From positions 12,286 through 76,285 of the forward strand of contig JAHFKJ010000002.1 of assembly GCA_023245415.1 (NCBI GenBank): a stretch of 64,000 nucleotides of DNA, given 5' to 3'. This document shows, piece after piece, positions 1-64,000 of this stretch. This stretch comes from Candidatus Gottesmanbacteria bacterium (GTDB lineage Bacteria; Patescibacteriota; Microgenomatia; UBA10105). The notes under the pieces were generated by a model. That model was given only the letters and a program-made list of their open reading frames with translations. It was not told where the DNA came from and ran no database searches. The position numbers and the translations under genes are program-made. Position 1 is the first letter of the stretch. Every line of letters begins with the position of its first letter.

Positions 1-470
1 GCAACGATATTATTTGCTATTCTCAAGCGATTTTCCCAATAATCTTTCTCACCTGCTAAACTTCCATATTTCTTAATAGCTTCTAATTGTTCAATTGCTC
101 TTACGGCTTCATTTAAAAAAGGCAATTTGGCAATTCCTACAGAGTTAACTTTAAATTCAACCTCTGTATCTGTATCTAATGCACTAACTAAACCATAGCT
201 ACCGCGTTGATGTGTAGACATTTCTTCTTGCCAGTTGGAATCAGGAATAATTGTTTCTGGTGTAAATGGTAAATCATAAGCCCGGAAATATATTTCCCGT
301 CCATTGGGATCATGGGCGAGACTTTGGACGTTTAGGTCAAATGTACCTTCTAACTCACCGTATCTGATAAGATTTTCTCGAGTGGGGGTATTACCTGTGA
401 TTAAACCAAAATATGCACCAGTTTTTTGCAGAATAATTGACTTAAGCTCTGCAATCTTAGTTTCTATCGG
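1..470 (-). CDS. hypothetical protein, 3' portion (upstream part and start codon uncertain; ORF runs off window start)
   Basis: My own reverse-strand translation gives a continuous frame (...ITGNTPTRENLIRYGELEGTFDLNVQSLAHDPNGREIYFRAYDLPFTPE...EKDYWENRLRIANNIV) that continues past position 1. No in-frame ATG follows the upstream stop, so it is not in the ORF track. Confidence 0.3.
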
Positions 471-480
471 AATTATTTAC

Positions 481-510
481 ACCCTAAGGGTGGAATAGCT
501 TTACACCTGG
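481..510 (-). repeat. REP-like palindromic unit (reverse orientation): ccaggtgtaaagctattccacccttagggt
   Basis: Reverse complement of the ggtgtaaagcYaatccacccTtagggtgt consensus also found at 1242, 45854, 50288 and 53258. Core ccacccttagggtgg is a perfect palindrome. Confidence 0.7.
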
Positions 511-554
511 TCTTGTGTCGATAAACTGTTCATGTTACATTATACATTGAATCC

Positions 555-1229
555 ATGACATCAACAAGACCGATAATATTCGCTAACCATGAAATCTACC
601 ATGTATATAACCGTGGTGTAGAAAAAAGGCCAATCTTCATTACTACTCGAGACTATCAACGGATGGTAGATACTTTTCACTATTATCAGTATATTAATAC
701 ATCACTTAGATTTTCGCACTATTTACTTCTTCCTAAATTAGATAGAGTCAATTATATGCAAGATATTATTAAAAAAGCAATTAAAGGTGTAGCAATTCTG
801 GCTTATTGTCTTATGCCGAATCACTTTCATTTTATGATTAAACAATTGCAGGAAGATGGCATATCACATTTTGTCGCCAATGTTACCAATAGTTATACTA
901 AATATTTTAATACCAAAAATAAAAGAGTAGGGCCATTGGTTCAAGGTGCGTTTAAAGCAGTCCGGGTGGAATCAGATGAGCAACTTATTCATTTGAGCCG
1001 TTATATCCACCTAAATCCAGTTAGTGCGTTTCTGATCAGATTGAATAAACTAGACACTTATCGTTGGTCGTCGTTTATGGAATATATGGGGCAGAATGAT
1101 TCGAAAATTTGTGATACTACTCAAGTCAGGAATCATTTTCTCACGATCGAACGATACAAACAATTTGTTTTCGATCAGGCGGCGTATACAATGACATCGG
1201 AGAAAATTAAGTTTATAAGTTTTGATTGA
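555..1229 (+). CDS. IS200/IS605-family Y1 (HUH) transposase, REP-associated tyrosine transposase (RAYT)-like
   Basis: Contains an LMPNHFHFM HUH motif and has the size and sequence pattern of Y1_Tnp (PF01797). It is flanked by inverted copies of the palindromic REP unit at 481-510 and 1242-1270. Confidence 0.65.
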   Translation: MTSTRPIIFANHEIYHVYNRGVEKRPIFITTRDYQRMVDTFHYYQYINTSLRFSHYLLLPKLDRVNYMQDIIKKAIKGVAILAYCLMPNHFHFMIKQLQEDGISHFVANVTNSYTKYFNTKNKRVGPLVQGAFKAVRVESDEQLIHLSRYIHLNPVSAFLIRLNKLDTYRWSSFMEYMGQNDSKICDTTQVRNHFLTIERYKQFVFDQAAYTMTSEKIKFISFD

Positions 1230-1241
1230 GAGTTAAGAATG

Positions 1242-1270
1242 GGTGTAAAGCCAATCCACCCTTAGGGTGT
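1242..1270 (+). repeat. REP-like palindromic unit ggtgtaaagccaatccacccttagggtgt
   Basis: Matches the dispersed 29-nt repeat consensus and sits directly 3' of the RAYT gene. Confidence 0.7.
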
Positions 1271-1276
1271 TAAGCT

Positions 1277-2590
1277 ATGACGCAAAAAGAAGCATTAGAA
1301 ATTCTTAAACTTGGGGTTAACGTTTTTTTGACCGGTGCGGCGGGTACAGGAAAAACCCACCTTTTAAACCAATATATTTCATTTTTACAGAAACATCGTG
1401 TTCCTATCGGTATTACGGCCTCAACTGGAATTGCAGCTACCCATATTGGTGGTGTCACCATCGATTCCTGGTCAGGGATGGGAATTCGCAATAATTTAAC
1501 CGATCTCGAAGTGAAAGATCTCGAACACAAGATGTATTTAAAACTTCGCTACCTAAGTACAAAAGTTTTAATTATCGATGAAGTGTCGATGTTGTCTGCT
1601 CAAAAATTAGATTTACTTGACCGGATTTGCCAAAGTATGCGTGGAAATAGCATTCCTTTTGGCGGTATGCAAATTGTTTTATGTGGAGATTTTTTCCAGT
1701 TGCCTCCTGTACAAAGGGACGGTGAAAAAGCGGATTTTATATTTAAGTCTTGGACCTGGCATAACTCGGATATAAAAATCTGTTATTTGTCAGAGCAGTT
1801 TCGTCAAAAAGACCTAGATTACATAAATTTATTAAACTCCCTCCGTAAAAATGCAGTAACCAATCATGAACTAAATTTACTGGCTAAATCTTTAAATCAA
1901 ATTTTGTCAACAAAAATTAATCCAACAAAACTTTATACCCACAATATAGATGTCGACGCGATAAATCTTGAAGAACTCCAAAAAATTAATTCACAACTCA
2001 TATCTTTTCAGATGACTAGTACTGGAATTCCAACGCTGGTTGACGCTTTAAAGAAAAACTGTCTGGTTCCCAATATTTTGGAACTAAAAAAAGGTGCACT
2101 CGTAATGTTTGTTAAAAATAACCGCCGTAAAGGATATGTAAATGGGACGCAAGGGAAAATTATTGGGTTTAAACATGAATTACCCGTCGTAGAAACTTTG
2201 GAAAGGGAAAAAATATTAGTGGAGCAGGAATCCTGGTCTATTGTTGAAAACAATAAAATAAAGGCCGAAATTCGGCAATTACCTCTAAGACTCGCATGGG
2301 CGATTACGGTGCATAAGAGTCAGGGTATGACGCTCGATTTAGCCGAAATTGACTTAAGTAAAGCGTTTGTAAAAGGTATGGGATATGTGGCGCTGTCTCG
2401 TCTTAAAAGCTTTCAGGGTCTGCGGCTTTTAGGAATCAATAATTTAGCATTACAGGTAAACCCAGAAATCGCGATTTTGGATGTAAGTTTTCAGAAGCTT
2501 TCGGAGCAAGAAACTCATAGACTGCTGGCGATGACGTGGTGGCAAAAGACCATGGAGAAACGCAAATTTTTATACAAACTGACTTCGTAA
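1277..2590 (+). CDS. ATP-dependent DNA helicase, PIF1/RecD (AAA_30) family
   Basis: Walker A GAAGTGKT and Walker B LIIDEVSM are present. A C-terminal HKSQGMTLD motif is typical of PIF1/RecD-like SF1 helicases. Confidence 0.7.
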   Translation: MTQKEALEILKLGVNVFLTGAAGTGKTHLLNQYISFLQKHRVPIGITASTGIAATHIGGVTIDSWSGMGIRNNLTDLEVKDLEHKMYLKLRYLSTKVLIIDEVSMLSAQKLDLLDRICQSMRGNSIPFGGMQIVLCGDFFQLPPVQRDGEKADFIFKSWTWHNSDIKICYLSEQFRQKDLDYINLLNSLRKNAVTNHELNLLAKSLNQILSTKINPTKLYTHNIDVDAINLEELQKINSQLISFQMTSTGIPTLVDALKKNCLVPNILELKKGALVMFVKNNRRKGYVNGTQGKIIGFKHELPVVETLEREKILVEQESWSIVENNKIKAEIRQLPLRLAWAITVHKSQGMTLDLAEIDLSKAFVKGMGYVALSRLKSFQGLRLLGINNLALQVNPEIAILDVSFQKLSEQETHRLLAMTWWQKTMEKRKFLYKLTS

Positions 2591-2625
2591 ATTTTATTAC
2601 CGATAACTGACGCTAGTCTTGCCAT

Positions 2626-3426
2626 TTACTGTCCTAAGCGGGTAATAGATTCAATTTTATCCCGCGTTTGATTAAATGCAATCAATGCTTCACTGGCCAA
2701 AGTTTGAGCAGATTTAAAATTTTTTGCTCTATTTATCAATTCTTTATGTTCCTGTGACTCACAAATGATTTTGCGGATTTCTTCTATTGTCCACTGGCTT
2801 TGGGCATAATAGTTTAAGCCGGATTGGTCTGGATCCCGACCTAAAATTATTTGGTATAGTTGAATAATTTGTTGGAGCCGGTCGTTGCTAGGTTGAGTTG
2901 TCGAGAGTGAGACAACTTTTGTCCGCCAGTTTTGCCAGGTATTTCCCGGACATTGAGTCGGACTTAGATTTTGATGGCCGACCACATCTTCCCAAGCCGA
3001 AATTCCGGGAATTTCCGGAGTCCGAAATAAAAGTTGAGCGCATAACTCATGAGTTGATATAATTTGTGAAAACGTGGGTTCGACGCCCGCAACAAATGAG
3101 CCGATCAAACAAATTCCAAGTGCCAGGTGATTCAAATTCAATACGTGTGCCCGTGCCGTAGTCAGATCGCCCACATAATAAGTATCGCCGTTTTTTGTAA
3201 TCACAAAATGATAACCGATACCGCCCCAGCCGCGGGAATTGACGTGATAGGTTGCGATATCATCCGGAGTTTGGTTGTCTGGTCCTGCTGAGTGATGGAT
3301 AGTAAGATAACGGATTTCTGTTAAGGGTCTGACCCAACTCCAGTTAAATGAATCACCCAAGATTTGCTGGCGGTAGTCGTTATATTGCGTCCCCAGAGCT
3401 GGAACTGAAAAGGTAAAGTTACCCAT
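2626..3426 (-). CDS. N-acetylmuramoyl-L-alanine amidase (Amidase_2/PGRP fold) with a C-terminal DUF4214-like tail
   Basis: Motifs HHSAGP...GYHFVI...ARAHV are typical of the Amidase_2 family. The gene is translationally coupled (ATGA overlap) to the upstream membrane-protein gene. Confidence 0.6.
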   Translation of the reverse strand: MGNFTFSVPALGTQYNDYRQQILGDSFNWSWVRPLTEIRYLTIHHSAGPDNQTPDDIATYHVNSRGWGGIGYHFVITKNGDTYYVGDLTTARAHVLNLNHLALGICLIGSFVAGVEPTFSQIISTHELCAQLLFRTPEIPGISAWEDVVGHQNLSPTQCPGNTWQNWRTKVVSLSTTQPSNDRLQQIIQLYQIILGRDPDQSGLNYYAQSQWTIEEIRKIICESQEHKELINRAKNFKSAQTLASEALIAFNQTRDKIESITRLGQ

Positions 3427-3429
3427 AAC

Positions 3430-3819
3430 TTATGTATTTTGATCCTGTTTAAAATAAAAGCCTACAATAAATCCAAACGGACCCGCTAATACACTTGCTA
3501 CCAGTGTCAGAAGCGTTTTGGTCGTTTCAATGGGATCAGTAAAAATTTGCGGAAATCCAATTTTAACAATTGTAGGTAAAACGAGCGCCACCATAACAAT
3601 CAGCAAAAAAATTTGTGTAAATGTCCAGGCGATTTTAGCCCGCGTTGCCTCCTGGGAGCTGGAGATCTTGCCCTTATATTCCTGAATTTGTTGATATTCA
3701 AAAGTTAAATCAGATTTAGCTACTGATTGTAAGAGTTCACCAGTTGATGTAGTCGATGGTTTTTCAGTTTCTTGGGTTATTATCGGATTTGGATCCAGCT
3801 CAAAATCATGTTCACTCAT
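3430..3819 (-). CDS. membrane protein with two C-terminal TM helices, holin-like by context
   Basis: Hydrophilic N-terminal half, then two hydrophobic helices (IFLLIVMVALVLPTIV, LLTLVASVLAGPFGFIVGFYF). It lies immediately upstream of the amidase. Confidence 0.35.
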   Translation of the reverse strand: MSEHDFELDPNPIITQETEKPSTTSTGELLQSVAKSDLTFEYQQIQEYKGKISSSQEATRAKIAWTFTQIFLLIVMVALVLPTIVKIGFPQIFTDPIETTKTLLTLVASVLAGPFGFIVGFYFKQDQNT

Positions 3820-3840
3820 GGAAAAAGAAGTGCGGGCGGA

Positions 3841-4047
3841 TTATTTGACATAGCGGTCAATTACCAGTTGAGTATCACTATCACCTTCTCTTAAGATAAT
3901 TTTTTTTCCCTGAACTTTTTTCAAAAGCACCATGGCCTGGGCGATCACTCTCACAGGAGTTGTTTGTAATTGTTGAGCCAGAGTCATCAGTTCCTGCAGC
4001 GGTTCGTCGGCAAATTTGATGCTTAAAGCATTTATTGTTTGGTTCAT
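3841..4047 (-). CDS. small hypothetical protein
   Basis: 68-aa ORF in the same orientation, 21 bp upstream of the membrane-protein gene. No recognisable motif. Confidence 0.3.
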   Translation of the reverse strand: MNQTINALSIKFADEPLQELMTLAQQLQTTPVRVIAQAMVLLKKVQGKKIILREGDSDTQLVIDRYVK

Positions 4048-4199
4048 GAATATATTATATCATAATATGACAATACATATTTAAATTTACACAGCATATA
4101 CTTTTGTAATTGTTTTATATATATATTATATGGCTAAAATTTCTTTTACTTCGATTATTATTTAAATCTTATTTTTTCTTTCAAGTTGTTCTTCAGTTT

Positions 4200-4630
4200 T
4201 TAGCGGCCGGGCCGACGGCAGTGCCCACATTTCAGTCGCTGGGGATTTATTGGAGTCCGACTGAGGGAGCGATTACGAATACGTATGTGATGCATTACCG
4301 ACAAGCCGGGACAACAACTTGAAAAGAAGCTCTGCCGTTGTGGTTTGACGGACGAGGAGTTGGGGGCAGACCGGCGGTAAACCGCTGGAATACCGAGTGA
4401 ATGCATATTTAACTATTTCCGGATCGCCAACGCCGACGCCTTTTTTTACTCCCGGAGATGTCAATAATGACGGTCGGGTTGACACGAATGATTTCAAACT
4501 TGTGCTTGCTAACTACGCATTAATTCCGACCAGTCATTTAGATCAGTATAAAGATTCACGCATAAATATCTTTGACAGCGTTGTTGTAATAAAGAATATG
4601 AATATTATTTCACCCTCTCCCAACTCATAA
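4200..4630 (+). pseudogene. GC-rich gene remnant with an fn3-like segment and a dockerin-like segment (frameshifted, in-frame stop)
   Basis: Local GC content is much higher than the flanking DNA. The frames read ...YWSPTEGAITNTYVMHYRQAGTTT*KEALPLWFDGRG... and then ...GDVNNDGRVDTNDFKLVLANYAL (dockerin Ca-binding loop). This resembles the dockerin of the large protein at 47006-50161. Confidence 0.4.
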
Positions 4631-4680
4631 TAACTGTTAGCATTTAATATTTTCTTGTTAAGACTTGGTCAATCTTTTCC

Positions 4681-4890
4681 TTAATTTTTCCCCCAATGAA
4701 TTTCGTCCCAAAGCCGTTCGTGAATAATGTACAAAATTGTACTGGCAACATTTGAAAATATTAGTACGCCAATTGTTAGATCATAGCGATGGGTAATTAA
4801 GTAAATAATGATTGAATCAGACAAGATAATTAAAAAACGAAATGTCAGCGCTTTTACGATAGAGCGATTAACATGTTCATGAAATTTCAT
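4681..4890 (-). CDS. small integral membrane protein
   Basis: 69-aa ORF with two hydrophobic helices. Confidence 0.3.
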   Translation of the reverse strand: MKFHEHVNRSIVKALTFRFLIILSDSIIIYLITHRYDLTIGVLIFSNVASTILYIIHERLWDEIHWGKN

Positions 4891-5043
4891 ATTTTTATGA
4901 ACTGGAATATATTAAATATACTATTTTCTGAAGAAGATGTAAAAAAGGATAAATGAGATGATTAGTATCTTGAGATTCACTTCTTCATTTATACAAATAT
5001 ATTTAACAAAAACTTTCAAAATATTTGATATAATTAGTTTGTT

Positions 5044-5574
5044 ATGGCTACACTTTTACAAATTGCCCAACTTGGACATCCCGTCATCCGCCAAAAAGCC
5101 AAACAAGTAGAACGCTTTGAAGACCCAAAAATTCAGACCTTGGTTGATGATTTGATCGCAACGGTGATGGATGTCAACGGCGTGGGCATTGCAGCTCCTC
5201 AGGTTTATGAGTCACTACGGTTATTTATCATGGCCTCACATCCCAACCCGCGCTATCCCAAAGCTCCAGATATGGAACCAACAGCGATTATTAACCCCAA
5301 AATTATTTCTCATTCCCGCTCAAAAGAAAAGGACTGGGAAGGCTGTTTAAGCATTCCCGGAATCAGAGCCCTCGTTCCTCGATATAAATGGGTCAAAGTC
5401 CAATATTGTGATAGACAGGGTAAAAAAGTGATTCAGACGTATACAGATTTTTTAGCCCGCATTTTTCAGCATGAATCAGATCACCTGGATGGAATAATAT
5501 TTTTAGACAGACTCGAAAATATGCAGGAAGTGATGACTGAAAAAGAATATCTAAAAGTAGTTGCAAAATTGTAG
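5044..5574 (+). CDS. def: peptide deformylase
   Basis: Carries the GVGIAAPQV, EGCLSIPG and HESDHLDG signature motifs. Confidence 0.85.
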   Translation: MATLLQIAQLGHPVIRQKAKQVERFEDPKIQTLVDDLIATVMDVNGVGIAAPQVYESLRLFIMASHPNPRYPKAPDMEPTAIINPKIISHSRSKEKDWEGCLSIPGIRALVPRYKWVKVQYCDRQGKKVIQTYTDFLARIFQHESDHLDGIIFLDRLENMQEVMTEKEYLKVVAKL

Positions 5575-5575
5575 T

Positions 5576-5596
5576 GGGTTGAACCCTTTTTATGTT
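5576..5596 (+). terminator. putative intrinsic terminator after def
   Basis: Hairpin gggttgaaccc followed by ttttta. Confidence 0.4.
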
Positions 5597-5868
5597 CGCT
5601 TAAAAAAGAGATAGTCAAATTTTTGCATTTTTGTTAGAATTAAACCCGCGTTCCAAAAATATTGAGCAAATTACGCAATAGCTTAATTTGCTGAGGAGAT
5701 AGATCTGTCGGCAGGGTAGTCAATCGCAACATTCTGCCACCACCGCAGCGGGGTGCCGCTTAGGACGGCATAACTACAAAATCAGAAGCTTATAGAAGAG
5801 AAAGACAAATCAAAAGCTATAAAGGTGGAAATGCTTTTAAAAAACTAATTAACACATGATTTCTGTGT

Positions 5869-5953
5869 GCTGAGGTGGCGGAGCAGTCAATCGCAACAGT
5901 CTGTAAAACTGTCGCCTTAACAGGCTACCTAGGTGCGAATCCTAGCCTCAGCA
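5869..5953 (+). tRNA. tRNA-Tyr (GTA), class II with long variable arm, unusual T-loop TGCGAAT
   Basis: The cloverleaf has:
- acceptor gctgagg/cctcagc
- 3-bp D-stem with an 11-nt D-loop
- anticodon arm acagt-CTGTAAA-actgt
- variable hairpin
- T-arm ctagg-tgcgaat-cctag
The acceptor stem extends into a longer 14-bp helix with the flanks. Confidence 0.5.
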
Positions 5954-6145
5954 CACAGAAATTAACAGTCTACTACTCTACTTTAGGATTTCTTGTTAAA
6001 GACGGGAAATTCTAGTTCCAACCAATCCCAATTTTTTTAATAGATGTGGAGTAATCAGGCAGAAATCATTAAGTTATTAATAAATTTATAATCAGCAGAT
6101 TTCTGCAAATTTTGGTATACTTTAGAATAATTAGGAGGTGAGATC

Positions 6146-6580
6146 ATGGGCGACGATCTAAGTCCTAAGGATTTTATGGAAGTCTCTGATCCTCAAAGTC
6201 ACGCAAGAAAGTACCAGGAAAAAAAGCGAAAACTTCTCGACGCTATAGGAGTTGAAAGCCCTGAAGCACGTTCTAGCGTATCCTTTGTATATAAACAAAC
6301 AGAGCTGATGAATACTCATGTTTTTGACAGTCCAGAGGACAAAACAGCAGCAGCAGCAGCAGAGAAATCTTTAAACGAACTATTGAATTTATATAATATC
6401 GGGAATGATCCGTTTATTAATAAACTTTCGGATTCAGGAAGACTTGCTACTTTTTTTGACCAGATGTTAGGGATTAGTCTTTACTTTACTACTCAAAATA
6501 GCTTGAATGGTAAAACGTATCCGACAGACTTTAGGAAATTTATGACGTGGAGAGACGCTAAGATGGAGTTTGAGGAATGA
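6146..6580 (+). CDS. hypothetical protein
   Basis: Strong RBS aggaggtgagatcATG. No recognisable domain. Contains a poly-Ala stretch. Confidence 0.5.
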   Translation: MGDDLSPKDFMEVSDPQSHARKYQEKKRKLLDAIGVESPEARSSVSFVYKQTELMNTHVFDSPEDKTAAAAAEKSLNELLNLYNIGNDPFINKLSDSGRLATFFDQMLGISLYFTTQNSLNGKTYPTDFRKFMTWRDAKMEFEE

Positions 6581-6756
6581 AATTTAAATCCCGCTAATAA
6601 TGAACATAAAATTATGATCTCGAAAAAAAATCCTTAGTCCGATTGATCCGGATAAGAACAAATTTAGCCTCAAAAGATTTGTTTCGAGTTCATAGGTAGA
6701 ATCCCGCTGGTAAAAATTAGTTCAAATTGTTAGAATACTAATCATAAAAATAATTT

Positions 6757-7380
6757 ATGAAAAAATATTTTTTCATTGGAGCTGTCGCAGTATTAACATT
6801 ATTATTATTTTATTTTGTCGGAACCAAGCCGGCAGTTGAAGATGTGAAACCACCGGAAGTATCTAAATGTAACGAATCACCTGCGATAATTACCCATGTC
6901 GCTACACTTACTACAAGTAAGGGAGACATGAATGTGGAGTTGTTTGGAAAAGAAACACCGAAGACGGTTGAGAATTTTGTAAAACTTGCCGGTCAAAACT
7001 TTTATACTAACCTGAAATTTCATCGGGTGATCAAAGACTTCATGGTACAGACTGGGGATCCCAAAGGTGATGGAACCGGAGACCCAGGTTACAAATTTGC
7101 CGATGAACCTAGTGATCGCTGCTACAAACGGGGTACGATTGCCATGGCAAATAGCGGACCCGACACGAATGGCAGCCAATTTTTTATAATTCACAAGGAT
7201 TACGACTTGCCGAAAATCTACACGATATTCGGCAGTATAAACGCTTCAGATGCAGCGAGTTTAAAAACATTAGACTCTATTGCCGAAACACCCGTTGCCA
7301 CAAGTTCATCCGGCGAAATGTCTGTTCCAAAAGAGGACATCCTTCTAAGGACGGTAAAAGCAGCTGAGAAAAAATTGTAA
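6757..7380 (+). CDS. ppiB: peptidyl-prolyl cis-trans isomerase, cyclophilin type, with N-terminal membrane anchor
   Basis: Cyclophilin motifs FHRVIKDFMVQTGDP and MANSGPDTNGSQFFI, with an N-terminal TM/signal segment. Confidence 0.8.
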   Translation: MKKYFFIGAVAVLTLLLFYFVGTKPAVEDVKPPEVSKCNESPAIITHVATLTTSKGDMNVELFGKETPKTVENFVKLAGQNFYTNLKFHRVIKDFMVQTGDPKGDGTGDPGYKFADEPSDRCYKRGTIAMANSGPDTNGSQFFIIHKDYDLPKIYTIFGSINASDAASLKTLDSIAETPVATSSSGEMSVPKEDILLRTVKAAEKKL

Positions 7381-7391
7381 ATTGACCAGTT

Positions 7392-8456
7392 TTACCTGCT
7401 GATTCGTTTCATCAATACCAGAAGTGGAACTAATAATGCCAGAAGAGATGCGGGTATACAAAATTCCTGACCGGGAGGGACAGTAGAATTTAGCTCTGGT
7501 GTAGGAGTTGCCATCGATATGCGCGGTTTTACCCATTCATTATAAAACTGATCCATTTCATCTTCGGTCAGAGACCATTTTGCCTGTAGCCTATTTTTGT
7601 CAGTATGATTGATACCTTTCGTTTCATGGATATATACACTACTGACGCCAAGATTAAATGCTGTTGTTACGATTTCCTCAAGGATTTCCAATCTTGAACG
7701 AAATGGGTCTGTGCCTGGATACTGAGGATTGACACCAGTTTCAGTTACAATTAGCTCAGGGTTTGTGATGCCGATTGATTGGAGTGTATTTCGCAACCGG
7801 TTTATGTTAGTGCTTATCTCCTGAGAATTCTGATAACCATGTACGGCATACGCAAATTGAGTTGGCTCAAGACCCAAATTTTTCATAGCAGTTATGAGTA
7901 TTGGAAGATTGTTTTCGATGTCTTTTAGTGCACCAATCACCAACTTTACATTTGAGTTTTCTCTAGCAACTGTATCGTAGACATACTTAATCAGTGTTGC
8001 CGCCAAGAACATATCTTTTTTTTCCCAGCGGATTTGGGGATCATCCGGCTCATTCAGGATTTCAACTGCGCCATTATGGAGAAAAGGCAGGATAGATTTT
8101 AATCCACTGTTAACAATTCCTTCATCAGGTAGACTAAAAGGCGCATATACGACCAAAGGATTTAAGCCGTACTGGGAAGCTGTCTCAATTGTTCTGAAAA
8201 AATCAGATTCAGGATTTAATAATTCTTCATATTTTCCAGCTATTCGTACATTTGCAGCTCCGATTCTAGCGCAATAAATCAACTCCTCCGGTTTGTCCGC
8301 CCGCCCTCCTAAATACGGATATTTTTTCCGTTGGTATTCCTTTGACACAGGTACTTCTGTTACTATTGTATGGGGACTACAGTCTGCTAATGCAAGTGCG
8401 CCTGCACCAAGCCCAACGAGGGAGAAACGCAAAAATTCCCGGCGAGAGGTGGTCAT
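7392..8456 (-). CDS. Tat-signal secreted/anchored TIM-barrel glycoside-hydrolase-like protein
   Basis: N-terminal twin-arginine motif SRREFLRFSLVGLGAGALA. The IVTETG motif resembles the catalytic nucleophile region of clan GH-A hydrolases. C-terminal hydrophobic tail. Confidence 0.35.
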   Translation of the reverse strand: MTTSRREFLRFSLVGLGAGALALADCSPHTIVTEVPVSKEYQRKKYPYLGGRADKPEELIYCARIGAANVRIAGKYEELLNPESDFFRTIETASQYGLNPLVVYAPFSLPDEGIVNSGLKSILPFLHNGAVEILNEPDDPQIRWEKKDMFLAATLIKYVYDTVARENSNVKLVIGALKDIENNLPILITAMKNLGLEPTQFAYAVHGYQNSQEISTNINRLRNTLQSIGITNPELIVTETGVNPQYPGTDPFRSRLEILEEIVTTAFNLGVSSVYIHETKGINHTDKNRLQAKWSLTEDEMDQFYNEWVKPRISMATPTPELNSTVPPGQEFCIPASLLALLVPLLVLMKRISR

Positions 8457-8527
8457 ATGCCCTATAGTATAAAGAATGAATATAGGAGATGCAACTTAAT
8501 ACTGGAATTTTAAAAAAGCTTTTGCCC

Positions 8528-9142
8528 TTACAAAGATGTAATCACTGGTATGCCACCAAAGTCAACTTTGCGAACTTCTTTATATTTTTTATTTCTTGTA
8601 AGCGCCGGTTTTCCTTTGTACTTCACGACATAATAGGCAAAGCCCTGCATTTTTTGCACCATATTGTAGTCTGCGTGTCCGGGTAAGCTGGATGCGTCTT
8701 TTTCCGCAAAATTTACCGGACTGTCATCAGCAGTGACGAAGTACGTGTCGCCAACATTAGCAACCAGGTGTCCATATCCTGATGGCATATATAGGCTGTC
8801 GCCGGGTGACATCCGAACAGCTTTAAACTCTGCAACTATTTCAGTGATCATTTTTCCGTTTGAGTCAACGGCTAATTTTTGCTGTAGAGCTACACCTTCA
8901 CCAAATAATATCCAGTAGGTTTCATCCAAATCACCGACGTGGTAATGCCCGTAGGTTTTTATATATTCCTGGCCGACAAGCCCCGGTTCCCAGACTGTAA
9001 TATTCTTCTGCTCGACGCCGCCTCTGATCATATAATAATGAATTGCAGGCCCGGTTGCCGTCGGGTCCATAAGTACTTCTTTCATTTTGTCATGGTCTCT
9101 GGATGCAAAGTGTTTGGGTACAAAAGAAAAATTGATTTTCAT
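8528..9142 (-). CDS. cupin-type glucose-6-phosphate isomerase (cPGI, archaeal type)
   Basis: Matches the cPGI signatures TxGHxHx(5)ExY (TYGHYHVGDLDETY) and PxxxxHxxxN (PSGYGHLVAN). About 200 aa. Confidence 0.55.
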   Translation of the reverse strand: MKINFSFVPKHFASRDHDKMKEVLMDPTATGPAIHYYMIRGGVEQKNITVWEPGLVGQEYIKTYGHYHVGDLDETYWILFGEGVALQQKLAVDSNGKMITEIVAEFKAVRMSPGDSLYMPSGYGHLVANVGDTYFVTADDSPVNFAEKDASSLPGHADYNMVQKMQGFAYYVVKYKGKPALTRNKKYKEVRKVDFGGIPVITSL

Positions 9143-9157
9143 AATTATCCTCTCGTG

Positions 9158-10360
9158 TTAATAACTTATTAAAATTGTACTTTCGGGCGTCACATTTTTA
9201 ATCCCGTATTCAAATGCTCCGGCAGGAATAAAACAGGAGTGTCCGGTGGTAACGTTGATACTGGTATGACTCGTAAACACTTCAATACTTCCGGATTTTA
9301 CGAAAATATGGCGGAAATGATCAATTTTTTCCGTAAACCAAGCGGGAGTCTTCAATATGACTTTTTCGAGTGTATAATATTTGGATTCCAGAAGCCGGTG
9401 ATGTTCATACGATTTACTCACTTTGAGTGGTTTTGTTACAATCATATATGTTGATGGATTATTGGCCTGAGTTGTGCGATCGATGTATTTGAAATAATCA
9501 ACAATATGCAGAGGTCTTACGTTACCTTCCGGTGAAATTTTACCTTTGTCAAACGCGCGAATCGTTGAATCTTCATCGAAGACATTCAGTTGAAGTTCAT
9601 ATAAAACATTGCCCCAATGAAAACGTGTTTCATCTTCTTCCCATGAATGGTGGATACCTCCTCCAGACAGGTCTAATAGGTCGTCTTTTTTGATTTCAAC
9701 CCTGTTAACGAACTGCTGCGGATTGTATAATTCGATTAACCGGACGATTTTTTCCCGGGCAGCTCTGTAAAATAATTTGTTCAATTTAATCTGTTCTCCA
9801 AGTGCTGTAATTTTTGCCTCAAGTTCGGTGACTGTTTTTTCATATTCCGCCCAGTTTATCCCGGGTTTGACTCCGACTGTCGCAATTCCCGGCTCAAAAT
9901 AGTACCAGGATTCAGGCTTGGGTTTCCATTTTGTTGTTGGTGCCATCTGCCCGCTTGAGGGATCATCTTTAATATGAATTTGAAATGAATTGCCTAAGGC
10001 TTGGGTAAATTTTATAAGCAGAGGCATCCATTTTCCGTAGGCATTTACAACGGCGTTTCCCAAAATAGCCTCTGGTTTTTCTGAAATAAGTTGAGCAAGT
10101 GATAAGGAATGGGCAGGCGTGGTCATCTCGCTCACCATGCCTGTCAAACACAATTCGCCGGTGAATTCGCTTTCAGCGCTGGAATTTAATAGCGACAGAT
10201 TGCTGCCATGAAACAATTCGTATGCCTGTCCGATTTTAATTTGCTGGAATTTTTTTTCGCGAGCCCAAGACTTGAAATTTACAATATAATCTCCACCCCA
10301 TGTAGGCTGTTCAACTAGTTTTGGAATGACAAGATATGGTCGTTTTAAGTCAGCACTCAC
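9158..10360 (-). CDS. mannose-6-phosphate isomerase class I-like cupin protein
   Basis: The N-terminal PKLVEQPTWGGDYIV matches the Bacillus-type PMI motif (ExxWGG). Confidence 0.4.
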   Translation of the reverse strand: MSADLKRPYLVIPKLVEQPTWGGDYIVNFKSWAREKKFQQIKIGQAYELFHGSNLSLLNSSAESEFTGELCLTGMVSEMTTPAHSLSLAQLISEKPEAILGNAVVNAYGKWMPLLIKFTQALGNSFQIHIKDDPSSGQMAPTTKWKPKPESWYYFEPGIATVGVKPGINWAEYEKTVTELEAKITALGEQIKLNKLFYRAAREKIVRLIELYNPQQFVNRVEIKKDDLLDLSGGGIHHSWEEDETRFHWGNVLYELQLNVFDEDSTIRAFDKGKISPEGNVRPLHIVDYFKYIDRTTQANNPSTYMIVTKPLKVSKSYEHHRLLESKYYTLEKVILKTPAWFTEKIDHFRHIFVKSGSIEVFTSHTSINVTTGHSCFIPAGAFEYGIKNVTPESTILISY

Positions 10361-10401
10361 TTCTTACATATCCTACCTAAATTCTTCCTAAGTTGCAATA
10401 A

Positions 10402-10716
10402 TTACGGAGAGGGAGAAGGTATGGCGGGTGATGTTTCCGGGATTGTGTTTATCTTAGGTGTCGGATGAACGGTTGGAATTGGTACCACGATATCAATTGC
10501 GGATGGTCGCGGTGGAATTGACGGAGCGATCAACCGCAGGTTGGCTTTGGGATGAGGGCTTGCCGCTTTTTGCGATGTAATAAATGCGATTAAAAATAAG
10601 CCACCGGCGATAAACAATCCCACAAATGCGAATAAAATAAACATCACAGATCCGTTCTGATATTCGCGAGTTTTCATATTAACTATATTGTGTATGAGAA
10701 GCAGGAGTTTTGTCAA
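10402..10716 (-). CDS. small membrane protein with Pro-rich tail
   Basis: Single TM followed by a P/S/T-rich C-terminus. Confidence 0.3.
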   Translation of the reverse strand: MTKLLLLIHNIVNMKTREYQNGSVMFILFAFVGLFIAGGLFLIAFITSQKAASPHPKANLRLIAPSIPPRPSAIDIVVPIPTVHPTPKINTIPETSPAIPSPSP

Positions 10717-10776
10717 ATCGATACCCTAATTATTAGTTAAAGAAAAAAATATTTTATATTCCGTTATACTTTATTT

Positions 10777-11355
10777 GTGACAGCCAGAACACATGATTTG
10801 TTCGCTTTTTCCAGTATAAGTGTAGCCGTGGGAAGGGGCTTTAGTCCGCAAATGTCACTCGCGACGATGCTTGTAGCTTTGGGAGTAACTTTCGTGAGCG
10901 GCTTAGCTCCTGATTTGGATGAGTCGACATCAGCACTTTGGAAGCGTTTACCAGCGGGGTCAGGGTCGATATTAAGTAAAGTTGTCACGCCTGTTTTTGG
11001 CAGTCACCGTTTTATATCCCATTCGCTGATCGGTACATGGTTATTCGGATTATTGTTGCGCCACATTTTAATGTGGACGCAATCATTCTTATTAGTCGAT
11101 ATTAATATAATCTGGTGGTCAGGGATTTTGGGATATGGATCACATTTGGTCGCTGATAGTTTGACGCGGGAAGGAGTGCCATATTTCTGGCCTATACCTG
11201 TTAAATTTGGTTTCCCGCCTATATCCTTTTTTAGAATTAAAACAGGGGGACGAATTGAAAAATATATCGTCTTTCCCGGATTACTGCTTATAAACGCTGG
11301 CTGGATATATTTTCATTATTCTATTTATGTGGCTTTTTTCCGGGGTTTGAAATAA
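10777..11355 (+). CDS. membrane-bound metal-dependent hydrolase, YdjM/DUF457-like
   Basis: Multi-TM protein with HSLIG and GSHLVADSLT motifs typical of PF04307. Confidence 0.45.
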   Translation: MTARTHDLFAFSSISVAVGRGFSPQMSLATMLVALGVTFVSGLAPDLDESTSALWKRLPAGSGSILSKVVTPVFGSHRFISHSLIGTWLFGLLLRHILMWTQSFLLVDINIIWWSGILGYGSHLVADSLTREGVPYFWPIPVKFGFPPISFFRIKTGGRIEKYIVFPGLLLINAGWIYFHYSIYVAFFRGLK

Positions 11356-11429
11356 CGATCATGGTAAGTGTATACGCAGAATCGGATTGTGATCTGTAAA
11401 TTATCTAAAGTTCGCTGTCAACTTATATG

Positions 11430-11501
11430 AGCCGCCTGTCGGGATTGAACCGACGACAACCTGTTTACAAAACAGGTGCTCTACCACTGAGCTAAGGCGG
11501 C
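11430..11501 (-). tRNA. tRNA-Thr (TGT)
   Basis: Reverse complement reads GCCGCCTTAGCTCAGTGGTAGAGCACCTGTTTTGTAAACAGGTTGTCGTCGGTTCAATCCCGACAGGCGGCT. Canonical D- and T-arms. Anticodon loop TTTGTAA gives anticodon TGT. Confidence 0.85.
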
Positions 11502-11931
11502 TTAAGAATACAGTATCCCGCATTCTAAGTTATATTTTAAGCTATTTCGACAACAATTCATAAGAATTATATCATCTTTAATATTTATGAGTTGGGAAAA
11601 AGAATCAGAAAGTAACGGTGTGAAAAAAGAAGCGCCCAACTGAACTAGCAGGCAAAAGAACGTTTTCCCCGATATTCAAATTAGGAAGGCGTATTACTTA
11701 CCGGTAAAGGCAAGTAATTTTACCTCGTCCCCCGATATGATCGGAGTACCCCATCGAGTACTTAGTGGAGGAAAATTGGTTCTCTCCCTTACCCGACCAG
11801 TTGGGCGATATAATACTAGATAATAAAGAAAACAATGTCAATCGGATCGAATAGACCAGTAAGTGAAAACCTGCAGTTGAGTTTAGATAAGATATTTGTA
11901 ATCATATATTGTATCAAATTCAATAGTACGT

Positions 11932-13839
11932 ATGAGTAAAGATAAGTCAGGACACAAAAAATTAGGCTGGTTTTTGTGCTGGGCAATAGTTTTTGCCGAT
12001 ATCGGCACGAGTCTTTATTATGTACCGGGAATATTATTTGGCGAAGTGAAAAATTTAGCTGGTTTGTTTGTCGTCATGAGCAGTGTGGTATTTGTGCTTT
12101 TGGTGATGAAATATATCGAAATCACCGATCGATATCCTGAAGGAGGTGGGGTTGTCACCGTTGCTACACATGCTTTTGGACCCTGGTTTGGAGCGTTGGG
12201 CGGTATATTTATCACTGTCGATTATTTCTTAACTGCGTCAATTTCTTCGGTTTCCGGTTTTGCATATCTTAATTCTATTTTACCGTTGGGAAATTTAATC
12301 ATGTGGTTTGCGATAATAGGGGTAATATTATTGGGTATCCTAAATGTTATTGGCATCAAAGAATCAGCCGGTGTCACTGCATTAATTGCGGTAGCAGCGT
12401 TTATTGTAGATTTAATATTGGTGATTTTCGTGTCTGTTCAACTTCGTCCCGAGGGGTGGCAGCTGATTTTTCACAGTCTCACCCAAGTCTCATCACTGGG
12501 TTTATGGCCGATACTCACTGGTTTTGCTGGATCGTTTTTGGCATTTTCCGGACTTGAATCAATTTCTCAATTGTCTCCGGCAATGGGTTTACCCCGCAAA
12601 AAAATAGCGGGTATAGCGATGGCTTTAGTCGTTGGTTCAATTTTGGTTACATCGCCAATTTTAACTTTATTTTCTACCAATCTTCTAACAGCAAAAATAA
12701 ACGGAAGTAATGAAACCATTTTAGAAACTGTAAGCAGAGTGCGCGATCGGGAAAATCAATTTATTACAACGGCCAATCCAGAAACTAAGGCAATACTAAA
12801 GAATCAAATAATCGCAGGCAAAGAGTTTTCAGAGCGGTTTATTTCTGAGTTAGGTGCGCAATTCGGCGGTGCACCGATCAAAATTGCAGTTGTCCTGACA
12901 GCCTCTATATTGCTATTGTTTGCCGCCAACACTGCGATCATTGGGGCATATCACGTGTTTATAGCTCTGGCGCGGCAGAATTTTTTGCCGCATGCTTTGG
13001 AACTTCATAATGAGCGGTTTGATACACCCCATTGGTCGATACTTATGGCTGTTGTTCCGCCCATAATCATTATTATAGCTACACGGGCTGATGTTGCCAC
13101 ACTTGGTGCGTTGTATGCATTTGGTTTACTCGGTGCTTTTGGATTGTCGTCTTTAGGACTTGATGTAGTGAGATGGCGTGAGGGAAATCGAACCAGTTTG
13201 AAGTTTATTGTAGGCATAATTACAACTATTTTAGTCTTTATTGCCTGGGGAACCAACCTGTATTATAAATCTGCTGCGACTGTATTTGGAGGGACTGTGG
13301 CTACTTTTGGTATGCTGATTGCTTATGTGATGTATATGTGGTTTCCGCATAAGCATCCGGCTGTTGAACTGGTCATTAGCAAAGCTACTGAAGTGTCCAA
13401 AGATCAAATTTTGGTCCCCGTATATGATGAATTTAACCCGCATTTATATGATTTTGTTGCAGATTATGCAAAAAGTACCAAAAAATCAGTTATTCTTCTT
13501 TACATTCGGGAATTTACCGATATACTGCAAACCGTTGCAGATGATATAGAACGGGATGAAGAAGCAGCTGCGTTTTTACGCCGGGCCAAAAGACTATTGG
13601 ATAAGGAAAACATAATCAGTGAATATGTTTATGACGCGACCAATGAGACAGCCTCAGCGATTAATGACGCACGCGATACACTTAAACCGCACATTACAAT
13701 ACTTTCGCCCCACAAACGGCATTCTCGATCAGTTATCGTAAACTTCCTCAAAGGCAATATTGTCGAAAAAGTGTTGCGGCACAAAAACGGGCAGGTGATT
13801 ATTTACACTGGACCAACTACGCGAAGAGTTTCTAATTAG
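11932..13839 (+). CDS. APC-superfamily amino acid permease fused to a C-terminal universal-stress-protein (UspA)-like domain
   Basis: About 12 TM helices with an N-terminal GTSLYYVPG motif typical of APC permeases. The roughly 150-aa hydrophilic C-terminal domain resembles Usp. Confidence 0.55.
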   Translation: MSKDKSGHKKLGWFLCWAIVFADIGTSLYYVPGILFGEVKNLAGLFVVMSSVVFVLLVMKYIEITDRYPEGGGVVTVATHAFGPWFGALGGIFITVDYFLTASISSVSGFAYLNSILPLGNLIMWFAIIGVILLGILNVIGIKESAGVTALIAVAAFIVDLILVIFVSVQLRPEGWQLIFHSLTQVSSLGLWPILTGFAGSFLAFSGLESISQLSPAMGLPRKKIAGIAMALVVGSILVTSPILTLFSTNLLTAKINGSNETILETVSRVRDRENQFITTANPETKAILKNQIIAGKEFSERFISELGAQFGGAPIKIAVVLTASILLLFAANTAIIGAYHVFIALARQNFLPHALELHNERFDTPHWSILMAVVPPIIIIIATRADVATLGALYAFGLLGAFGLSSLGLDVVRWREGNRTSLKFIVGIITTILVFIAWGTNLYYKSAATVFGGTVATFGMLIAYVMYMWFPHKHPAVELVISKATEVSKDQILVPVYDEFNPHLYDFVADYAKSTKKSVILLYIREFTDILQTVADDIERDEEAAAFLRRAKRLLDKENIISEYVYDATNETASAINDARDTLKPHITILSPHKRHSRSVIVNFLKGNIVEKVLRHKNGQVIIYTGPTTRRVSN

Positions 13840-13870
13840 CTAATCATACCCCAACTTGCGCAGTTAACTT

Positions 13871-14518
13871 TTAGATAACTCCTATTTTTCCCGGAAGTAA
13901 GAATTTAAATAAGAAATCTAGCGGTGGGTTTATAAGGTAAGAAATTGGGGCAGTTTGCCCAAAAACTGGCAAGAGTAAAAAAATCAGGAATATGATTCCA
14001 TATCTCTCCAAACTATACCATTCCCGAGCTTGTTGGGGACTTAAGAAACCACCGACAATTTTGAATCCGTCCAGAGGATGGATGGGTATTAAATTAAATA
14101 CCGCCAAAACACAATTAGTAGTGATTAAGGTTATCAATAGACTGGCAAGACTTAACGATGATTGAAACAGTAAAGGATTGGCTAGAGAAAAAAATATTCT
14201 AAGCATAATCGATGCAATAACAGCAAAGATTAAGTTGGTTGCAGGTCCAGCCAAAGAAATGATAGCAGCATCACGCCGAGGATTGCGCAAATTAAACGGA
14301 TCGAACTGGACAGGTTTTCCCCAGCCAAAATGGGCAAATAACATAAGCACCGTTCCTACTGGGTCAAGGTGAGCTAGCGGATTTAGAGTTACTCTGCCTT
14401 GATGACGTGGTGTGGGGTCGCCTAAATAATCGGCGACAAACGCGTGTGCGAACTCATGAATCGTAATAGCAATTACGAGGGAAATGGCATAAATAATGAA
14501 ACTAGCCGGATCAGTCAT
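13871..14518 (-). CDS. site-2 protease family (peptidase M50) membrane metalloprotease
   Basis: HEFAHAF zinc motif and an LDG segment within a polytopic membrane protein. Confidence 0.55.
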   Translation of the reverse strand: MTDPASFIIYAISLVIAITIHEFAHAFVADYLGDPTPRHQGRVTLNPLAHLDPVGTVLMLFAHFGWGKPVQFDPFNLRNPRRDAAIISLAGPATNLIFAVIASIMLRIFFSLANPLLFQSSLSLASLLITLITTNCVLAVFNLIPIHPLDGFKIVGGFLSPQQAREWYSLERYGIIFLIFLLLPVFGQTAPISYLINPPLDFLFKFLLPGKIGVI

Positions 14519-14588
14519 AATTATTAAATTTCTGGAGATGAACCTAGTATACAGGAAAATAAGTTAGAATCAATTGGGCGGAAAATTT

Positions 14589-14921
14589 TTACCGGGCGGA
14601 AGGTTTTGGCATTTTGGAATTGCGGGGACTCGGAAGTGTTTGGGGGAGACGACATGTCCAGACACCGCAACCGTTGAGATCGTTGACATATTCGACTCCA
14701 TTGGTACAGCGTTTTGATAGTTCTGAGATCAAATCTTTGGGATCAGTTTCTGATTGGGGACACATTATTCTGGCTCTAGTAGTTATTGCGGTCTGCTGCA
14801 TAATATAGCCAACGATTACTACCAATATGAGGGCCAAAATGAGAAAAAGAACAAAATGCATTGAAGGATTAATTGGTGAAATATTATAAGATCGAGTAGA
14901 AGTTATTTTCTTCCTTTTCAT
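14589..14921 (-). CDS. small membrane protein with Cys-containing C-terminal segment
   Basis: One TM helix. C-terminal CTNGVEYVNDLNGCGVWTC. Confidence 0.3.
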   Translation of the reverse strand: MKRKKITSTRSYNISPINPSMHFVLFLILALILVVIVGYIMQQTAITTRARIMCPQSETDPKDLISELSKRCTNGVEYVNDLNGCGVWTCRLPQTLPSPRNSKMPKPSAR

Positions 14922-15225
14922 GTAATATAAAGCGTAAAAGTTTTAGGAAGAGTTGTCAAGACCCCAGTTTCGTGTTATACCTTTCGCGTTTGAATATGCT
15001 CCCTGCCTGCGCTCCGTCGGCCAAAGCCTTCGGCGACGGCGACCACCAAATAGGATAACGTCAGGCAGAGCCTGATCTAACTTCGCTAAACATTCTTTAT
15101 TGATTTTGCAACATATATTGTTTTTGAAAAGTTGCAAAATCAAGTAAGAATAGTATAAAATATATATGCGTTTTGGGAACATGTTTTAGTAAGCAGATCA
15201 ATAATAGATCCTAAACGTACACGAT

Positions 15226-15495
15226 ATGGGATACCGATGTTACAATTGCGATAAAGGGAATTGGCATAGCACCAGGAGCCAGCATCACAAAGGAGTGGCA
15301 GGTGGTACTTGGAAGCATAAGGCGCAAAAATCAGCCAAGCTGTTTAAAGCCAATTTACATTCATTACGTGTAGTTCTTGACGGAACTATTAAACGGATCA
15401 GATTGTGTACTAATTGTATTTCACTCTTGAAAAAAAGAAATAGAATTCCTCATATGCATATTTTGAATACACAAGCTGTAGTCAAAGTGAAATAA
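15226..15495 (+). CDS. rpmB: 50S ribosomal protein L28 (Zn-ribbon variant)
   Basis: The C..C...C pattern and ANLHSLRVVLDGTIKRIRLCTNCI align with the L28 family pattern (NL..R......G......VS..AL). Confidence 0.55.
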   Translation: MGYRCYNCDKGNWHSTRSQHHKGVAGGTWKHKAQKSAKLFKANLHSLRVVLDGTIKRIRLCTNCISLLKKRNRIPHMHILNTQAVVKVK

Positions 15496-15499
15496 TTCA

Positions 15500-16453
15500 T
15501 CAGTGACAATTTTCAAGCAATAAGTTCATCTCCTTTGCGCGTATTGGATTTTTTCCTTCAATCTGAATTTCATCGAGAACTAGTTTTAGTGACATACCAG
15601 ATGTGACAGGTGAAATGTGTGTTTTTAAAATTTTTAATCTCTTTTTTGCAGATCCAAAATCCTGATTCTTAACTTTGACTAATGTCCACAGTCCAGGCCA
15701 GGGATGAAAAGCCCGCCACTTCCGTTCAATACGTTTGGCTTCTACAGCCATTTCTATTGCAGCTTCGATTTTTTTCCAAGGTTCAAATCCGTGGTCACGG
15801 GTGAGACGGGGAAAGTAAGATGGTGACAAGCCAGATGTGACAGGCGACATGTTAGTTTTTTGTATAAATTCGGGAAGGACTTTAACTAACAAATCTCCAC
15901 CTAATTTAAATAAGCGTTTCAGAATAGTAACAGTAGTGTCGCTGTCAAAGATCGGCTCTTTTATTTGCCCGATTATTTTTCCTTCATCAAACCGGTCGGC
16001 TAACGTGACGATTGACACACCGGTTTCTTGTTCACCCTTTAGTAGTGCCCAGGGGACAGGTGCCGGGCCGCGATATGCTGGAAGCAGTGACGGATGGACG
16101 TTGAGTCCGCCGTATTTTATGTGGTTAATCAATTTCGTGGGAATTTTTTGGGTATAGTCGGCAGTGATAAGCAGGTCAGGTTTAACCTCGAGAATCCGAT
16201 CTGTGACCTCATTTTCATCTGAAAACAGCCAAGGTTTATCTGTCTGAGATTTAGGAGAAATAATTGGCAGTTGTTTATCTTGGGCCCATAAAGCTACCGG
16301 AGTTGACATAAGGATTTGTTTTCTGCCAACGGGTCGGGCAGGTTTAGTGATGACGCATGCAAATTGATAGCCGGCAGCAAGTAATAAATCAGATACGATT
16401 AATGAATATTCGGGTGTCCCAAAAAAAGCGATCCGTGGTAGCATAAATTTCAA
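15500..16453 (-). CDS. fmt: methionyl-tRNA formyltransferase
   Basis: N-terminal IAFFGTPEYS, NVHPSLLPAYRGPAPV, and a C-terminal Fmt domain. Sits downstream of def in an operon. Confidence 0.85.
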   Translation of the reverse strand: MKFMLPRIAFFGTPEYSLIVSDLLLAAGYQFACVITKPARPVGRKQILMSTPVALWAQDKQLPIISPKSQTDKPWLFSDENEVTDRILEVKPDLLITADYTQKIPTKLINHIKYGGLNVHPSLLPAYRGPAPVPWALLKGEQETGVSIVTLADRFDEGKIIGQIKEPIFDSDTTVTILKRLFKLGGDLLVKVLPEFIQKTNMSPVTSGLSPSYFPRLTRDHGFEPWKKIEAAIEMAVEAKRIERKWRAFHPWPGLWTLVKVKNQDFGSAKKRLKILKTHISPVTSGMSLKLVLDEIQIEGKNPIRAKEMNLLLENCH

Positions 16454-16527
16454 ATTAGTCTAATTTCTTATTTTTCATAAAAATATTATCTTATTAAGAA
16501 TTTGGTCGAACAGTAGTTTGATTAATT

Positions 16528-17070
16528 TTAAATATCAATTGGTGTAAGAATTTCTTCACCCTTAGTATCATGAGTGATCGTGTACAATTTGTTACACTGT
16601 TCAAGTACCCGGCGGGGGAATAAAACACCGTCAAGATGGTCCATTTCATGCTGAATAATTATAGCTTCAAAGTCAGAAAAAACAGCTTCATGTTCCTGTG
16701 ATTTTTCGTCCATATATTGGAGAGTGATAGATTTGTGTCGATTAACGAGTCCCCAAACATTCGGTATAGATAAACAGCCTTCAAGTTTAAATTTATCGTC
16801 CGGGATGCCTTTCAATAATTCATCGCTTAAAGTGATGAAACGCGGGTTAATAAATACACTGGGTTCATTCTTTTCAGTTGGTTTAATGACAAAAATGCGC
16901 ATAGATTTGCCTATTTGTGTAGCTGCAAGTCCGACGCCTTTCGGATCAGTAGCGCCATTTAGCGTATCAATAAGTTCGGAAATGATTTGCTGAACTTTTT
17001 TATCAATTTTCGCTACTTCCTTAGTTGGTGTCGTCAAAACTTGGTGTGGAGTCTTGATGATAGGTTTCAT
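16528..17070 (-). CDS. def: peptide deformylase (second copy)
   Basis: Carries GVGLAATQIG, EGCLSIPN and QHEMDHLDG motifs. Confidence 0.85.
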   Translation of the reverse strand: MKPIIKTPHQVLTTPTKEVAKIDKKVQQIISELIDTLNGATDPKGVGLAATQIGKSMRIFVIKPTEKNEPSVFINPRFITLSDELLKGIPDDKFKLEGCLSIPNVWGLVNRHKSITLQYMDEKSQEHEAVFSDFEAIIIQHEMDHLDGVLFPRRVLEQCNKLYTITHDTKGEEILTPIDI

Positions 17071-17125
17071 GTTGAATTTGATATTCAGATATTAAGATAT
17101 GAAGATACTTAATCCTAATATACTT

Positions 17126-19294
17126 CTATTTTAATTTCTCCAGTTTCTCCTTAGCTTCTTTGTCATCGGGATTTATATGTTTTAAAACAAATTCGAGAGC
17201 GGTACGGGCTTTATCGGGCTGCTTTTCATCTTCATAATAAATACTCAATGCCAGATACGCATCGCGATAATCAGGCTTTAGTTCTATTGTTTTTTGCAGT
17301 TCATTTATAGCATCACGATTTTTATTCAGACGCCCATATAATACTGCTACATTATAAGAGATCCGCGGATCAGTGGGTGCGAGTTGGGCGGCTACAAGAA
17401 TCGATCTTAATGCTTCTTCGGTAAATTCAGGTGCATATGACGAGAGCATAAATAACAGTCGGGTTCGGGTTTTCCAATAGATTACATTTTGTGGGCTGAT
17501 TTTTAAGGCGATGGTCGATGAACTGATAGCATCTTGAGCAAGATCTGCAGCGTGTGTGGCGTCTTTTTCTTGAAAAAATGCATCGGCCAAGTTACTGGCA
17601 ATATTGGCCTTTTCATCATAAAAATTTGGTTCATCACTTCTTACTTCAATTGCTTTTTTTATTAACTCGTAGCTTTGGACGTACGAACTTTGCCTTGTTG
17701 CGGCTAAAGATTTTGCGTACAAACTATCGCTATACCACAGGCGGAAAATTGAGATAAATGTAATAATTACTGCAAATACTACCATAGATATAACAACAAG
17801 TTGCGGAGTACTTGGAGAAATACTTTCCGTAAGTTTTGTTTCATCATAAAATTCGGTTTCTGATAACGGGTCTAATTTTATAAGCAAGGCCGGGGTCATA
17901 AAGAAAAATATGCCGATGATAACAACAGAAAAGCCAAAAAAATTGGTAATTTGGATGCTTACAAAAACCGCAATTAGCGCAAGTATTAAAATATTTTTTT
18001 GATTATCGGTAATAGTAAAAATACGTTTAATTCCATATATCATCACGACTACTGTAAAAAATAAATAAGTCACTAGTCCGGTAAGACCCGAAGTAGCAGT
18101 GATGTTTAATAATTCGTTATGCGCCCGGTTATACAAAAAATCCCATTCAGACGTCTGGTTGTGTTCAACCGGACGAAACCGATAATAAGCATAAGCGAAT
18201 GTTTCCGGGCCGGTTCCAAACAGCGGATAGGCTTGTATGATTTCCACAGCTCCTTTCCAGACAATCTGGCGGATATTTGCGGAGTCAGTAATTCCCACGC
18301 TGATAATCGTTTCTCCGGCCGGGATTTTCATTTCTTCGACCACTTTTTGTTTATAAAATATGTCGACCGTGAGAAACTTGTTGTATTGGGGAATAGGCGT
18401 CCGGATGAGAAAGTTGAGGAACAGGAGTAATAAGTTGAGGATTAAGAATACGGGAAAAAGTAGTCTGAAATCACGGCGCTTAATCCAAAAAAGGACCGAC
18501 CAAAAGACCCCGGCAGAAATCCAAAAGCCTAAGAATCCGGAACGGGATTTGGTGTATAAGAGGCAGATGTAAAAAATAAATATCAATAATAAATAAATAA
18601 CAATTTTCCCGCTATTCAAGAATATCGGTTCTACGTCATCGGTAGCCGTTCCTCTGTTTAAGAACGAGGGGGTCTGCTTACTAGCAGGTTTGTAAGAGGA
18701 AGGTAATTCAAAAATTAAATGGGCAATTGCGATAAGAAGTAGAAAGACGATATATGCAGCCAACCAGTTCGGCTGACCCAGTGTTGAAAAAACCCGGGCG
18801 CGTACATCCTGCACCCAGATATGCACGTCAATACCAAAATGTTGCGCAACCCCAAAACTAGCGACAATTAATCCGGAAGCAAGCATAAAAATAATTAAGC
18901 GTCGAATATTAATAGTCTTTTTATTAGCGGTAAACGCAAAGAAGAGCAGTGTGTAGCTGATTGTAGATAATAACCCGCCATGGAAGCGCGAATAATAGCC
19001 AAAGATTGACACATGCCGGTCAATTGAGAAAAGTGTTGAAAGTATTTGGGAAAGTAGAAAAAGCAGAAGCGGGAGATCAAAGGGAGTACGATGAAAAACG
19101 ATTTTCCTACGCAATATCATTTTACAGATCCAGATTCCAACCACAAAAGTCGTAATGACATAGACAAATATCATCTTGTTCCATTCAAAAAGTTCAGATG
19201 ACGGGAAATCTCGATTCGGATTAAAAATCACTGGAGTAAAGAAAAACAGCGCGTAAAATGCGTATTCAATCAGTTTATTAAGTAGTAAGAGCAT
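17126..19294 (-). CDS. polytopic membrane protein, O-antigen-ligase-like, with C-terminal TPR repeats
   Basis: More than 10 TM helices, followed by a roughly 200-aa TPR-like repeat region (AIELKPDYRDAYLALSIYY etc.). Confidence 0.4.
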   Translation of the reverse strand: MLLLLNKLIEYAFYALFFFTPVIFNPNRDFPSSELFEWNKMIFVYVITTFVVGIWICKMILRRKIVFHRTPFDLPLLLFLLSQILSTLFSIDRHVSIFGYYSRFHGGLLSTISYTLLFFAFTANKKTINIRRLIIFMLASGLIVASFGVAQHFGIDVHIWVQDVRARVFSTLGQPNWLAAYIVFLLLIAIAHLIFELPSSYKPASKQTPSFLNRGTATDDVEPIFLNSGKIVIYLLLIFIFYICLLYTKSRSGFLGFWISAGVFWSVLFWIKRRDFRLLFPVFLILNLLLLFLNFLIRTPIPQYNKFLTVDIFYKQKVVEEMKIPAGETIISVGITDSANIRQIVWKGAVEIIQAYPLFGTGPETFAYAYYRFRPVEHNQTSEWDFLYNRAHNELLNITATSGLTGLVTYLFFTVVVMIYGIKRIFTITDNQKNILILALIAVFVSIQITNFFGFSVVIIGIFFFMTPALLIKLDPLSETEFYDETKLTESISPSTPQLVVISMVVFAVIITFISIFRLWYSDSLYAKSLAATRQSSYVQSYELIKKAIEVRSDEPNFYDEKANIASNLADAFFQEKDATHAADLAQDAISSSTIALKISPQNVIYWKTRTRLLFMLSSYAPEFTEEALRSILVAAQLAPTDPRISYNVAVLYGRLNKNRDAINELQKTIELKPDYRDAYLALSIYYEDEKQPDKARTALEFVLKHINPDDKEAKEKLEKLK

Positions 19295-19469
19295 GTGGAA
19301 ATTGTATCATAGGAGTAAATATGACGCAGAGAATCTCATACACTCGACAAACCCATGACAAAACTCATAATATCGCAGTAGAATGATAATGAGTTCTTCA
19401 ACACGTGGAGTGTCAGTAAAGATGTAGAAGTCTCTATGTTATACTGCGACAAAAGGTAATTGATGGTTT

Positions 19470-20519
19470 ATGTTAGATTTTATTTTTGGATTTTTTTCTC
19501 ATGATTTAGCAATTGATTTAGGTACTGCCAATACATTGGTTGCACTGCGCGGTAAAGGAATTGTAGTTCGTGAACCCTCAGTAGTTGCCAGACACAAAAA
19601 AACAAAAAAAATCTTGGCGGTTGGATCAGAGGCTAAGAAGATGATAGGTAAAACGCCAGCTTCGATTGAAGCTATACGGCCACTGCGGCATGGGGTTATT
19701 TCAGATTTTGATGCCACAAGTGCTATGCTTACCTATTATATAAAACAGGTTCATGAAAAACCGCAAAAATTGATACCCAATATCCCACGTCCCAAAGTCA
19801 TCATTGGAATTCCTTCAGGTGTTACGGAAGTAGAACGCAGAGCAGTTCAGGAAGCAGCACTTGACGCCGGAGCCAGAACTGCATATTTAATCGAAGAGCC
19901 GATGGCCGCAGCAATCGGGGCCGGTTTACCTGTTCAGGAATCAAAAGGCTCACTGATAGTGGATATTGGTGGAGGAACTACCGAAATGGCAGTCATTTCT
20001 ATAGGTGGAATAGTCGTTAACCGTTCGGTTCGAGTTGCCGGAGACGAAATGGATCAAGCGATTATTTCTTTTTCCCGGCTCAAACACTCACTGCTTTTAG
20101 GTGAACAGACTGCTGAAGATGTTAAAATAGCCATAGGTTCCGCATTTCAAACCGATGAAAGTCCGCAAACCGTCGTTCGCGGGCGCGATCTGGAAACAGG
20201 TTTACCCAAGTCGATTCGCTTAAATTCGACAGAAATTCGGGAGGCTTTAGCAGACGTGGTTAATCAAATTATATCAGAATTGAAAGATGTAATAGAGGAG
20301 TCTCCGCCGGAGTTTATCGGTGATATCCTGGAACAGGGAATTACGCTGGCGGGTGGGGGATCTCTGCTTCGGGGTATAGATAAACTCATGGCTCAGGAGG
20401 TCAAAATACCCGTATGGAGAAGTGAAGATCCGCAAACTGCAGTTGTCAGAGGAGCCCTAAAATTGTTTGAGGATGATACGCTGCTTCAGCGGGTGAGAGT
20501 CACGGGAGGATTAAAATAA
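19470..20519 (+). CDS. mreB: rod-shape-determining protein MreB
   Basis: Carries DLGTANT, LIEEPMAAAIGAG and DIGGGTTE actin-fold motifs. Confidence 0.85.
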   Translation: MLDFIFGFFSHDLAIDLGTANTLVALRGKGIVVREPSVVARHKKTKKILAVGSEAKKMIGKTPASIEAIRPLRHGVISDFDATSAMLTYYIKQVHEKPQKLIPNIPRPKVIIGIPSGVTEVERRAVQEAALDAGARTAYLIEEPMAAAIGAGLPVQESKGSLIVDIGGGTTEMAVISIGGIVVNRSVRVAGDEMDQAIISFSRLKHSLLLGEQTAEDVKIAIGSAFQTDESPQTVVRGRDLETGLPKSIRLNSTEIREALADVVNQIISELKDVIEESPPEFIGDILEQGITLAGGGSLLRGIDKLMAQEVKIPVWRSEDPQTAVVRGALKLFEDDTLLQRVRVTGGLK

Positions 20520-20690
20520 GATTAAGTATAGAGATTAGCACTTAGATCTTAGAATTTAGAGCTTATAACTTAATGATTAGTTATTAGAGCTTAGATTTTA
20601 GTACTTAGATCTTAGCACATAGAATTTAGCTTTTAGATCTTAGAACTTAGAGATTAAAATTTAGAGATTAGAGATTAGAACTGATGATGA
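20520..20690. repeat. degenerate tandem minisatellite of TTAGA(G/T)CTTAGA-type units
   Basis: tagagattagcacttagatcttagaatttagagcttat...tagatcttagaacttagagattaaaatttagagattagagattagaac. Related short motifs occur at 32096-32140 and 34235-34262. Confidence 0.6.
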
Positions 20691-20691
20691 A

Positions 20692-21330
20692 TTGAGTAAG
20701 AAGTGTACTTTCACTGCAATATTCATGAATAATAAAAACTTTCATTTTTTGGCTACCTGGGTGTCGCGGATTTTCTCGCCTCTAATAATAATTCCCGGAT
20801 ATCTTCTATATGAAATCAAAAGACTAATAATTGGTTTTCCACAGCAGCTTCTAGTATTCCTAGTTATTTTTGGGTTTGGAGTCGTACCAATTTGCATTGC
20901 GCTGATAGTACTTAAAAAAACTCATCATATTACAGACTGGAATATGACTGAAAGAAAAGAAAGACATTTGTTCAATGGAATCACTTTATTCTTTGGATTT
21001 ATTTGCCTAATTTTACTTTCTTTATTTTTTCGAAGAATATTCACTATCGAAATATTTATTATTTTAATTTGGATGACCTTATTTACAGGAACAACGTTTT
21101 TTTGGAAAATTTCTGCCCACACGATCGTTATTACCTATTTGGCTAAAATAGTCGTAGATTCAAATGCTGGAAATTTTGGCTGGATTTACGGTCTGATTCC
21201 ACTCGTAGCCTGGTCACGTGTTTATAATAAGAAACATACATGGGAACAAGTCATTGGTGGAGTAATATTTGCATTTATCACACTGCATGTAACCTATCTA
21301 ATTTTTCATTTTTCAATTATTGATATCTAA
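20692..21330 (+). CDS. integral membrane protein, hypothetical
   Basis: 212 aa with about 6 TM helices. Confidence 0.4.
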   Translation: MSKKCTFTAIFMNNKNFHFLATWVSRIFSPLIIIPGYLLYEIKRLIIGFPQQLLVFLVIFGFGVVPICIALIVLKKTHHITDWNMTERKERHLFNGITLFFGFICLILLSLFFRRIFTIEIFIILIWMTLFTGTTFFWKISAHTIVITYLAKIVVDSNAGNFGWIYGLIPLVAWSRVYNKKHTWEQVIGGVIFAFITLHVTYLIFHFSIIDI

Positions 21331-21384
21331 GAAGCTGTTTGAATACTATTAGAAACAGCTTCACCTGCCTGCCGGTAGGCAGGT
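21331..21384. terminator. tandem hairpins (10-bp stem gaagctgttt/aaacagcttc, then 8-bp GC-rich stem acctgcct/aggcaggt)
   Basis: Perfect inverted repeats immediately 3' of the gene that ends at 21330. Confidence 0.45.
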
Positions 21385-21455
21385 AAGAGCCTGTAAGAAA
21401 TACAAAAATTTGATGAATATTAGAGTTTTCAAACAGGCTCTAACCACAATTTTTC

Positions 21456-23273
21456 ATGATAAAACTCGGCAAAGCGTTTTCGGATAATGTCATTTTGTCG
21501 AAAACCCGGCAGAATAATCCGTCCAAAAAAATATTCGGTTGGGGGATACGGTTGACTTTATTTTATGTTTTTCTGGTTGGCAGTTTCTTTTTACTCACGA
21601 TACGTCTATTTCACTTAACCTTAGTTGAGGGTAAAGATCACCGGGAGTTGTCTGAAGACAACAGAATAAAAACAACCGTAATACACGCTCCTAGAGGTAT
21701 TATTTTTGATCGCCGGGGCATACAGCTCGTTGTCAATATTCCTGCGTACAGGATTAACATCTGTCAGCATGGTCAGAATTGTAAAATGGAATTTAAGACC
21801 CGGGATGACTGGAAAAAAGTTAAAGATACATACCCTCCGGTTTCACTTGAACCGGATTTTTTGCGTGAGTATTCCAGACCCTACTCGTTAGCTCATATAT
21901 TAGGCTATCTCAATGAAATCACAGCCGGGGAAATAAACAATCCCTTCTACGAGTATCAAAGCTATTTGTTAGGCGACCGTTTAGGCAGAATGGGACTTGA
22001 ACAGGAGTATGAAAAAATACTGCGGGGCATTGACGGGAAAGAATTAAATGAAGTTGATTCGCGCGGCCAAGTTATAAGAACACTGGGCAAAGTAGATCCT
22101 GACATGGGAAAGAATTTATATCTGACGCTGGATGCAGATTTGCAGCAGGTAGCTTATGATGCGATGGGTGAGTATGTGGGAGCAGTTATTGTATCAAAAC
22201 CAAAAACCGGAGAAATTCTGGCTTTAGTTTCCACGCCTTCGTTTAATCCCAATAAAATTCACGAAGGCTTAACTGCTCTGCAGTACAAACAGTTGGTAAA
22301 TAGCGCTGACAAGCCTCTTTATAATCGCGCGATTTCAGGAGTGTATCCGCCCGGTTCCACATTTAAAATAATTGCGGCTGCGGGAGCTCTGGAGTCGGGA
22401 AAAATGAAAAGTTCAACTATAGTTGAAGATACGGGGAAATTGACTATAGGCGACTTTAGTTTTAGCAACTGGCTATATACCCAGTATGGTCAGACAGACG
22501 GCCGGGTAAATATGGTGAAGGGAATAGCCAGGAGTAACGATATTTATTTTTATAAATTGGGAGAGAATGTAGGTGTAAAGACGATCGCCGAGTGGGGTAA
22601 GACGTTTGGTATTGGAAGAAAAAGTGGCATTGATTTATTTAATGAATCTGAAGGCGTTATGCCAGATCCCGAGTGGCGAAAAAAGGTCAGGAATGAAGAA
22701 TGGTATTTGGGTGATACGTATCATCTAGCTATTGGTCAGGGGGATTTGGTAGTGACGCCACTTCAAGTTAATTTATGGACTGCTACGATCGCAAATGGCG
22801 GAAAATTATGCAGACCGCATATGTTAAGTCAAAAAAATGATATTAAAAGTGCTCGAATTGAGTGTCAAGATTTACGCCTCAAGTCAGATACAATAGATAT
22901 CATTACCGAGGGTATGCGCCGGGTATGTTTTTCCGGAAGCGAAGTTGAATATTCTGGGACCGCATACCCGTTTTTTAACTTTACTATTAGCAAAGAAGTT
23001 CTCAACAAGAGCCGTGGAGAAACGCAAAAAAAACGTCTGCCTGTCGCTTGTAAAACCGGTACTGCTGAAATCGGCGATCCGCAAAATCGGACTCACGCAT
23101 GGTTCACCGCTTTCGCTCCGCTAAAGAGCGATATTACAAAAAATAGTAGCGTTTCAGCTATTTTAGGCGAGCCGGAAATTGCAGTCACAGTTTTGGTGGA
23201 AAAGGGTGGTGAAGGATCGGCAGTTGCGGCACCGGTGGCAAAAAAGATTTTTGAAGAATGGTTCAAACGTTAA
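21456..23273 (+). CDS. mrdA: penicillin-binding protein 2 (peptidoglycan D,D-transpeptidase)
   Basis: N-terminal TM and PBP dimerisation domain, then a transpeptidase domain with STFK, SND and KTGT motifs. Downstream of mreB. Confidence 0.8.
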   Translation: MIKLGKAFSDNVILSKTRQNNPSKKIFGWGIRLTLFYVFLVGSFFLLTIRLFHLTLVEGKDHRELSEDNRIKTTVIHAPRGIIFDRRGIQLVVNIPAYRINICQHGQNCKMEFKTRDDWKKVKDTYPPVSLEPDFLREYSRPYSLAHILGYLNEITAGEINNPFYEYQSYLLGDRLGRMGLEQEYEKILRGIDGKELNEVDSRGQVIRTLGKVDPDMGKNLYLTLDADLQQVAYDAMGEYVGAVIVSKPKTGEILALVSTPSFNPNKIHEGLTALQYKQLVNSADKPLYNRAISGVYPPGSTFKIIAAAGALESGKMKSSTIVEDTGKLTIGDFSFSNWLYTQYGQTDGRVNMVKGIARSNDIYFYKLGENVGVKTIAEWGKTFGIGRKSGIDLFNESEGVMPDPEWRKKVRNEEWYLGDTYHLAIGQGDLVVTPLQVNLWTATIANGGKLCRPHMLSQKNDIKSARIECQDLRLKSDTIDIITEGMRRVCFSGSEVEYSGTAYPFFNFTISKEVLNKSRGETQKKRLPVACKTGTAEIGDPQNRTHAWFTAFAPLKSDITKNSSVSAILGEPEIAVTVLVEKGGEGSAVAAPVAKKIFEEWFKR

Positions 23274-23274
23274 T

Positions 23275-23715
23275 TTAATTTGTGTTTTTTCTAATACGAA
23301 GTTTTAGTTTATCAAAAAAAAATATACCGCATTTAACGATACCGAGAGTTCCAACAGTTTCATAATACATTTTAAACCATATAAGTTTTGCTCCCAGTTC
23401 TAGGTGAAGCGGATTGAATATAAAAAAAATGGGCATCATAATTTGGATGCTCCAAATCCACTTCCGGCCACCTTTCGCGATTAAAGCAAAAAAAATAAAC
23501 GGCAGGAAAATTAACGGTACCCATCTGCCTAACTGTTTCGTATCAAAATACAGTATATAGCAGCGTAAGATGTTATGAATAAATGAAAATATTTTGTTAT
23601 GAAAGAACCGGCTTACAAGGAAAGGAAACGCAACATCTTTTGATAGTTGGCTGATCGCATTCTCGTATGCGATTTTAAAAATATCAGCTGCAGTGCAGAA
23701 ATTTAATTCTCCCAT
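23275..23715 (-). CDS. hypothetical membrane protein
   Basis: 146-aa ORF whose stop overlaps the start of the upstream glycosyltransferase gene. Hydrophobic segments. Confidence 0.3.
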   Translation of the reverse strand: MGELNFCTAADIFKIAYENAISQLSKDVAFPFLVSRFFHNKIFSFIHNILRCYILYFDTKQLGRWVPLIFLPFIFFALIAKGGRKWIWSIQIMMPIFFIFNPLHLELGAKLIWFKMYYETVGTLGIVKCGIFFFDKLKLRIRKNTN

Positions 23716-25268
23716 ATTTGAAATGCCGGATCGTCACCCGAGTTGTTTACTACTTTTAATAATTTACCAGTCCAGATTTCTACTTGATTTGAAACATACA
23801 GTACTTTCTTATCAATAGGCTTTATGTAAGGATCATTAATGAATGTAAATTTGCCAAAATTTAACTGATAGTTTTTTGCCTTCAAGACTTCGGCTGGAGA
23901 AAAATCATTGTAGAAATATAAAAATGCATACCCTTTTAGCATACTGTTGGTAAAGTTAACAGCATCATATTTATATGAATTATTGAATCCATACTCAACA
24001 ACTTCCTTATATCCGCCGAACCAGTCTGGAGATGTAAGCTTAGGATAATGATGAAAATAAAGGTGTAGAAATAGTGTGCATGCATAGCCTACAGTTAAGC
24101 AAAATATAAGAGTCGCATACCGGATCTTTTTCAAAAATGAGAGTGAAATATATATTCCAAAAGACACAAAAAACGTCAAAGAAATGCTGCCGGTTAAACC
24201 CCGAAGCGCATGCGGGTTCGGAGTGGCTAAAGCTGCCGCCGCAGGAGTTATTAAAAACCAAATAAAATAAATAAAGGCCGCTGTTTGTTTTCGTTTAAGT
24301 CCGACATACATGCCGACGAGAAAAAATGGCAGCTGCCATAGGTAGGTCATACCCATACCTGGAATGGAGTGTCGGCCAATGGAATCACCTGAAAAAAATA
24401 AATAATCAAGCGAAAAATAGGTCAGATAATTTTCTGTCAGGTGTTCGATTTCCCAGATATTGGTTTTGAAGTGGTCATCTTTTATAATGCTTGGCAAATC
24501 GCGGATGAACGATTGGGATTGTGCTCTCGCCAAGCCGTCGACGGAAAAAGCATAAATTATAAAAGGAACTGTCGCGCTACTCAATACTATTATTTTTATA
24601 AACGACCATTTTCGGGAAAAAATTCTGGGCAGCTCTTTAATTTTCCAGACGATTAAAAATAATAGACCCAAAGGTACCGTAATCCGTGCAGTGTGATATG
24701 AATAAAGAGCCAGTATGAAACTGGTTATTCCCCAAAAAAATGTTTTATGTTTGCGGTCAAGATCTAAAATCAGGCAATAAAGACCAATAGTCGTGAAGCA
24801 TCTGGATAATGATGCTTCAAATCCGGCTCGCGTAAAAAGTAAATGCCAGGGTGAGATGGTTAAGAGTAAACCGGCAAGGAGTGCCAGTTTCCAGGATTTG
24901 GAAATATGCTGCGTCAGCAGTATAAATACAGTAATAGTCGTAATTCCAGCCAGAGCTGAAGTTAAACGGACGGCAAATGCTGATTTTCCAAAAACTGCTT
25001 CGGAAATAGTTGTAAGATATATGTAGGCCGGTAGTTTAAAATCTCCAAACGATTCAAAAAAGATGGGCATAAACTTACCGTGTTCGTCTCTTCCGGTTTT
25101 TAAAATTGAGTAGGCATTCCAGCCGATGTCAACTTCATCGACATACAGATCATGAGGTTTGTTCCCCAGGTTATACAGCCGTAAAATCGCAGCAAGAATA
25201 ATAATTAAACAAAAGTATAAGATTATTCGATTAGAGAAATATTTATTGAGACTCATAATATTCTGCAA
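23703..25268 (-). CDS. ArnT/PMT-family (GT83/GT39) membrane glycosyltransferase
   Basis: Polytopic protein. The N-terminal region YNLGNKPHDLYVDEVDIGWNAYSILKTGRDEHG is typical of dolichyl/undecaprenyl-phosphate sugar transferases. Confidence 0.55.
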   Translation of the reverse strand: MQNIMSLNKYFSNRIILYFCLIIILAAILRLYNLGNKPHDLYVDEVDIGWNAYSILKTGRDEHGKFMPIFFESFGDFKLPAYIYLTTISEAVFGKSAFAVRLTSALAGITTITVFILLTQHISKSWKLALLAGLLLTISPWHLLFTRAGFEASLSRCFTTIGLYCLILDLDRKHKTFFWGITSFILALYSYHTARITVPLGLLFLIVWKIKELPRIFSRKWSFIKIIVLSSATVPFIIYAFSVDGLARAQSQSFIRDLPSIIKDDHFKTNIWEIEHLTENYLTYFSLDYLFFSGDSIGRHSIPGMGMTYLWQLPFFLVGMYVGLKRKQTAAFIYFIWFLITPAAAALATPNPHALRGLTGSISLTFFVSFGIYISLSFLKKIRYATLIFCLTVGYACTLFLHLYFHHYPKLTSPDWFGGYKEVVEYGFNNSYKYDAVNFTNSMLKGYAFLYFYNDFSPAEVLKAKNYQLNFGKFTFINDPYIKPIDKKVLYVSNQVEIWTGKLLKVVNNSGDDPAFQIWEN

Positions 25269-25322
25269 TAGATTAACGCTTTAGACATAAATCTACAAGA
25301 GTGACGTGATACAATCTGATGT

Positions 25323-26438
25323 ATGAATGAACGTGACGCATATATTGGGTTTAGCGCCGTTCATGGTATCGGGCCAATCAGGTTTAAACTTCTGGTCGAA
25401 TATTTTGGCACCGCGATAAAATCCTGGGAAGCATCTCCAGCAGATTTAATTAGTATCGGATTTGGTGAAAAGCTTACACAATCGCTAGTCGATTTTCGTA
25501 AACGCTTTAACTGCCAAGATTTCCAAAATAATTTATCCCAAAAAAGTATTAAAATTTCGACCAGAATCGATACGGATTTCCCTCCCAATTTACGTGAGAT
25601 TCCCGATCCGCCTCTGGTTTTATATGTAAAAGGTACCTGGCCGATTGAAAGTAAACGGATGATTGCTGTTGTAGGTACGCGAAAACCAACAGCGTACGGC
25701 AAAGAAATAACGCAAAAACTGACACGTGATTTAACCTTACAAAGGTTTGTAATTGTTTCAGGGCTGGCTCTCGGAATAGATGGAATCGCACATCAGACGA
25801 CGCTTGAATCAGGAGGCGTTACTATTGCTGTATTAGGTTGCGGAGTAGATATTGTGTATCCACCCCAGCATCAGAATTTATACAACGACATTATTAAAAG
25901 AGGCGGGGCAATAATTTCTGAGGTTACTCCCGGTCACACAGTACTTAAAGGGTTATTTCCTGCCCGTAATCGGATCATTTCCGGATTATGTCTAGGGGTC
26001 GTAGTTACTGAAGGAGCAGAAGATTCCGGGTCACTCATTACTGCCCGTTACGCAGCCGAACAAGGAAGAGAAGTATTTGCCGTACCTGGTCCGATTACGA
26101 GTTATTTATCAGTGGGACCCATGAAACTTTTGAAAACTGGTGCGAAAGTGGTTACTGATGTTTGGGATATACTGGAAGAATTTAACATAGAAAATAATGT
26201 TAAAGTCTCAGATCAAACCAATGCATTAGAGCACGGGAAACACTTATTGGAGACGAAAGTGTTGAATCAAGATGAACGGCTAGTTATTACAATAATGTCT
26301 AAAAAGGGGCAGATGCACTATGATGAAATTGTTCGTTTTTCACAGATGCCTTCGTCTCATATCGGGGCGATTTTAATGGGTCTTGAGTTATCTGGTATAA
26401 TCCGCAGTCTTGGAAATGGGACATACTGTTTAATGTAA
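25323..26438 (+). CDS. dprA: DNA processing protein DprA (Smf)
   Basis: Rossmann-like core VSGLALGIDGIAHQ...GTIAVLGCGVDIVYP. Confidence 0.8.
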   Translation: MNERDAYIGFSAVHGIGPIRFKLLVEYFGTAIKSWEASPADLISIGFGEKLTQSLVDFRKRFNCQDFQNNLSQKSIKISTRIDTDFPPNLREIPDPPLVLYVKGTWPIESKRMIAVVGTRKPTAYGKEITQKLTRDLTLQRFVIVSGLALGIDGIAHQTTLESGGVTIAVLGCGVDIVYPPQHQNLYNDIIKRGGAIISEVTPGHTVLKGLFPARNRIISGLCLGVVVTEGAEDSGSLITARYAAEQGREVFAVPGPITSYLSVGPMKLLKTGAKVVTDVWDILEEFNIENNVKVSDQTNALEHGKHLLETKVLNQDERLVITIMSKKGQMHYDEIVRFSQMPSSHIGAILMGLELSGIIRSLGNGTYCLM

Positions 26439-26522
26439 TACATGATTGGTGACAAGCGAATAGTACATATACATTTTTAAGAATTTCTTGTCACTTATCA
26501 CATGTCACGTGTGACTTTTTTT

Positions 26523-28703
26523 ATGAAACTAATTCTTGTTGAATCACCGACAAAGGCACGTACATTAGCCCGATTTTTGGGGAAAAAATATCGGATTGAG
26601 GCGACCTTTGGACATTTACGTGATTTGCCAAAAAGTGAAATGGGAGTCGATGTGGAGCACGATTTTTCGCCAAAATATATAATTTCCCGGGACAAATTGA
26701 AGCGCGTCAAGGAACTCAAAATTCTAGCCGAAAAAGCCGAAACGATTATACTAGCTACCGACCCTGATCGGGAAGGAGAGGCGATATCCTGGCACGTGAA
26801 AGAGATATTAAGTAACTTGGGAAAGAAGAAAAAAGGAAATAAAGATAAAAAGGACATACCTGAATCTAAAATTTCACCGCCAATCAATTTTCAACGAATA
26901 ACTTTTCACGAAATTACTGAAGAAGCAATTCAAGAGGCACTTTTGCATCCCGGGGAAATTAACATGCCCCTTGTTGATGCCCAACAAGCCAGACGAATTT
27001 TGGATAGACTGGTAGGTTATGAATTATCACCGCTATTATGGAAGAAATTGTCCCGGCGTTGGTTGTCAGCGGGTCGGGTGCAATCAGTCGCGGTACGACT
27101 TATTGTTGAACGGGAACGGGAGATTGACCGGTTTGTGAAACAGGAATACTGGGTGATAGAGGGTGAGTTTGAATCAAGTCATCCTGATCCGCCAACTGGC
27201 GGAGAAGGATCTAGCGTTAGCGTTAAAAAAGATAATGACGCTTCGCTAGATTTCTCTGGGGCAAAGTCAAATCGAAATGACAATTATAAAAAAGCCAAGC
27301 TTGTTTCCCTGGATAACGTAAAGTACGAGGTGAGCGAAACTCTTAAACTCTTCGATGGGTCATATACATTTAGTAAAACAACCATTGTCAATTCGCAACA
27401 AGTTGATTTCATCATCCATGATTTCAAAGAGCCATTTACTGTTTCAGCGGTGACAAAAAAGGAAATAAAACGCTATCCGGCTCCTCCCTTTACGACGTCA
27501 GCGATGCAAATTGATGCGGGACGAAAATTGGGTTATAGCACTAAACGTATCATGCAACTGGCCCAGCGTCTATACGAAGATGGTTTGATAACTTATCATC
27601 GAACCGATTCGGTTAATTTGTCGGCTAAATTTTTGGGAGCCTGCAAGAGTTATATCGAACAAGAATATGGCAAACAGTATTCTCATTACCGTACCTATAC
27701 GACCAAATCAAAAACAGCCCAGGAAGCGCATGAGGCAATTCGCCCCACCCAAATATCTCGAATTTCTTTGGATCGGGGTGATGAACGGGAAAGATTGTAT
27801 AGTTTAATTTGGAAACGGGCAGTCGCCTCGCAAGCCGCTGAAGCAGTTTTTGATTCGACCACGATAAATATCAACTCAAACAATGGTTACTTATTTGAAA
27901 CACAAGGATCTGTGATCAAATTTGATGGATATTTAAAAATAGTAGGTTATGACGAAGAAACCATCCTCATCCCGGATGTCAAAGTTGGTGATATTTTACG
28001 GCTTGATACATCTCTACCAGTGCAGAAATTTACGGCGCCACCTCCCCGTTATAGTGAAGCGGCACTCATAAAAGCGTTGGAAGAGGATGGTATCGGTCGG
28101 CCTTCAACTTATGCTCCGACTCTGACAACAATCCAGGAACGGTTATACGTGGAAAAGGAAACAAAAGAAGATGGCCGTAAGGGAAGAAATTTTGTACCGA
28201 CAGAGCTGGGATATTTGGTGATTGATTTTTTAGTCAGGCATTTTCCGGAAATTGTTAAGTTGCCGTTTACGGCAAAAATGGAAGAAGAACTGGATGAAAT
28301 AGCTGCAGGAAAAAGGCAATGGGTACCGCTAATTGCCGAGTTCTATACGCCTTTTGCTAAGCAGCTGGCGCATGTGCGGGAAACAGTGGAAACTTTAGAA
28401 GCACCGGTTGAGAAAACGGGGCTTACGTGTCCTGAGTGTAAACAAGGGGATGAAATCATCAAACAAGGTAGGTTTGGCAAATTTTTGGCCTGTTCCCGCT
28501 TTCCGGATTGTAAATATACCAAAAATTTAATTGAAAAAATCGATGTCAAATGTCCTGAGTGTAATGTGGGAGAAATGGTAGTCAGAAAATCCAAACGCGG
28601 CCGCGTTTTTTATGGCTGTGACCGATATCCCGAGTGTAAATACGCCTCTTGGATCAAACCGAAAGTAATTCCAAAACCGGCTAATCCGGAGGTGTCTATC
28701 TAA
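26523..28703 (+). CDS. topA: DNA topoisomerase I with C-terminal Zn-ribbon repeats
   Basis: Toprim start MKLILVESPTKA, a core catalytic-Tyr region, and three C-terminal CxxC...CxxC zinc ribbons. The likely start is the ATG at 26523, inside the longer ORF that begins at 26502. Confidence 0.9.
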   Translation: MKLILVESPTKARTLARFLGKKYRIEATFGHLRDLPKSEMGVDVEHDFSPKYIISRDKLKRVKELKILAEKAETIILATDPDREGEAISWHVKEILSNLGKKKKGNKDKKDIPESKISPPINFQRITFHEITEEAIQEALLHPGEINMPLVDAQQARRILDRLVGYELSPLLWKKLSRRWLSAGRVQSVAVRLIVEREREIDRFVKQEYWVIEGEFESSHPDPPTGGEGSSVSVKKDNDASLDFSGAKSNRNDNYKKAKLVSLDNVKYEVSETLKLFDGSYTFSKTTIVNSQQVDFIIHDFKEPFTVSAVTKKEIKRYPAPPFTTSAMQIDAGRKLGYSTKRIMQLAQRLYEDGLITYHRTDSVNLSAKFLGACKSYIEQEYGKQYSHYRTYTTKSKTAQEAHEAIRPTQISRISLDRGDERERLYSLIWKRAVASQAAEAVFDSTTININSNNGYLFETQGSVIKFDGYLKIVGYDEETILIPDVKVGDILRLDTSLPVQKFTAPPPRYSEAALIKALEEDGIGRPSTYAPTLTTIQERLYVEKETKEDGRKGRNFVPTELGYLVIDFLVRHFPEIVKLPFTAKMEEELDEIAAGKRQWVPLIAEFYTPFAKQLAHVRETVETLEAPVEKTGLTCPECKQGDEIIKQGRFGKFLACSRFPDCKYTKNLIEKIDVKCPECNVGEMVVRKSKRGRVFYGCDRYPECKYASWIKPKVIPKPANPEVSI

Positions 28704-28704
28704 C

Positions 28705-28725
28705 ACACCCCTGGGGTGTGCATTA
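28705..28725. terminator. hairpin cacaccc-ctg-gggtgtg after topA
   Basis: 7-bp perfect stem followed by a T-rich tract. Placed between convergent genes. Confidence 0.45.
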
Positions 28726-28733
28726 TTTGGGAT

Positions 28734-29120
28734 TTATACTTTTCTGTATACAACGGGTAATCCATCTCCATATCCATATACTAAATGTAGTTCTTGTGGA
28801 TTATGAGCATGTATTGTCATATAAGTTCCGTCAGTTTTTTCTACTCGCGATCCGTATTCATCATTTTCATTAATATGTCTGGTGTATTTTAATTTTCGCT
28901 TTTCTATTTCCTCAGTTGTTAATTCATTAGCATGGTAATACAACACAGGATAACCATAAATGTTATTACCAGAATACTCGTAGTGAAATCGGGGTTTGGC
29001 TGCGCCTTTAAACAAATTTACTCCCCCAAGAGAATAATTTTGGTCTAAAGGGTTTAGATTGTTACGACCCAATCTATATTCTGAATCAATCATATCAATA
29101 TATTGTATCAGCACTGTCAA
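28734..29120 (-). CDS. hypothetical protein
   Basis: 128-aa ORF with no recognisable motif. Confidence 0.3.
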   Translation of the reverse strand: MTVLIQYIDMIDSEYRLGRNNLNPLDQNYSLGGVNLFKGAAKPRFHYEYSGNNIYGYPVLYYHANELTTEEIEKRKLKYTRHINENDEYGSRVEKTDGTYMTIHAHNPQELHLVYGYGDGLPVVYRKV

Positions 29121-29206
29121 ATTTGGCTTGGATATGACAAAGACGCCTGGGTTAGGATATAATTCTTGATGCCGCGAAATTTAAAACAATATTTAAATAC
29201 AGAAAA

Positions 29207-30070
29207 ATGTTTAAAAGAATTGATCAGTCAAAATGGCTGCAGAGTGTAATTCCGCTTATTTTAACTCTTGTGATACTTGCGGCCCTTTCGGCTCTATTGT
29301 ATGTATTTGTAGCATTTTTAAATATTTTGCCAACGGGAACAAAAATTTCTCTCGTTGTTCGACCGGTCGAAGTTTTGGTAGGTATCACTATATATCTCAA
29401 AACCGCGATTGATTTCGCCATTTTTATGGGTCGGCTTATGTCGACTAATCAGGGTTGGAGGAGTCGAGTGGCGATTGAAGTGGGTACAGCTTTGGGAAAT
29501 GCCTTGGGAACGATATTAATCATTGGCATCTGGGTGATTTTTAAAGAAGTGGATTTGCTGTTGGCGTTGATGGTTTTTTTAGCAGCCCTGGTATTGTTTG
29601 AATTGGCTCATGGGGGACTGGAACATATAGAACATTGGGAAAGCGGCAGTAGAATTAAAAAAAGTTCATATTTATTTTTACATCATTTTCTGGATTTCGT
29701 TACCAAAATTACTAAACCAATTTTGTCGAAAATCATGCCGGATCTGGGGGCCAAGTTAACGGGTAGAGATGGACTCACCTGGAAAGCATTATTTGTTTTT
29801 TCCTTAAGCGTGCCGTTTATATTGGGACTTGATGATTTTGCCGGTTATATACCGCTCTTTAATGTCATCAATATCTTGGGATTTAGTCTGGGTGTATTTA
29901 CCGCGCACACGCTTCTTAATATCGCCTTATTTTTGTCGCCATCACGGACGATTGTGGCGGTCAAAAATGAATACATCAGCTTTTTAGGAACCCTAGCCTT
30001 TATCGGTCTGGGATTTTATGGGCTGTATGAGGTATTTCGAATTCTCATACATGTAATAGTAGGGGTATAA
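29207..30070 (+). CDS. integral membrane protein, hypothetical
   Basis: 287 aa, strongly hydrophobic throughout. Confidence 0.4.
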   Translation: MFKRIDQSKWLQSVIPLILTLVILAALSALLYVFVAFLNILPTGTKISLVVRPVEVLVGITIYLKTAIDFAIFMGRLMSTNQGWRSRVAIEVGTALGNALGTILIIGIWVIFKEVDLLLALMVFLAALVLFELAHGGLEHIEHWESGSRIKKSSYLFLHHFLDFVTKITKPILSKIMPDLGAKLTGRDGLTWKALFVFSLSVPFILGLDDFAGYIPLFNVINILGFSLGVFTAHTLLNIALFLSPSRTIVAVKNEYISFLGTLAFIGLGFYGLYEVFRILIHVIVGV

Positions 30071-30107
30071 GTTCATCAGTAATTTCGTACACGAGTTTAG
30101 CGGATTA

Positions 30108-39630: not shown

Positions 39631-40548
39631 TTGGAGATACATATGGAAAATCAGGTAAACATCAGCAACCAAAGTACTCGGCAAATCGGCCAAAATCCGG
39701 TTAGCCGATCTATTCATACCCAGGAGAAACCAAAACTAAATTACTGGATCATTTCGACAGTTTGTTTCGCACTTTTGTTTATTTCTACACTTGCTTGGCA
39801 TATAATATACGTTTCCAAATTAGAGAAACAGAAAATTATGAATCCGACCCCTTTACAACAAAGTCAAAATCGAACTAGTTTAGTACCAACACCACTTGTT
39901 TCACCAATTGCCACGAATTCTCCCATACCTGGTAATTCACACTTTTCAAATAAAGAATTAAAGATTAGTTTTACTTACCCAAATGAGTTGGGTCCCGCAC
40001 AGGATAAACCAGCTTCAAAAGGAAAAGGTGGCTCTGCAATTGAAGGAGAAGAGTGGTGGAAAATTGATTTTGACGAAAGAGCATTCGTACCTGGTTATTA
40101 TGAAATTTCCGCAAGCACACCCAATTATGCTCCATCTTCTTGGGAAGGTTCACCTCACTGGCTCAATATCAAAATTAATACAACAGACAGTATAGAATCG
40201 GTAAAACAAAAATTGGTCTCCGCAAATTTTTTAGTATTGAAAGTCCAAAAAGTCTATAGCTCAAAAAATGTAGTTGCTTACATTGTTTGGACGCTTGATT
40301 GTTATGTAGGTTGTGCTCTCGCACGAGTATATCTTGTGCCTTTATCAAATGTTCAATATAATAATCTACTTATTTATACAATCTTAAAAAATCTAAACAC
40401 AGGTGAAGAAAGTGAAACCATAGACCACGCTAAAACTCTCGCAACTCCAGAAATTGTCAAAATAGAAAATAAGCAAGCAGATGGAATCGTTATTAAATAC
40501 CTTACGGGTCAAGATTTAATTTTCAATACGTTAATAATTGGAAATTAG
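39631..40548 (+). CDS. membrane-anchored hypothetical protein
   Basis: N-terminal TM (YWIISTVCFALLFISTLAWHIIYV). Extracellular S/T/P-rich linker followed by a globular region. Confidence 0.4.
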   Translation: MEIHMENQVNISNQSTRQIGQNPVSRSIHTQEKPKLNYWIISTVCFALLFISTLAWHIIYVSKLEKQKIMNPTPLQQSQNRTSLVPTPLVSPIATNSPIPGNSHFSNKELKISFTYPNELGPAQDKPASKGKGGSAIEGEEWWKIDFDERAFVPGYYEISASTPNYAPSSWEGSPHWLNIKINTTDSIESVKQKLVSANFLVLKVQKVYSSKNVVAYIVWTLDCYVGCALARVYLVPLSNVQYNNLLIYTILKNLNTGEESETIDHAKTLATPEIVKIENKQADGIVIKYLTGQDLIFNTLIIGN

Positions 40549-40583
40549 AATTACCTAGTTCGCCCTTAGGGCAAGAAAGTCGA

Positions 40584-40633
40584 GCTGCGGGTGGGCATAA
40601 TCGGCAAGCTTAGTGTAAAGGCGCCGCGCCCAC
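40584..40633 (+). repeat. GC-rich direct repeat, copy 2
   Basis: gctgcgggtgggcataatcggcaagcttagtgtaaaggcgccgcgcccac. Confidence 0.6.
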
Positions 40634-40699
40634 CTTTAACTTTTGAAAATCAGTCCGAATTTTTTGTAAAGAGCCCGCCAATCATTTTTAACTGCCACT

Positions 40700-40897
40700 A
40701 TGCAATCAAGAATTAAAGAATTTGTCGAAAAAAACAAGCATCTTCACGGACGCATACTCACTATGGAAAACGATCCACCTCGTTCATTTACGATTCAATC
40801 TAAAAAACAATTAAACATTTTGGCCTTCTTAGTAGGAATTATTGCATTAGGTTTATTGGTTGGAGGGATCTATATTTTGTGGACGAGTATTTATTAA
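40700..40897 (+). CDS. small single-TM protein
   Basis: 65 aa with a C-terminal TM helix. Confidence 0.3.
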   Translation: MQSRIKEFVEKNKHLHGRILTMENDPPRSFTIQSKKQLNILAFLVGIIALGLLVGGIYILWTSIY

Positions 40898-41094
40898 GAT
40901 TAAGACTGAAACCCGAAATCAAAATTTACCCCAAGGTAAATTAAATGACCTCTCCCAAATCTTATGTGTTCATTGATGATCGGGAAGATCATATGCAGCG
41001 AGCCCGTTCTTTTGGAATTAATTGAATAATATTTGAAAATGCGGCTCACCTGGAGTCAGAACTGAAACGTCGGGATTTTGGTTTCAACCTTGTT

Positions 41095-42111
41095 TCAGAA
41101 GCTTGATATTTGATATCCAGATTTTTTTACGAGAGGGATTAGACTACGCAGAGATTGTTTCCAGTGTTCTTTGTCAGAGAAATTTACCGGATCAAGACTT
41201 GCGAGTAAATTGGCGATTTGGGTCAATGTCCCATAATCAATTTTTTGAGAAGCGTTAATTTTTTTGGCTATAGATTTTAGTTCTTCCTGTTGAGCATCGG
41301 TTAATTTAATTTCACCAGAACTTACACGTCTGACTAAGTTTTGCAATTTCCCCAAATCCTTAGGTGAGGTGTTTTTTAGAAATTTTAATATTTGTAGTGG
41401 ATTTGCACCTCTATTTTTTAACTTTTCCTGAAGTTTGATATCATGCTGACGATTTTTCTTAAACCAGTCGCTATTTTTCAGTTCATCATTAATGACTTGT
41501 TTGATAATTTGTTTTTTGCCAAGTTTAATATCGACGATGTCTTTTTTGGCTACACCTGCGGAAAATCCCTTTTCTACTTTAATCTTTGACAGTGTTTTAC
41601 GCTCCTGTCCGACTTGTTCAATTGCTGCCACTTCAACTTCACCATCATCCGTATCAACCATTGATTTGTCAGAGTCGACATCTACTGTAAATGCAGTTCC
41701 GCGAACTGTTGCAAGTGTTGTGTCCGATTCAATTTCAAAACTTTCACCCACTCCTAAGAGTCTAGCGATGCGTGACCAGGTACGACCAGTTTTTTGGAAC
41801 AGTGTTATATGATCGTTGTCAGATTTAAGAGTGATTTGCGTATTGGCATCGAGCCGGATTTCTGAGCCATTACTTAAACTAATAGTTGCCCAAGAATTAT
41901 CTTGAGTGCGAATTATATCACCCGGATTTAGGGCCGATCCGGAAACTACTGTAGACCATTTCGAATCAGTTTGCTTTTCGACTTGACCCGACTCAATTAC
42001 CAAATGTGTTGGTTCGCTGAATTCTAAATCTGCGAATTGCTTTTGTAAAAACCACCACCCGGCTCCGGCTAATCCTAAAAGAATAATAAAGAAAATTAAA
42101 ATAACCACCAA
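41095..42111 (-). CDS. FecR-domain membrane protein
   Basis: N-terminal TM. The central region NPGDIIRTQDNSWATISLSNGSEIRLDANTQITL is typical of FecR (PF04773). Confidence 0.4.
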   Translation of the reverse strand: MVVILIFFIILLGLAGAGWWFLQKQFADLEFSEPTHLVIESGQVEKQTDSKWSTVVSGSALNPGDIIRTQDNSWATISLSNGSEIRLDANTQITLKSDNDHITLFQKTGRTWSRIARLLGVGESFEIESDTTLATVRGTAFTVDVDSDKSMVDTDDGEVEVAAIEQVGQERKTLSKIKVEKGFSAGVAKKDIVDIKLGKKQIIKQVINDELKNSDWFKKNRQHDIKLQEKLKNRGANPLQILKFLKNTSPKDLGKLQNLVRRVSSGEIKLTDAQQEELKSIAKKINASQKIDYGTLTQIANLLASLDPVNFSDKEHWKQSLRSLIPLVKKSGYQISSF

Positions 42112-42268
42112 TCAGCCCTTGAAACAGCCAGATCCGGATTTTTTTATTGGTTTTTCTGAAGCATTTTCTAACGTTTGTTTCTCTGTCATAAAATAAAACG
42201 AATTTTTCGTATCTTACTGATATATATTGTAATTTACAAGTTACGGATATTATCATATCATCAAAATA

Positions 42269-42655
42269 ATGAAAAAAACTGTATGCCGTAAGTGTAAATA
42301 TTTATTATTTTTCGCGGGAGCGCTAATTTTTACATTTATATTTTTACCCAGACCCGATTTTCAGTTTTCATCAGATTGTTCGTCTGGAATAAGTTGTCAG
42401 CGACAGGGGTGGCAGTTAAAGGAACCGCTCTTTTTTTTAATTTTAAGAGCTCTAAGATCAAATAATTTGTCTTTACCAGACACAAGGGAAAAAAATGTTT
42501 CGTCTCCATCTCCGGTTACTTCAAAATATACATGTCCTTCAAGTGCTTATATTGATTGTATGCCCGGCGTCTATTTTGTCCGCCCACAATGTACAAAAGA
42601 ATATTTAGATTGGATCCGGGTCAATTGTCCCAATTTCAAAGGGGTAGCGTATTGA
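42269..42655 (+). CDS. small secreted Cys-rich protein, paralog of the anti-sigma C-terminal domain
   Basis: Signal peptide. The C-terminus CPSSAYIDCMPGVYFVRPQCTKEYLDWIRVNCPNFKGVAY matches the C-terminus of 44740..45249 (CPSQGWIDCKPK...CNQNYIDWAKKNCSDFEGVVN). Confidence 0.4.
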   Translation: MKKTVCRKCKYLLFFAGALIFTFIFLPRPDFQFSSDCSSGISCQRQGWQLKEPLFFLILRALRSNNLSLPDTREKNVSSPSPVTSKYTCPSSAYIDCMPGVYFVRPQCTKEYLDWIRVNCPNFKGVAY

Positions 42656-42702
42656 TCTCTGCTTAACGATGTGGATACAATAGTGTATTAAGTATTAATT
42701 CT

Positions 42703-43422
42703 ATGCGGCGAAAACGATTCCATATCTATTCATCCAGGTGGCACCTTATAAGCACCATTTTATTTATTACTTTACCTTTTGTTTTCCTGCTGTTTTTCGC
42801 CGAGTTTGCGAATCTTACACGAGCCGAACTATTTTTTGATGTGAGTACTTCATTTGTGAGACTTTTAATCGCTTACATCTTTTCTGTGGGGTTGGCCTGG
42901 GCGTGGAGTGTTTGGTGTTTTCGGGGAAAGCTTACCAATATTCTCCTACCTCTATTTGATGTGCTGCAAAGTTTTCCTACATTTGCCGCTTTGCCAATCG
43001 CGACATTTGTTTGGGGGATTTCGAATTTCACAGTCATATTTTTTCTGGTATTTACCATCATTTGGCCGATTTTTTTCTCAATCGTTTCATCACTTAAGCT
43101 TGTGAAGCATGAGTGGGAAGAAGCAGTCCAAATTTATGGAGTCACTGGTTGGGATTATTTTCGCACATTTTTGCTTCCGGTCAGCATCCCTGGGCTTATC
43201 ACCGGTTCAATTATCGGTTTGGGCGAGGGGTGGGAGGCATTAGTGGCGACGGAAATAATTGTCGGACTTAAAGGCGGATTAGGTAATTTTTTCCAAACTT
43301 ATTCGCAAAATACACAAATTACAATTTTTGGTATTTTAGGGTTTTTGGTGCTCATCTTCAGTATTAACAAAATTATATGGCTCCCGCTTTTGGAATGGAG
43401 TCATAAGTATGTAGAAGAATGA
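42703..43422 (+). CDS. ABC transporter permease (NitT/TauT-type)
   Basis: BPD_transp_1-like polytopic protein located immediately upstream of the ATPase gene. Confidence 0.55.
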   Translation: MRRKRFHIYSSRWHLISTILFITLPFVFLLFFAEFANLTRAELFFDVSTSFVRLLIAYIFSVGLAWAWSVWCFRGKLTNILLPLFDVLQSFPTFAALPIATFVWGISNFTVIFFLVFTIIWPIFFSIVSSLKLVKHEWEEAVQIYGVTGWDYFRTFLLPVSIPGLITGSIIGLGEGWEALVATEIIVGLKGGLGNFFQTYSQNTQITIFGILGFLVLIFSINKIIWLPLLEWSHKYVEE

Positions 43423-43423
43423 T

Positions 43424-44164
43424 ATGGATACGATGATAAAAATAAGCGGCATCAATAAAACCTTTCACCTGCCTAATGGTAGCCGAACGCATGCTTTAGC
43501 AAATATTAATCTGGAAATTGGCAAAGGCGAATTCTTTATATTATTAGGCCCATCCGGATGCGGCAAATCCACACTTCTTAGGATCATCTGTGGATTGGAG
43601 AAGGCATCTGGTGGAGAACTTATCTTTGGAGAATCCGTAAAATCGACTGAAATGAGTTTTGTGTTTCAGCAATTTGCACTTCTTCCATGGTTAAGCGTAT
43701 ATGAAAATGTTGAGCTGAGTTTATTGGCAAAAAATTTATCTGAAACAGATCGGCGAACGCGTATTAATGCTGAACTGGAAAGGTTAAGACTCGATAAATT
43801 TGCACACGCATACCCGCGTGAATTATCGGGAGGTATGAAGCAGCGCGTGGGAATAGCTCGCGCGTTTGCGACGCAACCGAAAATCATTTTAATGGACGAA
43901 CCATTTTCAGAACTTGATTCATTTATTGCCCAAGAACTGCGGGAAGTTCTTTTGGATATTTGGCTCAAGGAAAAACCCACAATCGTGATGGTGACACACA
44001 TTATTCCTGAGGCTCTGGAACTGGCTGATCGGATAGCGGTCATGACTTCGCGTCCGGGCACGATTGAAAAATTATTTACTAACGATCTTGCCCGTCCCAG
44101 GGCGAAACGTTCTCCCGAATTTTTCAAATTTGAGGATGAAGTACTTGCCGCCGTTAAGCCATAA
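43424..44164 (+). CDS. ABC transporter ATP-binding protein
   Basis: Walker A GPSGCGKST, signature LSGGMKQRV, and Walker B ILMDEP. Confidence 0.85.
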   Translation: MDTMIKISGINKTFHLPNGSRTHALANINLEIGKGEFFILLGPSGCGKSTLLRIICGLEKASGGELIFGESVKSTEMSFVFQQFALLPWLSVYENVELSLLAKNLSETDRRTRINAELERLRLDKFAHAYPRELSGGMKQRVGIARAFATQPKIILMDEPFSELDSFIAQELREVLLDIWLKEKPTIVMVTHIIPEALELADRIAVMTSRPGTIEKLFTNDLARPRAKRSPEFFKFEDEVLAAVKP

Positions 44165-44276
44165 TTACTACATATATTGTATATAATTCTTATATTTCGA
44201 CTTACAGTAATTCATGACATTTTATTTGCGCAGTTTTTTATTTTATTATTCATTTTAGAATATATTAGTAGCCATA

Positions 44277-44738
44277 ATGGAAGAGTTTTATGTAGCTTTT
44301 ATCGATAAGATATTCACCTTTTGCCTGTATCGGACGGGTAAGTGGCAAGTGGCTCAAGACTTGACGAGTGCGACATTTTTGAAATTCTTCAAGACCAATT
44401 GGCGCCTTTATGAAAATCCGACTGCGTATCTATACACGGTGTGCCGCAATACAATCATTGACTATTATCGGCAACGTAAAGAGACTGTATCTTTAGAGAC
44501 ATTAATCGAATCGGGCCATGAGGTGGGAGCAACTTTTGACAATGACCAGCGTCTACTTATGATGGAGATCTTCAAAGAAATAGAAAAACTGCCTACTGAT
44601 CAAAAAGACGTAGTGCTTATGCGATATGTACAGGATTTGGATAATAAAACGATCGCCCAGGTACTTAGTAAAACTGAGGCGGCGGTGAAATCGCTGGCAC
44701 ATCGGGGGTTAACAACGTTGCGCGGGAAATTAAAATAA
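44277..44738 (+). CDS. ECF-type RNA polymerase sigma-70 factor
   Basis: Region 2 (YLYTVCRNTIIDYYR) and a region 4 helix-turn-helix (DNKTIAQVLSKTEAAVKSLAHRG). Confidence 0.65.
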   Translation: MEEFYVAFIDKIFTFCLYRTGKWQVAQDLTSATFLKFFKTNWRLYENPTAYLYTVCRNTIIDYYRQRKETVSLETLIESGHEVGATFDNDQRLLMMEIFKEIEKLPTDQKDVVLMRYVQDLDNKTIAQVLSKTEAAVKSLAHRGLTTLRGKLK

Positions 44739-44739
44739 T

Positions 44740-45249
44740 ATGCATCAGGATATCGAATCACTACTTAAAAATTTGCCGAAATTTAAAGCTTCTACCAAGT
44801 TTGCGGACCAGCTAGAGCAGCAATTACTGAAAGAGTTAAGTCCTAAACCGGCACACAGGCTGCGATTCAGTCTGCTATTTTCAATTCCCACGATCATTAT
44901 ATTGTTTGTTGCAATCGGTTTGACGAGTTTAAAGCACAAACAAATTCCTGTATTAACGCCGCCGCCGCAAGAAGGGAAAAAATTTATGGCACCAAATGCA
45001 GCGGATAGAACTGGGGATAATTCTTTTGAAAAAAGCGAGACAGTTTCTAGTACAACACCTTGTACACAAAACACTGATCAATGCGATCCAAATAGCTGTG
45101 ACTTTCAGAAATGTCAATATGTATGTCCGTCGCAGGGCTGGATAGATTGTAAGCCAAAAGCTTCTTCAGGTGGTCGGTATCAATGCAATCAGAACTATAT
45201 TGATTGGGCGAAAAAGAATTGTTCGGATTTTGAAGGAGTGGTGAATTGA
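44740..45249 (+). CDS. putative anti-sigma factor with single TM and extracytoplasmic Cys-rich domain
   Basis: Translationally coupled to the sigma gene (TAATATG overlap). One TM helix. Six-Cys C-terminal module shared with 42269..42655. Confidence 0.4.
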   Translation: MHQDIESLLKNLPKFKASTKFADQLEQQLLKELSPKPAHRLRFSLLFSIPTIIILFVAIGLTSLKHKQIPVLTPPPQEGKKFMAPNAADRTGDNSFEKSETVSSTTPCTQNTDQCDPNSCDFQKCQYVCPSQGWIDCKPKASSGGRYQCNQNYIDWAKKNCSDFEGVVN

Positions 45250-45273
45250 TTAAGTTTAGTGGATAATTAAGCT

Positions 45274-45840
45274 ATGATTCTTTCTGATCGGGATATTAAA
45301 AAAGCGTTAAAACAGCGGTTAATTATATTTAAACCTGAATTGGATTTGCAGATACAGTTAGGTTCGTGTTCGGTGGATCTGCGATTGGGAAATTCCTTTC
45401 GCGTTTTTAAACACAGCCATTTTCCTTTTATTGATCCGCATGATAAAAAATTGGCGTTTGACATGATGGAAGAGGAAGTCATCAAAAAGGGCCAGACTTT
45501 TATTCTCCAGCCGGGGGATTTTGTGCTGGCTACAACTATCGAATCGTTTAGTCTGCCCGATAATTTGCTGGCTCGGCTTGAAGGTCGATCATCACTTGGT
45601 AGACTCGGAATCGTTGTTCATTCAACCGCCTCAATTTTTGAACCCGGGTGGGATGGAGTAGTGGTTATGGAACTTGGGAATTTAGGACGGATGCCGGTTG
45701 CGCTGTATCCCGGCATGCGGATTTGCGCCCTCACTTTTGAACAATTAACGAGTGATGTCGATGTACCATACTCAAAGAAAAAAGGCGCGAAATATATCAA
45801 ACAATCGACACCACTTCCGAGTAAAATTGCCGATGAATAG
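45274..45840 (+). CDS. dcd: dCTP deaminase
   Basis: The N-terminal MILSDRDIKKAL and GSCSVDLRLG motifs match the dCTP deaminase/dUTPase fold. Confidence 0.75.
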   Translation: MILSDRDIKKALKQRLIIFKPELDLQIQLGSCSVDLRLGNSFRVFKHSHFPFIDPHDKKLAFDMMEEEVIKKGQTFILQPGDFVLATTIESFSLPDNLLARLEGRSSLGRLGIVVHSTASIFEPGWDGVVVMELGNLGRMPVALYPGMRICALTFEQLTSDVDVPYSKKKGAKYIKQSTPLPSKIADE

Positions 45841-45853
45841 CATATTAAGAATA

Positions 45854-45882
45854 GGTGTAAAGCTGATCCACCCTTAGGGTGT
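45854..45882 (+). repeat. REP-like unit ggtgtaaagctgatccacccttagggtgt
   Basis: Matches the repeat consensus. Confidence 0.7.
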
Positions 45883-45888
45883 GAATCT

Positions 45889-46887
45889 ATGGTCAATGAA
45901 AAAGAGTGTTATGTTCCGGTGAATGCGTATGCGACGGGCAGAATATTATTCAAGATAGATAGAGAAAGATATTTACCATTAAGTCCCCATTTTTGGGCTG
46001 GTTTAGCCGGATTACCGCAAGTAGTGACTGTAAGTGATGGTGACAGGATTATTTATCATCGTAATGATGCAGGAGTTAACATTGGAGAAGGTCAGAGTTT
46101 TACTGGTACCATAGAAAAACTTACGTTTGATTATCAAGAACCCCAACTTACCTCTTGTGAAATAGGAGGTAAACCATTTGTGTTTGGCCATTTGCCAATT
46201 CATTTACAAGATAAGCAGATGGCAATTGATTTATTCTTTCCCAATGATCAGAATCAAGCACATCTAGCGATTATTAAGACGTTAAAAACATTGTTGCTTG
46301 TCAAAGATTGGGCGACTTTAAATCATTGTATAAATGTCGCAGCCTCAGCAGAAAGACTGGCCATTTTATACGGGCTATCTACCGAATTTTCCCGGGATAT
46401 TCGTTTGGCCACTCAGCTTCATGATGTCGGAAAATTAAACGTGCCCGGTTCAATCTTACGAAAAACATCCCCAACCGAAAGACAAATAATGCCAAAAGAT
46501 GAGTTGAAAGTTTTACGGGCACACGCTGCATACGGGGCTAGATTATTTTCCTCGTTAAAAAAGTTCTGGCTTTATCAGGTAATTGCCGGAAATCACCATG
46601 AAGACTGGTCAGGTACCGGATATCCTAGTGGATTAAAAGGGACAGATATTCCGCTTGCACCGCGAATTGTCGCATTTGTTGATAAATTTGACGCGATGCG
46701 AAAAAAGCGGCCATATCGAGAAGCCATGTCGCATTTTGAAGTAGTGGAAAAAATGAAGGGGAAGATTTTGAGTCAACTCGATCCTGATATTGTAAATACT
46801 TTTTTTGAAAATTTAGAAGTTATTGTTGGGAAAGAAAGTACTCTGCCAAGTAGTAATAATTCTCACAAAATATTATTTAACGTGTAA
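45889..46887 (+). CDS. HD-GYP domain phosphohydrolase
   Basis: HDVGK...GNHHEDWSGTGYPSGL matches the HD-GYP signature. Confidence 0.65.
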   Translation: MVNEKECYVPVNAYATGRILFKIDRERYLPLSPHFWAGLAGLPQVVTVSDGDRIIYHRNDAGVNIGEGQSFTGTIEKLTFDYQEPQLTSCEIGGKPFVFGHLPIHLQDKQMAIDLFFPNDQNQAHLAIIKTLKTLLLVKDWATLNHCINVAASAERLAILYGLSTEFSRDIRLATQLHDVGKLNVPGSILRKTSPTERQIMPKDELKVLRAHAAYGARLFSSLKKFWLYQVIAGNHHEDWSGTGYPSGLKGTDIPLAPRIVAFVDKFDAMRKKRPYREAMSHFEVVEKMKGKILSQLDPDIVNTFFENLEVIVGKESTLPSSNNSHKILFNV

Positions 46888-46904
46888 TATACCCGTCATA
46901 CGCT

Positions 46905-46961
46905 GGTCCCGATTAAATCGGGAGCAGCTTAGAGGGGTAAATACTCGCCTGCCTGCCGGCA
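46905..46961. terminator. tandem hairpins (tcccgatt-taa-atcggga; 12-nt palindrome cctgccggcagg) between convergent genes
   Basis: Perfect palindromes. Same cctgcctgccgg motif as 21363-21384. Confidence 0.4.
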
Positions 46962-47005
46962 GGAACATTCTCAAGTGTGAGTGGTATAGTTTGAGGAAAA
47001 GTTTT

Positions 47006-50000
47006 TTACAGCCTCCCATACATAAGTGTAGTGTTTTGGTAGCTGCCGTTATTCGTCCTGAAAAATAAAAATTCCACCGTTTCCGGCCGATTCCACCCTA
47101 TCCGCGACCATTTAATCGACGGGCCGGCGTCATAGCCATTGTTATTTGAGACCAGGGCTATTGCCGTTTGGGTTCCCCATGTGGAACTTCCGCTTGGCTT
47201 TTTGATATAGCAGAAATTCTGCAAATTTTTGCAATCCGCAGTCGCCGATGTACTTTTTGGGTGCCCGTGCCCCAAAATATATAAATCTCCGCCGGAATTT
47301 ATGGCAAGCCCCGGATCGTGCGTATACGCGTTTACCGCCTGGTCCACCCAAACGCCCGTTGCATTAGTCACATAATGAATATGCCCGTAATCGCCGGTCG
47401 CATCAAAATTTTCCATATACACCAGATGCTTTTTGTTTCCGCTGTCAATCACCATACTCGGACCCTGGTCAATATTAATCCCAGAATTAGTACTCGTCCA
47501 TGCTGGCGCTGTGCTTACCGACTCAATCGTCCCCCAGCTCCCCGTCACTGGCTTGCTTCTGACCAATATCTTAGTCGGACTGGTATTCTCTCCTACCCAG
47601 GCAACTGTTACTCCGTCGTCAACCGGCGAAACCACCAACTGCGGATGATTACTGCTCCCGGCAGTATCAATTTGCGTCGGCCCGTCAGTCAGTGTCAACG
47701 TATTACTTGCCGCGACATAAGTATATGCCCGATAACTTATGTGGTTATTGGCTGACCAATACGCCACATGCAGTTTTCCGCTGCCATCTGCCATTCCCGA
47801 TACTCCGCCCGACCCTAAATAATTTCCCGAAACCGTTGGATTGCCGCTGCCCAATGTAATCGCGCTTTTAAAAGAATTCGTGGTGGTATCAAATGGATAA
47901 TCTTTTAAATTTCCGCCCTGCGTATTGGTCAAGACATGAATTATGGCTGTCCCATCATTCACGGCATCGACTTGTATCACCGCGTTCGCATCACTAACCT
48001 GTGCAGTCCCGTTAAAATCAGCCGTAGCCGAGGGCAGCCCGGAAACCGTGGTCCAATAAGCTTTCAGTGTGTTCGAGCTTTCGGCCAGACCGGCAAATGT
48101 ATACACCCGATCGGAATTGGTTCGGACAATTTGGCGGGGTGTCACGTCGGCATAGCCGCTATTTATAGGAAACGCCGCCGGACTTGTTAATGTCGGTGTG
48201 CTGGTTGGAAAAATTTGAGTAAAATTATCTATCACATTGGCCAAATCAAAACTGTTGACTTTATTGTCATAGTTTTGATCAATCGCCGCTGAATTTGCTA
48301 ACCAATTCTCAAGCGTTAATTTAATATCCAAAGCATCAACTTTCCCGTCATTATTCACATCACCGTTTTTAAAAGCAAGCGTAGCCGTAGGAGTTAAAGA
48401 TGGAGAGTTTACCGGTATCGGACTGGGACTTACGGCAACTGTCCCAGAATGTTTAAACACCATGATATCCCCGCCGTTTCCCTCAACTACTATCAAATCA
48501 TTCGCGACATAAGTATATCTGGGTAAAAAACCAGCGCTGTAGGCCGTTCCCGAATTGGCATTAAACAGTGCCGGGTCATTTTTCCATCCCGGCGGATCGG
48601 AAACTCCAAAATAACCCCACCAGGCCGGGCCGCTGAAAAACCTGCCGCCGTCAGTCATGTAGTGCAAATTGGTACAGCTGTCTGTCCAGTGGGTAATCGT
48701 GTTTTTGCAACTGATCGTTTGTATGGCTCGGATAAACACCGGTTGCCGGAAAGTCGAAATTCCCGTAGCAAAAGTCAAGCCCGCAGATTTATTATTCCGA
48801 CTCGCGCTATCGATCATTTCACCCACTGCAGCAGCCCAATGTGAATTAAAAACCGTGTTTCCGGCCACCGTTATCGGTACTTCCTCGTCAACAATATCAT
48901 TGTATGCATCACCTTCAGATTTATGCACCAAACTTTTAATAAATCTTAAGTTGCCCGTCGGTAAATTTGGTACGGTCGTATTATCCAAAACCATCTCTCC
49001 TAAATGGCCGTCCCACCGCCAGTCGATTGGGTTTGCCTGTCCATTTCTAAAAATCATATAAGCTACTTCATCGCCATTGGGCCACACTTTTACCGCCGGT
49101 TGTGTTCCCATTACCCCGTACCCTTCAGTTTGGGTACTGATTAAATCTTCTGTACTGCCATATCCGACTGCGGGAATAAATTTTTCCGTCCCGGTACTCA
49201 AATCCAGAGCAAATAAGTTCTTATATTGCGGATTGTCTCTGAGCCAATTTTGGTTCACGGTTTGATCACTTGGAAAACTGGTAGTTGTCCCGGGATGGAT
49301 CAACATGTAATCGGGGGGTAGCTGCATTCTTAACAACACCACTTCATGATTATCGGCAATTACCGGCCAGCCATTCTCAAATTGTGTACCTACCGGCGTT
49401 CCATTTATCGTCGTAGCTACTGACCTAAACGGATCACCCGGACTATTAACTGTCGGCTTCACGCGCCATTTAACTCCTCCGGTACTACTGTTTACTGCAT
49501 GCACAAACAAATCATCGGTGGCAAAAATAACTACATCAAATTTAGCCGAATAACTGGGAAGTGTTGCCACCGTTGCATTAGCCGCATATGCGTTCGCCCA
49601 TGCTGATGTCATCGTCGTCGTGTTGACTTTGTACAAATGCCCATCATCAGTAACAGCAAAGACAAATTGTCCCACCAGTAAAATTGCCTTACTAATGGGG
49701 TTTTGGGCATTAAATGTCACAAACGTCCCGTCGAGTACATTTATTTTATACACCAGTCCATTTGCTCCACCCGCATAAACAAAACCCGCATCATATGCCG
49801 GTGCGCCGTTAAAAGCCGTCGCCGTAGTATTCCAGACTGGTACACCTGTAGATTTTGTCAAAGCATACAACCCGTGATTGCCGGCCGGAACAAAAATATA
49901 GTTTCCCCCGGTCACCGTCCGGGCTTCCTTGGGCGCGTTGTACACATGATTTCCAGTGCCGCCGTTGCCATCTGCACCGTTCCACGACCACAAAAATTTC

Positions 50001-50161
50001 CAATTTATAGAACTTCCCAAACCCGGATCATCTGCAGTATATCCGCTCCGCTGGGCATTACCCGCGTCTTGGCTCCAGTCAGAGGCAAAAACTTGTGCTG
50101 TTTGAAAAAGATATATGACCAACGTGATAAATAAAATAGATTTACACCTGTATTTATTCAT
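47006..50161 (-). CDS. large secreted protein with PQQ-like beta-propeller repeats and a type-I dockerin module
   Basis: Signal peptide. The N-terminal WSQDAGNAQRSGY...LYAL..G..W repeats resemble PQQ/WD-like propeller blades. GDVNNDGKVDALDIKLTLENWL...DNKVNSFDLANVIDNF is a duplicated dockerin Ca-binding segment. Confidence 0.5.
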   Translation of the reverse strand: MNKYRCKSILFITLVIYLFQTAQVFASDWSQDAGNAQRSGYTADDPGLGSSINWKFLWSWNGADGNGGTGNHVYNAPKEARTVTGGNYIFVPAGNHGLYALTKSTGVPVWNTTATAFNGAPAYDAGFVYAGGANGLVYKINVLDGTFVTFNAQNPISKAILLVGQFVFAVTDDGHLYKVNTTTMTSAWANAYAANATVATLPSYSAKFDVVIFATDDLFVHAVNSSTGGVKWRVKPTVNSPGDPFRSVATTINGTPVGTQFENGWPVIADNHEVVLLRMQLPPDYMLIHPGTTTSFPSDQTVNQNWLRDNPQYKNLFALDLSTGTEKFIPAVGYGSTEDLISTQTEGYGVMGTQPAVKVWPNGDEVAYMIFRNGQANPIDWRWDGHLGEMVLDNTTVPNLPTGNLRFIKSLVHKSEGDAYNDIVDEEVPITVAGNTVFNSHWAAAVGEMIDSASRNNKSAGLTFATGISTFRQPVFIRAIQTISCKNTITHWTDSCTNLHYMTDGGRFFSGPAWWGYFGVSDPPGWKNDPALFNANSGTAYSAGFLPRYTYVANDLIVVEGNGGDIMVFKHSGTVAVSPSPIPVNSPSLTPTATLAFKNGDVNNDGKVDALDIKLTLENWLANSAAIDQNYDNKVNSFDLANVIDNFTQIFPTSTPTLTSPAAFPINSGYADVTPRQIVRTNSDRVYTFAGLAESSNTLKAYWTTVSGLPSATADFNGTAQVSDANAVIQVDAVNDGTAIIHVLTNTQGGNLKDYPFDTTTNSFKSAITLGSGNPTVSGNYLGSGGVSGMADGSGKLHVAYWSANNHISYRAYTYVAASNTLTLTDGPTQIDTAGSSNHPQLVVSPVDDGVTVAWVGENTSPTKILVRSKPVTGSWGTIESVSTAPAWTSTNSGINIDQGPSMVIDSGNKKHLVYMENFDATGDYGHIHYVTNATGVWVDQAVNAYTHDPGLAINSGGDLYILGHGHPKSTSATADCKNLQNFCYIKKPSGSSTWGTQTAIALVSNNNGYDAGPSIKWSRIGWNRPETVEFLFFRTNNGSYQNTTLMYGRL

Positions 50162-50287
50162 AATGTGACATAAGTAAATGTATAATAGTTTAAATTAGCT
50201 TGCAATAGAGGATAAATCGCAGCTTATAAAAAATTAAGGATCGACACTTATCACCTCACCGCATGTCCTTAGCTAGGTATTAGTATA

Positions 50288-50316
50288 GGTGTAAAGCTAA
50301 TCCACCCTAAGGGTGT
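50288..50316 (+). repeat. REP-like unit ggtgtaaagctaatccaccctaagggtgt
   Basis: Matches the repeat consensus. Confidence 0.7.
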
Positions 50317-50338
50317 GAAGTGTCATTCCCGAATTATA

Positions 50339-51859
50339 CTAAAAAAACGAGTTTATATATTCTTCTATCCATGTATACCCGCTGGGAGCTAAATTGTTTC
50401 TATCAGCCGGATTATTTTTATCCAGTCCCACATTCGTCTCCCAAGCATCTGGCATCCCATCATGATCAGTGTCAAGCGGAGCTGTTCCCGTGGCATATGC
50501 CGGAAAACCATTAAATACATCGCGCCTATCGGTTGGCTCGTCGCACGTTATAATGCAATCAATAATAATACCTGTCCCATTTCTGACACTATCTACCACA
50601 TAATTATCCACCATGTCTCTTTTGGGAGCCAGCGCTCCCGCCTTCGACAGCACTAAATTGTAAGCCGTATCCGCAGTCTCGGCAATTACTTGTCCGGATG
50701 AAAATGCCGGGCTAAACACCTGGTAACGCATAGTATTACTGACTCCATCCATCACCCGATCAGTCCCAATAAACGTCCCATCGCGTTCATAAAACTTATT
50801 ACCCGACACATAAATTTTGCTTCCAGCCCCCAGTCCATCAGAAATTTCTATGGCGTTCCTTGTCACGGATGACGAATTTACTCCTCTTTTTATCGTATTT
50901 CCAATCGCGTTGGCCAGTGACGGCAACCCCGACAAATTCGAATCCGTAAACTTAATTGGATAAATTCCGCCGCCAAAATTATAAGTCACGTTGTTAATTA
51001 TCTCTGTACTCGTATCTCCAAATATCCCTGGCGACCGGTCAGCGTCGTGTGCAATCAGATTATGATGCACCGAAACATTCTTAGAGTGATCTCCAATCAA
51101 TAGTCCCATACTATGAGGGTCAAACACTCCTGGCGGCTTACCTTCATCCACATGAATGCTGTCATACAAACCTTCTGAAGTAATATTCCAGGAAAAAGTC
51201 ACATCGTGCACTTTACTGTTCCAGGTCGAGATATTTTCATCCAGTCCCCAGGAAATCGAGTTATGATCTACTACCACGTTATACACCTCCACCGACCCCT
51301 CTCCCGATACAGTCACCCCGTCCCGCGAAGTACTTGGACTGCCAGTCGGATCATCCCCTGGCCGCAATCTCAGCCCCCTGACAATTACATCATGGGTGGC
51401 AATCCGTAAATAAGATTTTCGAATTACGACTCCATCTCCCGGTGCAGTTTGTCCGGCAATAGTTATATACGGGTTATTTATTTTAAGCTCACTTGCCGCG
51501 TCAATATATCCCCCCGTCCTAAATACTACTAGCCGCGGTCCCACAGCTGCGATCGCCGCCCGCAAACTCCCCGCTCCCGTATCGTTTAAATTTGTCACTT
51601 CAATTACTTGGCCTCCCCTTCCACCAACCGTATCCGTCCCAAAGCCCGCCGCTCCCGGAAATGCTTTAATTGGCACACTCGGTAATTTTGGCGAGAAAAT
51701 ATCCAGTGTATTTATTTTACCATCATGATTCACATCTATCGCTGGCACATTTTCTCCATATCTAAGTATCGCAGCTTTAATATCATAATTATTTACGGCC
51801 AGTACCGGGCCTACCCACAAAAATCCGCTTGTTACCAAAAAAATTATTTTTCTTCTCAT
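50339..51859 (-). CDS. secreted right-handed beta-helix (pectate-lyase-like) protein with dockerin-like N-terminal segment and C-terminal DTDHDGMPDAWE Ca-binding motif
   Basis: Signal peptide. DVNHDGKINTLD, beta-helix repeats (NxxG/hydrophobic stacks), and a C-terminal thrombospondin-3-like DxDxDG motif. Confidence 0.45.
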   Translation of the reverse strand: MRRKIIFLVTSGFLWVGPVLAVNNYDIKAAILRYGENVPAIDVNHDGKINTLDIFSPKLPSVPIKAFPGAAGFGTDTVGGRGGQVIEVTNLNDTGAGSLRAAIAAVGPRLVVFRTGGYIDAASELKINNPYITIAGQTAPGDGVVIRKSYLRIATHDVIVRGLRLRPGDDPTGSPSTSRDGVTVSGEGSVEVYNVVVDHNSISWGLDENISTWNSKVHDVTFSWNITSEGLYDSIHVDEGKPPGVFDPHSMGLLIGDHSKNVSVHHNLIAHDADRSPGIFGDTSTEIINNVTYNFGGGIYPIKFTDSNLSGLPSLANAIGNTIKRGVNSSSVTRNAIEISDGLGAGSKIYVSGNKFYERDGTFIGTDRVMDGVSNTMRYQVFSPAFSSGQVIAETADTAYNLVLSKAGALAPKRDMVDNYVVDSVRNGTGIIIDCIITCDEPTDRRDVFNGFPAYATGTAPLDTDHDGMPDAWETNVGLDKNNPADRNNLAPSGYTWIEEYINSFF

Positions 51860-51985
51860 ATCCTACCTCCCAACACCACCCTTTCACTTTCCTTGCTGCT
51901 ATGTACTAGTAAAAACATGATATTCATCAGTTGTCTCTCGGCAGAAACCACAATCACATGAATATCCAAACTGTCTTTCATAGGT

Positions 51986-52156
51986 TTAGCCTATCAAATT
52001 TAAAGAACTACCTAAGATCTGTGTCATCCACAGTATTCCCGTTCGTTGGGTATTGCCCGCGTCTTGGCTCCAGTCAGCAGCAAACACATGCGATGTTTGA
52101 AAAAGAGATACAACGAACGTGATAAATAAAAGAGATTTCCGCAGAAATTTATTCAT
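51986..52156 (-). pseudogene. duplicated 5' fragment (promoter plus first ~45 codons) of the large dockerin protein gene
   Basis: MNKFLRKSLLFITFVVSLFQTSHVFAADWSQDAGNTQRTG parallels MNKYRCKSILFITLVIYLFQTAQVFASDWSQDAGNAQRSG. The upstream 120 nt (52141-52260) also match 50162-50280. Confidence 0.6.
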
Positions 52157-52270
52157 AATGTCACATAAGTAAATGTATAACACTTTATATAAGCCTGCAA
52201 TAGGGGATAAATGCGAGTTTATAAACGTAATAGGGAACGAAAAATGAGGGTAAAATATTTCGTGATATAA

Positions 52271-52636
52271 TTGCGGTATATGGGAATGACTGATGTGCAA
52301 CTGACCATTAAAAACCCGCAAAATCCTAAAAGTAGCTACATAGGTACATTTTTAGTTGATAGCGGAGCAACGTATACTGTGGTGCCGGAATCAGTACTCA
52401 AAAGATTGGGGATAAAGCCGGATCGTGAAGAAACATTTGTTTTAGCAGATGGCAAATCAATTAAGAGAAAAGTGGGTAGTGCGTTGTATGAATATCAAGG
52501 GATCAAGAGCGCCGCGCCTGTCCTGTTTGGGGAAAAGCATGACAGCAACCTACTTGGCGTATTTACTCTTGAAGCTCTTGGGTTGACGCTTGATCCGCTT
52601 AAACGGCAGCTCTATAAGGCACTGCTTCGGTTATAG
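52271..52636 (+). CDS. retropepsin-like (clan AA) aspartic protease
   Basis: FLVDSGATYTVVP aspartyl protease motif. About 120 aa. Confidence 0.55.
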   Translation: MRYMGMTDVQLTIKNPQNPKSSYIGTFLVDSGATYTVVPESVLKRLGIKPDREETFVLADGKSIKRKVGSALYEYQGIKSAAPVLFGEKHDSNLLGVFTLEALGLTLDPLKRQLYKALLRL

Positions 52637-53257
52637 CTCGCTTTTGTTACGTATTAGAATTGGTGTAAAGTTAAAACACAAAATAGTGAAGGTATAAATT
52701 ATGCCAAAAAGGCCACTCTATATCAATATCTTAAATATTTTTCTTATCGCTGGTTACCCATATATCTTATATTACCTTTTCTTTCCACTTATCAAATACA
52801 AAATTAGTCAAGAAATCTTTATATTTACCTTAATCTCGAGCATGATTTACTTTATATGTTACTTAGGCTTGTGGTACAGAAATCCTGGAGTTTTCCGATT
52901 TTTTTAACAACATTTATCGCAAAACAGCTGTTTTATATCGTGATCGGCAAATGGAATGTTTATGTTCTAGGTGGATTATTAAATTTGTTTATTGTAAAGA
53001 TAATTGCAAGTAACAATAAAACAGTTTCTTCACAATAATTGTAAATGCAAATACCAAGAATGCATCAGCTGTAAATAGAAACTCTTTATCATCTTCACAA
53101 TTAGTGGTTATAACGGTAGTTTTTGCCGGTTTAAGTGTGATACTAGGAGATGGACTGCTAGCATTATTTTGGTTAATCGCATTGATCACCTTTGGTTTAA
53201 CAATTACAACTTTTATTAGAGAAAAAATTGTAAGTAAAAGAAAGTAACTTGAGAATA

Positions 53258-53286
53258 GGTGTAAAGCTAATCCACCCTAAGGGTGT
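53258..53286 (+). repeat. REP-like unit ggtgtaaagctaatccaccctaagggtgt
   Basis: Matches the repeat consensus. A half-copy sits at 52662-52680. Confidence 0.7.
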
Positions 53287-53288
53287 AT

Positions 53289-55055
53289 TTACTTCACCGT
53301 CACGCTTTTGGCCAGGTTCCTGGGCATATCGGGGTCGAGGTTTTTTTCGAGAGCCAGAAAATAGGCAAGCAATTGACCCACCACAATATTGGGAATTATC
53401 GTAGCTTCCTCGGCATCCTGAACTTCTAAATACTCATCAAAAATTTCATGAGACTTGTGCGAGATGCCAATTATGTTGCCGCCTCTGGCTTTCATTTCCA
53501 TGGCTCCGGCTAAATTTGCCCCATACGTTTCATCATTTGGAACATATGCGATACACGGCGTACCTTTTTCGATCAAAGCGATCACGCCATGTTTGAGTTC
53601 ACCCGCCGCGAAGCCTTCGGCATGAATGTAGGATATTTCTTTAATTTTTAAGGCAGTTTCAAGGGCTGTTGGGTATGAAAGACCGCGGCCGATAATATAT
53701 ATATGATGCGCATTTTTAAGCTGGTGGGCAATATTTTTTATGTTATTCACATTATTAAATAATTTTTGAATTGAGGTTACTGATTGAATGAGGATTTTTT
53801 GCCCTATTTTTTTATTATCGCTCAGAGTGTATGCAAGCAACACCAACTGCGCCAGTGTTGCAGTTACTGCTTTGGTTGAAGCCACGGCTTTTTCTATTCC
53901 GGCACCTATGAGTAACTGATAGTGTGATTCTCGGTAGAGTGTTGAACCTAAGACGTTAAGCAGTGCTCCGATTTGGGCACCACTATTTTTGGCCGCTTTT
54001 ATAGCTTCGAGGGTGTCCATGGTTTCTCCTGATTGCGATAGGGCAATTACCAAACTTTTTGCGGTTAAAAAGTCTAAATGATAGGCAAATTCACTGGCTG
54101 GAGCCCAGTTGATATGTTTATTAGCAATTTTTGAAAACAAATATGTGCCTGCCAAACTTACATAAGCACTACTTCCGCAACCCACCAGGTAAGTTCCATA
54201 CGATTTTTTAATCCTATCAGCAAGTTGGTCAGTTGAAATTGAAGACTGGTTAACGAGCGTATTTATGATTTCTGGTTGCTCATGTATTTCTTTGAGCATA
54301 AAGTAAGAAAATTTACCCCGGGATGCATCAGTTTTTTTCCAGTCAAGTCTTTGAGGTTGTATTTTTTTGAATTTTCCGTTTGCTGCGTCATATATATTGA
54401 CTTCACTCATTGTCACTACTGCCATTTCATCATCTTTAAGAAAGTAAACATCGTGGGTAAGGGGGAGTAAAGCTGGGGCATCACTGGCAATAAAATTCTC
54501 CTGCTCGCCAAATCCGATGACGAGTGGTGAGCCGTTGCGGATGGCAATTAACTCTTGATTATGGGCGTTTAGGGCAATAAATGCGTTGAGCCCGGTCATT
54601 TGTTTAAAACTCATTCGTACGCTTAGGGCAAATTCGTGTGTTTTTGATAATTCTTCGATTAGGTGTGTGGCTACTTCAGTATCTGTTTCGGAAATAAACT
54701 TGTGGTTACTCTTAATCAATTCCTTTTTTAACTGCGCATAATTTTCAATGATGCCGTTATGTATGAGAGCAATTGATTGCAAACAGTCGGTGTGGGGGTG
54801 GGCATTCATTTCGGTTACGCCGCCGTGAGTGGCCCAGCGGGTGTGGCCGATAGCAATATTTCCGGGCGGCAAATCGGAAACTGAAGCAGTACCAATTTTA
54901 CCTATCCTTTTTTTCACCACTACTTTAGAATTCGTAATTGGTACAACTGCTACTCCCCACGAGTCATACCCGCGGTACTCCAGTGACTTAATGCCTGCAA
55001 ATACAATTTGGGCTGCTGTAGATTTTTTACCAATATAGCCAAAAATTCCACACAT
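53289..55055 (-). CDS. glmS: glutamine--fructose-6-phosphate aminotransferase
   Basis: N-terminal MCGIFGYIG (Ntn Cys) followed by two SIS domains. Confidence 0.9.
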   Translation of the reverse strand: MCGIFGYIGKKSTAAQIVFAGIKSLEYRGYDSWGVAVVPITNSKVVVKKRIGKIGTASVSDLPPGNIAIGHTRWATHGGVTEMNAHPHTDCLQSIALIHNGIIENYAQLKKELIKSNHKFISETDTEVATHLIEELSKTHEFALSVRMSFKQMTGLNAFIALNAHNQELIAIRNGSPLVIGFGEQENFIASDAPALLPLTHDVYFLKDDEMAVVTMSEVNIYDAANGKFKKIQPQRLDWKKTDASRGKFSYFMLKEIHEQPEIINTLVNQSSISTDQLADRIKKSYGTYLVGCGSSAYVSLAGTYLFSKIANKHINWAPASEFAYHLDFLTAKSLVIALSQSGETMDTLEAIKAAKNSGAQIGALLNVLGSTLYRESHYQLLIGAGIEKAVASTKAVTATLAQLVLLAYTLSDNKKIGQKILIQSVTSIQKLFNNVNNIKNIAHQLKNAHHIYIIGRGLSYPTALETALKIKEISYIHAEGFAAGELKHGVIALIEKGTPCIAYVPNDETYGANLAGAMEMKARGGNIIGISHKSHEIFDEYLEVQDAEEATIIPNIVVGQLLAYFLALEKNLDPDMPRNLAKSVTVK

Positions 55056-55190
55056 ATTATAAATTACTAATTATTAATTTTAACTCAATCTTTTCTCTTA
55101 AGGGAAATACTATCCGACAATTGACGCTTTTGTCAAATTGCAGACAAACTAGTAAGATGATAAAACCTGACTAATTATTAATAATATATT

Positions 55191-55844
55191 ATGAATCAAC
55201 TTTTTAAATCTGTAAAAATTCTCATCTGGGATATTGACGGCACGCTCTACAAAATGCTGCCGGAAATAAAAGCCCTCTATCGCGAACGGGAATATCAGGT
55301 GATCATGGCCCACCTGGGGTGGCCGCGGGAAAAAGCGGTCGCCAAGTTTCTCAAGATGTATCCGAAACTTATTAGCGGAACCAAAACAGTATCAGTAATC
55401 ACCGGGATCCCAACTAAAGATGTAGCGATCGAAGCAGAGACATTAATGACGCGCGAAAAATACTTAAAATCCGATGTTAGACTTATTCAGTTGTTTGAAC
55501 AGTTGCATAAATTTACTCATTACTTACTGGTAAATGGAATTCAATCCGTAACCCAAAAAACGCTGAAAATTTTAGGCTTAAATCCGCAAATTTTTCAGGA
55601 AATAGTTACTTCCGAAATAGTTGGCGAAAATAAACCAAATCCTGCCGGCTTTCAATACATACTCGATAAAACGAAGCTTCCACCAAAATCTCATTTGATG
55701 ATCGGCGATCGGGAAGAGGTGGATTTGGTGCCGGCCAGACAGCTGGGTATGAAAACGTGCCTTGTTTGGTCCGAGAAAAAATCAAATATTGCTGATGTGA
55801 CGATCAAAACTGTATATGAAATCGCCGACTTTTTGGGTTTTTAA
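55191..55844 (+). CDS. HAD-superfamily hydrolase
   Basis: Motif I ILIWDIDGTLY and a C-terminal MIGDREEVD motif. Confidence 0.65.
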   Translation: MNQLFKSVKILIWDIDGTLYKMLPEIKALYREREYQVIMAHLGWPREKAVAKFLKMYPKLISGTKTVSVITGIPTKDVAIEAETLMTREKYLKSDVRLIQLFEQLHKFTHYLLVNGIQSVTQKTLKILGLNPQIFQEIVTSEIVGENKPNPAGFQYILDKTKLPPKSHLMIGDREEVDLVPARQLGMKTCLVWSEKKSNIADVTIKTVYEIADFLGF

Positions 55845-55856
55845 TAAGTTTAGAAT

Positions 55857-57335
55857 ATGGAAAATTCCGCATATTCAGATGTTCACATCTCAGAAAATTT
55901 TTTTAAAGAACCTTTGATATCAGAGCAACAACAAGCGGTAATGCAAAAAATAGCCGATATTTATAAAGTTCATGGAACTGTGCATCCGTTGTTAGTTCCA
56001 CCCGAAACTAATTTACAAGGAAAAGGGAACTTGCTAAGTACACGTATCCCTAAAATGCAGCAAATTCGGCAAAATATCTTGGATTATGCTCAAACCCAAG
56101 AGGGTGGTGGGTCAGATGGTGATTTTGCCTTACATGCCCAGATTGGACTTATGATTGGACCTACTTTAGATCAAATATTGCTTTCACAATTTAATGATCC
56201 GGACAGGACTAACAAATCTTGGATGGAAATAGACGAACTAAATACTCAAAAACTACAACAAAAGGTACAGAGTTTACTGGATGAACAAACGGGTCGTTAT
56301 CAAATTTTTTTAGACAGATATCCAGATTTTCGTGCTGCGCTTCGACTGCTGACCGGAGATATTTTAACCGAAAAAAACCCCAAAAAATTAGATGAACTGG
56401 TTAAAAATTTCGAAATGTGTGCTATCCGGGAAACTCAATCTGGTATGTCTTTTGTGACATTGTTGGGTATGTCAGAGAGTTGGACACTTGAATCAGATAG
56501 TGGGCAACTTCCACATTATCGGCTACTTGAACCAAATCTGCGTATAATCATGTTGCTTGAACCCAAGAGAAAACTTCAACTTGAAGATTTATATCAGAAT
56601 TTATATAAATTGGTAGCCAATTATTACCAAAGTCCGAAAACAGACGATGGGGAAACATCAGCACCGGCTTTAGTGGCTGAAATTGCAGTAGTAAGTGCTG
56701 GAACTGAAGTATTGAGTCAGAGCGTCGGTGAAGCTTTTGATAGCAATGGTCTTGTTTTTCTCATCAATCAAATTAAAAATCGCGCATCGCTTGAAAAGGT
56801 CTACGAAGAAATTGAACATAGAGGTAAATTTCCCGATTATTCTTTGCACTTATTAAGTATCATTTTATTAGCGCATGAAGCTGGACATAAAAGTCGACAA
56901 GTTAAAGTGGCGGGTTTGGAAGAATTGGTTCCAGATATGACAACGTTGTTGGCAGGGATTGATTATATTAAAGCAAGCGGGCCAAAAGAGATGCAAGAAG
57001 AATTGCTTGAGAATTTTATTCTCCATTCTCTGGGTGAATTTATATTTCAAACCCAGGACAATGATGCAGAATATCGCCGATCTTCATACTACATATTAAA
57101 TACATTAATGGAGCAGGGAGTTCTAGTATATACGGATCCTCATTATGCTTTAGATTTATCGAAGTTGGACTCTTTTCATTTAAAAGTCCAAAAAGATCAT
57201 GCAGCCTTGCTTAGGGAAGACGATTTAGCTGAAAATACTCCCAGAACATTAGCTGAGCAATTTCTTAGACTGAAGCTTGGTGATCAGATAAAACCATTGG
57301 TAGATAGGGTGATGCGTGGCATTGAGTTAAAATAA
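55857..57335 (+). CDS. hypothetical protein (492 aa, no recognisable domain)
   Basis: Long clean ORF. Reading the translation reveals no motif. Confidence 0.45.
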   Translation: MENSAYSDVHISENFFKEPLISEQQQAVMQKIADIYKVHGTVHPLLVPPETNLQGKGNLLSTRIPKMQQIRQNILDYAQTQEGGGSDGDFALHAQIGLMIGPTLDQILLSQFNDPDRTNKSWMEIDELNTQKLQQKVQSLLDEQTGRYQIFLDRYPDFRAALRLLTGDILTEKNPKKLDELVKNFEMCAIRETQSGMSFVTLLGMSESWTLESDSGQLPHYRLLEPNLRIIMLLEPKRKLQLEDLYQNLYKLVANYYQSPKTDDGETSAPALVAEIAVVSAGTEVLSQSVGEAFDSNGLVFLINQIKNRASLEKVYEEIEHRGKFPDYSLHLLSIILLAHEAGHKSRQVKVAGLEELVPDMTTLLAGIDYIKASGPKEMQEELLENFILHSLGEFIFQTQDNDAEYRRSSYYILNTLMEQGVLVYTDPHYALDLSKLDSFHLKVQKDHAALLREDDLAENTPRTLAEQFLRLKLGDQIKPLVDRVMRGIELK

Positions 57336-57431
57336 GCATGGCTTAGGTTGTAAAACTTCAATTATAGACCTATAATTAAAACTATCTACATTTATTGGAT
57401 ATAAGATTGTTCCCATTATTTTCTATAACTT

Positions 57432-59018
57432 ATGATATCAGTTGCTGAAACGTCACCAGCTTATTTTCGAGCTTCGGGTTTACGTCCAGATATCGCTATT
57501 GTACCTGGAACTTTTTTAGCCCGTGCAGCTCAAATATTTACTCCCCAGGATGTTGTAAGACTACTTACACAAGGAAAAATACCTGATAAATACTTTATTG
57601 AAGACGCACAGGTCGAATCTCACTTGCAATTTTGTGAAACGTTATCAAACGTCATTAACGAATATTTAATGGGATTACCTGAATGTGTAGATTTGGCAAA
57701 GGTTATTGAACAAAGCTTAGATCATGGATGGAATCACTTTCGAAGAGTAGAAAAACATTATAAAACGATAAATGCTAAAGATCGTGCTCTTCGAGCCGAT
57801 ACAGATTATCTGTACTATGCTTTTAGTGCATTTTCTTCTATTCGAATACATGACCTCATTGAAGTGTATACAGGTGTCAAAGAAGGTCATGACGGTGCAG
57901 CTGCGCTATTCGCTTATGGATTTTTGAATACGTTCTATCCTCATATAGTTGACCTTACACAAAGTAGAGATAATTCTCAACCCATTCCAAAACAAGATTG
58001 GGATAATTTGTCTGTGGGGACTGCTTTTATCTGTTTACATCACTCGAAACCGGAAAAAATACCAGAAGCTAAACAATTGTTAGCTACAGGATTGTTTAAT
58101 CCTCAGGATATTCTTAACGAGGTGAAAAGAATGGCCGTCAAACAAAATAAAACTATTTATGAATTTTTCCCGCCTTATGGGTTAATAAAAGATTTTATTA
58201 CTCAGATCGAAGAAGGCCAGATAACGAGTCCACCTATACTTGAAGATCACTTGCTCGGATTAATAAAACAAACTCGAGTCATGGCAGCAGCAGATAAGCT
58301 AGATGGTACTTTTCCAACTACTTTAGCAGCTACTCGCACTATTTTAACTCGTCCTGATAGAGCCTTTTATCTGAGAATTCCAGAAAAACTAACGCTTGAA
58401 CAAGAGTTGCAATCTCGGATTGCTGACGGAGGAAGTCATGAATCGGCGTGTGATTTAAACCGTGTTCTTTTTGAACTAACTCGCACCAAAACATTTGATA
58501 ATTTAAGTGGTTCGGTATCTTATTTGTTTCGTGTGGGTTTAGAGGCACGATCACAATATTTTTTACAGACCATACCTGCATTTCTTGAAGGTAATCTACA
58601 GCCATATTTAAGCGGTTATGATGAACACGAACACAAGAGTATTGGAGCCTTACTTTTGAAAGTGGGGGTTGATAGTTCGCAAATTAATAATGTTTTACAA
58701 ATAGAAGATCCAACACAAAGACATAAAGTTGTACGATTGTTATTAAAGCAAAATTTTTATGATGGAAAAATGCTTGACGAAATTTTGTATATCATAAATG
58801 GAGAAAAAGCCATGGTTGAGTCAGCGCTTCAAAATAAGTTTTCTCAATTGCAGGTATTACTGTTGTCTCAAGATGAAAAAAGTCGAATAATAAATTTACT
58901 TGAAGCAGCTGTACACATGCAACGAAGTTCAATATATTTTTTTGCGGGACCAACGGAAATTCCTGATCAATACAACGGATATTATTGGGTAGATACAAAA
59001 AGATGGCAATTAAAATAA
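57432..59018 (+). CDS. hypothetical protein (528 aa); possible HD-like metal-binding motifs
   Basis: GWNHF...RIHDLIEV...EGHDGAAALFAYGF...LHHSK loosely resembles H..HD..H..D. Not established. Confidence 0.4.
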   Translation: MISVAETSPAYFRASGLRPDIAIVPGTFLARAAQIFTPQDVVRLLTQGKIPDKYFIEDAQVESHLQFCETLSNVINEYLMGLPECVDLAKVIEQSLDHGWNHFRRVEKHYKTINAKDRALRADTDYLYYAFSAFSSIRIHDLIEVYTGVKEGHDGAAALFAYGFLNTFYPHIVDLTQSRDNSQPIPKQDWDNLSVGTAFICLHHSKPEKIPEAKQLLATGLFNPQDILNEVKRMAVKQNKTIYEFFPPYGLIKDFITQIEEGQITSPPILEDHLLGLIKQTRVMAAADKLDGTFPTTLAATRTILTRPDRAFYLRIPEKLTLEQELQSRIADGGSHESACDLNRVLFELTRTKTFDNLSGSVSYLFRVGLEARSQYFLQTIPAFLEGNLQPYLSGYDEHEHKSIGALLLKVGVDSSQINNVLQIEDPTQRHKVVRLLLKQNFYDGKMLDEILYIINGEKAMVESALQNKFSQLQVLLLSQDEKSRIINLLEAAVHMQRSSIYFFAGPTEIPDQYNGYYWVDTKRWQLK

Positions 59019-59079
59019 GTAATTTTATTTTTTGAAATTGCCATTGTTCTCTTACTTCTATTTTGTTATTATCTCTCTT

Positions 59080-59721
59080 ATGAAACGCGGATTTTTTATT
59101 ACATTTGAAGGCAGCGAGGGAGCGGGAAAGTCAATTCAAGTAGAAATCCTGGCCAGTCATCTGCATGAGGAAGGTTATGACGCAAAAGTGACGCGTGAAC
59201 CGGGTGGCACGAGAATTGGCGAGCAAATTCGCGCGATTACTCACAGTCAGGAAAATGTAGATTTGGAAGCTACAGCCGAAGCCTACCTTATGGCGGCAGC
59301 CCGGGCCCAGCATGTAGAGGAAGTTATATCGCCCAGTCTGCAAGCCGGCAAAATCGTCGTCTGCGACCGGTTCGTTGATTCAAGCATCGCCTATCAAGGA
59401 TACGGACGAAAATTGGGTCCGGAAAAAATTGCCCAGCTTAATGAATTGGCAGTCAATGGAGCGATGCCCGACTTGACAATTTTACTGAACGTATCGTATG
59501 AATTGGGGTTTAAACGCCGGTACAAATCATTAAAACCCAAAGATCGGCTTGATCTCCAACAAAAAGAATTTTATGAACGGGTTCGGGAAGGATATTTAGA
59601 ATTGGCTAAACTTCATAAAGGACGCTTTGTAGTTATAGATGCGGGTAAAACCATTGAGCGCGTGTCTATCCAAATTTGGGATACAGTAAGAGGGTGTCTG
59701 AAAAATTTTTCTCCGAAATAA
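59080..59721 (+). CDS. tmk: thymidylate kinase
   Basis: P-loop FITFEGSEGAGKS and a DRF/DS lid. The start is taken at the internal ATG at 59080. Confidence 0.8.
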   Translation: MKRGFFITFEGSEGAGKSIQVEILASHLHEEGYDAKVTREPGGTRIGEQIRAITHSQENVDLEATAEAYLMAAARAQHVEEVISPSLQAGKIVVCDRFVDSSIAYQGYGRKLGPEKIAQLNELAVNGAMPDLTILLNVSYELGFKRRYKSLKPKDRLDLQQKEFYERVREGYLELAKLHKGRFVVIDAGKTIERVSIQIWDTVRGCLKNFSPK

Positions 59722-59739
59722 AATAATTTCGTTTGCGAT

Positions 59740-64000: not shown

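Follow-up and report, generated by a model that had tools for sequence, protein, structure and literature searches.

The locus at positions 479-1270 of the window, as we call the whole 64,000-nucleotide stretch analyzed here, is probably a REPtron/TIRtron-type system in a Microgenomates-like genome of the candidate phyla radiation (CPR), in which a class 2 Y1 gene, present once in the window, is accompanied by inverted cognate units. Systems of this kind are already known, and the CPR locus adds another member to them. CPR bacteria have very small genomes, which are generally considered poor in mobile DNA. The locus would extend to these bacteria the REPtron/TIRtron type, in which a Y1 HUH enzyme of domesticated appearance is flanked by hairpin repeats of its own, and would provide the enzymes of subclass 2.1 with a concrete candidate DNA substrate, composed of a tag, 11 nt, and a 5-bp hairpin. 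For annotation, it suggests that counts of active insertion sequences in Microgenomates MAGs should leave out these Y1 genes, which currently carry the label “transposase”, while the short units would explain small intergenic repeats and may serve as strain markers.

An intact Y1 HUH enzyme

The ORF at 555-1229 (+ strand) encodes an intact Y1 HUH single-strand DNA endonuclease/transposase homolog of 224 amino acids. The Y1/HUH motif that the original prediction had read in this ORF, LMPNHFHFM, is present in its translation, and the Pfam profile Y1_Tnp (PF01797) matched with 32.3 bits (E = 1.2e-7, gathering cut-off 23). The protein carries the following motifs:

822-830, + strand: HUH motif, H90-F91-H92
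1002-1004, + strand: catalytic Tyr150, within RYIHLNP
residues 169-173 of the protein: YRWSS motif

Residues H90, H92, Y150, N154, and P155 were unchanged across 31 homologs (49-57% identity), and this invariance of the HUH, tyrosine, and other motifs is consistent with purifying selection on an active enzyme. The gene occurs once in the window, and the Microgenomates MAGs among the 80 listed relatives likewise carry one Y1 locus each.

As a phmmer search of PDB sequences with the protein gave no match, a structure-based search was needed. The best PDB match of its AF2 model (pLDDT 88) was 4ER8_A, E. coli TnpA-REP with a REP hairpin (E = 2e-6, TM 0.70), behind which the TnpA proteins of IS608 and ISDra2 ranked at ~2e-3; further matches were 2XO6, 2A6O, and similar HUH/Y1 folds. 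Beyond residue 160, the model contains short helices only, and no C-terminal Bac_DnaA_C, HTH_23, or HTH_28 domain was detected by Pfam at E ≤ 1.

A tag and a short hairpin on both sides of the gene

Units were found directly outside the gene on both sides, and at several other sites in the window:

479-507, - strand: upstream unit, inverted, abutting a minus-strand ORF
480-492: hairpin of the upstream unit, CACCC-TAA-GGGTG, on its outer side
498-507, - strand: tag of the upstream unit, GGTGTAAAGC, on its inner side
1233-1270 (29-mer part 1242-1270), + strand: downstream unit, family D4 in the repeat analysis
28691-28718, + strand: possible divergent unit, GGTGTCTATCTAACA-CACCCC-TG-GGGGTG, a match to the generic pattern
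45845-45882 (29-mer 45854-45882), + strand: solo unit, flanked by dcd (stop 45840) on the left and an HD-domain gene (ATG 45889) on the right
50279-50316 (29-mer 50288-50316), + strand: solo unit between two minus-strand genes
52654-52688, + strand: decayed unit, TTAGAATT-GGTGTAAAG-TTAAAA-CAC-AAAATA-GTG
53249-53286 (29-mer 53258-53286), + strand: solo unit, 2 nt beyond the glmS stop

The original prediction described a 29-nt intergenic unit, inverted on either side of the gene and recurring at 45854, 50288, and 53258. All of these copies were recovered: with up to 3 mismatches allowed, the 29-mer (consensus GGTGTAAAGCyawTCCACCCTwAGGGTGT) matched 5 times in the window, including 479-507 (-) and 1242-1270 (+), against 0.00 matches expected from 100 shuffles, and all five copies lie between long ORFs. 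The full unit measures ~38 nt, as it has ~9 nt more at its 5' end than the 29-mer (TTAAGAATA, followed by GGTGT...). From 5' to 3', a lineage-specific extension is followed by the GGTG tag, a spacer of 11 nt, and a hairpin whose 5-bp stem closes a 3-nt loop. The perfect 15-mer palindrome that had been proposed as its core, ccacccttagggtgg, is not literally there; the core reads CCACCCTTAGGGTGT, so that the stem comprises 5 bp (CACCC/GGGTG) around a loop of 3 nt (CACCC-N3-GGGTG). In the downstream unit, which ends 6 nt 5' of the ATG of a PIF1-type helicase gene (1277), the 5' extension TTAAGAATG and the tag GGTGTAAAGCCAATC are followed by the hairpin CACCC-TTA-GGGTG and a T.

Folded as single-stranded DNA, the unit reaches -3.7 to -4.2 kcal/mol (z-scores of -1.5 to -1.9); its hairpin is short and thermodynamically unremarkable by itself. 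The foot of the hairpin reads ...AATC-CACCC, and GT[AG]G was absent from this position in the units; a conserved GGTG tag lies 11 nt upstream.

The generic pattern GGTG-N9-13-CACC-N3-7-GGTG matched 8 times in the window, versus 0.08 expected. The tag of the candidate at 28691-28718 is made up of the last codons and stop of topA (26502-28703), and its assignment as a divergent unit is uncertain. The supposed half-copy at 52662, the position of its GGTG, looks instead like a decayed full unit, in which the 5' extension and tag are kept and the hairpin is degenerate (CAC-AAAATA-GTG). In total, 5 to 7 units are present across ~75 kb of sequence, with no further ones in the 8.8 kb to the right and 2.5 kb to the left of the window taken from other assemblies. 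The solo units are singletons kilobases apart, without REPIN doublets or BIME arrays in the window, and are grouped at 28.7 kb and at 45.8-53.3 kb. They resemble each other in the unit alone and not in their flanks, and sit at 3' as well as 5' gene ends; the unit at 50279-50316 lies between the stop of 50339-51859 and the start of 47006-50161. Without exception, the five solo, decayed, and divergent units lie on the + strand, which has positive GC skew in 15 of 16 bins; this weakly fits a strand-biased mechanism acting on single-stranded DNA (n = 5).

Two other assemblies cover solo-unit sites: the unit at 45845-45882 is present at the same site in L088, and that at 53249-53286 in the strain variant L089 (99.5% identical). 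No polymorphism between filled and empty sites was seen, as the same-population assemblies L081, L082, L088, and L089 have units at the same sites. An exact scan with the unit pattern gave no matches among 185,579 GTDB representatives or among viral contigs, and matched 5 contigs in JGI metagenomes. Conventional roles considered for the units were rejected: a ribosome-binding or leader role, as Shine-Dalgarno (SD) sequences are largely missing from the genome and two of the units point at 3' ends of genes; a terminator, given the 5-bp stem and the missing T-run (a terminator scan gave one marginal minus-strand match); and a known RNA family, as no Rfam family was matched by any of the units. 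To the left of the cassette, the minus-strand ORF, considered as a gene that the cassette may have disrupted, is open from 476, with its first canonical start a Met at 221; its 186-aa translation had no Pfam match and no homolog.

The arrangement recurs across Microgenomates

Around 20 relatives in Microgenomates MAGs (41-57% identity) share the GGTG tag, the 11 nt, and the short hairpin, inverted at both sides of the gene; at every close homolog locus, a unit lies on either side, in minus-strand orientation upstream and plus-strand orientation downstream. Stems and loops vary by lineage, yet remain complementary. In an alignment of 24 units, the hairpin was 93% paired, with compensatory changes in 2 of the 5 pairs. 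In 29 of 31 units, the tag is identical to the 3' arm of the stem, and the two co-vary (GGTG; TGTG in L010; GGGTT in L017). The sequence GGTGTAAAGCTA is common to the window, L085, L005, and L009, the proteins of which are 43-47% identical; among these, the metagenome contig L085 encodes a 47%-identical Y1 homolog with the same inverted arrangement of units.

Near-identical solo units occur in unrelated contexts on L083, L084, L086, and L087 (three contigs with the accession prefix of L085 and one unrelated contig). Searching strictly with each relative's own unit within 10 kb on either side of the Y1 gene yielded almost no solo copies, which only came to light with a looser structural pattern; in most relatives, none was seen in this range. 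Solo units were also found in L005, L013, and L094, and those of L005 and L013 are closer to the unit types of other lineages than to the ones flanking their own Y1 genes.

The Y1 family has thousands of homologs in public CPR metagenome data. The relatives are ~50% identical, and no near-identical Y1 copies were found among them. In the window, the gene is flanked by the PIF1 helicase gene and an orphan ORF, and among the relatives, L006 and L008 are the only pair with conserved neighbors of the Y1 gene. Three lineages (that of the window, L001, and L017) have a peptide deformylase gene 2.6-3.8 kb from the Y1 gene, in differing arrangements. At such divergence, synteny is uninformative on vertical versus horizontal descent. 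The next-nearest relatives recovered are from Bacteroidota (25-30% identity), with the motifs NHFH and YIHQNP.

Classification among class 2 Y1 enzymes

The tyrosine motif distinguishes class 2 TnpA-Y1 proteins (Y---NP) from classes 1 and 3 (Y---Q or Y----Q; PMC6006769, Table 1), and RYIHLNP places the enzyme in class 2. Subclass 2.1 is further characterized by NH[YF]H or NHVH, FQ or W[EQ], Y[IV]HLNP or YIELNP, an SS tail, and a median length of 238 aa (PMC6006769). With NHFH, (F/V)QG.FK (PLFQGxFK in the family consensus, VQ here), YIHLNP, and WSS in 224 aa, the protein fits this subclass, as judged from the published motifs rather than with the HMMs of those authors.

The counterpart of subclass 2.1 in Di Nocera et al. 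2013 (PMC3733652) is the TIRYT/TIRtron group; together with RAYT Group 1, these share NH[YF]H, FQ, Y[IV]HLNP, the Ser-Ser tail, and a length of ~224-238 aa with our protein. TIRYT genes are flanked by TIRs that are moderately repeated and sometimes self-complementary (PMC3733652), and Group 1/subclass 2.1 genes by 16-mers with ~12 copies per replicon (PMC5581495). As at the locus described here, a low-copy gene has inverted, possibly partly self-complementary repeats at a short and fixed spacing on either side, and these flanking repeats form small or moderate dispersed families at most. REP-like sequences were not found for subclass 2.1 by Quentin et al. 2018 (PMC6006769), and our literature search returned no biochemistry and no cognate REP for its enzymes. 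Compared with the TIR motif GGGGWSAS, GGTGTCAA agrees at 6 of 8 positions and GGTGTAAA at 5 of 8, neither being exact; GGGGWSAS was not found beside the distant Bacteroidota homologs. In contrast to TIRtrons, the protein has no Pfam-detected C-terminal domain of the DnaA_C or HTH type, although this HTH-like domain is heterogeneous in the published subgroup 2.1.2 (PMC6006769), and the tag is GGTG rather than GGGG, lies 11 nt from a 4-8-bp hairpin, and repeats and co-varies with its 3' arm. The host, a CPR/Microgenomates bacterium, is outside the TIRtron and subclass surveys and is unmentioned in PMC6006769.

The closest structural counterpart is the E. coli REPtron (TnpA-REP, also RayT/YafM; 4ER8), which belongs to subclass 2.2 or RAYT Group 2 and is accompanied by GTAG-tagged REPs. 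Both have Y...NP, a gene present once (in the window, for our locus), and inverted flanking hairpin units that also occur extragenically, but the proteins are 15% identical in the structural alignment, and the units described here lack the GT[AG]G foot and BIME/REPIN arrays, have a much shorter stem, and are, in the ~75 kb covered, at least an order of magnitude lower in copy number. Canonical REPs typically exceed 100 per genome, compared with the 5 to 7 units in ~75 kb here. The locus was originally put forward as a REP/RAYT system. The class 2 Y1 enzyme, the inverted flanking units, and the solo copies are in line with this, but membership of canonical REP/RAYT (subclasses 2.2, 2.4, 2.5, and 2.7) was rejected: the protein scored 46.9 bits with the NCBIfam profile REP_Tyr_transpos (NF047646), below its equivalog cut-off of 80, and a GTAG foot, REPIN doublets, and a high copy number were not seen in the ~75 kb covered. 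All 31 relatives tested matched NF047646 as well, with a best E-value of 2.9e-14. Nor are such systems barely documented outside Proteobacteria, as had been supposed: class 2 Y1 genes with flanking repeats have been described in Cyanobacteria, Bacteroidetes, Acidobacteria, and others, and Group 1 in 21 bacterial classes (Bertels 2017, PMC5581495).

The TnpA proteins of the IS200/IS605 family (IS608, ISDra2) have the same HUH/Y1 fold. IS608 also resembles our locus in its short hairpin with a separate short motif at a fixed distance 5', and possibly in strand bias. At its left end, 19 nt separate the cleavage site from the hairpin, which is 3' of it. Unlike these proteins (Y---Q, ~150 aa), the enzyme has Y...NP and 224 aa; and whereas IS200/IS605 elements occur in several near-identical copies, often with tnpB, and have both ends on one strand, there is one diverged copy in the window, without tnpB and with two inverted units. 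The next-nearest relatives from Bacteroidota appear to belong to subclass 2.6 (RAYT Group 5, Bacteroidetes, “atypical secondary structures”), the genes of which are flanked by non-GTAG hairpins with few copies elsewhere in the genome (PMC6006769). This subclass differs in its motif (YIH[QN]NP, versus YIHLNP in our protein), its length of ~180-205 aa, and its phylum.

The upstream unit as a putative promoter element

The upstream unit overlaps a promoter-like site of the Y1 gene:

500-527, + strand: TTTACA (in the tag of the unit), 16 nt, TAAACT

This site has 9 of 12 matches, and its promoter function is predicted from sequence. The -35 box is usually supplied by the upstream tag in the relatives as well (TTGACACC): in 11 of 19 loci, the tag TTGACAC(C/A) forms the -35 box, 16-18 nt ahead of a -10-like hexamer, which in these 11 relatives ends 5-13 nt (mostly 6-8) ahead of the ATG. 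In a 12th relative, L092, the -35 lies outside the tag.

Proposed mechanism and alternative explanations

By analogy to TnpA-REP and IS608 TnpA, we infer that the Y1 enzyme binds, cleaves, and mobilizes its units and regulates its own gene. The hairpin would be bound while the DNA is single-stranded, for instance on the lagging-strand template, and the enzyme would read the tag, which duplicates the 3' arm of the stem. The single strand may then be cut and rejoined via Tyr150 and a metal held by His90/His92, and this would occasionally seed solo units in intergenic DNA. Since the upstream unit carries the -35 box of the Y1 gene, binding there could also autoregulate the gene. Against this reading speak the low copy number, the clustering of the solo units and their absence near the gene in most relatives, the short and unremarkable hairpin, the absence of REPIN doublets and of a GTAG foot, the lack of site polymorphism, the mismatch between the solo units of L005 and L013 and those flanking their own Y1 genes, and the negative result of Quentin et al. 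2018 on REP-like sequences for subclass 2.1.

Part of the evidence could be accounted for if the units were expression signals of a domesticated gene, with the upstream one as operator/promoter and the downstream one as a transcript-end hairpin, and the solo copies were binding sites of the same protein, without any transposition. [quoted passage not shown] It is unlikely, again, that the cassette at 479-1270 (792 bp) moves as a whole as an IS200-like insertion sequence, with the solo units as its footprints or miniature derivatives. The single copy in the window, the single locus in the MAG of each listed relative, the ~50% identity of the relatives without near-identical copies, the class 2 tyrosine motif in place of the Y...Q of IS200 (PMC6006769, Table 1), and the missing tnpB are at odds with this, and the model is nearer to TnpA-REP than to IS608 TnpA. 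However, the cassette is found in differing gene neighborhoods in nearly all relatives, L004 contains a second, partial Y1 ORF, and Bertels 2017 (PMC5581495) counts Group 1 with those RAYT groups that are more like insertion sequences. In several relatives, both hairpin loops even read alike on one strand, as the left and right ends of IS200/IS605 do, although by their tags the units are always inverted.

An RNA-level role unrelated to the Y1 gene, as ribosome-binding or leader elements or as mRNA-stabilizing hairpins, is highly improbable. Two units end 6 nt ahead of an ATG (1277 and 45889), the unit at 479-507 abuts the minus-strand ORF in which Met at 221 is the first canonical start, and the AGGG of the 3' arm is weakly SD-like. 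However, an SD-like word precedes ~10 of 47 long ORFs, two of these being the units themselves, two units face the 3' ends of convergent genes, Rfam gave no match, and the strict pairing with the Y1 gene in ~20 lineages would be left unexplained. A more novel and tentative proposal is that the units form a hitherto undescribed REP-like class in Microgenomates, co-evolving with a CPR-specific class 2 Y1 clade. Its “split-foot” unit would consist of a 4-6-nt tag 11 nt 5' of a very short hairpin, with the tag duplicating the 3' arm and, by serving also as the -35 box of the Y1 gene, coupling recognition to autoregulation. The covariation of tag and 3' arm would then mean that recognition follows a guide-like logic, more as in IS608 than as in GTAG-REPs, and the near-universal, single-copy, intact Y1 gene in streamlined genomes of ~1 Mb would point to a host-beneficial, rather than selfish, role in processing single-stranded DNA.

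“Double-foot” variants of the unit were seen in L001, L007, and L005, and possibly at 53258, where a CACC lies at 53295-53298, 8 nt 3' of the unit at 53249-53286.

Characterization of the Y1 protein

The ORF at 555-1229 (+) encodes a protein of 224 aa containing LMPNHFHFM, which the original prediction had taken for a Y1 enzyme. Profile searches bore this out, with a score of 32.3 bits against Pfam Y1_Tnp (threshold 23). The NCBIfam profile REP_Tyr_transpos was matched by all 31 aligned relatives (best E-value 2.9e-14) and by the protein itself, but the latter's 46.9 bits lie under the 80-bit equivalog cut-off. A C-terminal HTH domain was not detectable in the Pfam search, and a search of PDB sequences gave no matches. 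For the AlphaFold model (pLDDT 88.3), the best structural match was E. coli TnpA-REP in complex with a REP hairpin (4ER8_A; E=2.2e-6, target TM 0.70), followed by the TnpA proteins of ISDra2 and IS608 at E about 2-3e-3. The motifs YH..NRG, N-H-F-H, QG.FK, R-Y150-.-H-.-N-P, and Y.WSS are invariant in 31 homologues of 49-57% identity, as would be expected of an enzyme that is kept active.

Judged by motifs and length, the protein fits subclass 2.1 in Table 1 of Quentin et al. (PMC6006769; Group 1 of Bertels et al.), with which it shares NHFH, FQ (VQ in the window protein), YIHLNP, the SS tail motif, and a length of 224 aa. This is the subclass that Quentin et al. 2018 identify with the TIRYT/TIRtron elements described by Di Nocera et al. 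2013 (PMC6006769; PMC3733652). In contrast, the protein fits neither the canonical GTAG-REP subclasses, which carry DHLH/YIHYNP and similar motifs, nor IS200, with its Y...Q motif.

The family is large: 7975 of 8000 candidates in a homologue search had E<=1e-3, the nearest non-identical protein sharing 57% identity. Named homologues were annotated as "transposase" of Levybacteria, Daviesbacteria, Gottesmanbacteria, or Patescibacteria group. Loci from GTDB representatives agreed with this: among the 80 listed, each Microgenomates MAG had one locus. Some records bear the title "uncultured Gammaproteobacteria", which we regard as loose labelling of co-assembly bins.

A hairpin repeat flanks the gene and recurs in the window

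The 29-mer GGTGTAAAGCyawTCCACCCTwAGGGTGT had 5 matches in the window at up to 3 mismatches, while 0 were expected (100 shuffles). Two of these flank the Y1 ORF in inverted orientation and three are solo copies, as originally described; in the flanking pair, the hairpin faces outwards and the GGTGTAAAGC tag faces the gene. A structural pattern, GGTG-N9-13-CACC-N3-7-GGTG, had 8 matches against 0.08 expected, including a divergent unit and a possible second foot 3' of the unit at 53258.

Units and promoter-like site in the window
479-507, (-): 29-mer copy upstream of the Y1 gene, up to 3 mismatches
500-527: promoter-like site of the Y1 gene, TTTACA-16-TAAACT, consensus match
1242-1270, (+): 29-mer copy downstream of the Y1 gene, up to 3 mismatches
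28691-28718, (+): possible divergent unit matching the structural pattern, its tag supplying the final codons and the stop of topA
45854, (+): solo 29-mer copy, up to 3 mismatches
50288, (+): solo 29-mer copy, up to 3 mismatches
53258, (+): solo 29-mer copy, up to 3 mismatches

Several details of the original prediction needed revision. The supposed perfect palindromic core is in fact smaller: CACCC and GGGTG form a stem of 5 bp around a 3-nt loop. The repeat itself stands, but extends beyond 29 nt: every solo copy and the downstream copy have TTAAGAATA before GGTGT, so the unit measures about 38 nt. With the same 5' extension and tag but a degenerate stem, the "half copy" at 52662 resembles a unit that has decayed. 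All units are located between long ORFs, as claimed, or at their very ends. Folded as ssDNA, the unit does form a hairpin (-3.7 to -4.2 kcal/mol), but z-scores of only -1.5 to -1.9 make it unremarkable by itself. Other assemblies extend the window by 8.8 kb on its right and 2.5 kb on its left, and neither extension contained further units.

Beside the upstream unit, a minus-strand frame (window 1-478; 2450-3010 in L081, an assembly of the same population) is open from 476, right after a TAA overlapping the unit's end. It contains no ATG, GTG, or TTG before a Met at 221, from which gene callers predict a product of 101 aa; its 186-aa translation had no Pfam match and no homologue. The cassette may have removed the start of this frame.

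Unit architecture in relatives

The structural pattern was found on the (-) strand just upstream and the (+) strand just downstream of the Y1 gene in every close locus for which both flanks were available (L001, L002, L004-L009, L012-L014, L085, L092, and L094). The same layout was built from other stems in L010 (CACAC/GTGTG), L011, L016, and L017 (AACCC/GGGTT), and quite different palindromes occurred on both gene sides in more distant CPR homologues (L018-L029). The hairpin sequence thus varies by lineage, yet a hairpin is kept and is identical on both sides of the gene. In an alignment of 24 units, 93% of cells were paired, with both-sided changes in 2 of the 5 pairs. The orientation of the asymmetric loop varies, being inverted in the window and in L006, L010, L013, L014, and L017 and direct in several others; tags are always inverted between the two flanks.

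In 29 of 31 units, the tag opens with 4-6 nt that duplicate the stem's 3' arm and are placed 14-16 nt ahead of the stem, so that the tag is also complementary to the 5' arm. Tag and stem vary together (GGTG; TGTG in L010; GGGTT in L017). Read towards the gene, the upstream tag of relatives is TTGACAC(C/A), with a perfect -35 hexamer inside it. At 11 of 19 loci, a -10-like hexamer follows the tag after 16-18 nt and ends 5-13 nt (mostly 6-8) ahead of the ATG. From these consensus matches, we infer that the upstream tag region may act as a promoter.

Throughout the window, most long ORFs lack a Shine-Dalgarno-like sequence. A -10-like box (TATAAT, GATACAAT, and similar) is present at many of them, its end 6-12 nt upstream of the start codon, suggesting mRNAs with no leader or a very short one. 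A role of the units as RNA-level leader or RBS elements was rejected, since the genome hardly uses SD sequences.

Dispersal of solo units

The window's solo units (3 intact, 1 decayed, and 1 divergent) share the (+) strand, and 15 of the 16 bins have positive GC skew. When relatives were searched strictly, each with the unit of its own lineage, hardly any copies besides the flanking ones were found. The structural pattern detected solo units in L005 (2 sites), L013 (2), and L094 (1), all intergenic or at gene ends, several of which resemble the unit type of another lineage.

Scanning JGI metagenomes with the window's unit yielded 5 contigs (L083-L087), which resemble the window in DNA at the unit only. 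L085 has a gene for a Y1 protein of 47% identity, with a unit downstream and an inverted hairpin upstream, while L083, L084, and L086, which share its accession prefix, carry 4 solo copies with its 5' extension (..CCAAA|GGTGT). A Y1 gene with flanking units is thus linked in the window to a few solo copies sharing a lineage-specific 5' extension, and L083-L086, if from one genome, are probably a second such case. Few solo copies per Y1 locus are in line with Group 1 of Bertels et al., whose flanking 16-mers have about 12 copies per replicon versus 57-140 for REP-associated groups (PMC5581495).

L087 has three units; two of them, in direct orientation, enclose two small ORFs (5504-6367), one of them nucleotidyltransferase-like, which from their sequences we read as a putative HEPN/MNT-like (toxin-antitoxin-like) pair. 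One unit of L083 shows a tandem duplication of its 3' arm plus flank (TAAGGGTGTAAGAGAAA twice). In L094 (9870-9945), three tandem repeats of the hairpin 5' half (AACCACCCTCCATG) precede the TTGACACC tag upstream of the P0005 Y1 gene.

A REPtron/TIRtron-type system as the best reading

The REP/RAYT assignment of the original prediction is best retained as a REPtron/TIRtron-type system, not one of the canonical GTAG-REP kind. The fold, the motifs, the repeat anatomy, the covariation, and a low level of dispersal and decay are documented here. By analogy with TnpA-REP and IS608 (PMC3479197; PMC6006769), the Y1 enzyme would recognise and bind hairpin and tag as ssDNA, and cleave and rejoin it via Tyr150 and an HUH-bound metal. 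It would thereby mobilise units with a strand bias, seeding solo units at a low rate. The two inverted units would be its resident copies, the upstream one overlapping the predicted promoter and possibly allowing autoregulation. Counting against this reading are the low copy number, the many relatives (the majority) with no nearby solo copies, the weak hairpin, and the failure to find filled/empty polymorphism, units being in place in both L088 (100% identical) and L089 (99.5% identical) from the same population. In addition, the literature searched yielded no biochemistry for subclass 2.1.

That gene contexts differ between lineages would also suit an IS200-like autonomous element spanning the cassette (479-1270), but the Y1 gene is single-copy, diverged, of class 2, and without tnpB. 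Alternatively, the units could be purely cis-regulatory hairpins of a domesticated gene, a role that the -35 overlap of the upstream tag favours; invariant catalytic residues, a decayed solo copy, and solo copies at 3' ends argue against it.

Systems of the REPtron/TIRtron kind are already known, and weak dispersal and non-GTAG repeats have been described for TIRYT/Group 1 and subclass 2.6; the statement that they are barely documented outside Proteobacteria was judged incorrect. The host group is new: PMC6006769 makes no mention of CPR, and a full-text literature search found one paper mentioning RAYT and Patescibacteria, in passing only. Also new are the unit anatomy, in which the tag duplicates the stem's 3' arm and changes along with it, and the tag's doubling as a -35 box of a putative promoter.

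Other features of the window

The 16S rRNA gene (35271-36945) measures 1675 nt against a 1533-position model and contains two 106-nt direct repeats, 99% identical (36083-36188, 36537-36642), each with internal inverted repeats, which may be insertions or intervening sequences. Directly past it lies an Rfam group-II-intron D1-D4 match (37130-37221; 37 bits vs 35), followed by a 154-aa LAGLIDADG endonuclease ORF (37221-37685); two tRNAs (38051, 38154) come after the 16S region. LSU rRNA had no match in the window at the gathering threshold; in its place are ORFs of 284 aa (38581-39435) and 305 aa (39631-40548) without Pfam matches, each followed by a 50-nt GC-rich repeat (39506-39555, 40584-40633; 90% identical).

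A 189-nt duplication (50042-50230 and 52037-52225; 82% identity) spans the 5' end and upstream region of a 1051-aa PQQ-propeller/dockerin gene, its second copy heading a truncated 111-aa ORF (51986-52321). The 50-53 kb stretch, which also holds a retropepsin-like aspartyl protease ORF, small membrane ORFs, and three units, has higher GC and reversed GC skew and may be a variable region. Finally, a TTAGA-rich array with a 14-nt period (20528-20710) runs from upstream of ORF 20692-21330 into its start, and related pieces of 29-38 nt adjoin gene starts at 34233-34261 (direct) and 32099-32136 (inverted).

Follow-up and report, generated by a model that had tools for sequence, protein, structure and literature searches.

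The repeat tract that follows mreB is probably a one-armed, greatly expanded member of a repeat family with a TTAG core, a family whose units also make up the arms around a small gene encoding a PF05635 protein and whose core would be the motif of a dedicated reader. The window, that is, the whole stretch of DNA that was analyzed, comprises 64,000 nucleotides of a draft metagenome-assembled genome (1.55 Mb, 38.7% G+C, 60 contigs, 96% complete) from a CPR bacterium of the Microgenomates type. Positions refer to the window unless a contig of this genome (G000) is named. The nearest MreB loci are labeled Patescibacteria, Blackburnbacteria, Daviesbacteria, or Levyibacteria. Whole-genome gene calls were made with our own simple ORF heuristic.

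Results

Anatomy of the mreB tract

The tract and its neighbors are:

19470–20519, plus strand: mreB, 349 aa (Pfam MreB_Mbl, E = 7.6e-134)
20521–20681, plus strand: one-directional TTAG heptamer array, 23 units, consensus TTAGAAC
20692–21330, plus strand: polytopic membrane protein, 212 aa, TTG start (from the ORF list; conserved after mreB in relatives)
21456–23273, plus strand: PBP2-type transpeptidase (Pfam Transpeptidase and PBP_dimer; synteny in relatives)

A preliminary description had proposed that a degenerate tandem array fills the spacer behind mreB, to be checked with Tandem Repeats Finder (TRF), and this was borne out. TRF calls the tract at 20529–20682 with periods of 7, 14, and 28 (scores 66–92), and 23 degenerate heptamers run in register from 20521, making up nearly all of the 172-nt spacer. 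The array starts 1 nt past the mreB stop codon (20517–20519) and ends 10 nt upstream of the TTG start of the next gene (20692), a start that is backed by the homolog in locus L001. TTAG-N3-TTAG-N3-TTAG occurs 10 times in the window, nine times in the tract and once at 32112–32129 on the minus strand, against a mean of 0.00 in 100 dinucleotide-preserving shuffles. The tract is the longest TTAG-family array of the whole genome. It has no Rfam match at E ≤ 1, and a promoter-like match inside it (20632–20660, 9 of 12 positions) is too weak to rely on. The 212-aa membrane protein has no Pfam match; its homologs follow mreB in loci L001, L005, and L151–L158, and a metagenome search with it found no relatives, whereas the MreB query did return relatives. 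Two further assemblies carry an identical tract. Since identity is 100% over 3.8–4.8 kb, the three tract-bearing assemblies represent one strain and carry no information on length polymorphism.

The units are not degenerate at random. Mismatches to the consensus at positions 1–7 number 3, 0, 1, 4, 6, 14, and 12 (chi-square p = 3e-5), so that TTAG is nearly invariant and positions 6–7 are variable. The tract was also suspected of being prone to slippage, but the 23 units comprise 16 different sequences and the 22 neighboring pairs include a single identical one, which makes it a poor slippage substrate now. Its 7-nt units stand head to tail as in STRR-like repeats, without the identical slipping units of phase-variable contingency repeats. 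A young slippage array would be expected to show runs of identical units and an old neutral array to have lost its core as fast as its other positions, which argues for a recognized motif over fresh slippage; what is observed is in keeping with an old array in which selection or a templated process maintains the TTAG(A) core. The same data bear on a plain microsatellite, generated in place by 7-nt polymerase slippage, decaying neutrally, and unrelated to any PF05635 cassette. Heptamer simple repeats are over-represented in many bacteria, and slippage over the polymerase footprint has been put forward as a cause, as quoted in PMC4692102. The 14- and 28-nt higher-order structure detected by TRF means that block duplication did take place in the tract, and near-perfect arrays exist elsewhere in the genome (e.g., AGTGAGA x8 on contig C52). 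Neutral decay, however, predicts equal mismatches at all seven positions. This, together with the cassette evidence given below, renders the microsatellite explanation very unlikely.

The tract folds weakly (z −1.5 sense, −3.1 antisense) and has no CTAA array nearby, and thus no inverted partner arm with which a long two-armed stem could be built. There is no ORF within it and no PF05635 gene beside it, the nearest such genes being on other contigs; its link to the cassettes consequently comes from common units and not from anatomy. The proposal that the spacer might hold a transcription terminator, or an insulator between mreB and the next gene, would suit an array at a gene 3′ end with stop codons in all six frames, but it did not hold up: a scan of 20520–20690 found no intrinsic terminator (G+C-rich stem plus T-run), the sense-strand fold is weak, the tract lies within a conserved gene string whose members overlap in relatives, and other unit families contain no stop codons. 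We regard this explanation as highly improbable. The six-frame stops follow from the unit itself, since TTAG at period 7 places TAG in the three forward frames and TAA in the three reverse frames and cannot be accommodated in coding sequence. All 16 TTAG arrays of the genome are intergenic, an outcome forced by these stops, so the absence of TTAG arrays from genes carries no functional information. A six-frame stop barrier was considered as a function in its own right and rejected; the unit families AAGACAG, AAGCGTT, and AAGATATT have no stop codons, and stops are therefore not the common denominator of the arrays.

A genome-wide system of period-7 repeats

Three further short-period arrays lie in the window:

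17080–17112, plus strand: four copies of GATATTAA, period 8 (TRF); TATC/GATA family, as in the arms of the C59 PF05635 cassette
32100–32137, minus strand: short TTAG array of 4–5 units, including TTAGAGA and TTAGGGA (in-phase triplet match)
34205–34262, plus strand: mixed period-7 array (TRF row 34205–34234; lag-7 region C28 46493–46542)

The second and third coincide with the two sites, 32096–32140 and 34235–34262, at which similar strings had been noticed before; both are real and intergenic. The minus-strand array lies between the stop of a 117-aa ORF and the ATG of a 338-aa ORF, both genes being on the minus strand. In the mixed array, which occupies a divergent spacer, AAGCGTT/TAGGGTA-type units run in phase into two to three TTAG-like units; units of this AAGCGTT/TAGGGTA family also build the arms of the C43 cassette.

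The idea that the motif recurs at gene boundaries as a signal is thus upheld, on a larger scale than the window, and the tract cannot be treated as a local feature: it is one member of a genome-wide TTAG family and of a period-7 system tied to PF05635 cassettes and to hairpins resembling rRNA intervening sequences (IVSs). TRF returns 140 rows of period 7 for the whole genome, compared with 52 of period 6 and 107 of period 8, and windows of high self-identity number 749 at lag 7, 226 at lag 6, and 187 at lag 8. Seven is the dominant short tandem period, with 62–70 regions that fall into several unit families, including TTAGNNN (~13 loci), AAGTGAN (~16), GCTACAA, and AAGCGTT. As with STRR-like repeats, many dispersed arrays and several unit families are found in one genome. 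Clustering by consensus unit is too crude for such degenerate families and assigned only 24 of 70 period-7 regions; by the same crude consensus assignment, ~40 of the 70 match none of the four period-7 cassette units.

Many period-7 loci consist of a forward array followed by an inverted one and form long imperfect hairpins (C13, C45, C52, and C22; z −3.5 to −9.3). Other TTAG loci (C13, C45, C40, C38, and C47) do have the two inverted arms, and all seven TTAG hairpins, of which six belong to this genome and one to L001, show the polarity of the cassette, TTAG first and CTAA second. The outer unit GATTAG is common to several TTAG arrays. With respect to flanking genes the arrays lie on either strand, about half being antisense.

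Several individual arrays deserve mention. At G000:C52:11423-11480, near a contig end, an inverted array of GTCACTT type comes after a perfect AGTGAGA x8 array (fold z ~−6.8), and the locus has the look of an AAGTGAN member that is young and has expanded recently. Period-7 arrays of varied units occur inside long open frames (C8:15265-17406, C8:3111-5120, C22:8064-9224, and C57:4520-7423) and may be in-frame protein insertions or artefacts of the crude ORF calls. The resemblance of the C47 array to telomere-like TTAGGG was treated as coincidence.

Repeat-armed PF05635 cassettes

The genome has seven PF05635 genes. Six of them lie between inverted arrays of short period, and the unit differs from cassette to cassette:

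C60 cassette (G000:C60:21590-22108, just downstream of rpmG): arm TTAGNNN, period 7
C22 cassette: arm AAGTGAN, period 7
C43 cassette: arm AAGCGTT / AAGGGTG, period 7
C38 cassette: arm GCTACAA, period 7
C59 cassette: arm AAGATAYT, period 8
C7 cassette (G000:C7:7208-7516): arm of AATAAATACC type, period ~10

By the same TRF criterion, inverted-related arrays stand on both sides of 2 of 508 small control ORFs (80–200 aa). A scan of 4-mers by period, done before any cassette was known, had ranked TATC/GATA (period 8), TTAG/CTAA (period 7), and GTGA/TCAC (period 7) at the top; the same three families build the arms of the cassettes on C59, C60, and C22, respectively. That the most abundant periodic families are all cassette arms, that the TTAG core builds the arms of a conserved cassette as well as ~12 other loci, and that several arrays have an outer GATTAG unit in common all count against an unrelated microsatellite. 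On C43, a 90-aa ORF that is not PF05635 (G000:C43:28191-28463, minus strand) lies within inverted TAATATCC arrays of period 8 (6.9 and 2.2 copies); this ORF may represent another kind of passenger gene, or it may be a spurious reading frame within a hairpin.

The TTAG-armed C60 cassette is flanked by rpmG (Pfam Ribosomal_L33, E = 3.9e-16) and a 162-aa gene. The gene inside the arms, at G000:C60:21684-22052, has a product of 122 aa that matches PF05635 (E = 6.8e-35) and, weakly, the bAvd-like family PF22296; the closest solved structure is 2gsc, a PF05635 protein of Xanthomonas campestris with five chains. The left arm has four exact units in common with the mreB tract (GATTAGC, ACTTAGA, GATTAGA, and GCTTAGA), and GATTAGC is the first unit of both. 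At G000:C60:21589-21594 (L093 ~1090–1095) the TAG stop of rpmG is itself the first TTAG unit of the arm (GAT TAG); rpmG orthologs end in GAT TAA before the arm.

Homologs of the C60 protein are present in 49 of 87 genomes of the order, and inverted tandem arrays flank the gene in 28–29 of 30 fetched loci. Over 48 loci, arm periods are 7 (42 arms), 8 (24), and 9 (7), with a median of 3.9 units. Seven relatives of other genera have cassettes at the rpmG site that keep CTTAG-core arms at 47–55% protein identity, with a spacing of 7 or 8 nt and unrelated loops; their proteins form a well-supported clade (100/98). Retention of TTAG in these seven could also reflect shared descent and concerted evolution instead of recognition. 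Locus L114 lies at the rpmG site, yet its protein groups with the GTTACTT clade, and its inner arm (GTTACTTGG, then AAAAC) is that of L122, which is at another site, indicating that gene and arms move together. Proteins are not strictly tied to one type of arm, as arms have been switched in L110 (rpmG site, GCAGTNG arms) and L125 (CAGCTAT arms; sisters in the same clade and site have AAGACAG). A TGCAAAA array after mreB in L003 predicted a matching cassette in the same genome, and this was only loosely the case: that genome contains L143, with ATGCA-type arms, and the best TGCAAAA match, L145, is in another genome.

The density of arrays was compared with PF05635 copy number in samples of 184–200 kb per genome, picked regardless of cassette positions (G000 was used whole). 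The values, as period-7 plus period-8 regions per 100 kb, are:

G064: 8 PF05635 genes over cut-off; 9.2
G000 (this genome): 7; 6.8
G038: 1 over cut-off (3 matches); 4.5
G007: 3 over cut-off (4 matches); 2.0
G024: none; 2.5
G039: none over cut-off; 0.5
G008: none over cut-off; 0.5
G021: none over cut-off; 0.0

The rank correlation (Spearman 0.83, n = 8, among genomes that are related and not independent) is supportive of an association between arrays and PF05635 genes, and no more than supportive. Locus L282 (G064:C8:1-1100) holds a long collagen-like (Gly-X-Y)n coding repeat whose strong lag-9 signal is unrelated to cassette arrays.

Hairpins in the 16S rRNA gene

Repeat-armed hairpins that lack a gene are found in the 16S rRNA gene of the window:

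35271–36945: 16S rRNA gene (Rfam)
36089–36192, plus strand: gene-less repeat-armed hairpin in the 16S gene, ~10-nt AATAAATACC-type units followed by inverted units
36543–36642, plus strand: second, identical copy elsewhere in the same gene

Each insert of ~100 nt folds strongly (−29.2 kcal/mol, z −5.2), and a stretch of 23 nt is identical between the 16S hairpin and an arm of the C7 PF05635 cassette (blastn). Pieces related to this unit family were also seen on C43, C41, C36, and C2. Some rRNA inserts of CPR bacteria contain PF05635 ORFs, and short ORF-less inserts of unknown nature have been described as well (PMC11270868). Taken with the 16S hairpins and their C7 match, these published inserts indicate that repeat-armed hairpins and rRNA intervening sequences are the same kind of object here. 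The genome also encodes RNase III. Between the 16S rRNA gene and a 154-aa ORF (37221–37685), Rfam reports a match to group-II-intron D1-D4 at 37130–37221, which scores 37 bits where the gathering score is 35.

The mreB junction in relatives

The gene string wzy-like (opposite strand)/mreB/membrane protein/PBP2 is conserved, and the state of the junction behind mreB varies among relatives (MreB identity in parentheses):

L151, L152 (81%): mreB and the next gene overlap
L153 (80%): 35-nt spacer with two TTAG-like units
L001 (72%): 135-nt spacer with TTAGAGT x4, a loop, and an inverted array
L003 (70%): TGCAAAA array in the spacer
L004 (70%): membrane-protein gene missing; mreB and PBP2 28 nt apart, no repeats
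L157, L158 (69–70%): spacer hairpins of unrelated units
L005, L154, L156, L160 (67–70%): genes abut

Because mreB and the next gene overlap in the nearest relatives, the tract is an insertion that was later expanded, and the variation in spacer state shows that the junction was colonized repeatedly by different families. The junction was originally free of repeats, which means that the array was no original component of mreB regulation; for the operon, the tract is probably a tolerated passenger.

Discussion

A history for the tract and candidate readers of its core

The family membership, the anatomy of the cassettes, the insertion, and the constraint on the core documented above suggest a history for the tract, with the arms of the C60 cassette as the reference copy of the TTAG family. 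Repeat-armed cassettes and their gene-less hairpin derivatives colonize gene spacers in this CPR lineage, and they are found in the 16S rRNA gene too. One TTAG element would have entered the originally tight junction of mreB and the membrane-protein gene; the inserted element would have kept, or lost, one arm, and the remaining arm could then have reached 23 units by duplication of multi-unit blocks. The tract is most likely co-transcribed in a message with mreB, the membrane protein, and PBP2. With the TTAG core held constant as the other positions drifted, the core is a putative recognition motif for a trans-acting factor.

If that factor were a ring protein of the HutP or TRAP kind, the tract would be a cis-regulatory RNA of the mreB operon, with (UUAGANN)n bound so as to tune translation or stability of the membrane-protein and PBP2 message. 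HutP reads UAG-N4 repeats and TRAP reads GAG/UAG repeats; in work reportedly published by Kumarevel and coworkers in 2005, the UAG triplets recognized by HutP recur every 7 nt. The UAG spacing of the tract equals this 7-nt period, the array stops 10 nt short of a start codon, and TAACTGA heptamers just 5′ of start codons have been proposed as translational regulators in Beggiatoaceae (PMC4679880). Against these points, HutP (PF09021) had no match in this 96%-complete genome although a control genome was positive, the nearest relatives manage without the tract and with overlapping genes, about half of the TTAG arrays are antisense to their flanking genes, and the tract matches nothing in Rfam. 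Operon-specific regulation of this kind is quite unlikely.

The indifference of TTAG arrays to strand would fit a reader of double-stranded DNA, with heptads bound side by side as nucleoid-organizing, partition, or global repressor sites. The ribbon-helix-helix omega repressor of plasmid pSM19035 coats 7-bp WATCACW heptads, which may be in either orientation, direct or inverted. The arrays described here likewise occur in either orientation and in direct or inverted sets, and the second family of the genome (TATCACT/TGTCACT units) resembles the omega heptad. On duplex DNA, however, the switches between 7- and 8-bp spacing in orthologous TTAG arms would rotate neighboring sites; inverted arms around a transcribed gene and hairpins within 16S rRNA point to stems at the level of RNA, and no candidate protein was identified for a landing pad on duplex DNA. 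We consider such a pad unlikely.

For the preferred reading, in which the tract derives from the cassette family, the best candidate reader would be the four-helix-bundle protein of the TTAG-armed cassette, and it probably acts on single-stranded RNA or DNA. A single-strand reader is inferred, as opposed to one of phased duplex sites, because orthologous arms tolerate a spacing of 7 or 8 nt. PF05635 proteins are 23S-rRNA intervening-sequence proteins with an Avd-like four-helix bundle. The fold family is that of Avd (bAvd, PDB 4DWL), as seen in the weak PF22296 match, and homology has been described (PMC10053308). By analogy with Avd, a nucleic-acid-binding pentamer, a repeat-reading role for PF05635 proteins is plausible. 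An identity as the Avd of a diversity-generating retroelement was ruled out: a search for reverse transcriptase (PF00078) gave no match in the 96%-complete genome, which means that these are not retroelement Avd genes. The genome has no template/variable repeat pairs, and unlike Avd genes, the PF05635 genes here stand alone.

A stronger form of this reading can be advanced tentatively, and we think it doubtful that all of it will hold: each PF05635 protein may act as a multimer that recognizes its own unit by sequence, with roughly one unit bound per subunit, and gene and arms may form a self-propagating module that seeds hairpins and solo arrays, those in rRNA included, and is the source of the heptamer excess (STRR and similar repeats) seen in many bacterial phyla. 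If such a module exists, the TTAG arrays would be the binding-site set of one small protein. Were the encoded protein to read its own repeat, the origin of heptamer repeats would be explained, and PF05635 proteins would gain a function outside diversity-generating retroelements. With six repeat-armed PF05635 cassettes that each have their own unit, matching dispersed arrays, and IVS-like hairpins in the 16S gene, the genome is a compact test case in which an origin for bacterial 7-base repeats, long unexplained, can be put to the test.

Relation to known repeats

ORF-bearing rRNA intervening sequences with an S23p/23S_rRNA_IVP gene are known from Coxiella (PMC4990558) and among the CPR rRNA inserts (PMC11270868). 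The cassettes resemble them in having a PF05635 gene within a long inverted-repeat stem, and the 16S gene here contains gene-less hairpins of the same build. They differ in standing between protein-coding genes and in having stems of tandem 7–10-nt units. The tract, being a single arm, cannot form an IVS stem.

A literature search found no paper that links heptamer repeats with PF05635, S23p, or Avd-type genes. Heptamer repeats have been known in bacteria since 1990, when the STRR sequences were described, and their genome-wide over-representation was shown in 2007; we know of no established source or function for them. STRR (short tandemly repeated repetitive) heptanucleotide sequences, reportedly described by Mazel and coworkers in 1990 from heterocystous cyanobacteria and also mentioned in PMC4692102, are like the present repeats in their tandem 7-nt units, in having several unrelated families per genome, and in forming dozens of dispersed, mostly intergenic arrays, some as inverted pairs. 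The host here is, by contrast, a 1.5-Mb CPR bacterium, its units have a core of 4–5 nt with 2–3 free positions and are not near-perfect copies, and, unlike those of STRRs, the unit families match the arms of resident PF05635 cassettes.

The GGGAATC repeats of Xanthomonas and the GGGGA(C/T)T repeats of Nostoc (Rehm et al. 2015, PMC4692102) also form intergenic period-7 arrays on either strand, near gene ends and sometimes as inverted pairs, and they occupy the same spacers in sister species with wide variation in length and sequence (PMC4692102). Interest in those repeats centered on quadruplex formation by their G-rich units, and no connection with a cassette was made (PMC4692102); TTAGANN cannot form G-quadruplexes. 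TAACTGA direct repeats occur in marine Beggiatoaceae, cyanobacteria, and Bacteroidetes (MacGregor 2015, PMC4679880). They are heptamers in 2–6 (up to 43) copies just 5′ of start codons, including those of ribosomal-protein operons, and a trans-acting binder was proposed but not found (PMC4679880). TAACTGA is one exact heptamer, almost always in direct orientation; the TTAG family has a degenerate core, occurs both as hairpins and as solo arrays, and has a candidate partner gene in its reference copy.

Follow-up and report, generated by a model that had tools for sequence, protein, structure and literature searches.

A truncated second copy of a PQQ/dockerin gene start upstream of a pectate-lyase-like gene, probably left by a lost paralogue, among dispersed REP elements

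Genes and features of the locus

The window, which is the whole 64-kb stretch of DNA that was analysed, contains on its minus strand an intact gene for a secreted PQQ-like beta-propeller protein of 1051 amino acids (47006-50161). Pfam recognizes PQQ_2 propeller repeats and a Dockerin_1 domain in this protein, and the dockerin is internal, at residues 600-645. On the same strand lies a gene for a PL1/PelZ-like pectate lyase of 506 amino acids (50339-51859), which has its own signal peptide, a GGGAGGT ribosome-binding site and an ATG start. This protein matches NCBIfam NF041900 (PelZ) with an E-value of 7e-62 and 209 bits, below the equivalog cut-off of 840, and the pectate lyase in PDB 9buj with an E-value of 3.5e-16. 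Many of its homologues carry the source name pectate lyase or PL1, and no Pfam match was found for it.

A spacer of 126 nt (51860-51985, minus strand) separates the pectate-lyase start from the stop codon of a short open reading frame, referred to here as the stub (51986-52156, minus strand). Within the spacer is an ORF of 41 codons, the stop of which overlaps the ATG of the pectate-lyase gene, and no pieces of the PQQ or pectate-lyase families were found in the spacer. Divergent from the stub, on the plus strand, is a gene for a clan AA (retropepsin-like) aspartic protease of 113-121 amino acids (52295-52636). Its product has a DSGAT motif, exceeds the gathering scores of Pfam PF13650 and PF13975, and reaches 54.5 bits against TIGR03698 (cut-off 57.35). 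Further along the plus strand, low-GC (0.31) hydrophobic ORFs of 68, 60 and 47-76 amino acids occupy three frames (52701-53247) and represent either a decayed gene or an orphan gene. A conceptual fusion of the three had no homologues, and for the last frame exhaustive HMMER searching returned only repetitive hydrophobic chance matches to giant proteins.

All four assemblies, which come from three samples and comprise the window, two ENA contigs and Logan contigs, show an identical structure at the locus. ENA contig k141_4559829 (16.5 kb) has six differences from the window, none of them in the repeat, and Logan contig L076 spans 51121-53286 with the same structure. The ends of this Logan contig were considered as structural variants and rejected, the end at 53286 being attributable to the REP 31-mer and that at 51121 to a SNP cluster. 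Strain SNPs are clustered at 51116-51179.

The duplicated promoter region and gene start

The segment 49999-50230 (copy A, minus strand) comprises 69 nt upstream of the intact PQQ/dockerin gene (50162-50230) and its codons 1-54. A second copy is found at 51994-52225 (copy B, minus strand), where 187 of 233 alignment columns are identical (80.3%) with two single-base gaps. The similarity has an E-value of 7e-58 in pairwise alignment and of about 1e-55 against the whole 64-kb window, in which A and B are the only two copies. The first-pass annotation had described a duplication of the promoter and 5′ end of the dockerin-protein gene, and the alignment supports it far beyond chance. The 85% identity then given is slightly high, with 80.3% over the full 233 columns and 82% in the ungapped core of 189 nt, while the copied part, put at about 45 codons, is in fact 54 codons long, of which 40 are in frame. 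The signal peptide and the WSQDAGN motif do fall within the duplicate as had been stated: both copies retain the signal-peptide coding, and the longest run that they share is an identical 22-nt stretch coding for DWSQDAGN.

Promoter-like hexamers, TTGCAA-17-TACATT, are present in copy A at 50205-50177. These hexamers (TTGCAA/G-17-TACATT across the two copies) and the surroundings of the start codon are almost unchanged between A and B. The hexamers agree weakly with those of sigma-70 (copy A 8/12, copy B 7/12), and what a promoter looks like in this phylum is poorly defined. A sigma-70 scan of the minus strand found no strong promoter upstream of either the PQQ or the pectate-lyase gene, only these 7-8/12 matches. 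The 69 upstream nucleotides are 84% identical, and identity is about even over the promoter and coding parts (74-84%), so that selective retention of promoter B is not indicated. No Rfam family was found in 49900-53400, bar a chance miRNA match at E 0.5, and the consensus fold of the duplicated leader, from two sequences only, was uninformative.

The stub in copy B has 56 codons (MNKFLRKS...DWSQDAGNTQRTG...LIG*). Its first 40 codons share the frame of the PQQ gene, at 70% amino acid identity; codons 41-48 or so are frameshifted, after which the frame is regained and a stop follows, as a result of two offsetting single-base indels. No other piece of the 1051-amino-acid protein was found by tblastn between 51860 and 53290. 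With significant partial homology, a broken frame and the remainder absent, the stub is a pseudogene or gene remnant by definition. Copy B is therefore a dead stub and not the start of an intact gene, the orphan 5′ fragment that the first-pass annotation had seen in it. The 40 codons that are in frame give a dN/dS of 0.32 (non-synonymous differences 13.5, synonymous 9.5; p = 0.02 by Fisher's test), an estimate drawn from only 23 differences and one that selection on copy A alone would lower too. This value suggests that much of the divergence between A and B arose while both copies were coding.

The stub stops 126 nt before the pectate-lyase gene and cannot donate a signal peptide because that gene is already equipped with a start, a ribosome-binding site and a signal peptide; an earlier proposal that the fragment might serve as a signal-peptide cassette is thus not supported. 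An alternative-promoter role of copy B for the pectate-lyase gene is plausible from the sequence. No terminator-like site was found on the minus strand between the stub and the pectate-lyase gene, and a terminator-like REP, read on the reverse strand, follows that gene at 50279-50316.

REP copies and the RAYT gene

The 31-nt REP unit TAGGTGTAAAGCTAATCCACCCTAAGGGTGT occurs without mismatch at 50286-50316 and 53256-53286, in agreement with the REP units first placed at 50288 and 53258, and a RAYT gene is present in the window. Copies with 2-3 mismatches are found at 479-509 (minus), 1240-1270 (plus) and 45852-45882 (plus), which gives five matches in the window compared to none in 100 shuffles. 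A sixth, decayed copy on the plus strand lies just after the protease stop codon (~52643-52690). It had been read as a half-unit at 52662; it is indeed REP-derived, though full-length, with its palindrome lost. The unit measures 31-36 nt, and every intact copy has the palindrome CACCC-TWA-GGGTG with a 5-bp stem and a 3-nt loop, the fold energy of which is not better than that of shuffles (z -0.7 to -1.5).

All six copies in the window are extragenic, often a few nucleotides from stop or start codons. The copy at 50279-50316 (plus) separates the pectate-lyase stop from the PQQ promoter region, that at 53249-53286 (plus) abuts the glmS stop codon and shares all 31 nt of the unit with the copy at 50286, and that at 45845-45882 (plus) takes up the 48-nt spacer that separates the genes for dCTP deaminase and an HD-domain protein. 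No REPIN doublets were found: the four dispersed copies (45852, 50286, 52648 and 53256) each stand singly, and all are on the plus strand. The motif had no match among GTDB species representatives and one in JGI metagenomes, on an otherwise unrelated contig (L006) where it also lies between ORFs. One end of most REPs bears a GTAG or CGTC tetranucleotide (Di Nocera 2013, PMC3733652); the consensus here, AAGAATAGGTGTAAAGCTAATCCACCCTWAGGGTGT, has neither on either strand.

The single RAYT gene of the window (555-1229, plus strand) encodes 224 amino acids with the HUH motif NHFHFMI and the tyrosine motif RYIHLNP. It is flanked by the inverted REPs at 479-509 and 1240-1270, the classic REP-RAYT layout. 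The ORF scores 32.3 bits against Pfam PF01797 (gathering score 23) and 46.9 bits, with an E-value of 2.5e-12, against NCBIfam NF047646, “REP-associated tyrosine transposase”, below the equivalog cut-off of 80; against IS200/IS605 TnpA structures in the PDB it reaches only E ~1. The REPs of the window are genuine elements and ordinary dispersed members of a REP-RAYT system, not the borders of an island.

Relatives and the origin of the duplicate

No collection searched contained a close relative. For the PQQ and pectate-lyase proteins the best homologues reach 53% identity, and a search for syntenic relatives anchored on glmS gave at best a Peribacteria MAG at 48%. At this distance a presence/absence comparison through glmS synteny is precluded, and a full-length gene at the position of the stub has never been seen. 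In distant relatives a cluster contains several PQQ paralogues, sometimes with another secreted enzyme between them: PQQ genes stand in tandem on contig L005, the contig of P0003 has the order PQQ, 823-aa gene, PQQ, and on a contig with about 50% protein identity (L071) a pectate lyase lies directly upstream of two PQQ genes. The 5′ coding DNA of such tandem paralogues is 77-98% identical. A 549-aa neighbour of the PQQ gene in L005 was also considered as a pectate-lyase homologue and rejected for lack of homology.

The stub most likely derives from another PQQ paralogue that preceded the pectate-lyase gene. In the history that we propose, a second PQQ-propeller/dockerin gene would once have stood there, within a cluster of secreted dockerin proteins in a CPR, Patescibacteria-like host. 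Its gene body would have been lost, leaving the promoter region, 5′ leader and signal-peptide coding start as the 56-codon stub. The retained promoter region of copy B may now drive the pectate-lyase gene, with the REP behind that gene ending or stabilizing its transcript, while the intact promoter of copy A would drive the PQQ gene. The two genes would then be transcribed separately, each from a control region nearly identical to the other's. The homology, the truncation, the frameshifts and the same structure in independent assemblies are established; reuse of the promoter by the pectate-lyase gene is something we infer from the sequence. Taken jointly, a lost paralogue, inheritance of its promoter by the pectate-lyase gene, and REPs as dispersed members of a REP-RAYT system form an account that we consider probable, with appreciable room for others.

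The foremost of these others, with a modest chance of being right, is that a complete second gene never existed. In this case ~230-360 bp of PQQ upstream and 5′ sequence, perhaps including the adjacent REP, would have been copied by illegitimate recombination and have landed upstream of the pectate-lyase gene. In its favour, the strong homology does not extend beyond 233 bp, and weak homology resumes across the REP and a further 27 nt (A 50269-50358 with B 52643-52723, 68%, E 1.5e-5), where the right flank alone matches at 20 of 27 positions, a score equalled in 12 of 2000 shuffles. The resumed homology hints at a unit of ~360 bp that the protease gene subsequently interrupted in copy B; this gene fills a stretch of ~400 nt near copy B that is absent between copy A and its REP. 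However, the REP consensus itself explains much of the similarity in the REP region, the dN/dS of 0.32 is lower than expected had copy B drifted neutrally since its origin, and the multi-paralogue PQQ clusters of relatives make a lost paralogue the simpler source.

An incoming cassette is a less likely origin. Here a higher-GC segment with the pectate lyase, a REP and the PQQ gene of copy A would have recombined into a resident PQQ gene, one end anchored by homology and the other joined illegitimately, truncating the resident gene at codon 54 and leaving its 5′ stub behind. GC is 0.44-0.51 across 46.9-51.9 kb, which covers the PQQ and pectate-lyase genes, compared to ~0.39 in both flanks and 0.31-0.40 in the part between the stub and glmS, with a shift near the junction at 51994; copies A and B also look like diverged functional alleles. 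The higher GC may, however, just reflect secreted proteins rich in Gly, Ala, Pro and Thr, neither donor nor recipient state has been observed, and a pectate lyase adjoins PQQ genes in a distant relative too.

The first-pass annotation had favoured a REP-bounded accessory island, in which the 2970-bp block between the identical direct REPs was gained or rearranged at the REPs and supplies a promoter and signal-peptide cassette. We regard this as very improbable. The block is bracketed by direct REPs identical at 31 of 31 positions, and REPs are known to act as substrates for recombination; yet this variant is the common one of the family and recurs in the unrelated contig L006. The genes between the REPs are the pectate lyase, the stub, the aspartic protease and the orphan ORFs, with no integrase, transposase or tRNA at the borders (the nearest tRNAs lie at about position 38 kb of the window), and the pectate-lyase gene is part of a conserved cluster type. 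GC does not change at the REPs, the GC-rich stretch does not match 50283-53290, and the four assemblies include no presence/absence variant. A recombination footprint at REP sites, also suggested earlier, conflicts with the duplication joints: one end (49999/51994) is inside the PQQ coding region and the other is 35-55 nt short of a REP, in copy A only. The stub, as described above, cannot pass a signal peptide to any gene.

IS200/IS605-type elements have left-end and right-end hairpins on one strand. By analogy, the 2970-bp block with its identical same-strand REPs might be such an element, which the RAYT could excise or move as single-stranded DNA, although we give this slightly less credence still. 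If true, REP pairs would mobilize cargo (pectate lyase, protease) in a CPR genome, and the stub would be the trace of an earlier insertion or excision beside the PQQ gene. Least credible is an assembly artefact that stitched together two strain variants, for which the metagenome source and the nearby strain SNPs could speak, since the same structure recurs in the window, ENA k141_4559829, a second ENA sample and Logan L076, the longest shared run of 22 nt at 80% identity is too short to confuse assemblers with k = 31-141, and the frameshifts of the stub precede the junction, within the homologous part.

Significance

What the locus shows is the ordinary wear of a genome and not a mobile island, and current understanding is not overturned by it. 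It is a tidy case of change in a secreted dockerin-protein cluster within very small uncultured genomes, following a pattern in which a paralogue is lost, its promoter stays and a neighbouring gene may inherit that promoter. If both upstream regions are active, they would provide two naturally matched candidate promoters for a phylum in which such elements have barely been characterized. Of more use is a by-product, the REP-RAYT pair: its presence in a genome that is Patescibacteria-like widens the range of hosts known for the system, and it offers a defined repeat for studying how the system spreads.

Comparison with known systems

The locus resembles 5′ pseudogene stubs left by the loss of tandem paralogues with the promoter retained. 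It differs in that the ancestral full-length gene is not observed and that promoter reuse by the pectate-lyase gene is only predicted. As in such stubs, the locus is homologous at the DNA level to a neighbouring intact gene over its promoter, leader and first codons, the frame is broken, the rest of the gene is absent, and relatives have arrays of the same family. A second likeness is to cellulosome-like dockerin/cohesin clusters. The PQQ protein has a Pfam Dockerin_1 match, the pectate-lyase-like protein carries dockerin-like Ca-binding motifs (DVNHDGKINTLD), and homologues in relatives adjoin cohesin proteins, although no cohesin gene was found beside the PQQ/pectate-lyase locus.

Shyamala, Schneider and Ames reportedly described REP-mediated chromosomal duplications and deletions in enterobacteria (EMBO J, 1990). 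Direct REPs flank a segment here as well, with duplicated sequence nearby, but the join-points of the duplication lie outside the REPs, in the coding region and 35-55 nt off.

The closest known kind for the repeats themselves is the REP-RAYT or REPIN system (Nunvar 2010; Bertels and Rainey 2011, PMC3116915; Ton-Hoang 2012; Bertels 2017, PMC5581495). The present copies are singlets rather than doublets, lack a GTAG or CGTC tag and have a stem of only 5 bp, and the RAYT is below its equivalog cut-off. The host appears Patescibacteria-like, and no paper linking RAYTs with this group was found in the literature searched. What is shared with these systems is a short extragenic palindromic repeat, a Y1/HUH transposase gene between inverted copies of it, and further copies dispersed between genes.

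Gene content of the locus

The main genes at the locus all lie on the minus strand, in the transcription order glmS (55055-53289), a 506-aa pectate-lyase-like gene (51859-50339) and a 1051-aa PQQ/dockerin gene (50161-47006). A small protease gene (52295-52636) and a set of hydrophobic ORFs (52701-53247) sit on the plus strand between glmS and the 506-aa gene. The gene labels of the first-pass annotation are sound, as judged from Pfam, NCBIfam and PDB matches. In Pfam, the 1051-aa protein belongs to the PQQ_2/beta-propeller family with an internal Dockerin_1 domain, and the protease is retropepsin-like (Asp_protease_2 and gag-asp_proteas families). The 506-aa protein had no match in the Pfam search; it resembles NCBIfam pectate lyase PelZ (E 7e-62, under the equivalog cut-off) and PDB pectate lyase 9buj (E 3.5e-16), and thousands of its homologues are labelled pectate lyase or PL1 by their sources. 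The hydrophobic ORFs occupy three successive frames in DNA of very low GC (0.31), a search detected no homologues of them, and the region may represent an orphan membrane-protein gene with frameshifts.

Elsewhere in the window, the 16S rRNA gene (in 35271-37685), at 1675 nt against a 1533-position model, contains inserts; behind it lie a weak match to a group II intron domain (37130-37221) and a LAGLIDADG endonuclease ORF (37221-37685). Self-comparison by blastn also gave a 50-nt direct repeat, 90% identical, at 39506-39555 and 40584-40633, ~1.08 kb apart.

The duplicated segment

Pairwise alignment of 49999-50230 (copy A) with 51994-52225 (copy B) gave 80.3% identity over 233 columns with two single-base gaps (E = 7e-58 pairwise, 1e-55 against the whole window), far above random, and the proposed duplication of the upstream region and 5′ end of the dockerin gene is thus real. 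The window holds no third copy. On the minus strand, each copy comprises 69 nt upstream of an ATG and 54 codons. Identity is 84% in the upstream 69 nt, 80% in the signal-peptide codons, 83% in codons 27-40, which include an identical 22-nt run encoding DWSQDAG, and 74% in codons 41-54, falling to random level outside both ends. The greatest difference between the copies is at codons 4-8 of the PQQ gene (50136-50148, minus strand), where ACAGGTGTAAATCTA resembles the inverted 5′ half of a REP, a short extragenic repeat (50286-50300; inverted repeat I1, 77% over 26 nt). With 3.7 such 13-mers expected per window, the resemblance is probably due to chance.

An assembly artefact as the source of the duplication is ruled out by the same structure in ENA contig k141_4559829, which matches window 37006-53527 and holds both copies, and in a second ENA sample and a Logan contig (L076, window 51121-53286), both with identical gene order. 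The first of these contigs differs from the window at six positions in 16.5 kb, all within 51116-51179, a 64-nt part of the pectate-lyase gene. The six are synonymous, leaving the protein identical, and the pattern resembles a short tract of recombination or conversion between strains.

Copy A is the genuine start of the 1051-aa gene, and copy B opens a 56-codon ORF (52156 to 51986, minus strand), here called the stub. Codons 1-40 of the stub are in frame with copy A, and 70% of the amino acids there are identical. The frame is lost near codon 41, where one base is missing, and regained ~8 codons on, where one base is added; the stop comes after the end of homology. Searches by tblastn found no further pieces of the 1051-aa protein in 51860-53290, and elsewhere in the window only an unrelated dockerin-like coding segment at 4424-4618 (+), 46% identical to residues 590-653. 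Copy B thus does not begin an intact gene, and its description as an orphan 5′ fragment stands, given the early stop and the lack of a remaining gene body. A 41-codon ORF (51856-51981, minus strand) begins 4 nt past the stub stop and ends in a stop codon that overlaps the ATG of the pectate-lyase gene (ATGA). Three assemblies have it annotated by gene callers, and the set of proteins collected contained no homologue of it.

REPs and the borders of the block

The 31-nt REP unit (consensus AAGAATAGGTGTAAAGCTAATCCACCCTWAGGGTGT; stem 5 bp, loop 3 nt) has five matches in the window at ≤3 mismatches, against 0 in 100 shuffles, and a transposase gene is flanked by inverted copies, both of which mark these repeats as true REPs. 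What had been read as a half-unit at 52662 is a full-length copy that has decayed. At 1230-1276 and 45841-45888, a REP occupies the entire 47-48-nt spacer between co-directional genes, starting 2-7 nt past the upstream stop and ending precisely 6 nt short of the next gene's ATG, which places the AGGGTG arm at the ribosome-binding-site position. The REPs at 52643 and 53249 likewise begin 2-7 nt after the stop of a co-oriented ORF.

The evidence speaks against the segment between the REPs at 50286 and 53256 being the REP-bounded accessory island first proposed. It contains no mobility gene or tRNA, and none of the assemblies compared lacks it. The stretch of higher GC (0.44-0.51) runs from 46.9 to 51.9 kb; it takes in both the PQQ gene and the pectate-lyase gene and does not match the REP borders. 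The JGI contig L071 has two same-strand PQQ paralogues and, directly upstream of them, a pectate lyase with 49% identity to the window's; this pairing therefore predates the present genome. The two bracketing REPs are identical to each other. Their variant is also the one on a JGI metagenome contig (L006), the sole further contig in which the motif turned up and one with nothing else in common with the window; their identity therefore reflects a common family form and is no sign of a single event.

A recombination footprint at REP sites is not supported by the ends of the duplication: one (49999/51994) falls within coding sequence, and in copy A the other stops 35-55 nt before the REP. Weak homology resumes over the REP (50269-50358 vs 52643-52723, 68%, E 1.5e-5), and its 27-nt right flank matches at 20/27 positions, equalled in 12 of 2000 shuffles. 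This is taken as a hint only, since much of the signal is the REP consensus itself; if the homology is real, the copied unit would be ~360 bp including the REP, with the protease gene in a ~400-nt indel of copy B.

Probable origin and possible present role of the stub

Relatives of the PQQ protein family, whose homologues bear the names Patescibacteria or Microgenomates, usually carry at least two PQQ paralogues per cluster: 1089 aa and 806 aa in tandem on contig L005, 632 aa and 701 aa on L071, and 742 aa and 1283 aa, with another secreted protein between, on the contig of homologue P0003. The 5′ coding regions of these paralogues are 77-98% identical as DNA. On L005 (Patescibacteria MAG GCA_023379125.1), the tandem paralogues share a 98% identical 209-nt 5′ coding stretch (approx. 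10092-10300 vs 13503-13711), which suggests gene conversion between them.

The simplest history of the stub, and the most likely, is an ancestral cluster ordered PQQ-B (a supposed lost paralogue), pectate lyase, PQQ-A (the intact 1051-aa gene), from which the body of PQQ-B would later have been deleted. Over the stub's 40 in-frame codons dN/dS is 0.32 (p = 0.02, on small numbers), which fits a period of selection on both copies. Copy B could instead have arisen by duplication of the fragment alone, which we consider unlikely. More doubtful again is that an incoming cassette with the pectate-lyase and PQQ-A genes took the place of a resident gene, a history that the GC shift would fit.

Under loss of the PQQ-B body, the promoter region retained by the stub may now serve the pectate-lyase gene. 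Since divergent plus-strand genes precede that gene, its promoter must be in 51860 to ~52294, an interval with no terminator-like site ahead of the ATG. The stub upstream region keeps the hexamers TTGCAG-17-TACATT (copy A: TTGCAA-17-TACATT), with the leader almost unchanged. On the transcribed strand, the REP past the stop codon of the pectate-lyase gene resembles a terminator, and the intact promoter copy comes next; the pectate lyase and PQQ protein may therefore belong to two separate units whose control regions are nearly identical. The suggested signal-peptide cassette has to be dropped: the stub stop lies 126 nt upstream of the pectate-lyase gene and no signal peptide is donated, the latter gene being equipped with a GGGAGGT ribosome-binding site, an ATG and a signal peptide of its own.

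Comparison with known REP systems

ORF 555-1229 encodes a 224-aa Y1/HUH transposase, with matches to Pfam Y1_Tnp (32.3 bits vs gathering score 23) and to the NCBIfam "REP-associated tyrosine transposase" (RAYT; E 2.5e-12, under the equivalog cut-off), and with HFH and YIHLNP motifs readable in its translation. A PIF1-like helicase gene (1277-2590) directly follows this RAYT/REP unit (479-1270). No link of RAYTs to Patescibacteria/CPR was found in the literature searched. The ORF sits between inverted REPs at 479-509 (-) and 1240-1270 (+), and the window thereby matches the defining REP-RAYT layout, a transposase gene with inverted flanking REPs (PMC3116915, PMC5581495). While classic REPs carry a GTAG or CGTC tag (PMC3733652), the family described here has neither, and it further differs in its short stem and in lacking REPIN doublets. 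The feature as a whole is the remnant of a gene together with its promoter, beside ordinary REP elements, of a known kind in a poorly sampled lineage.
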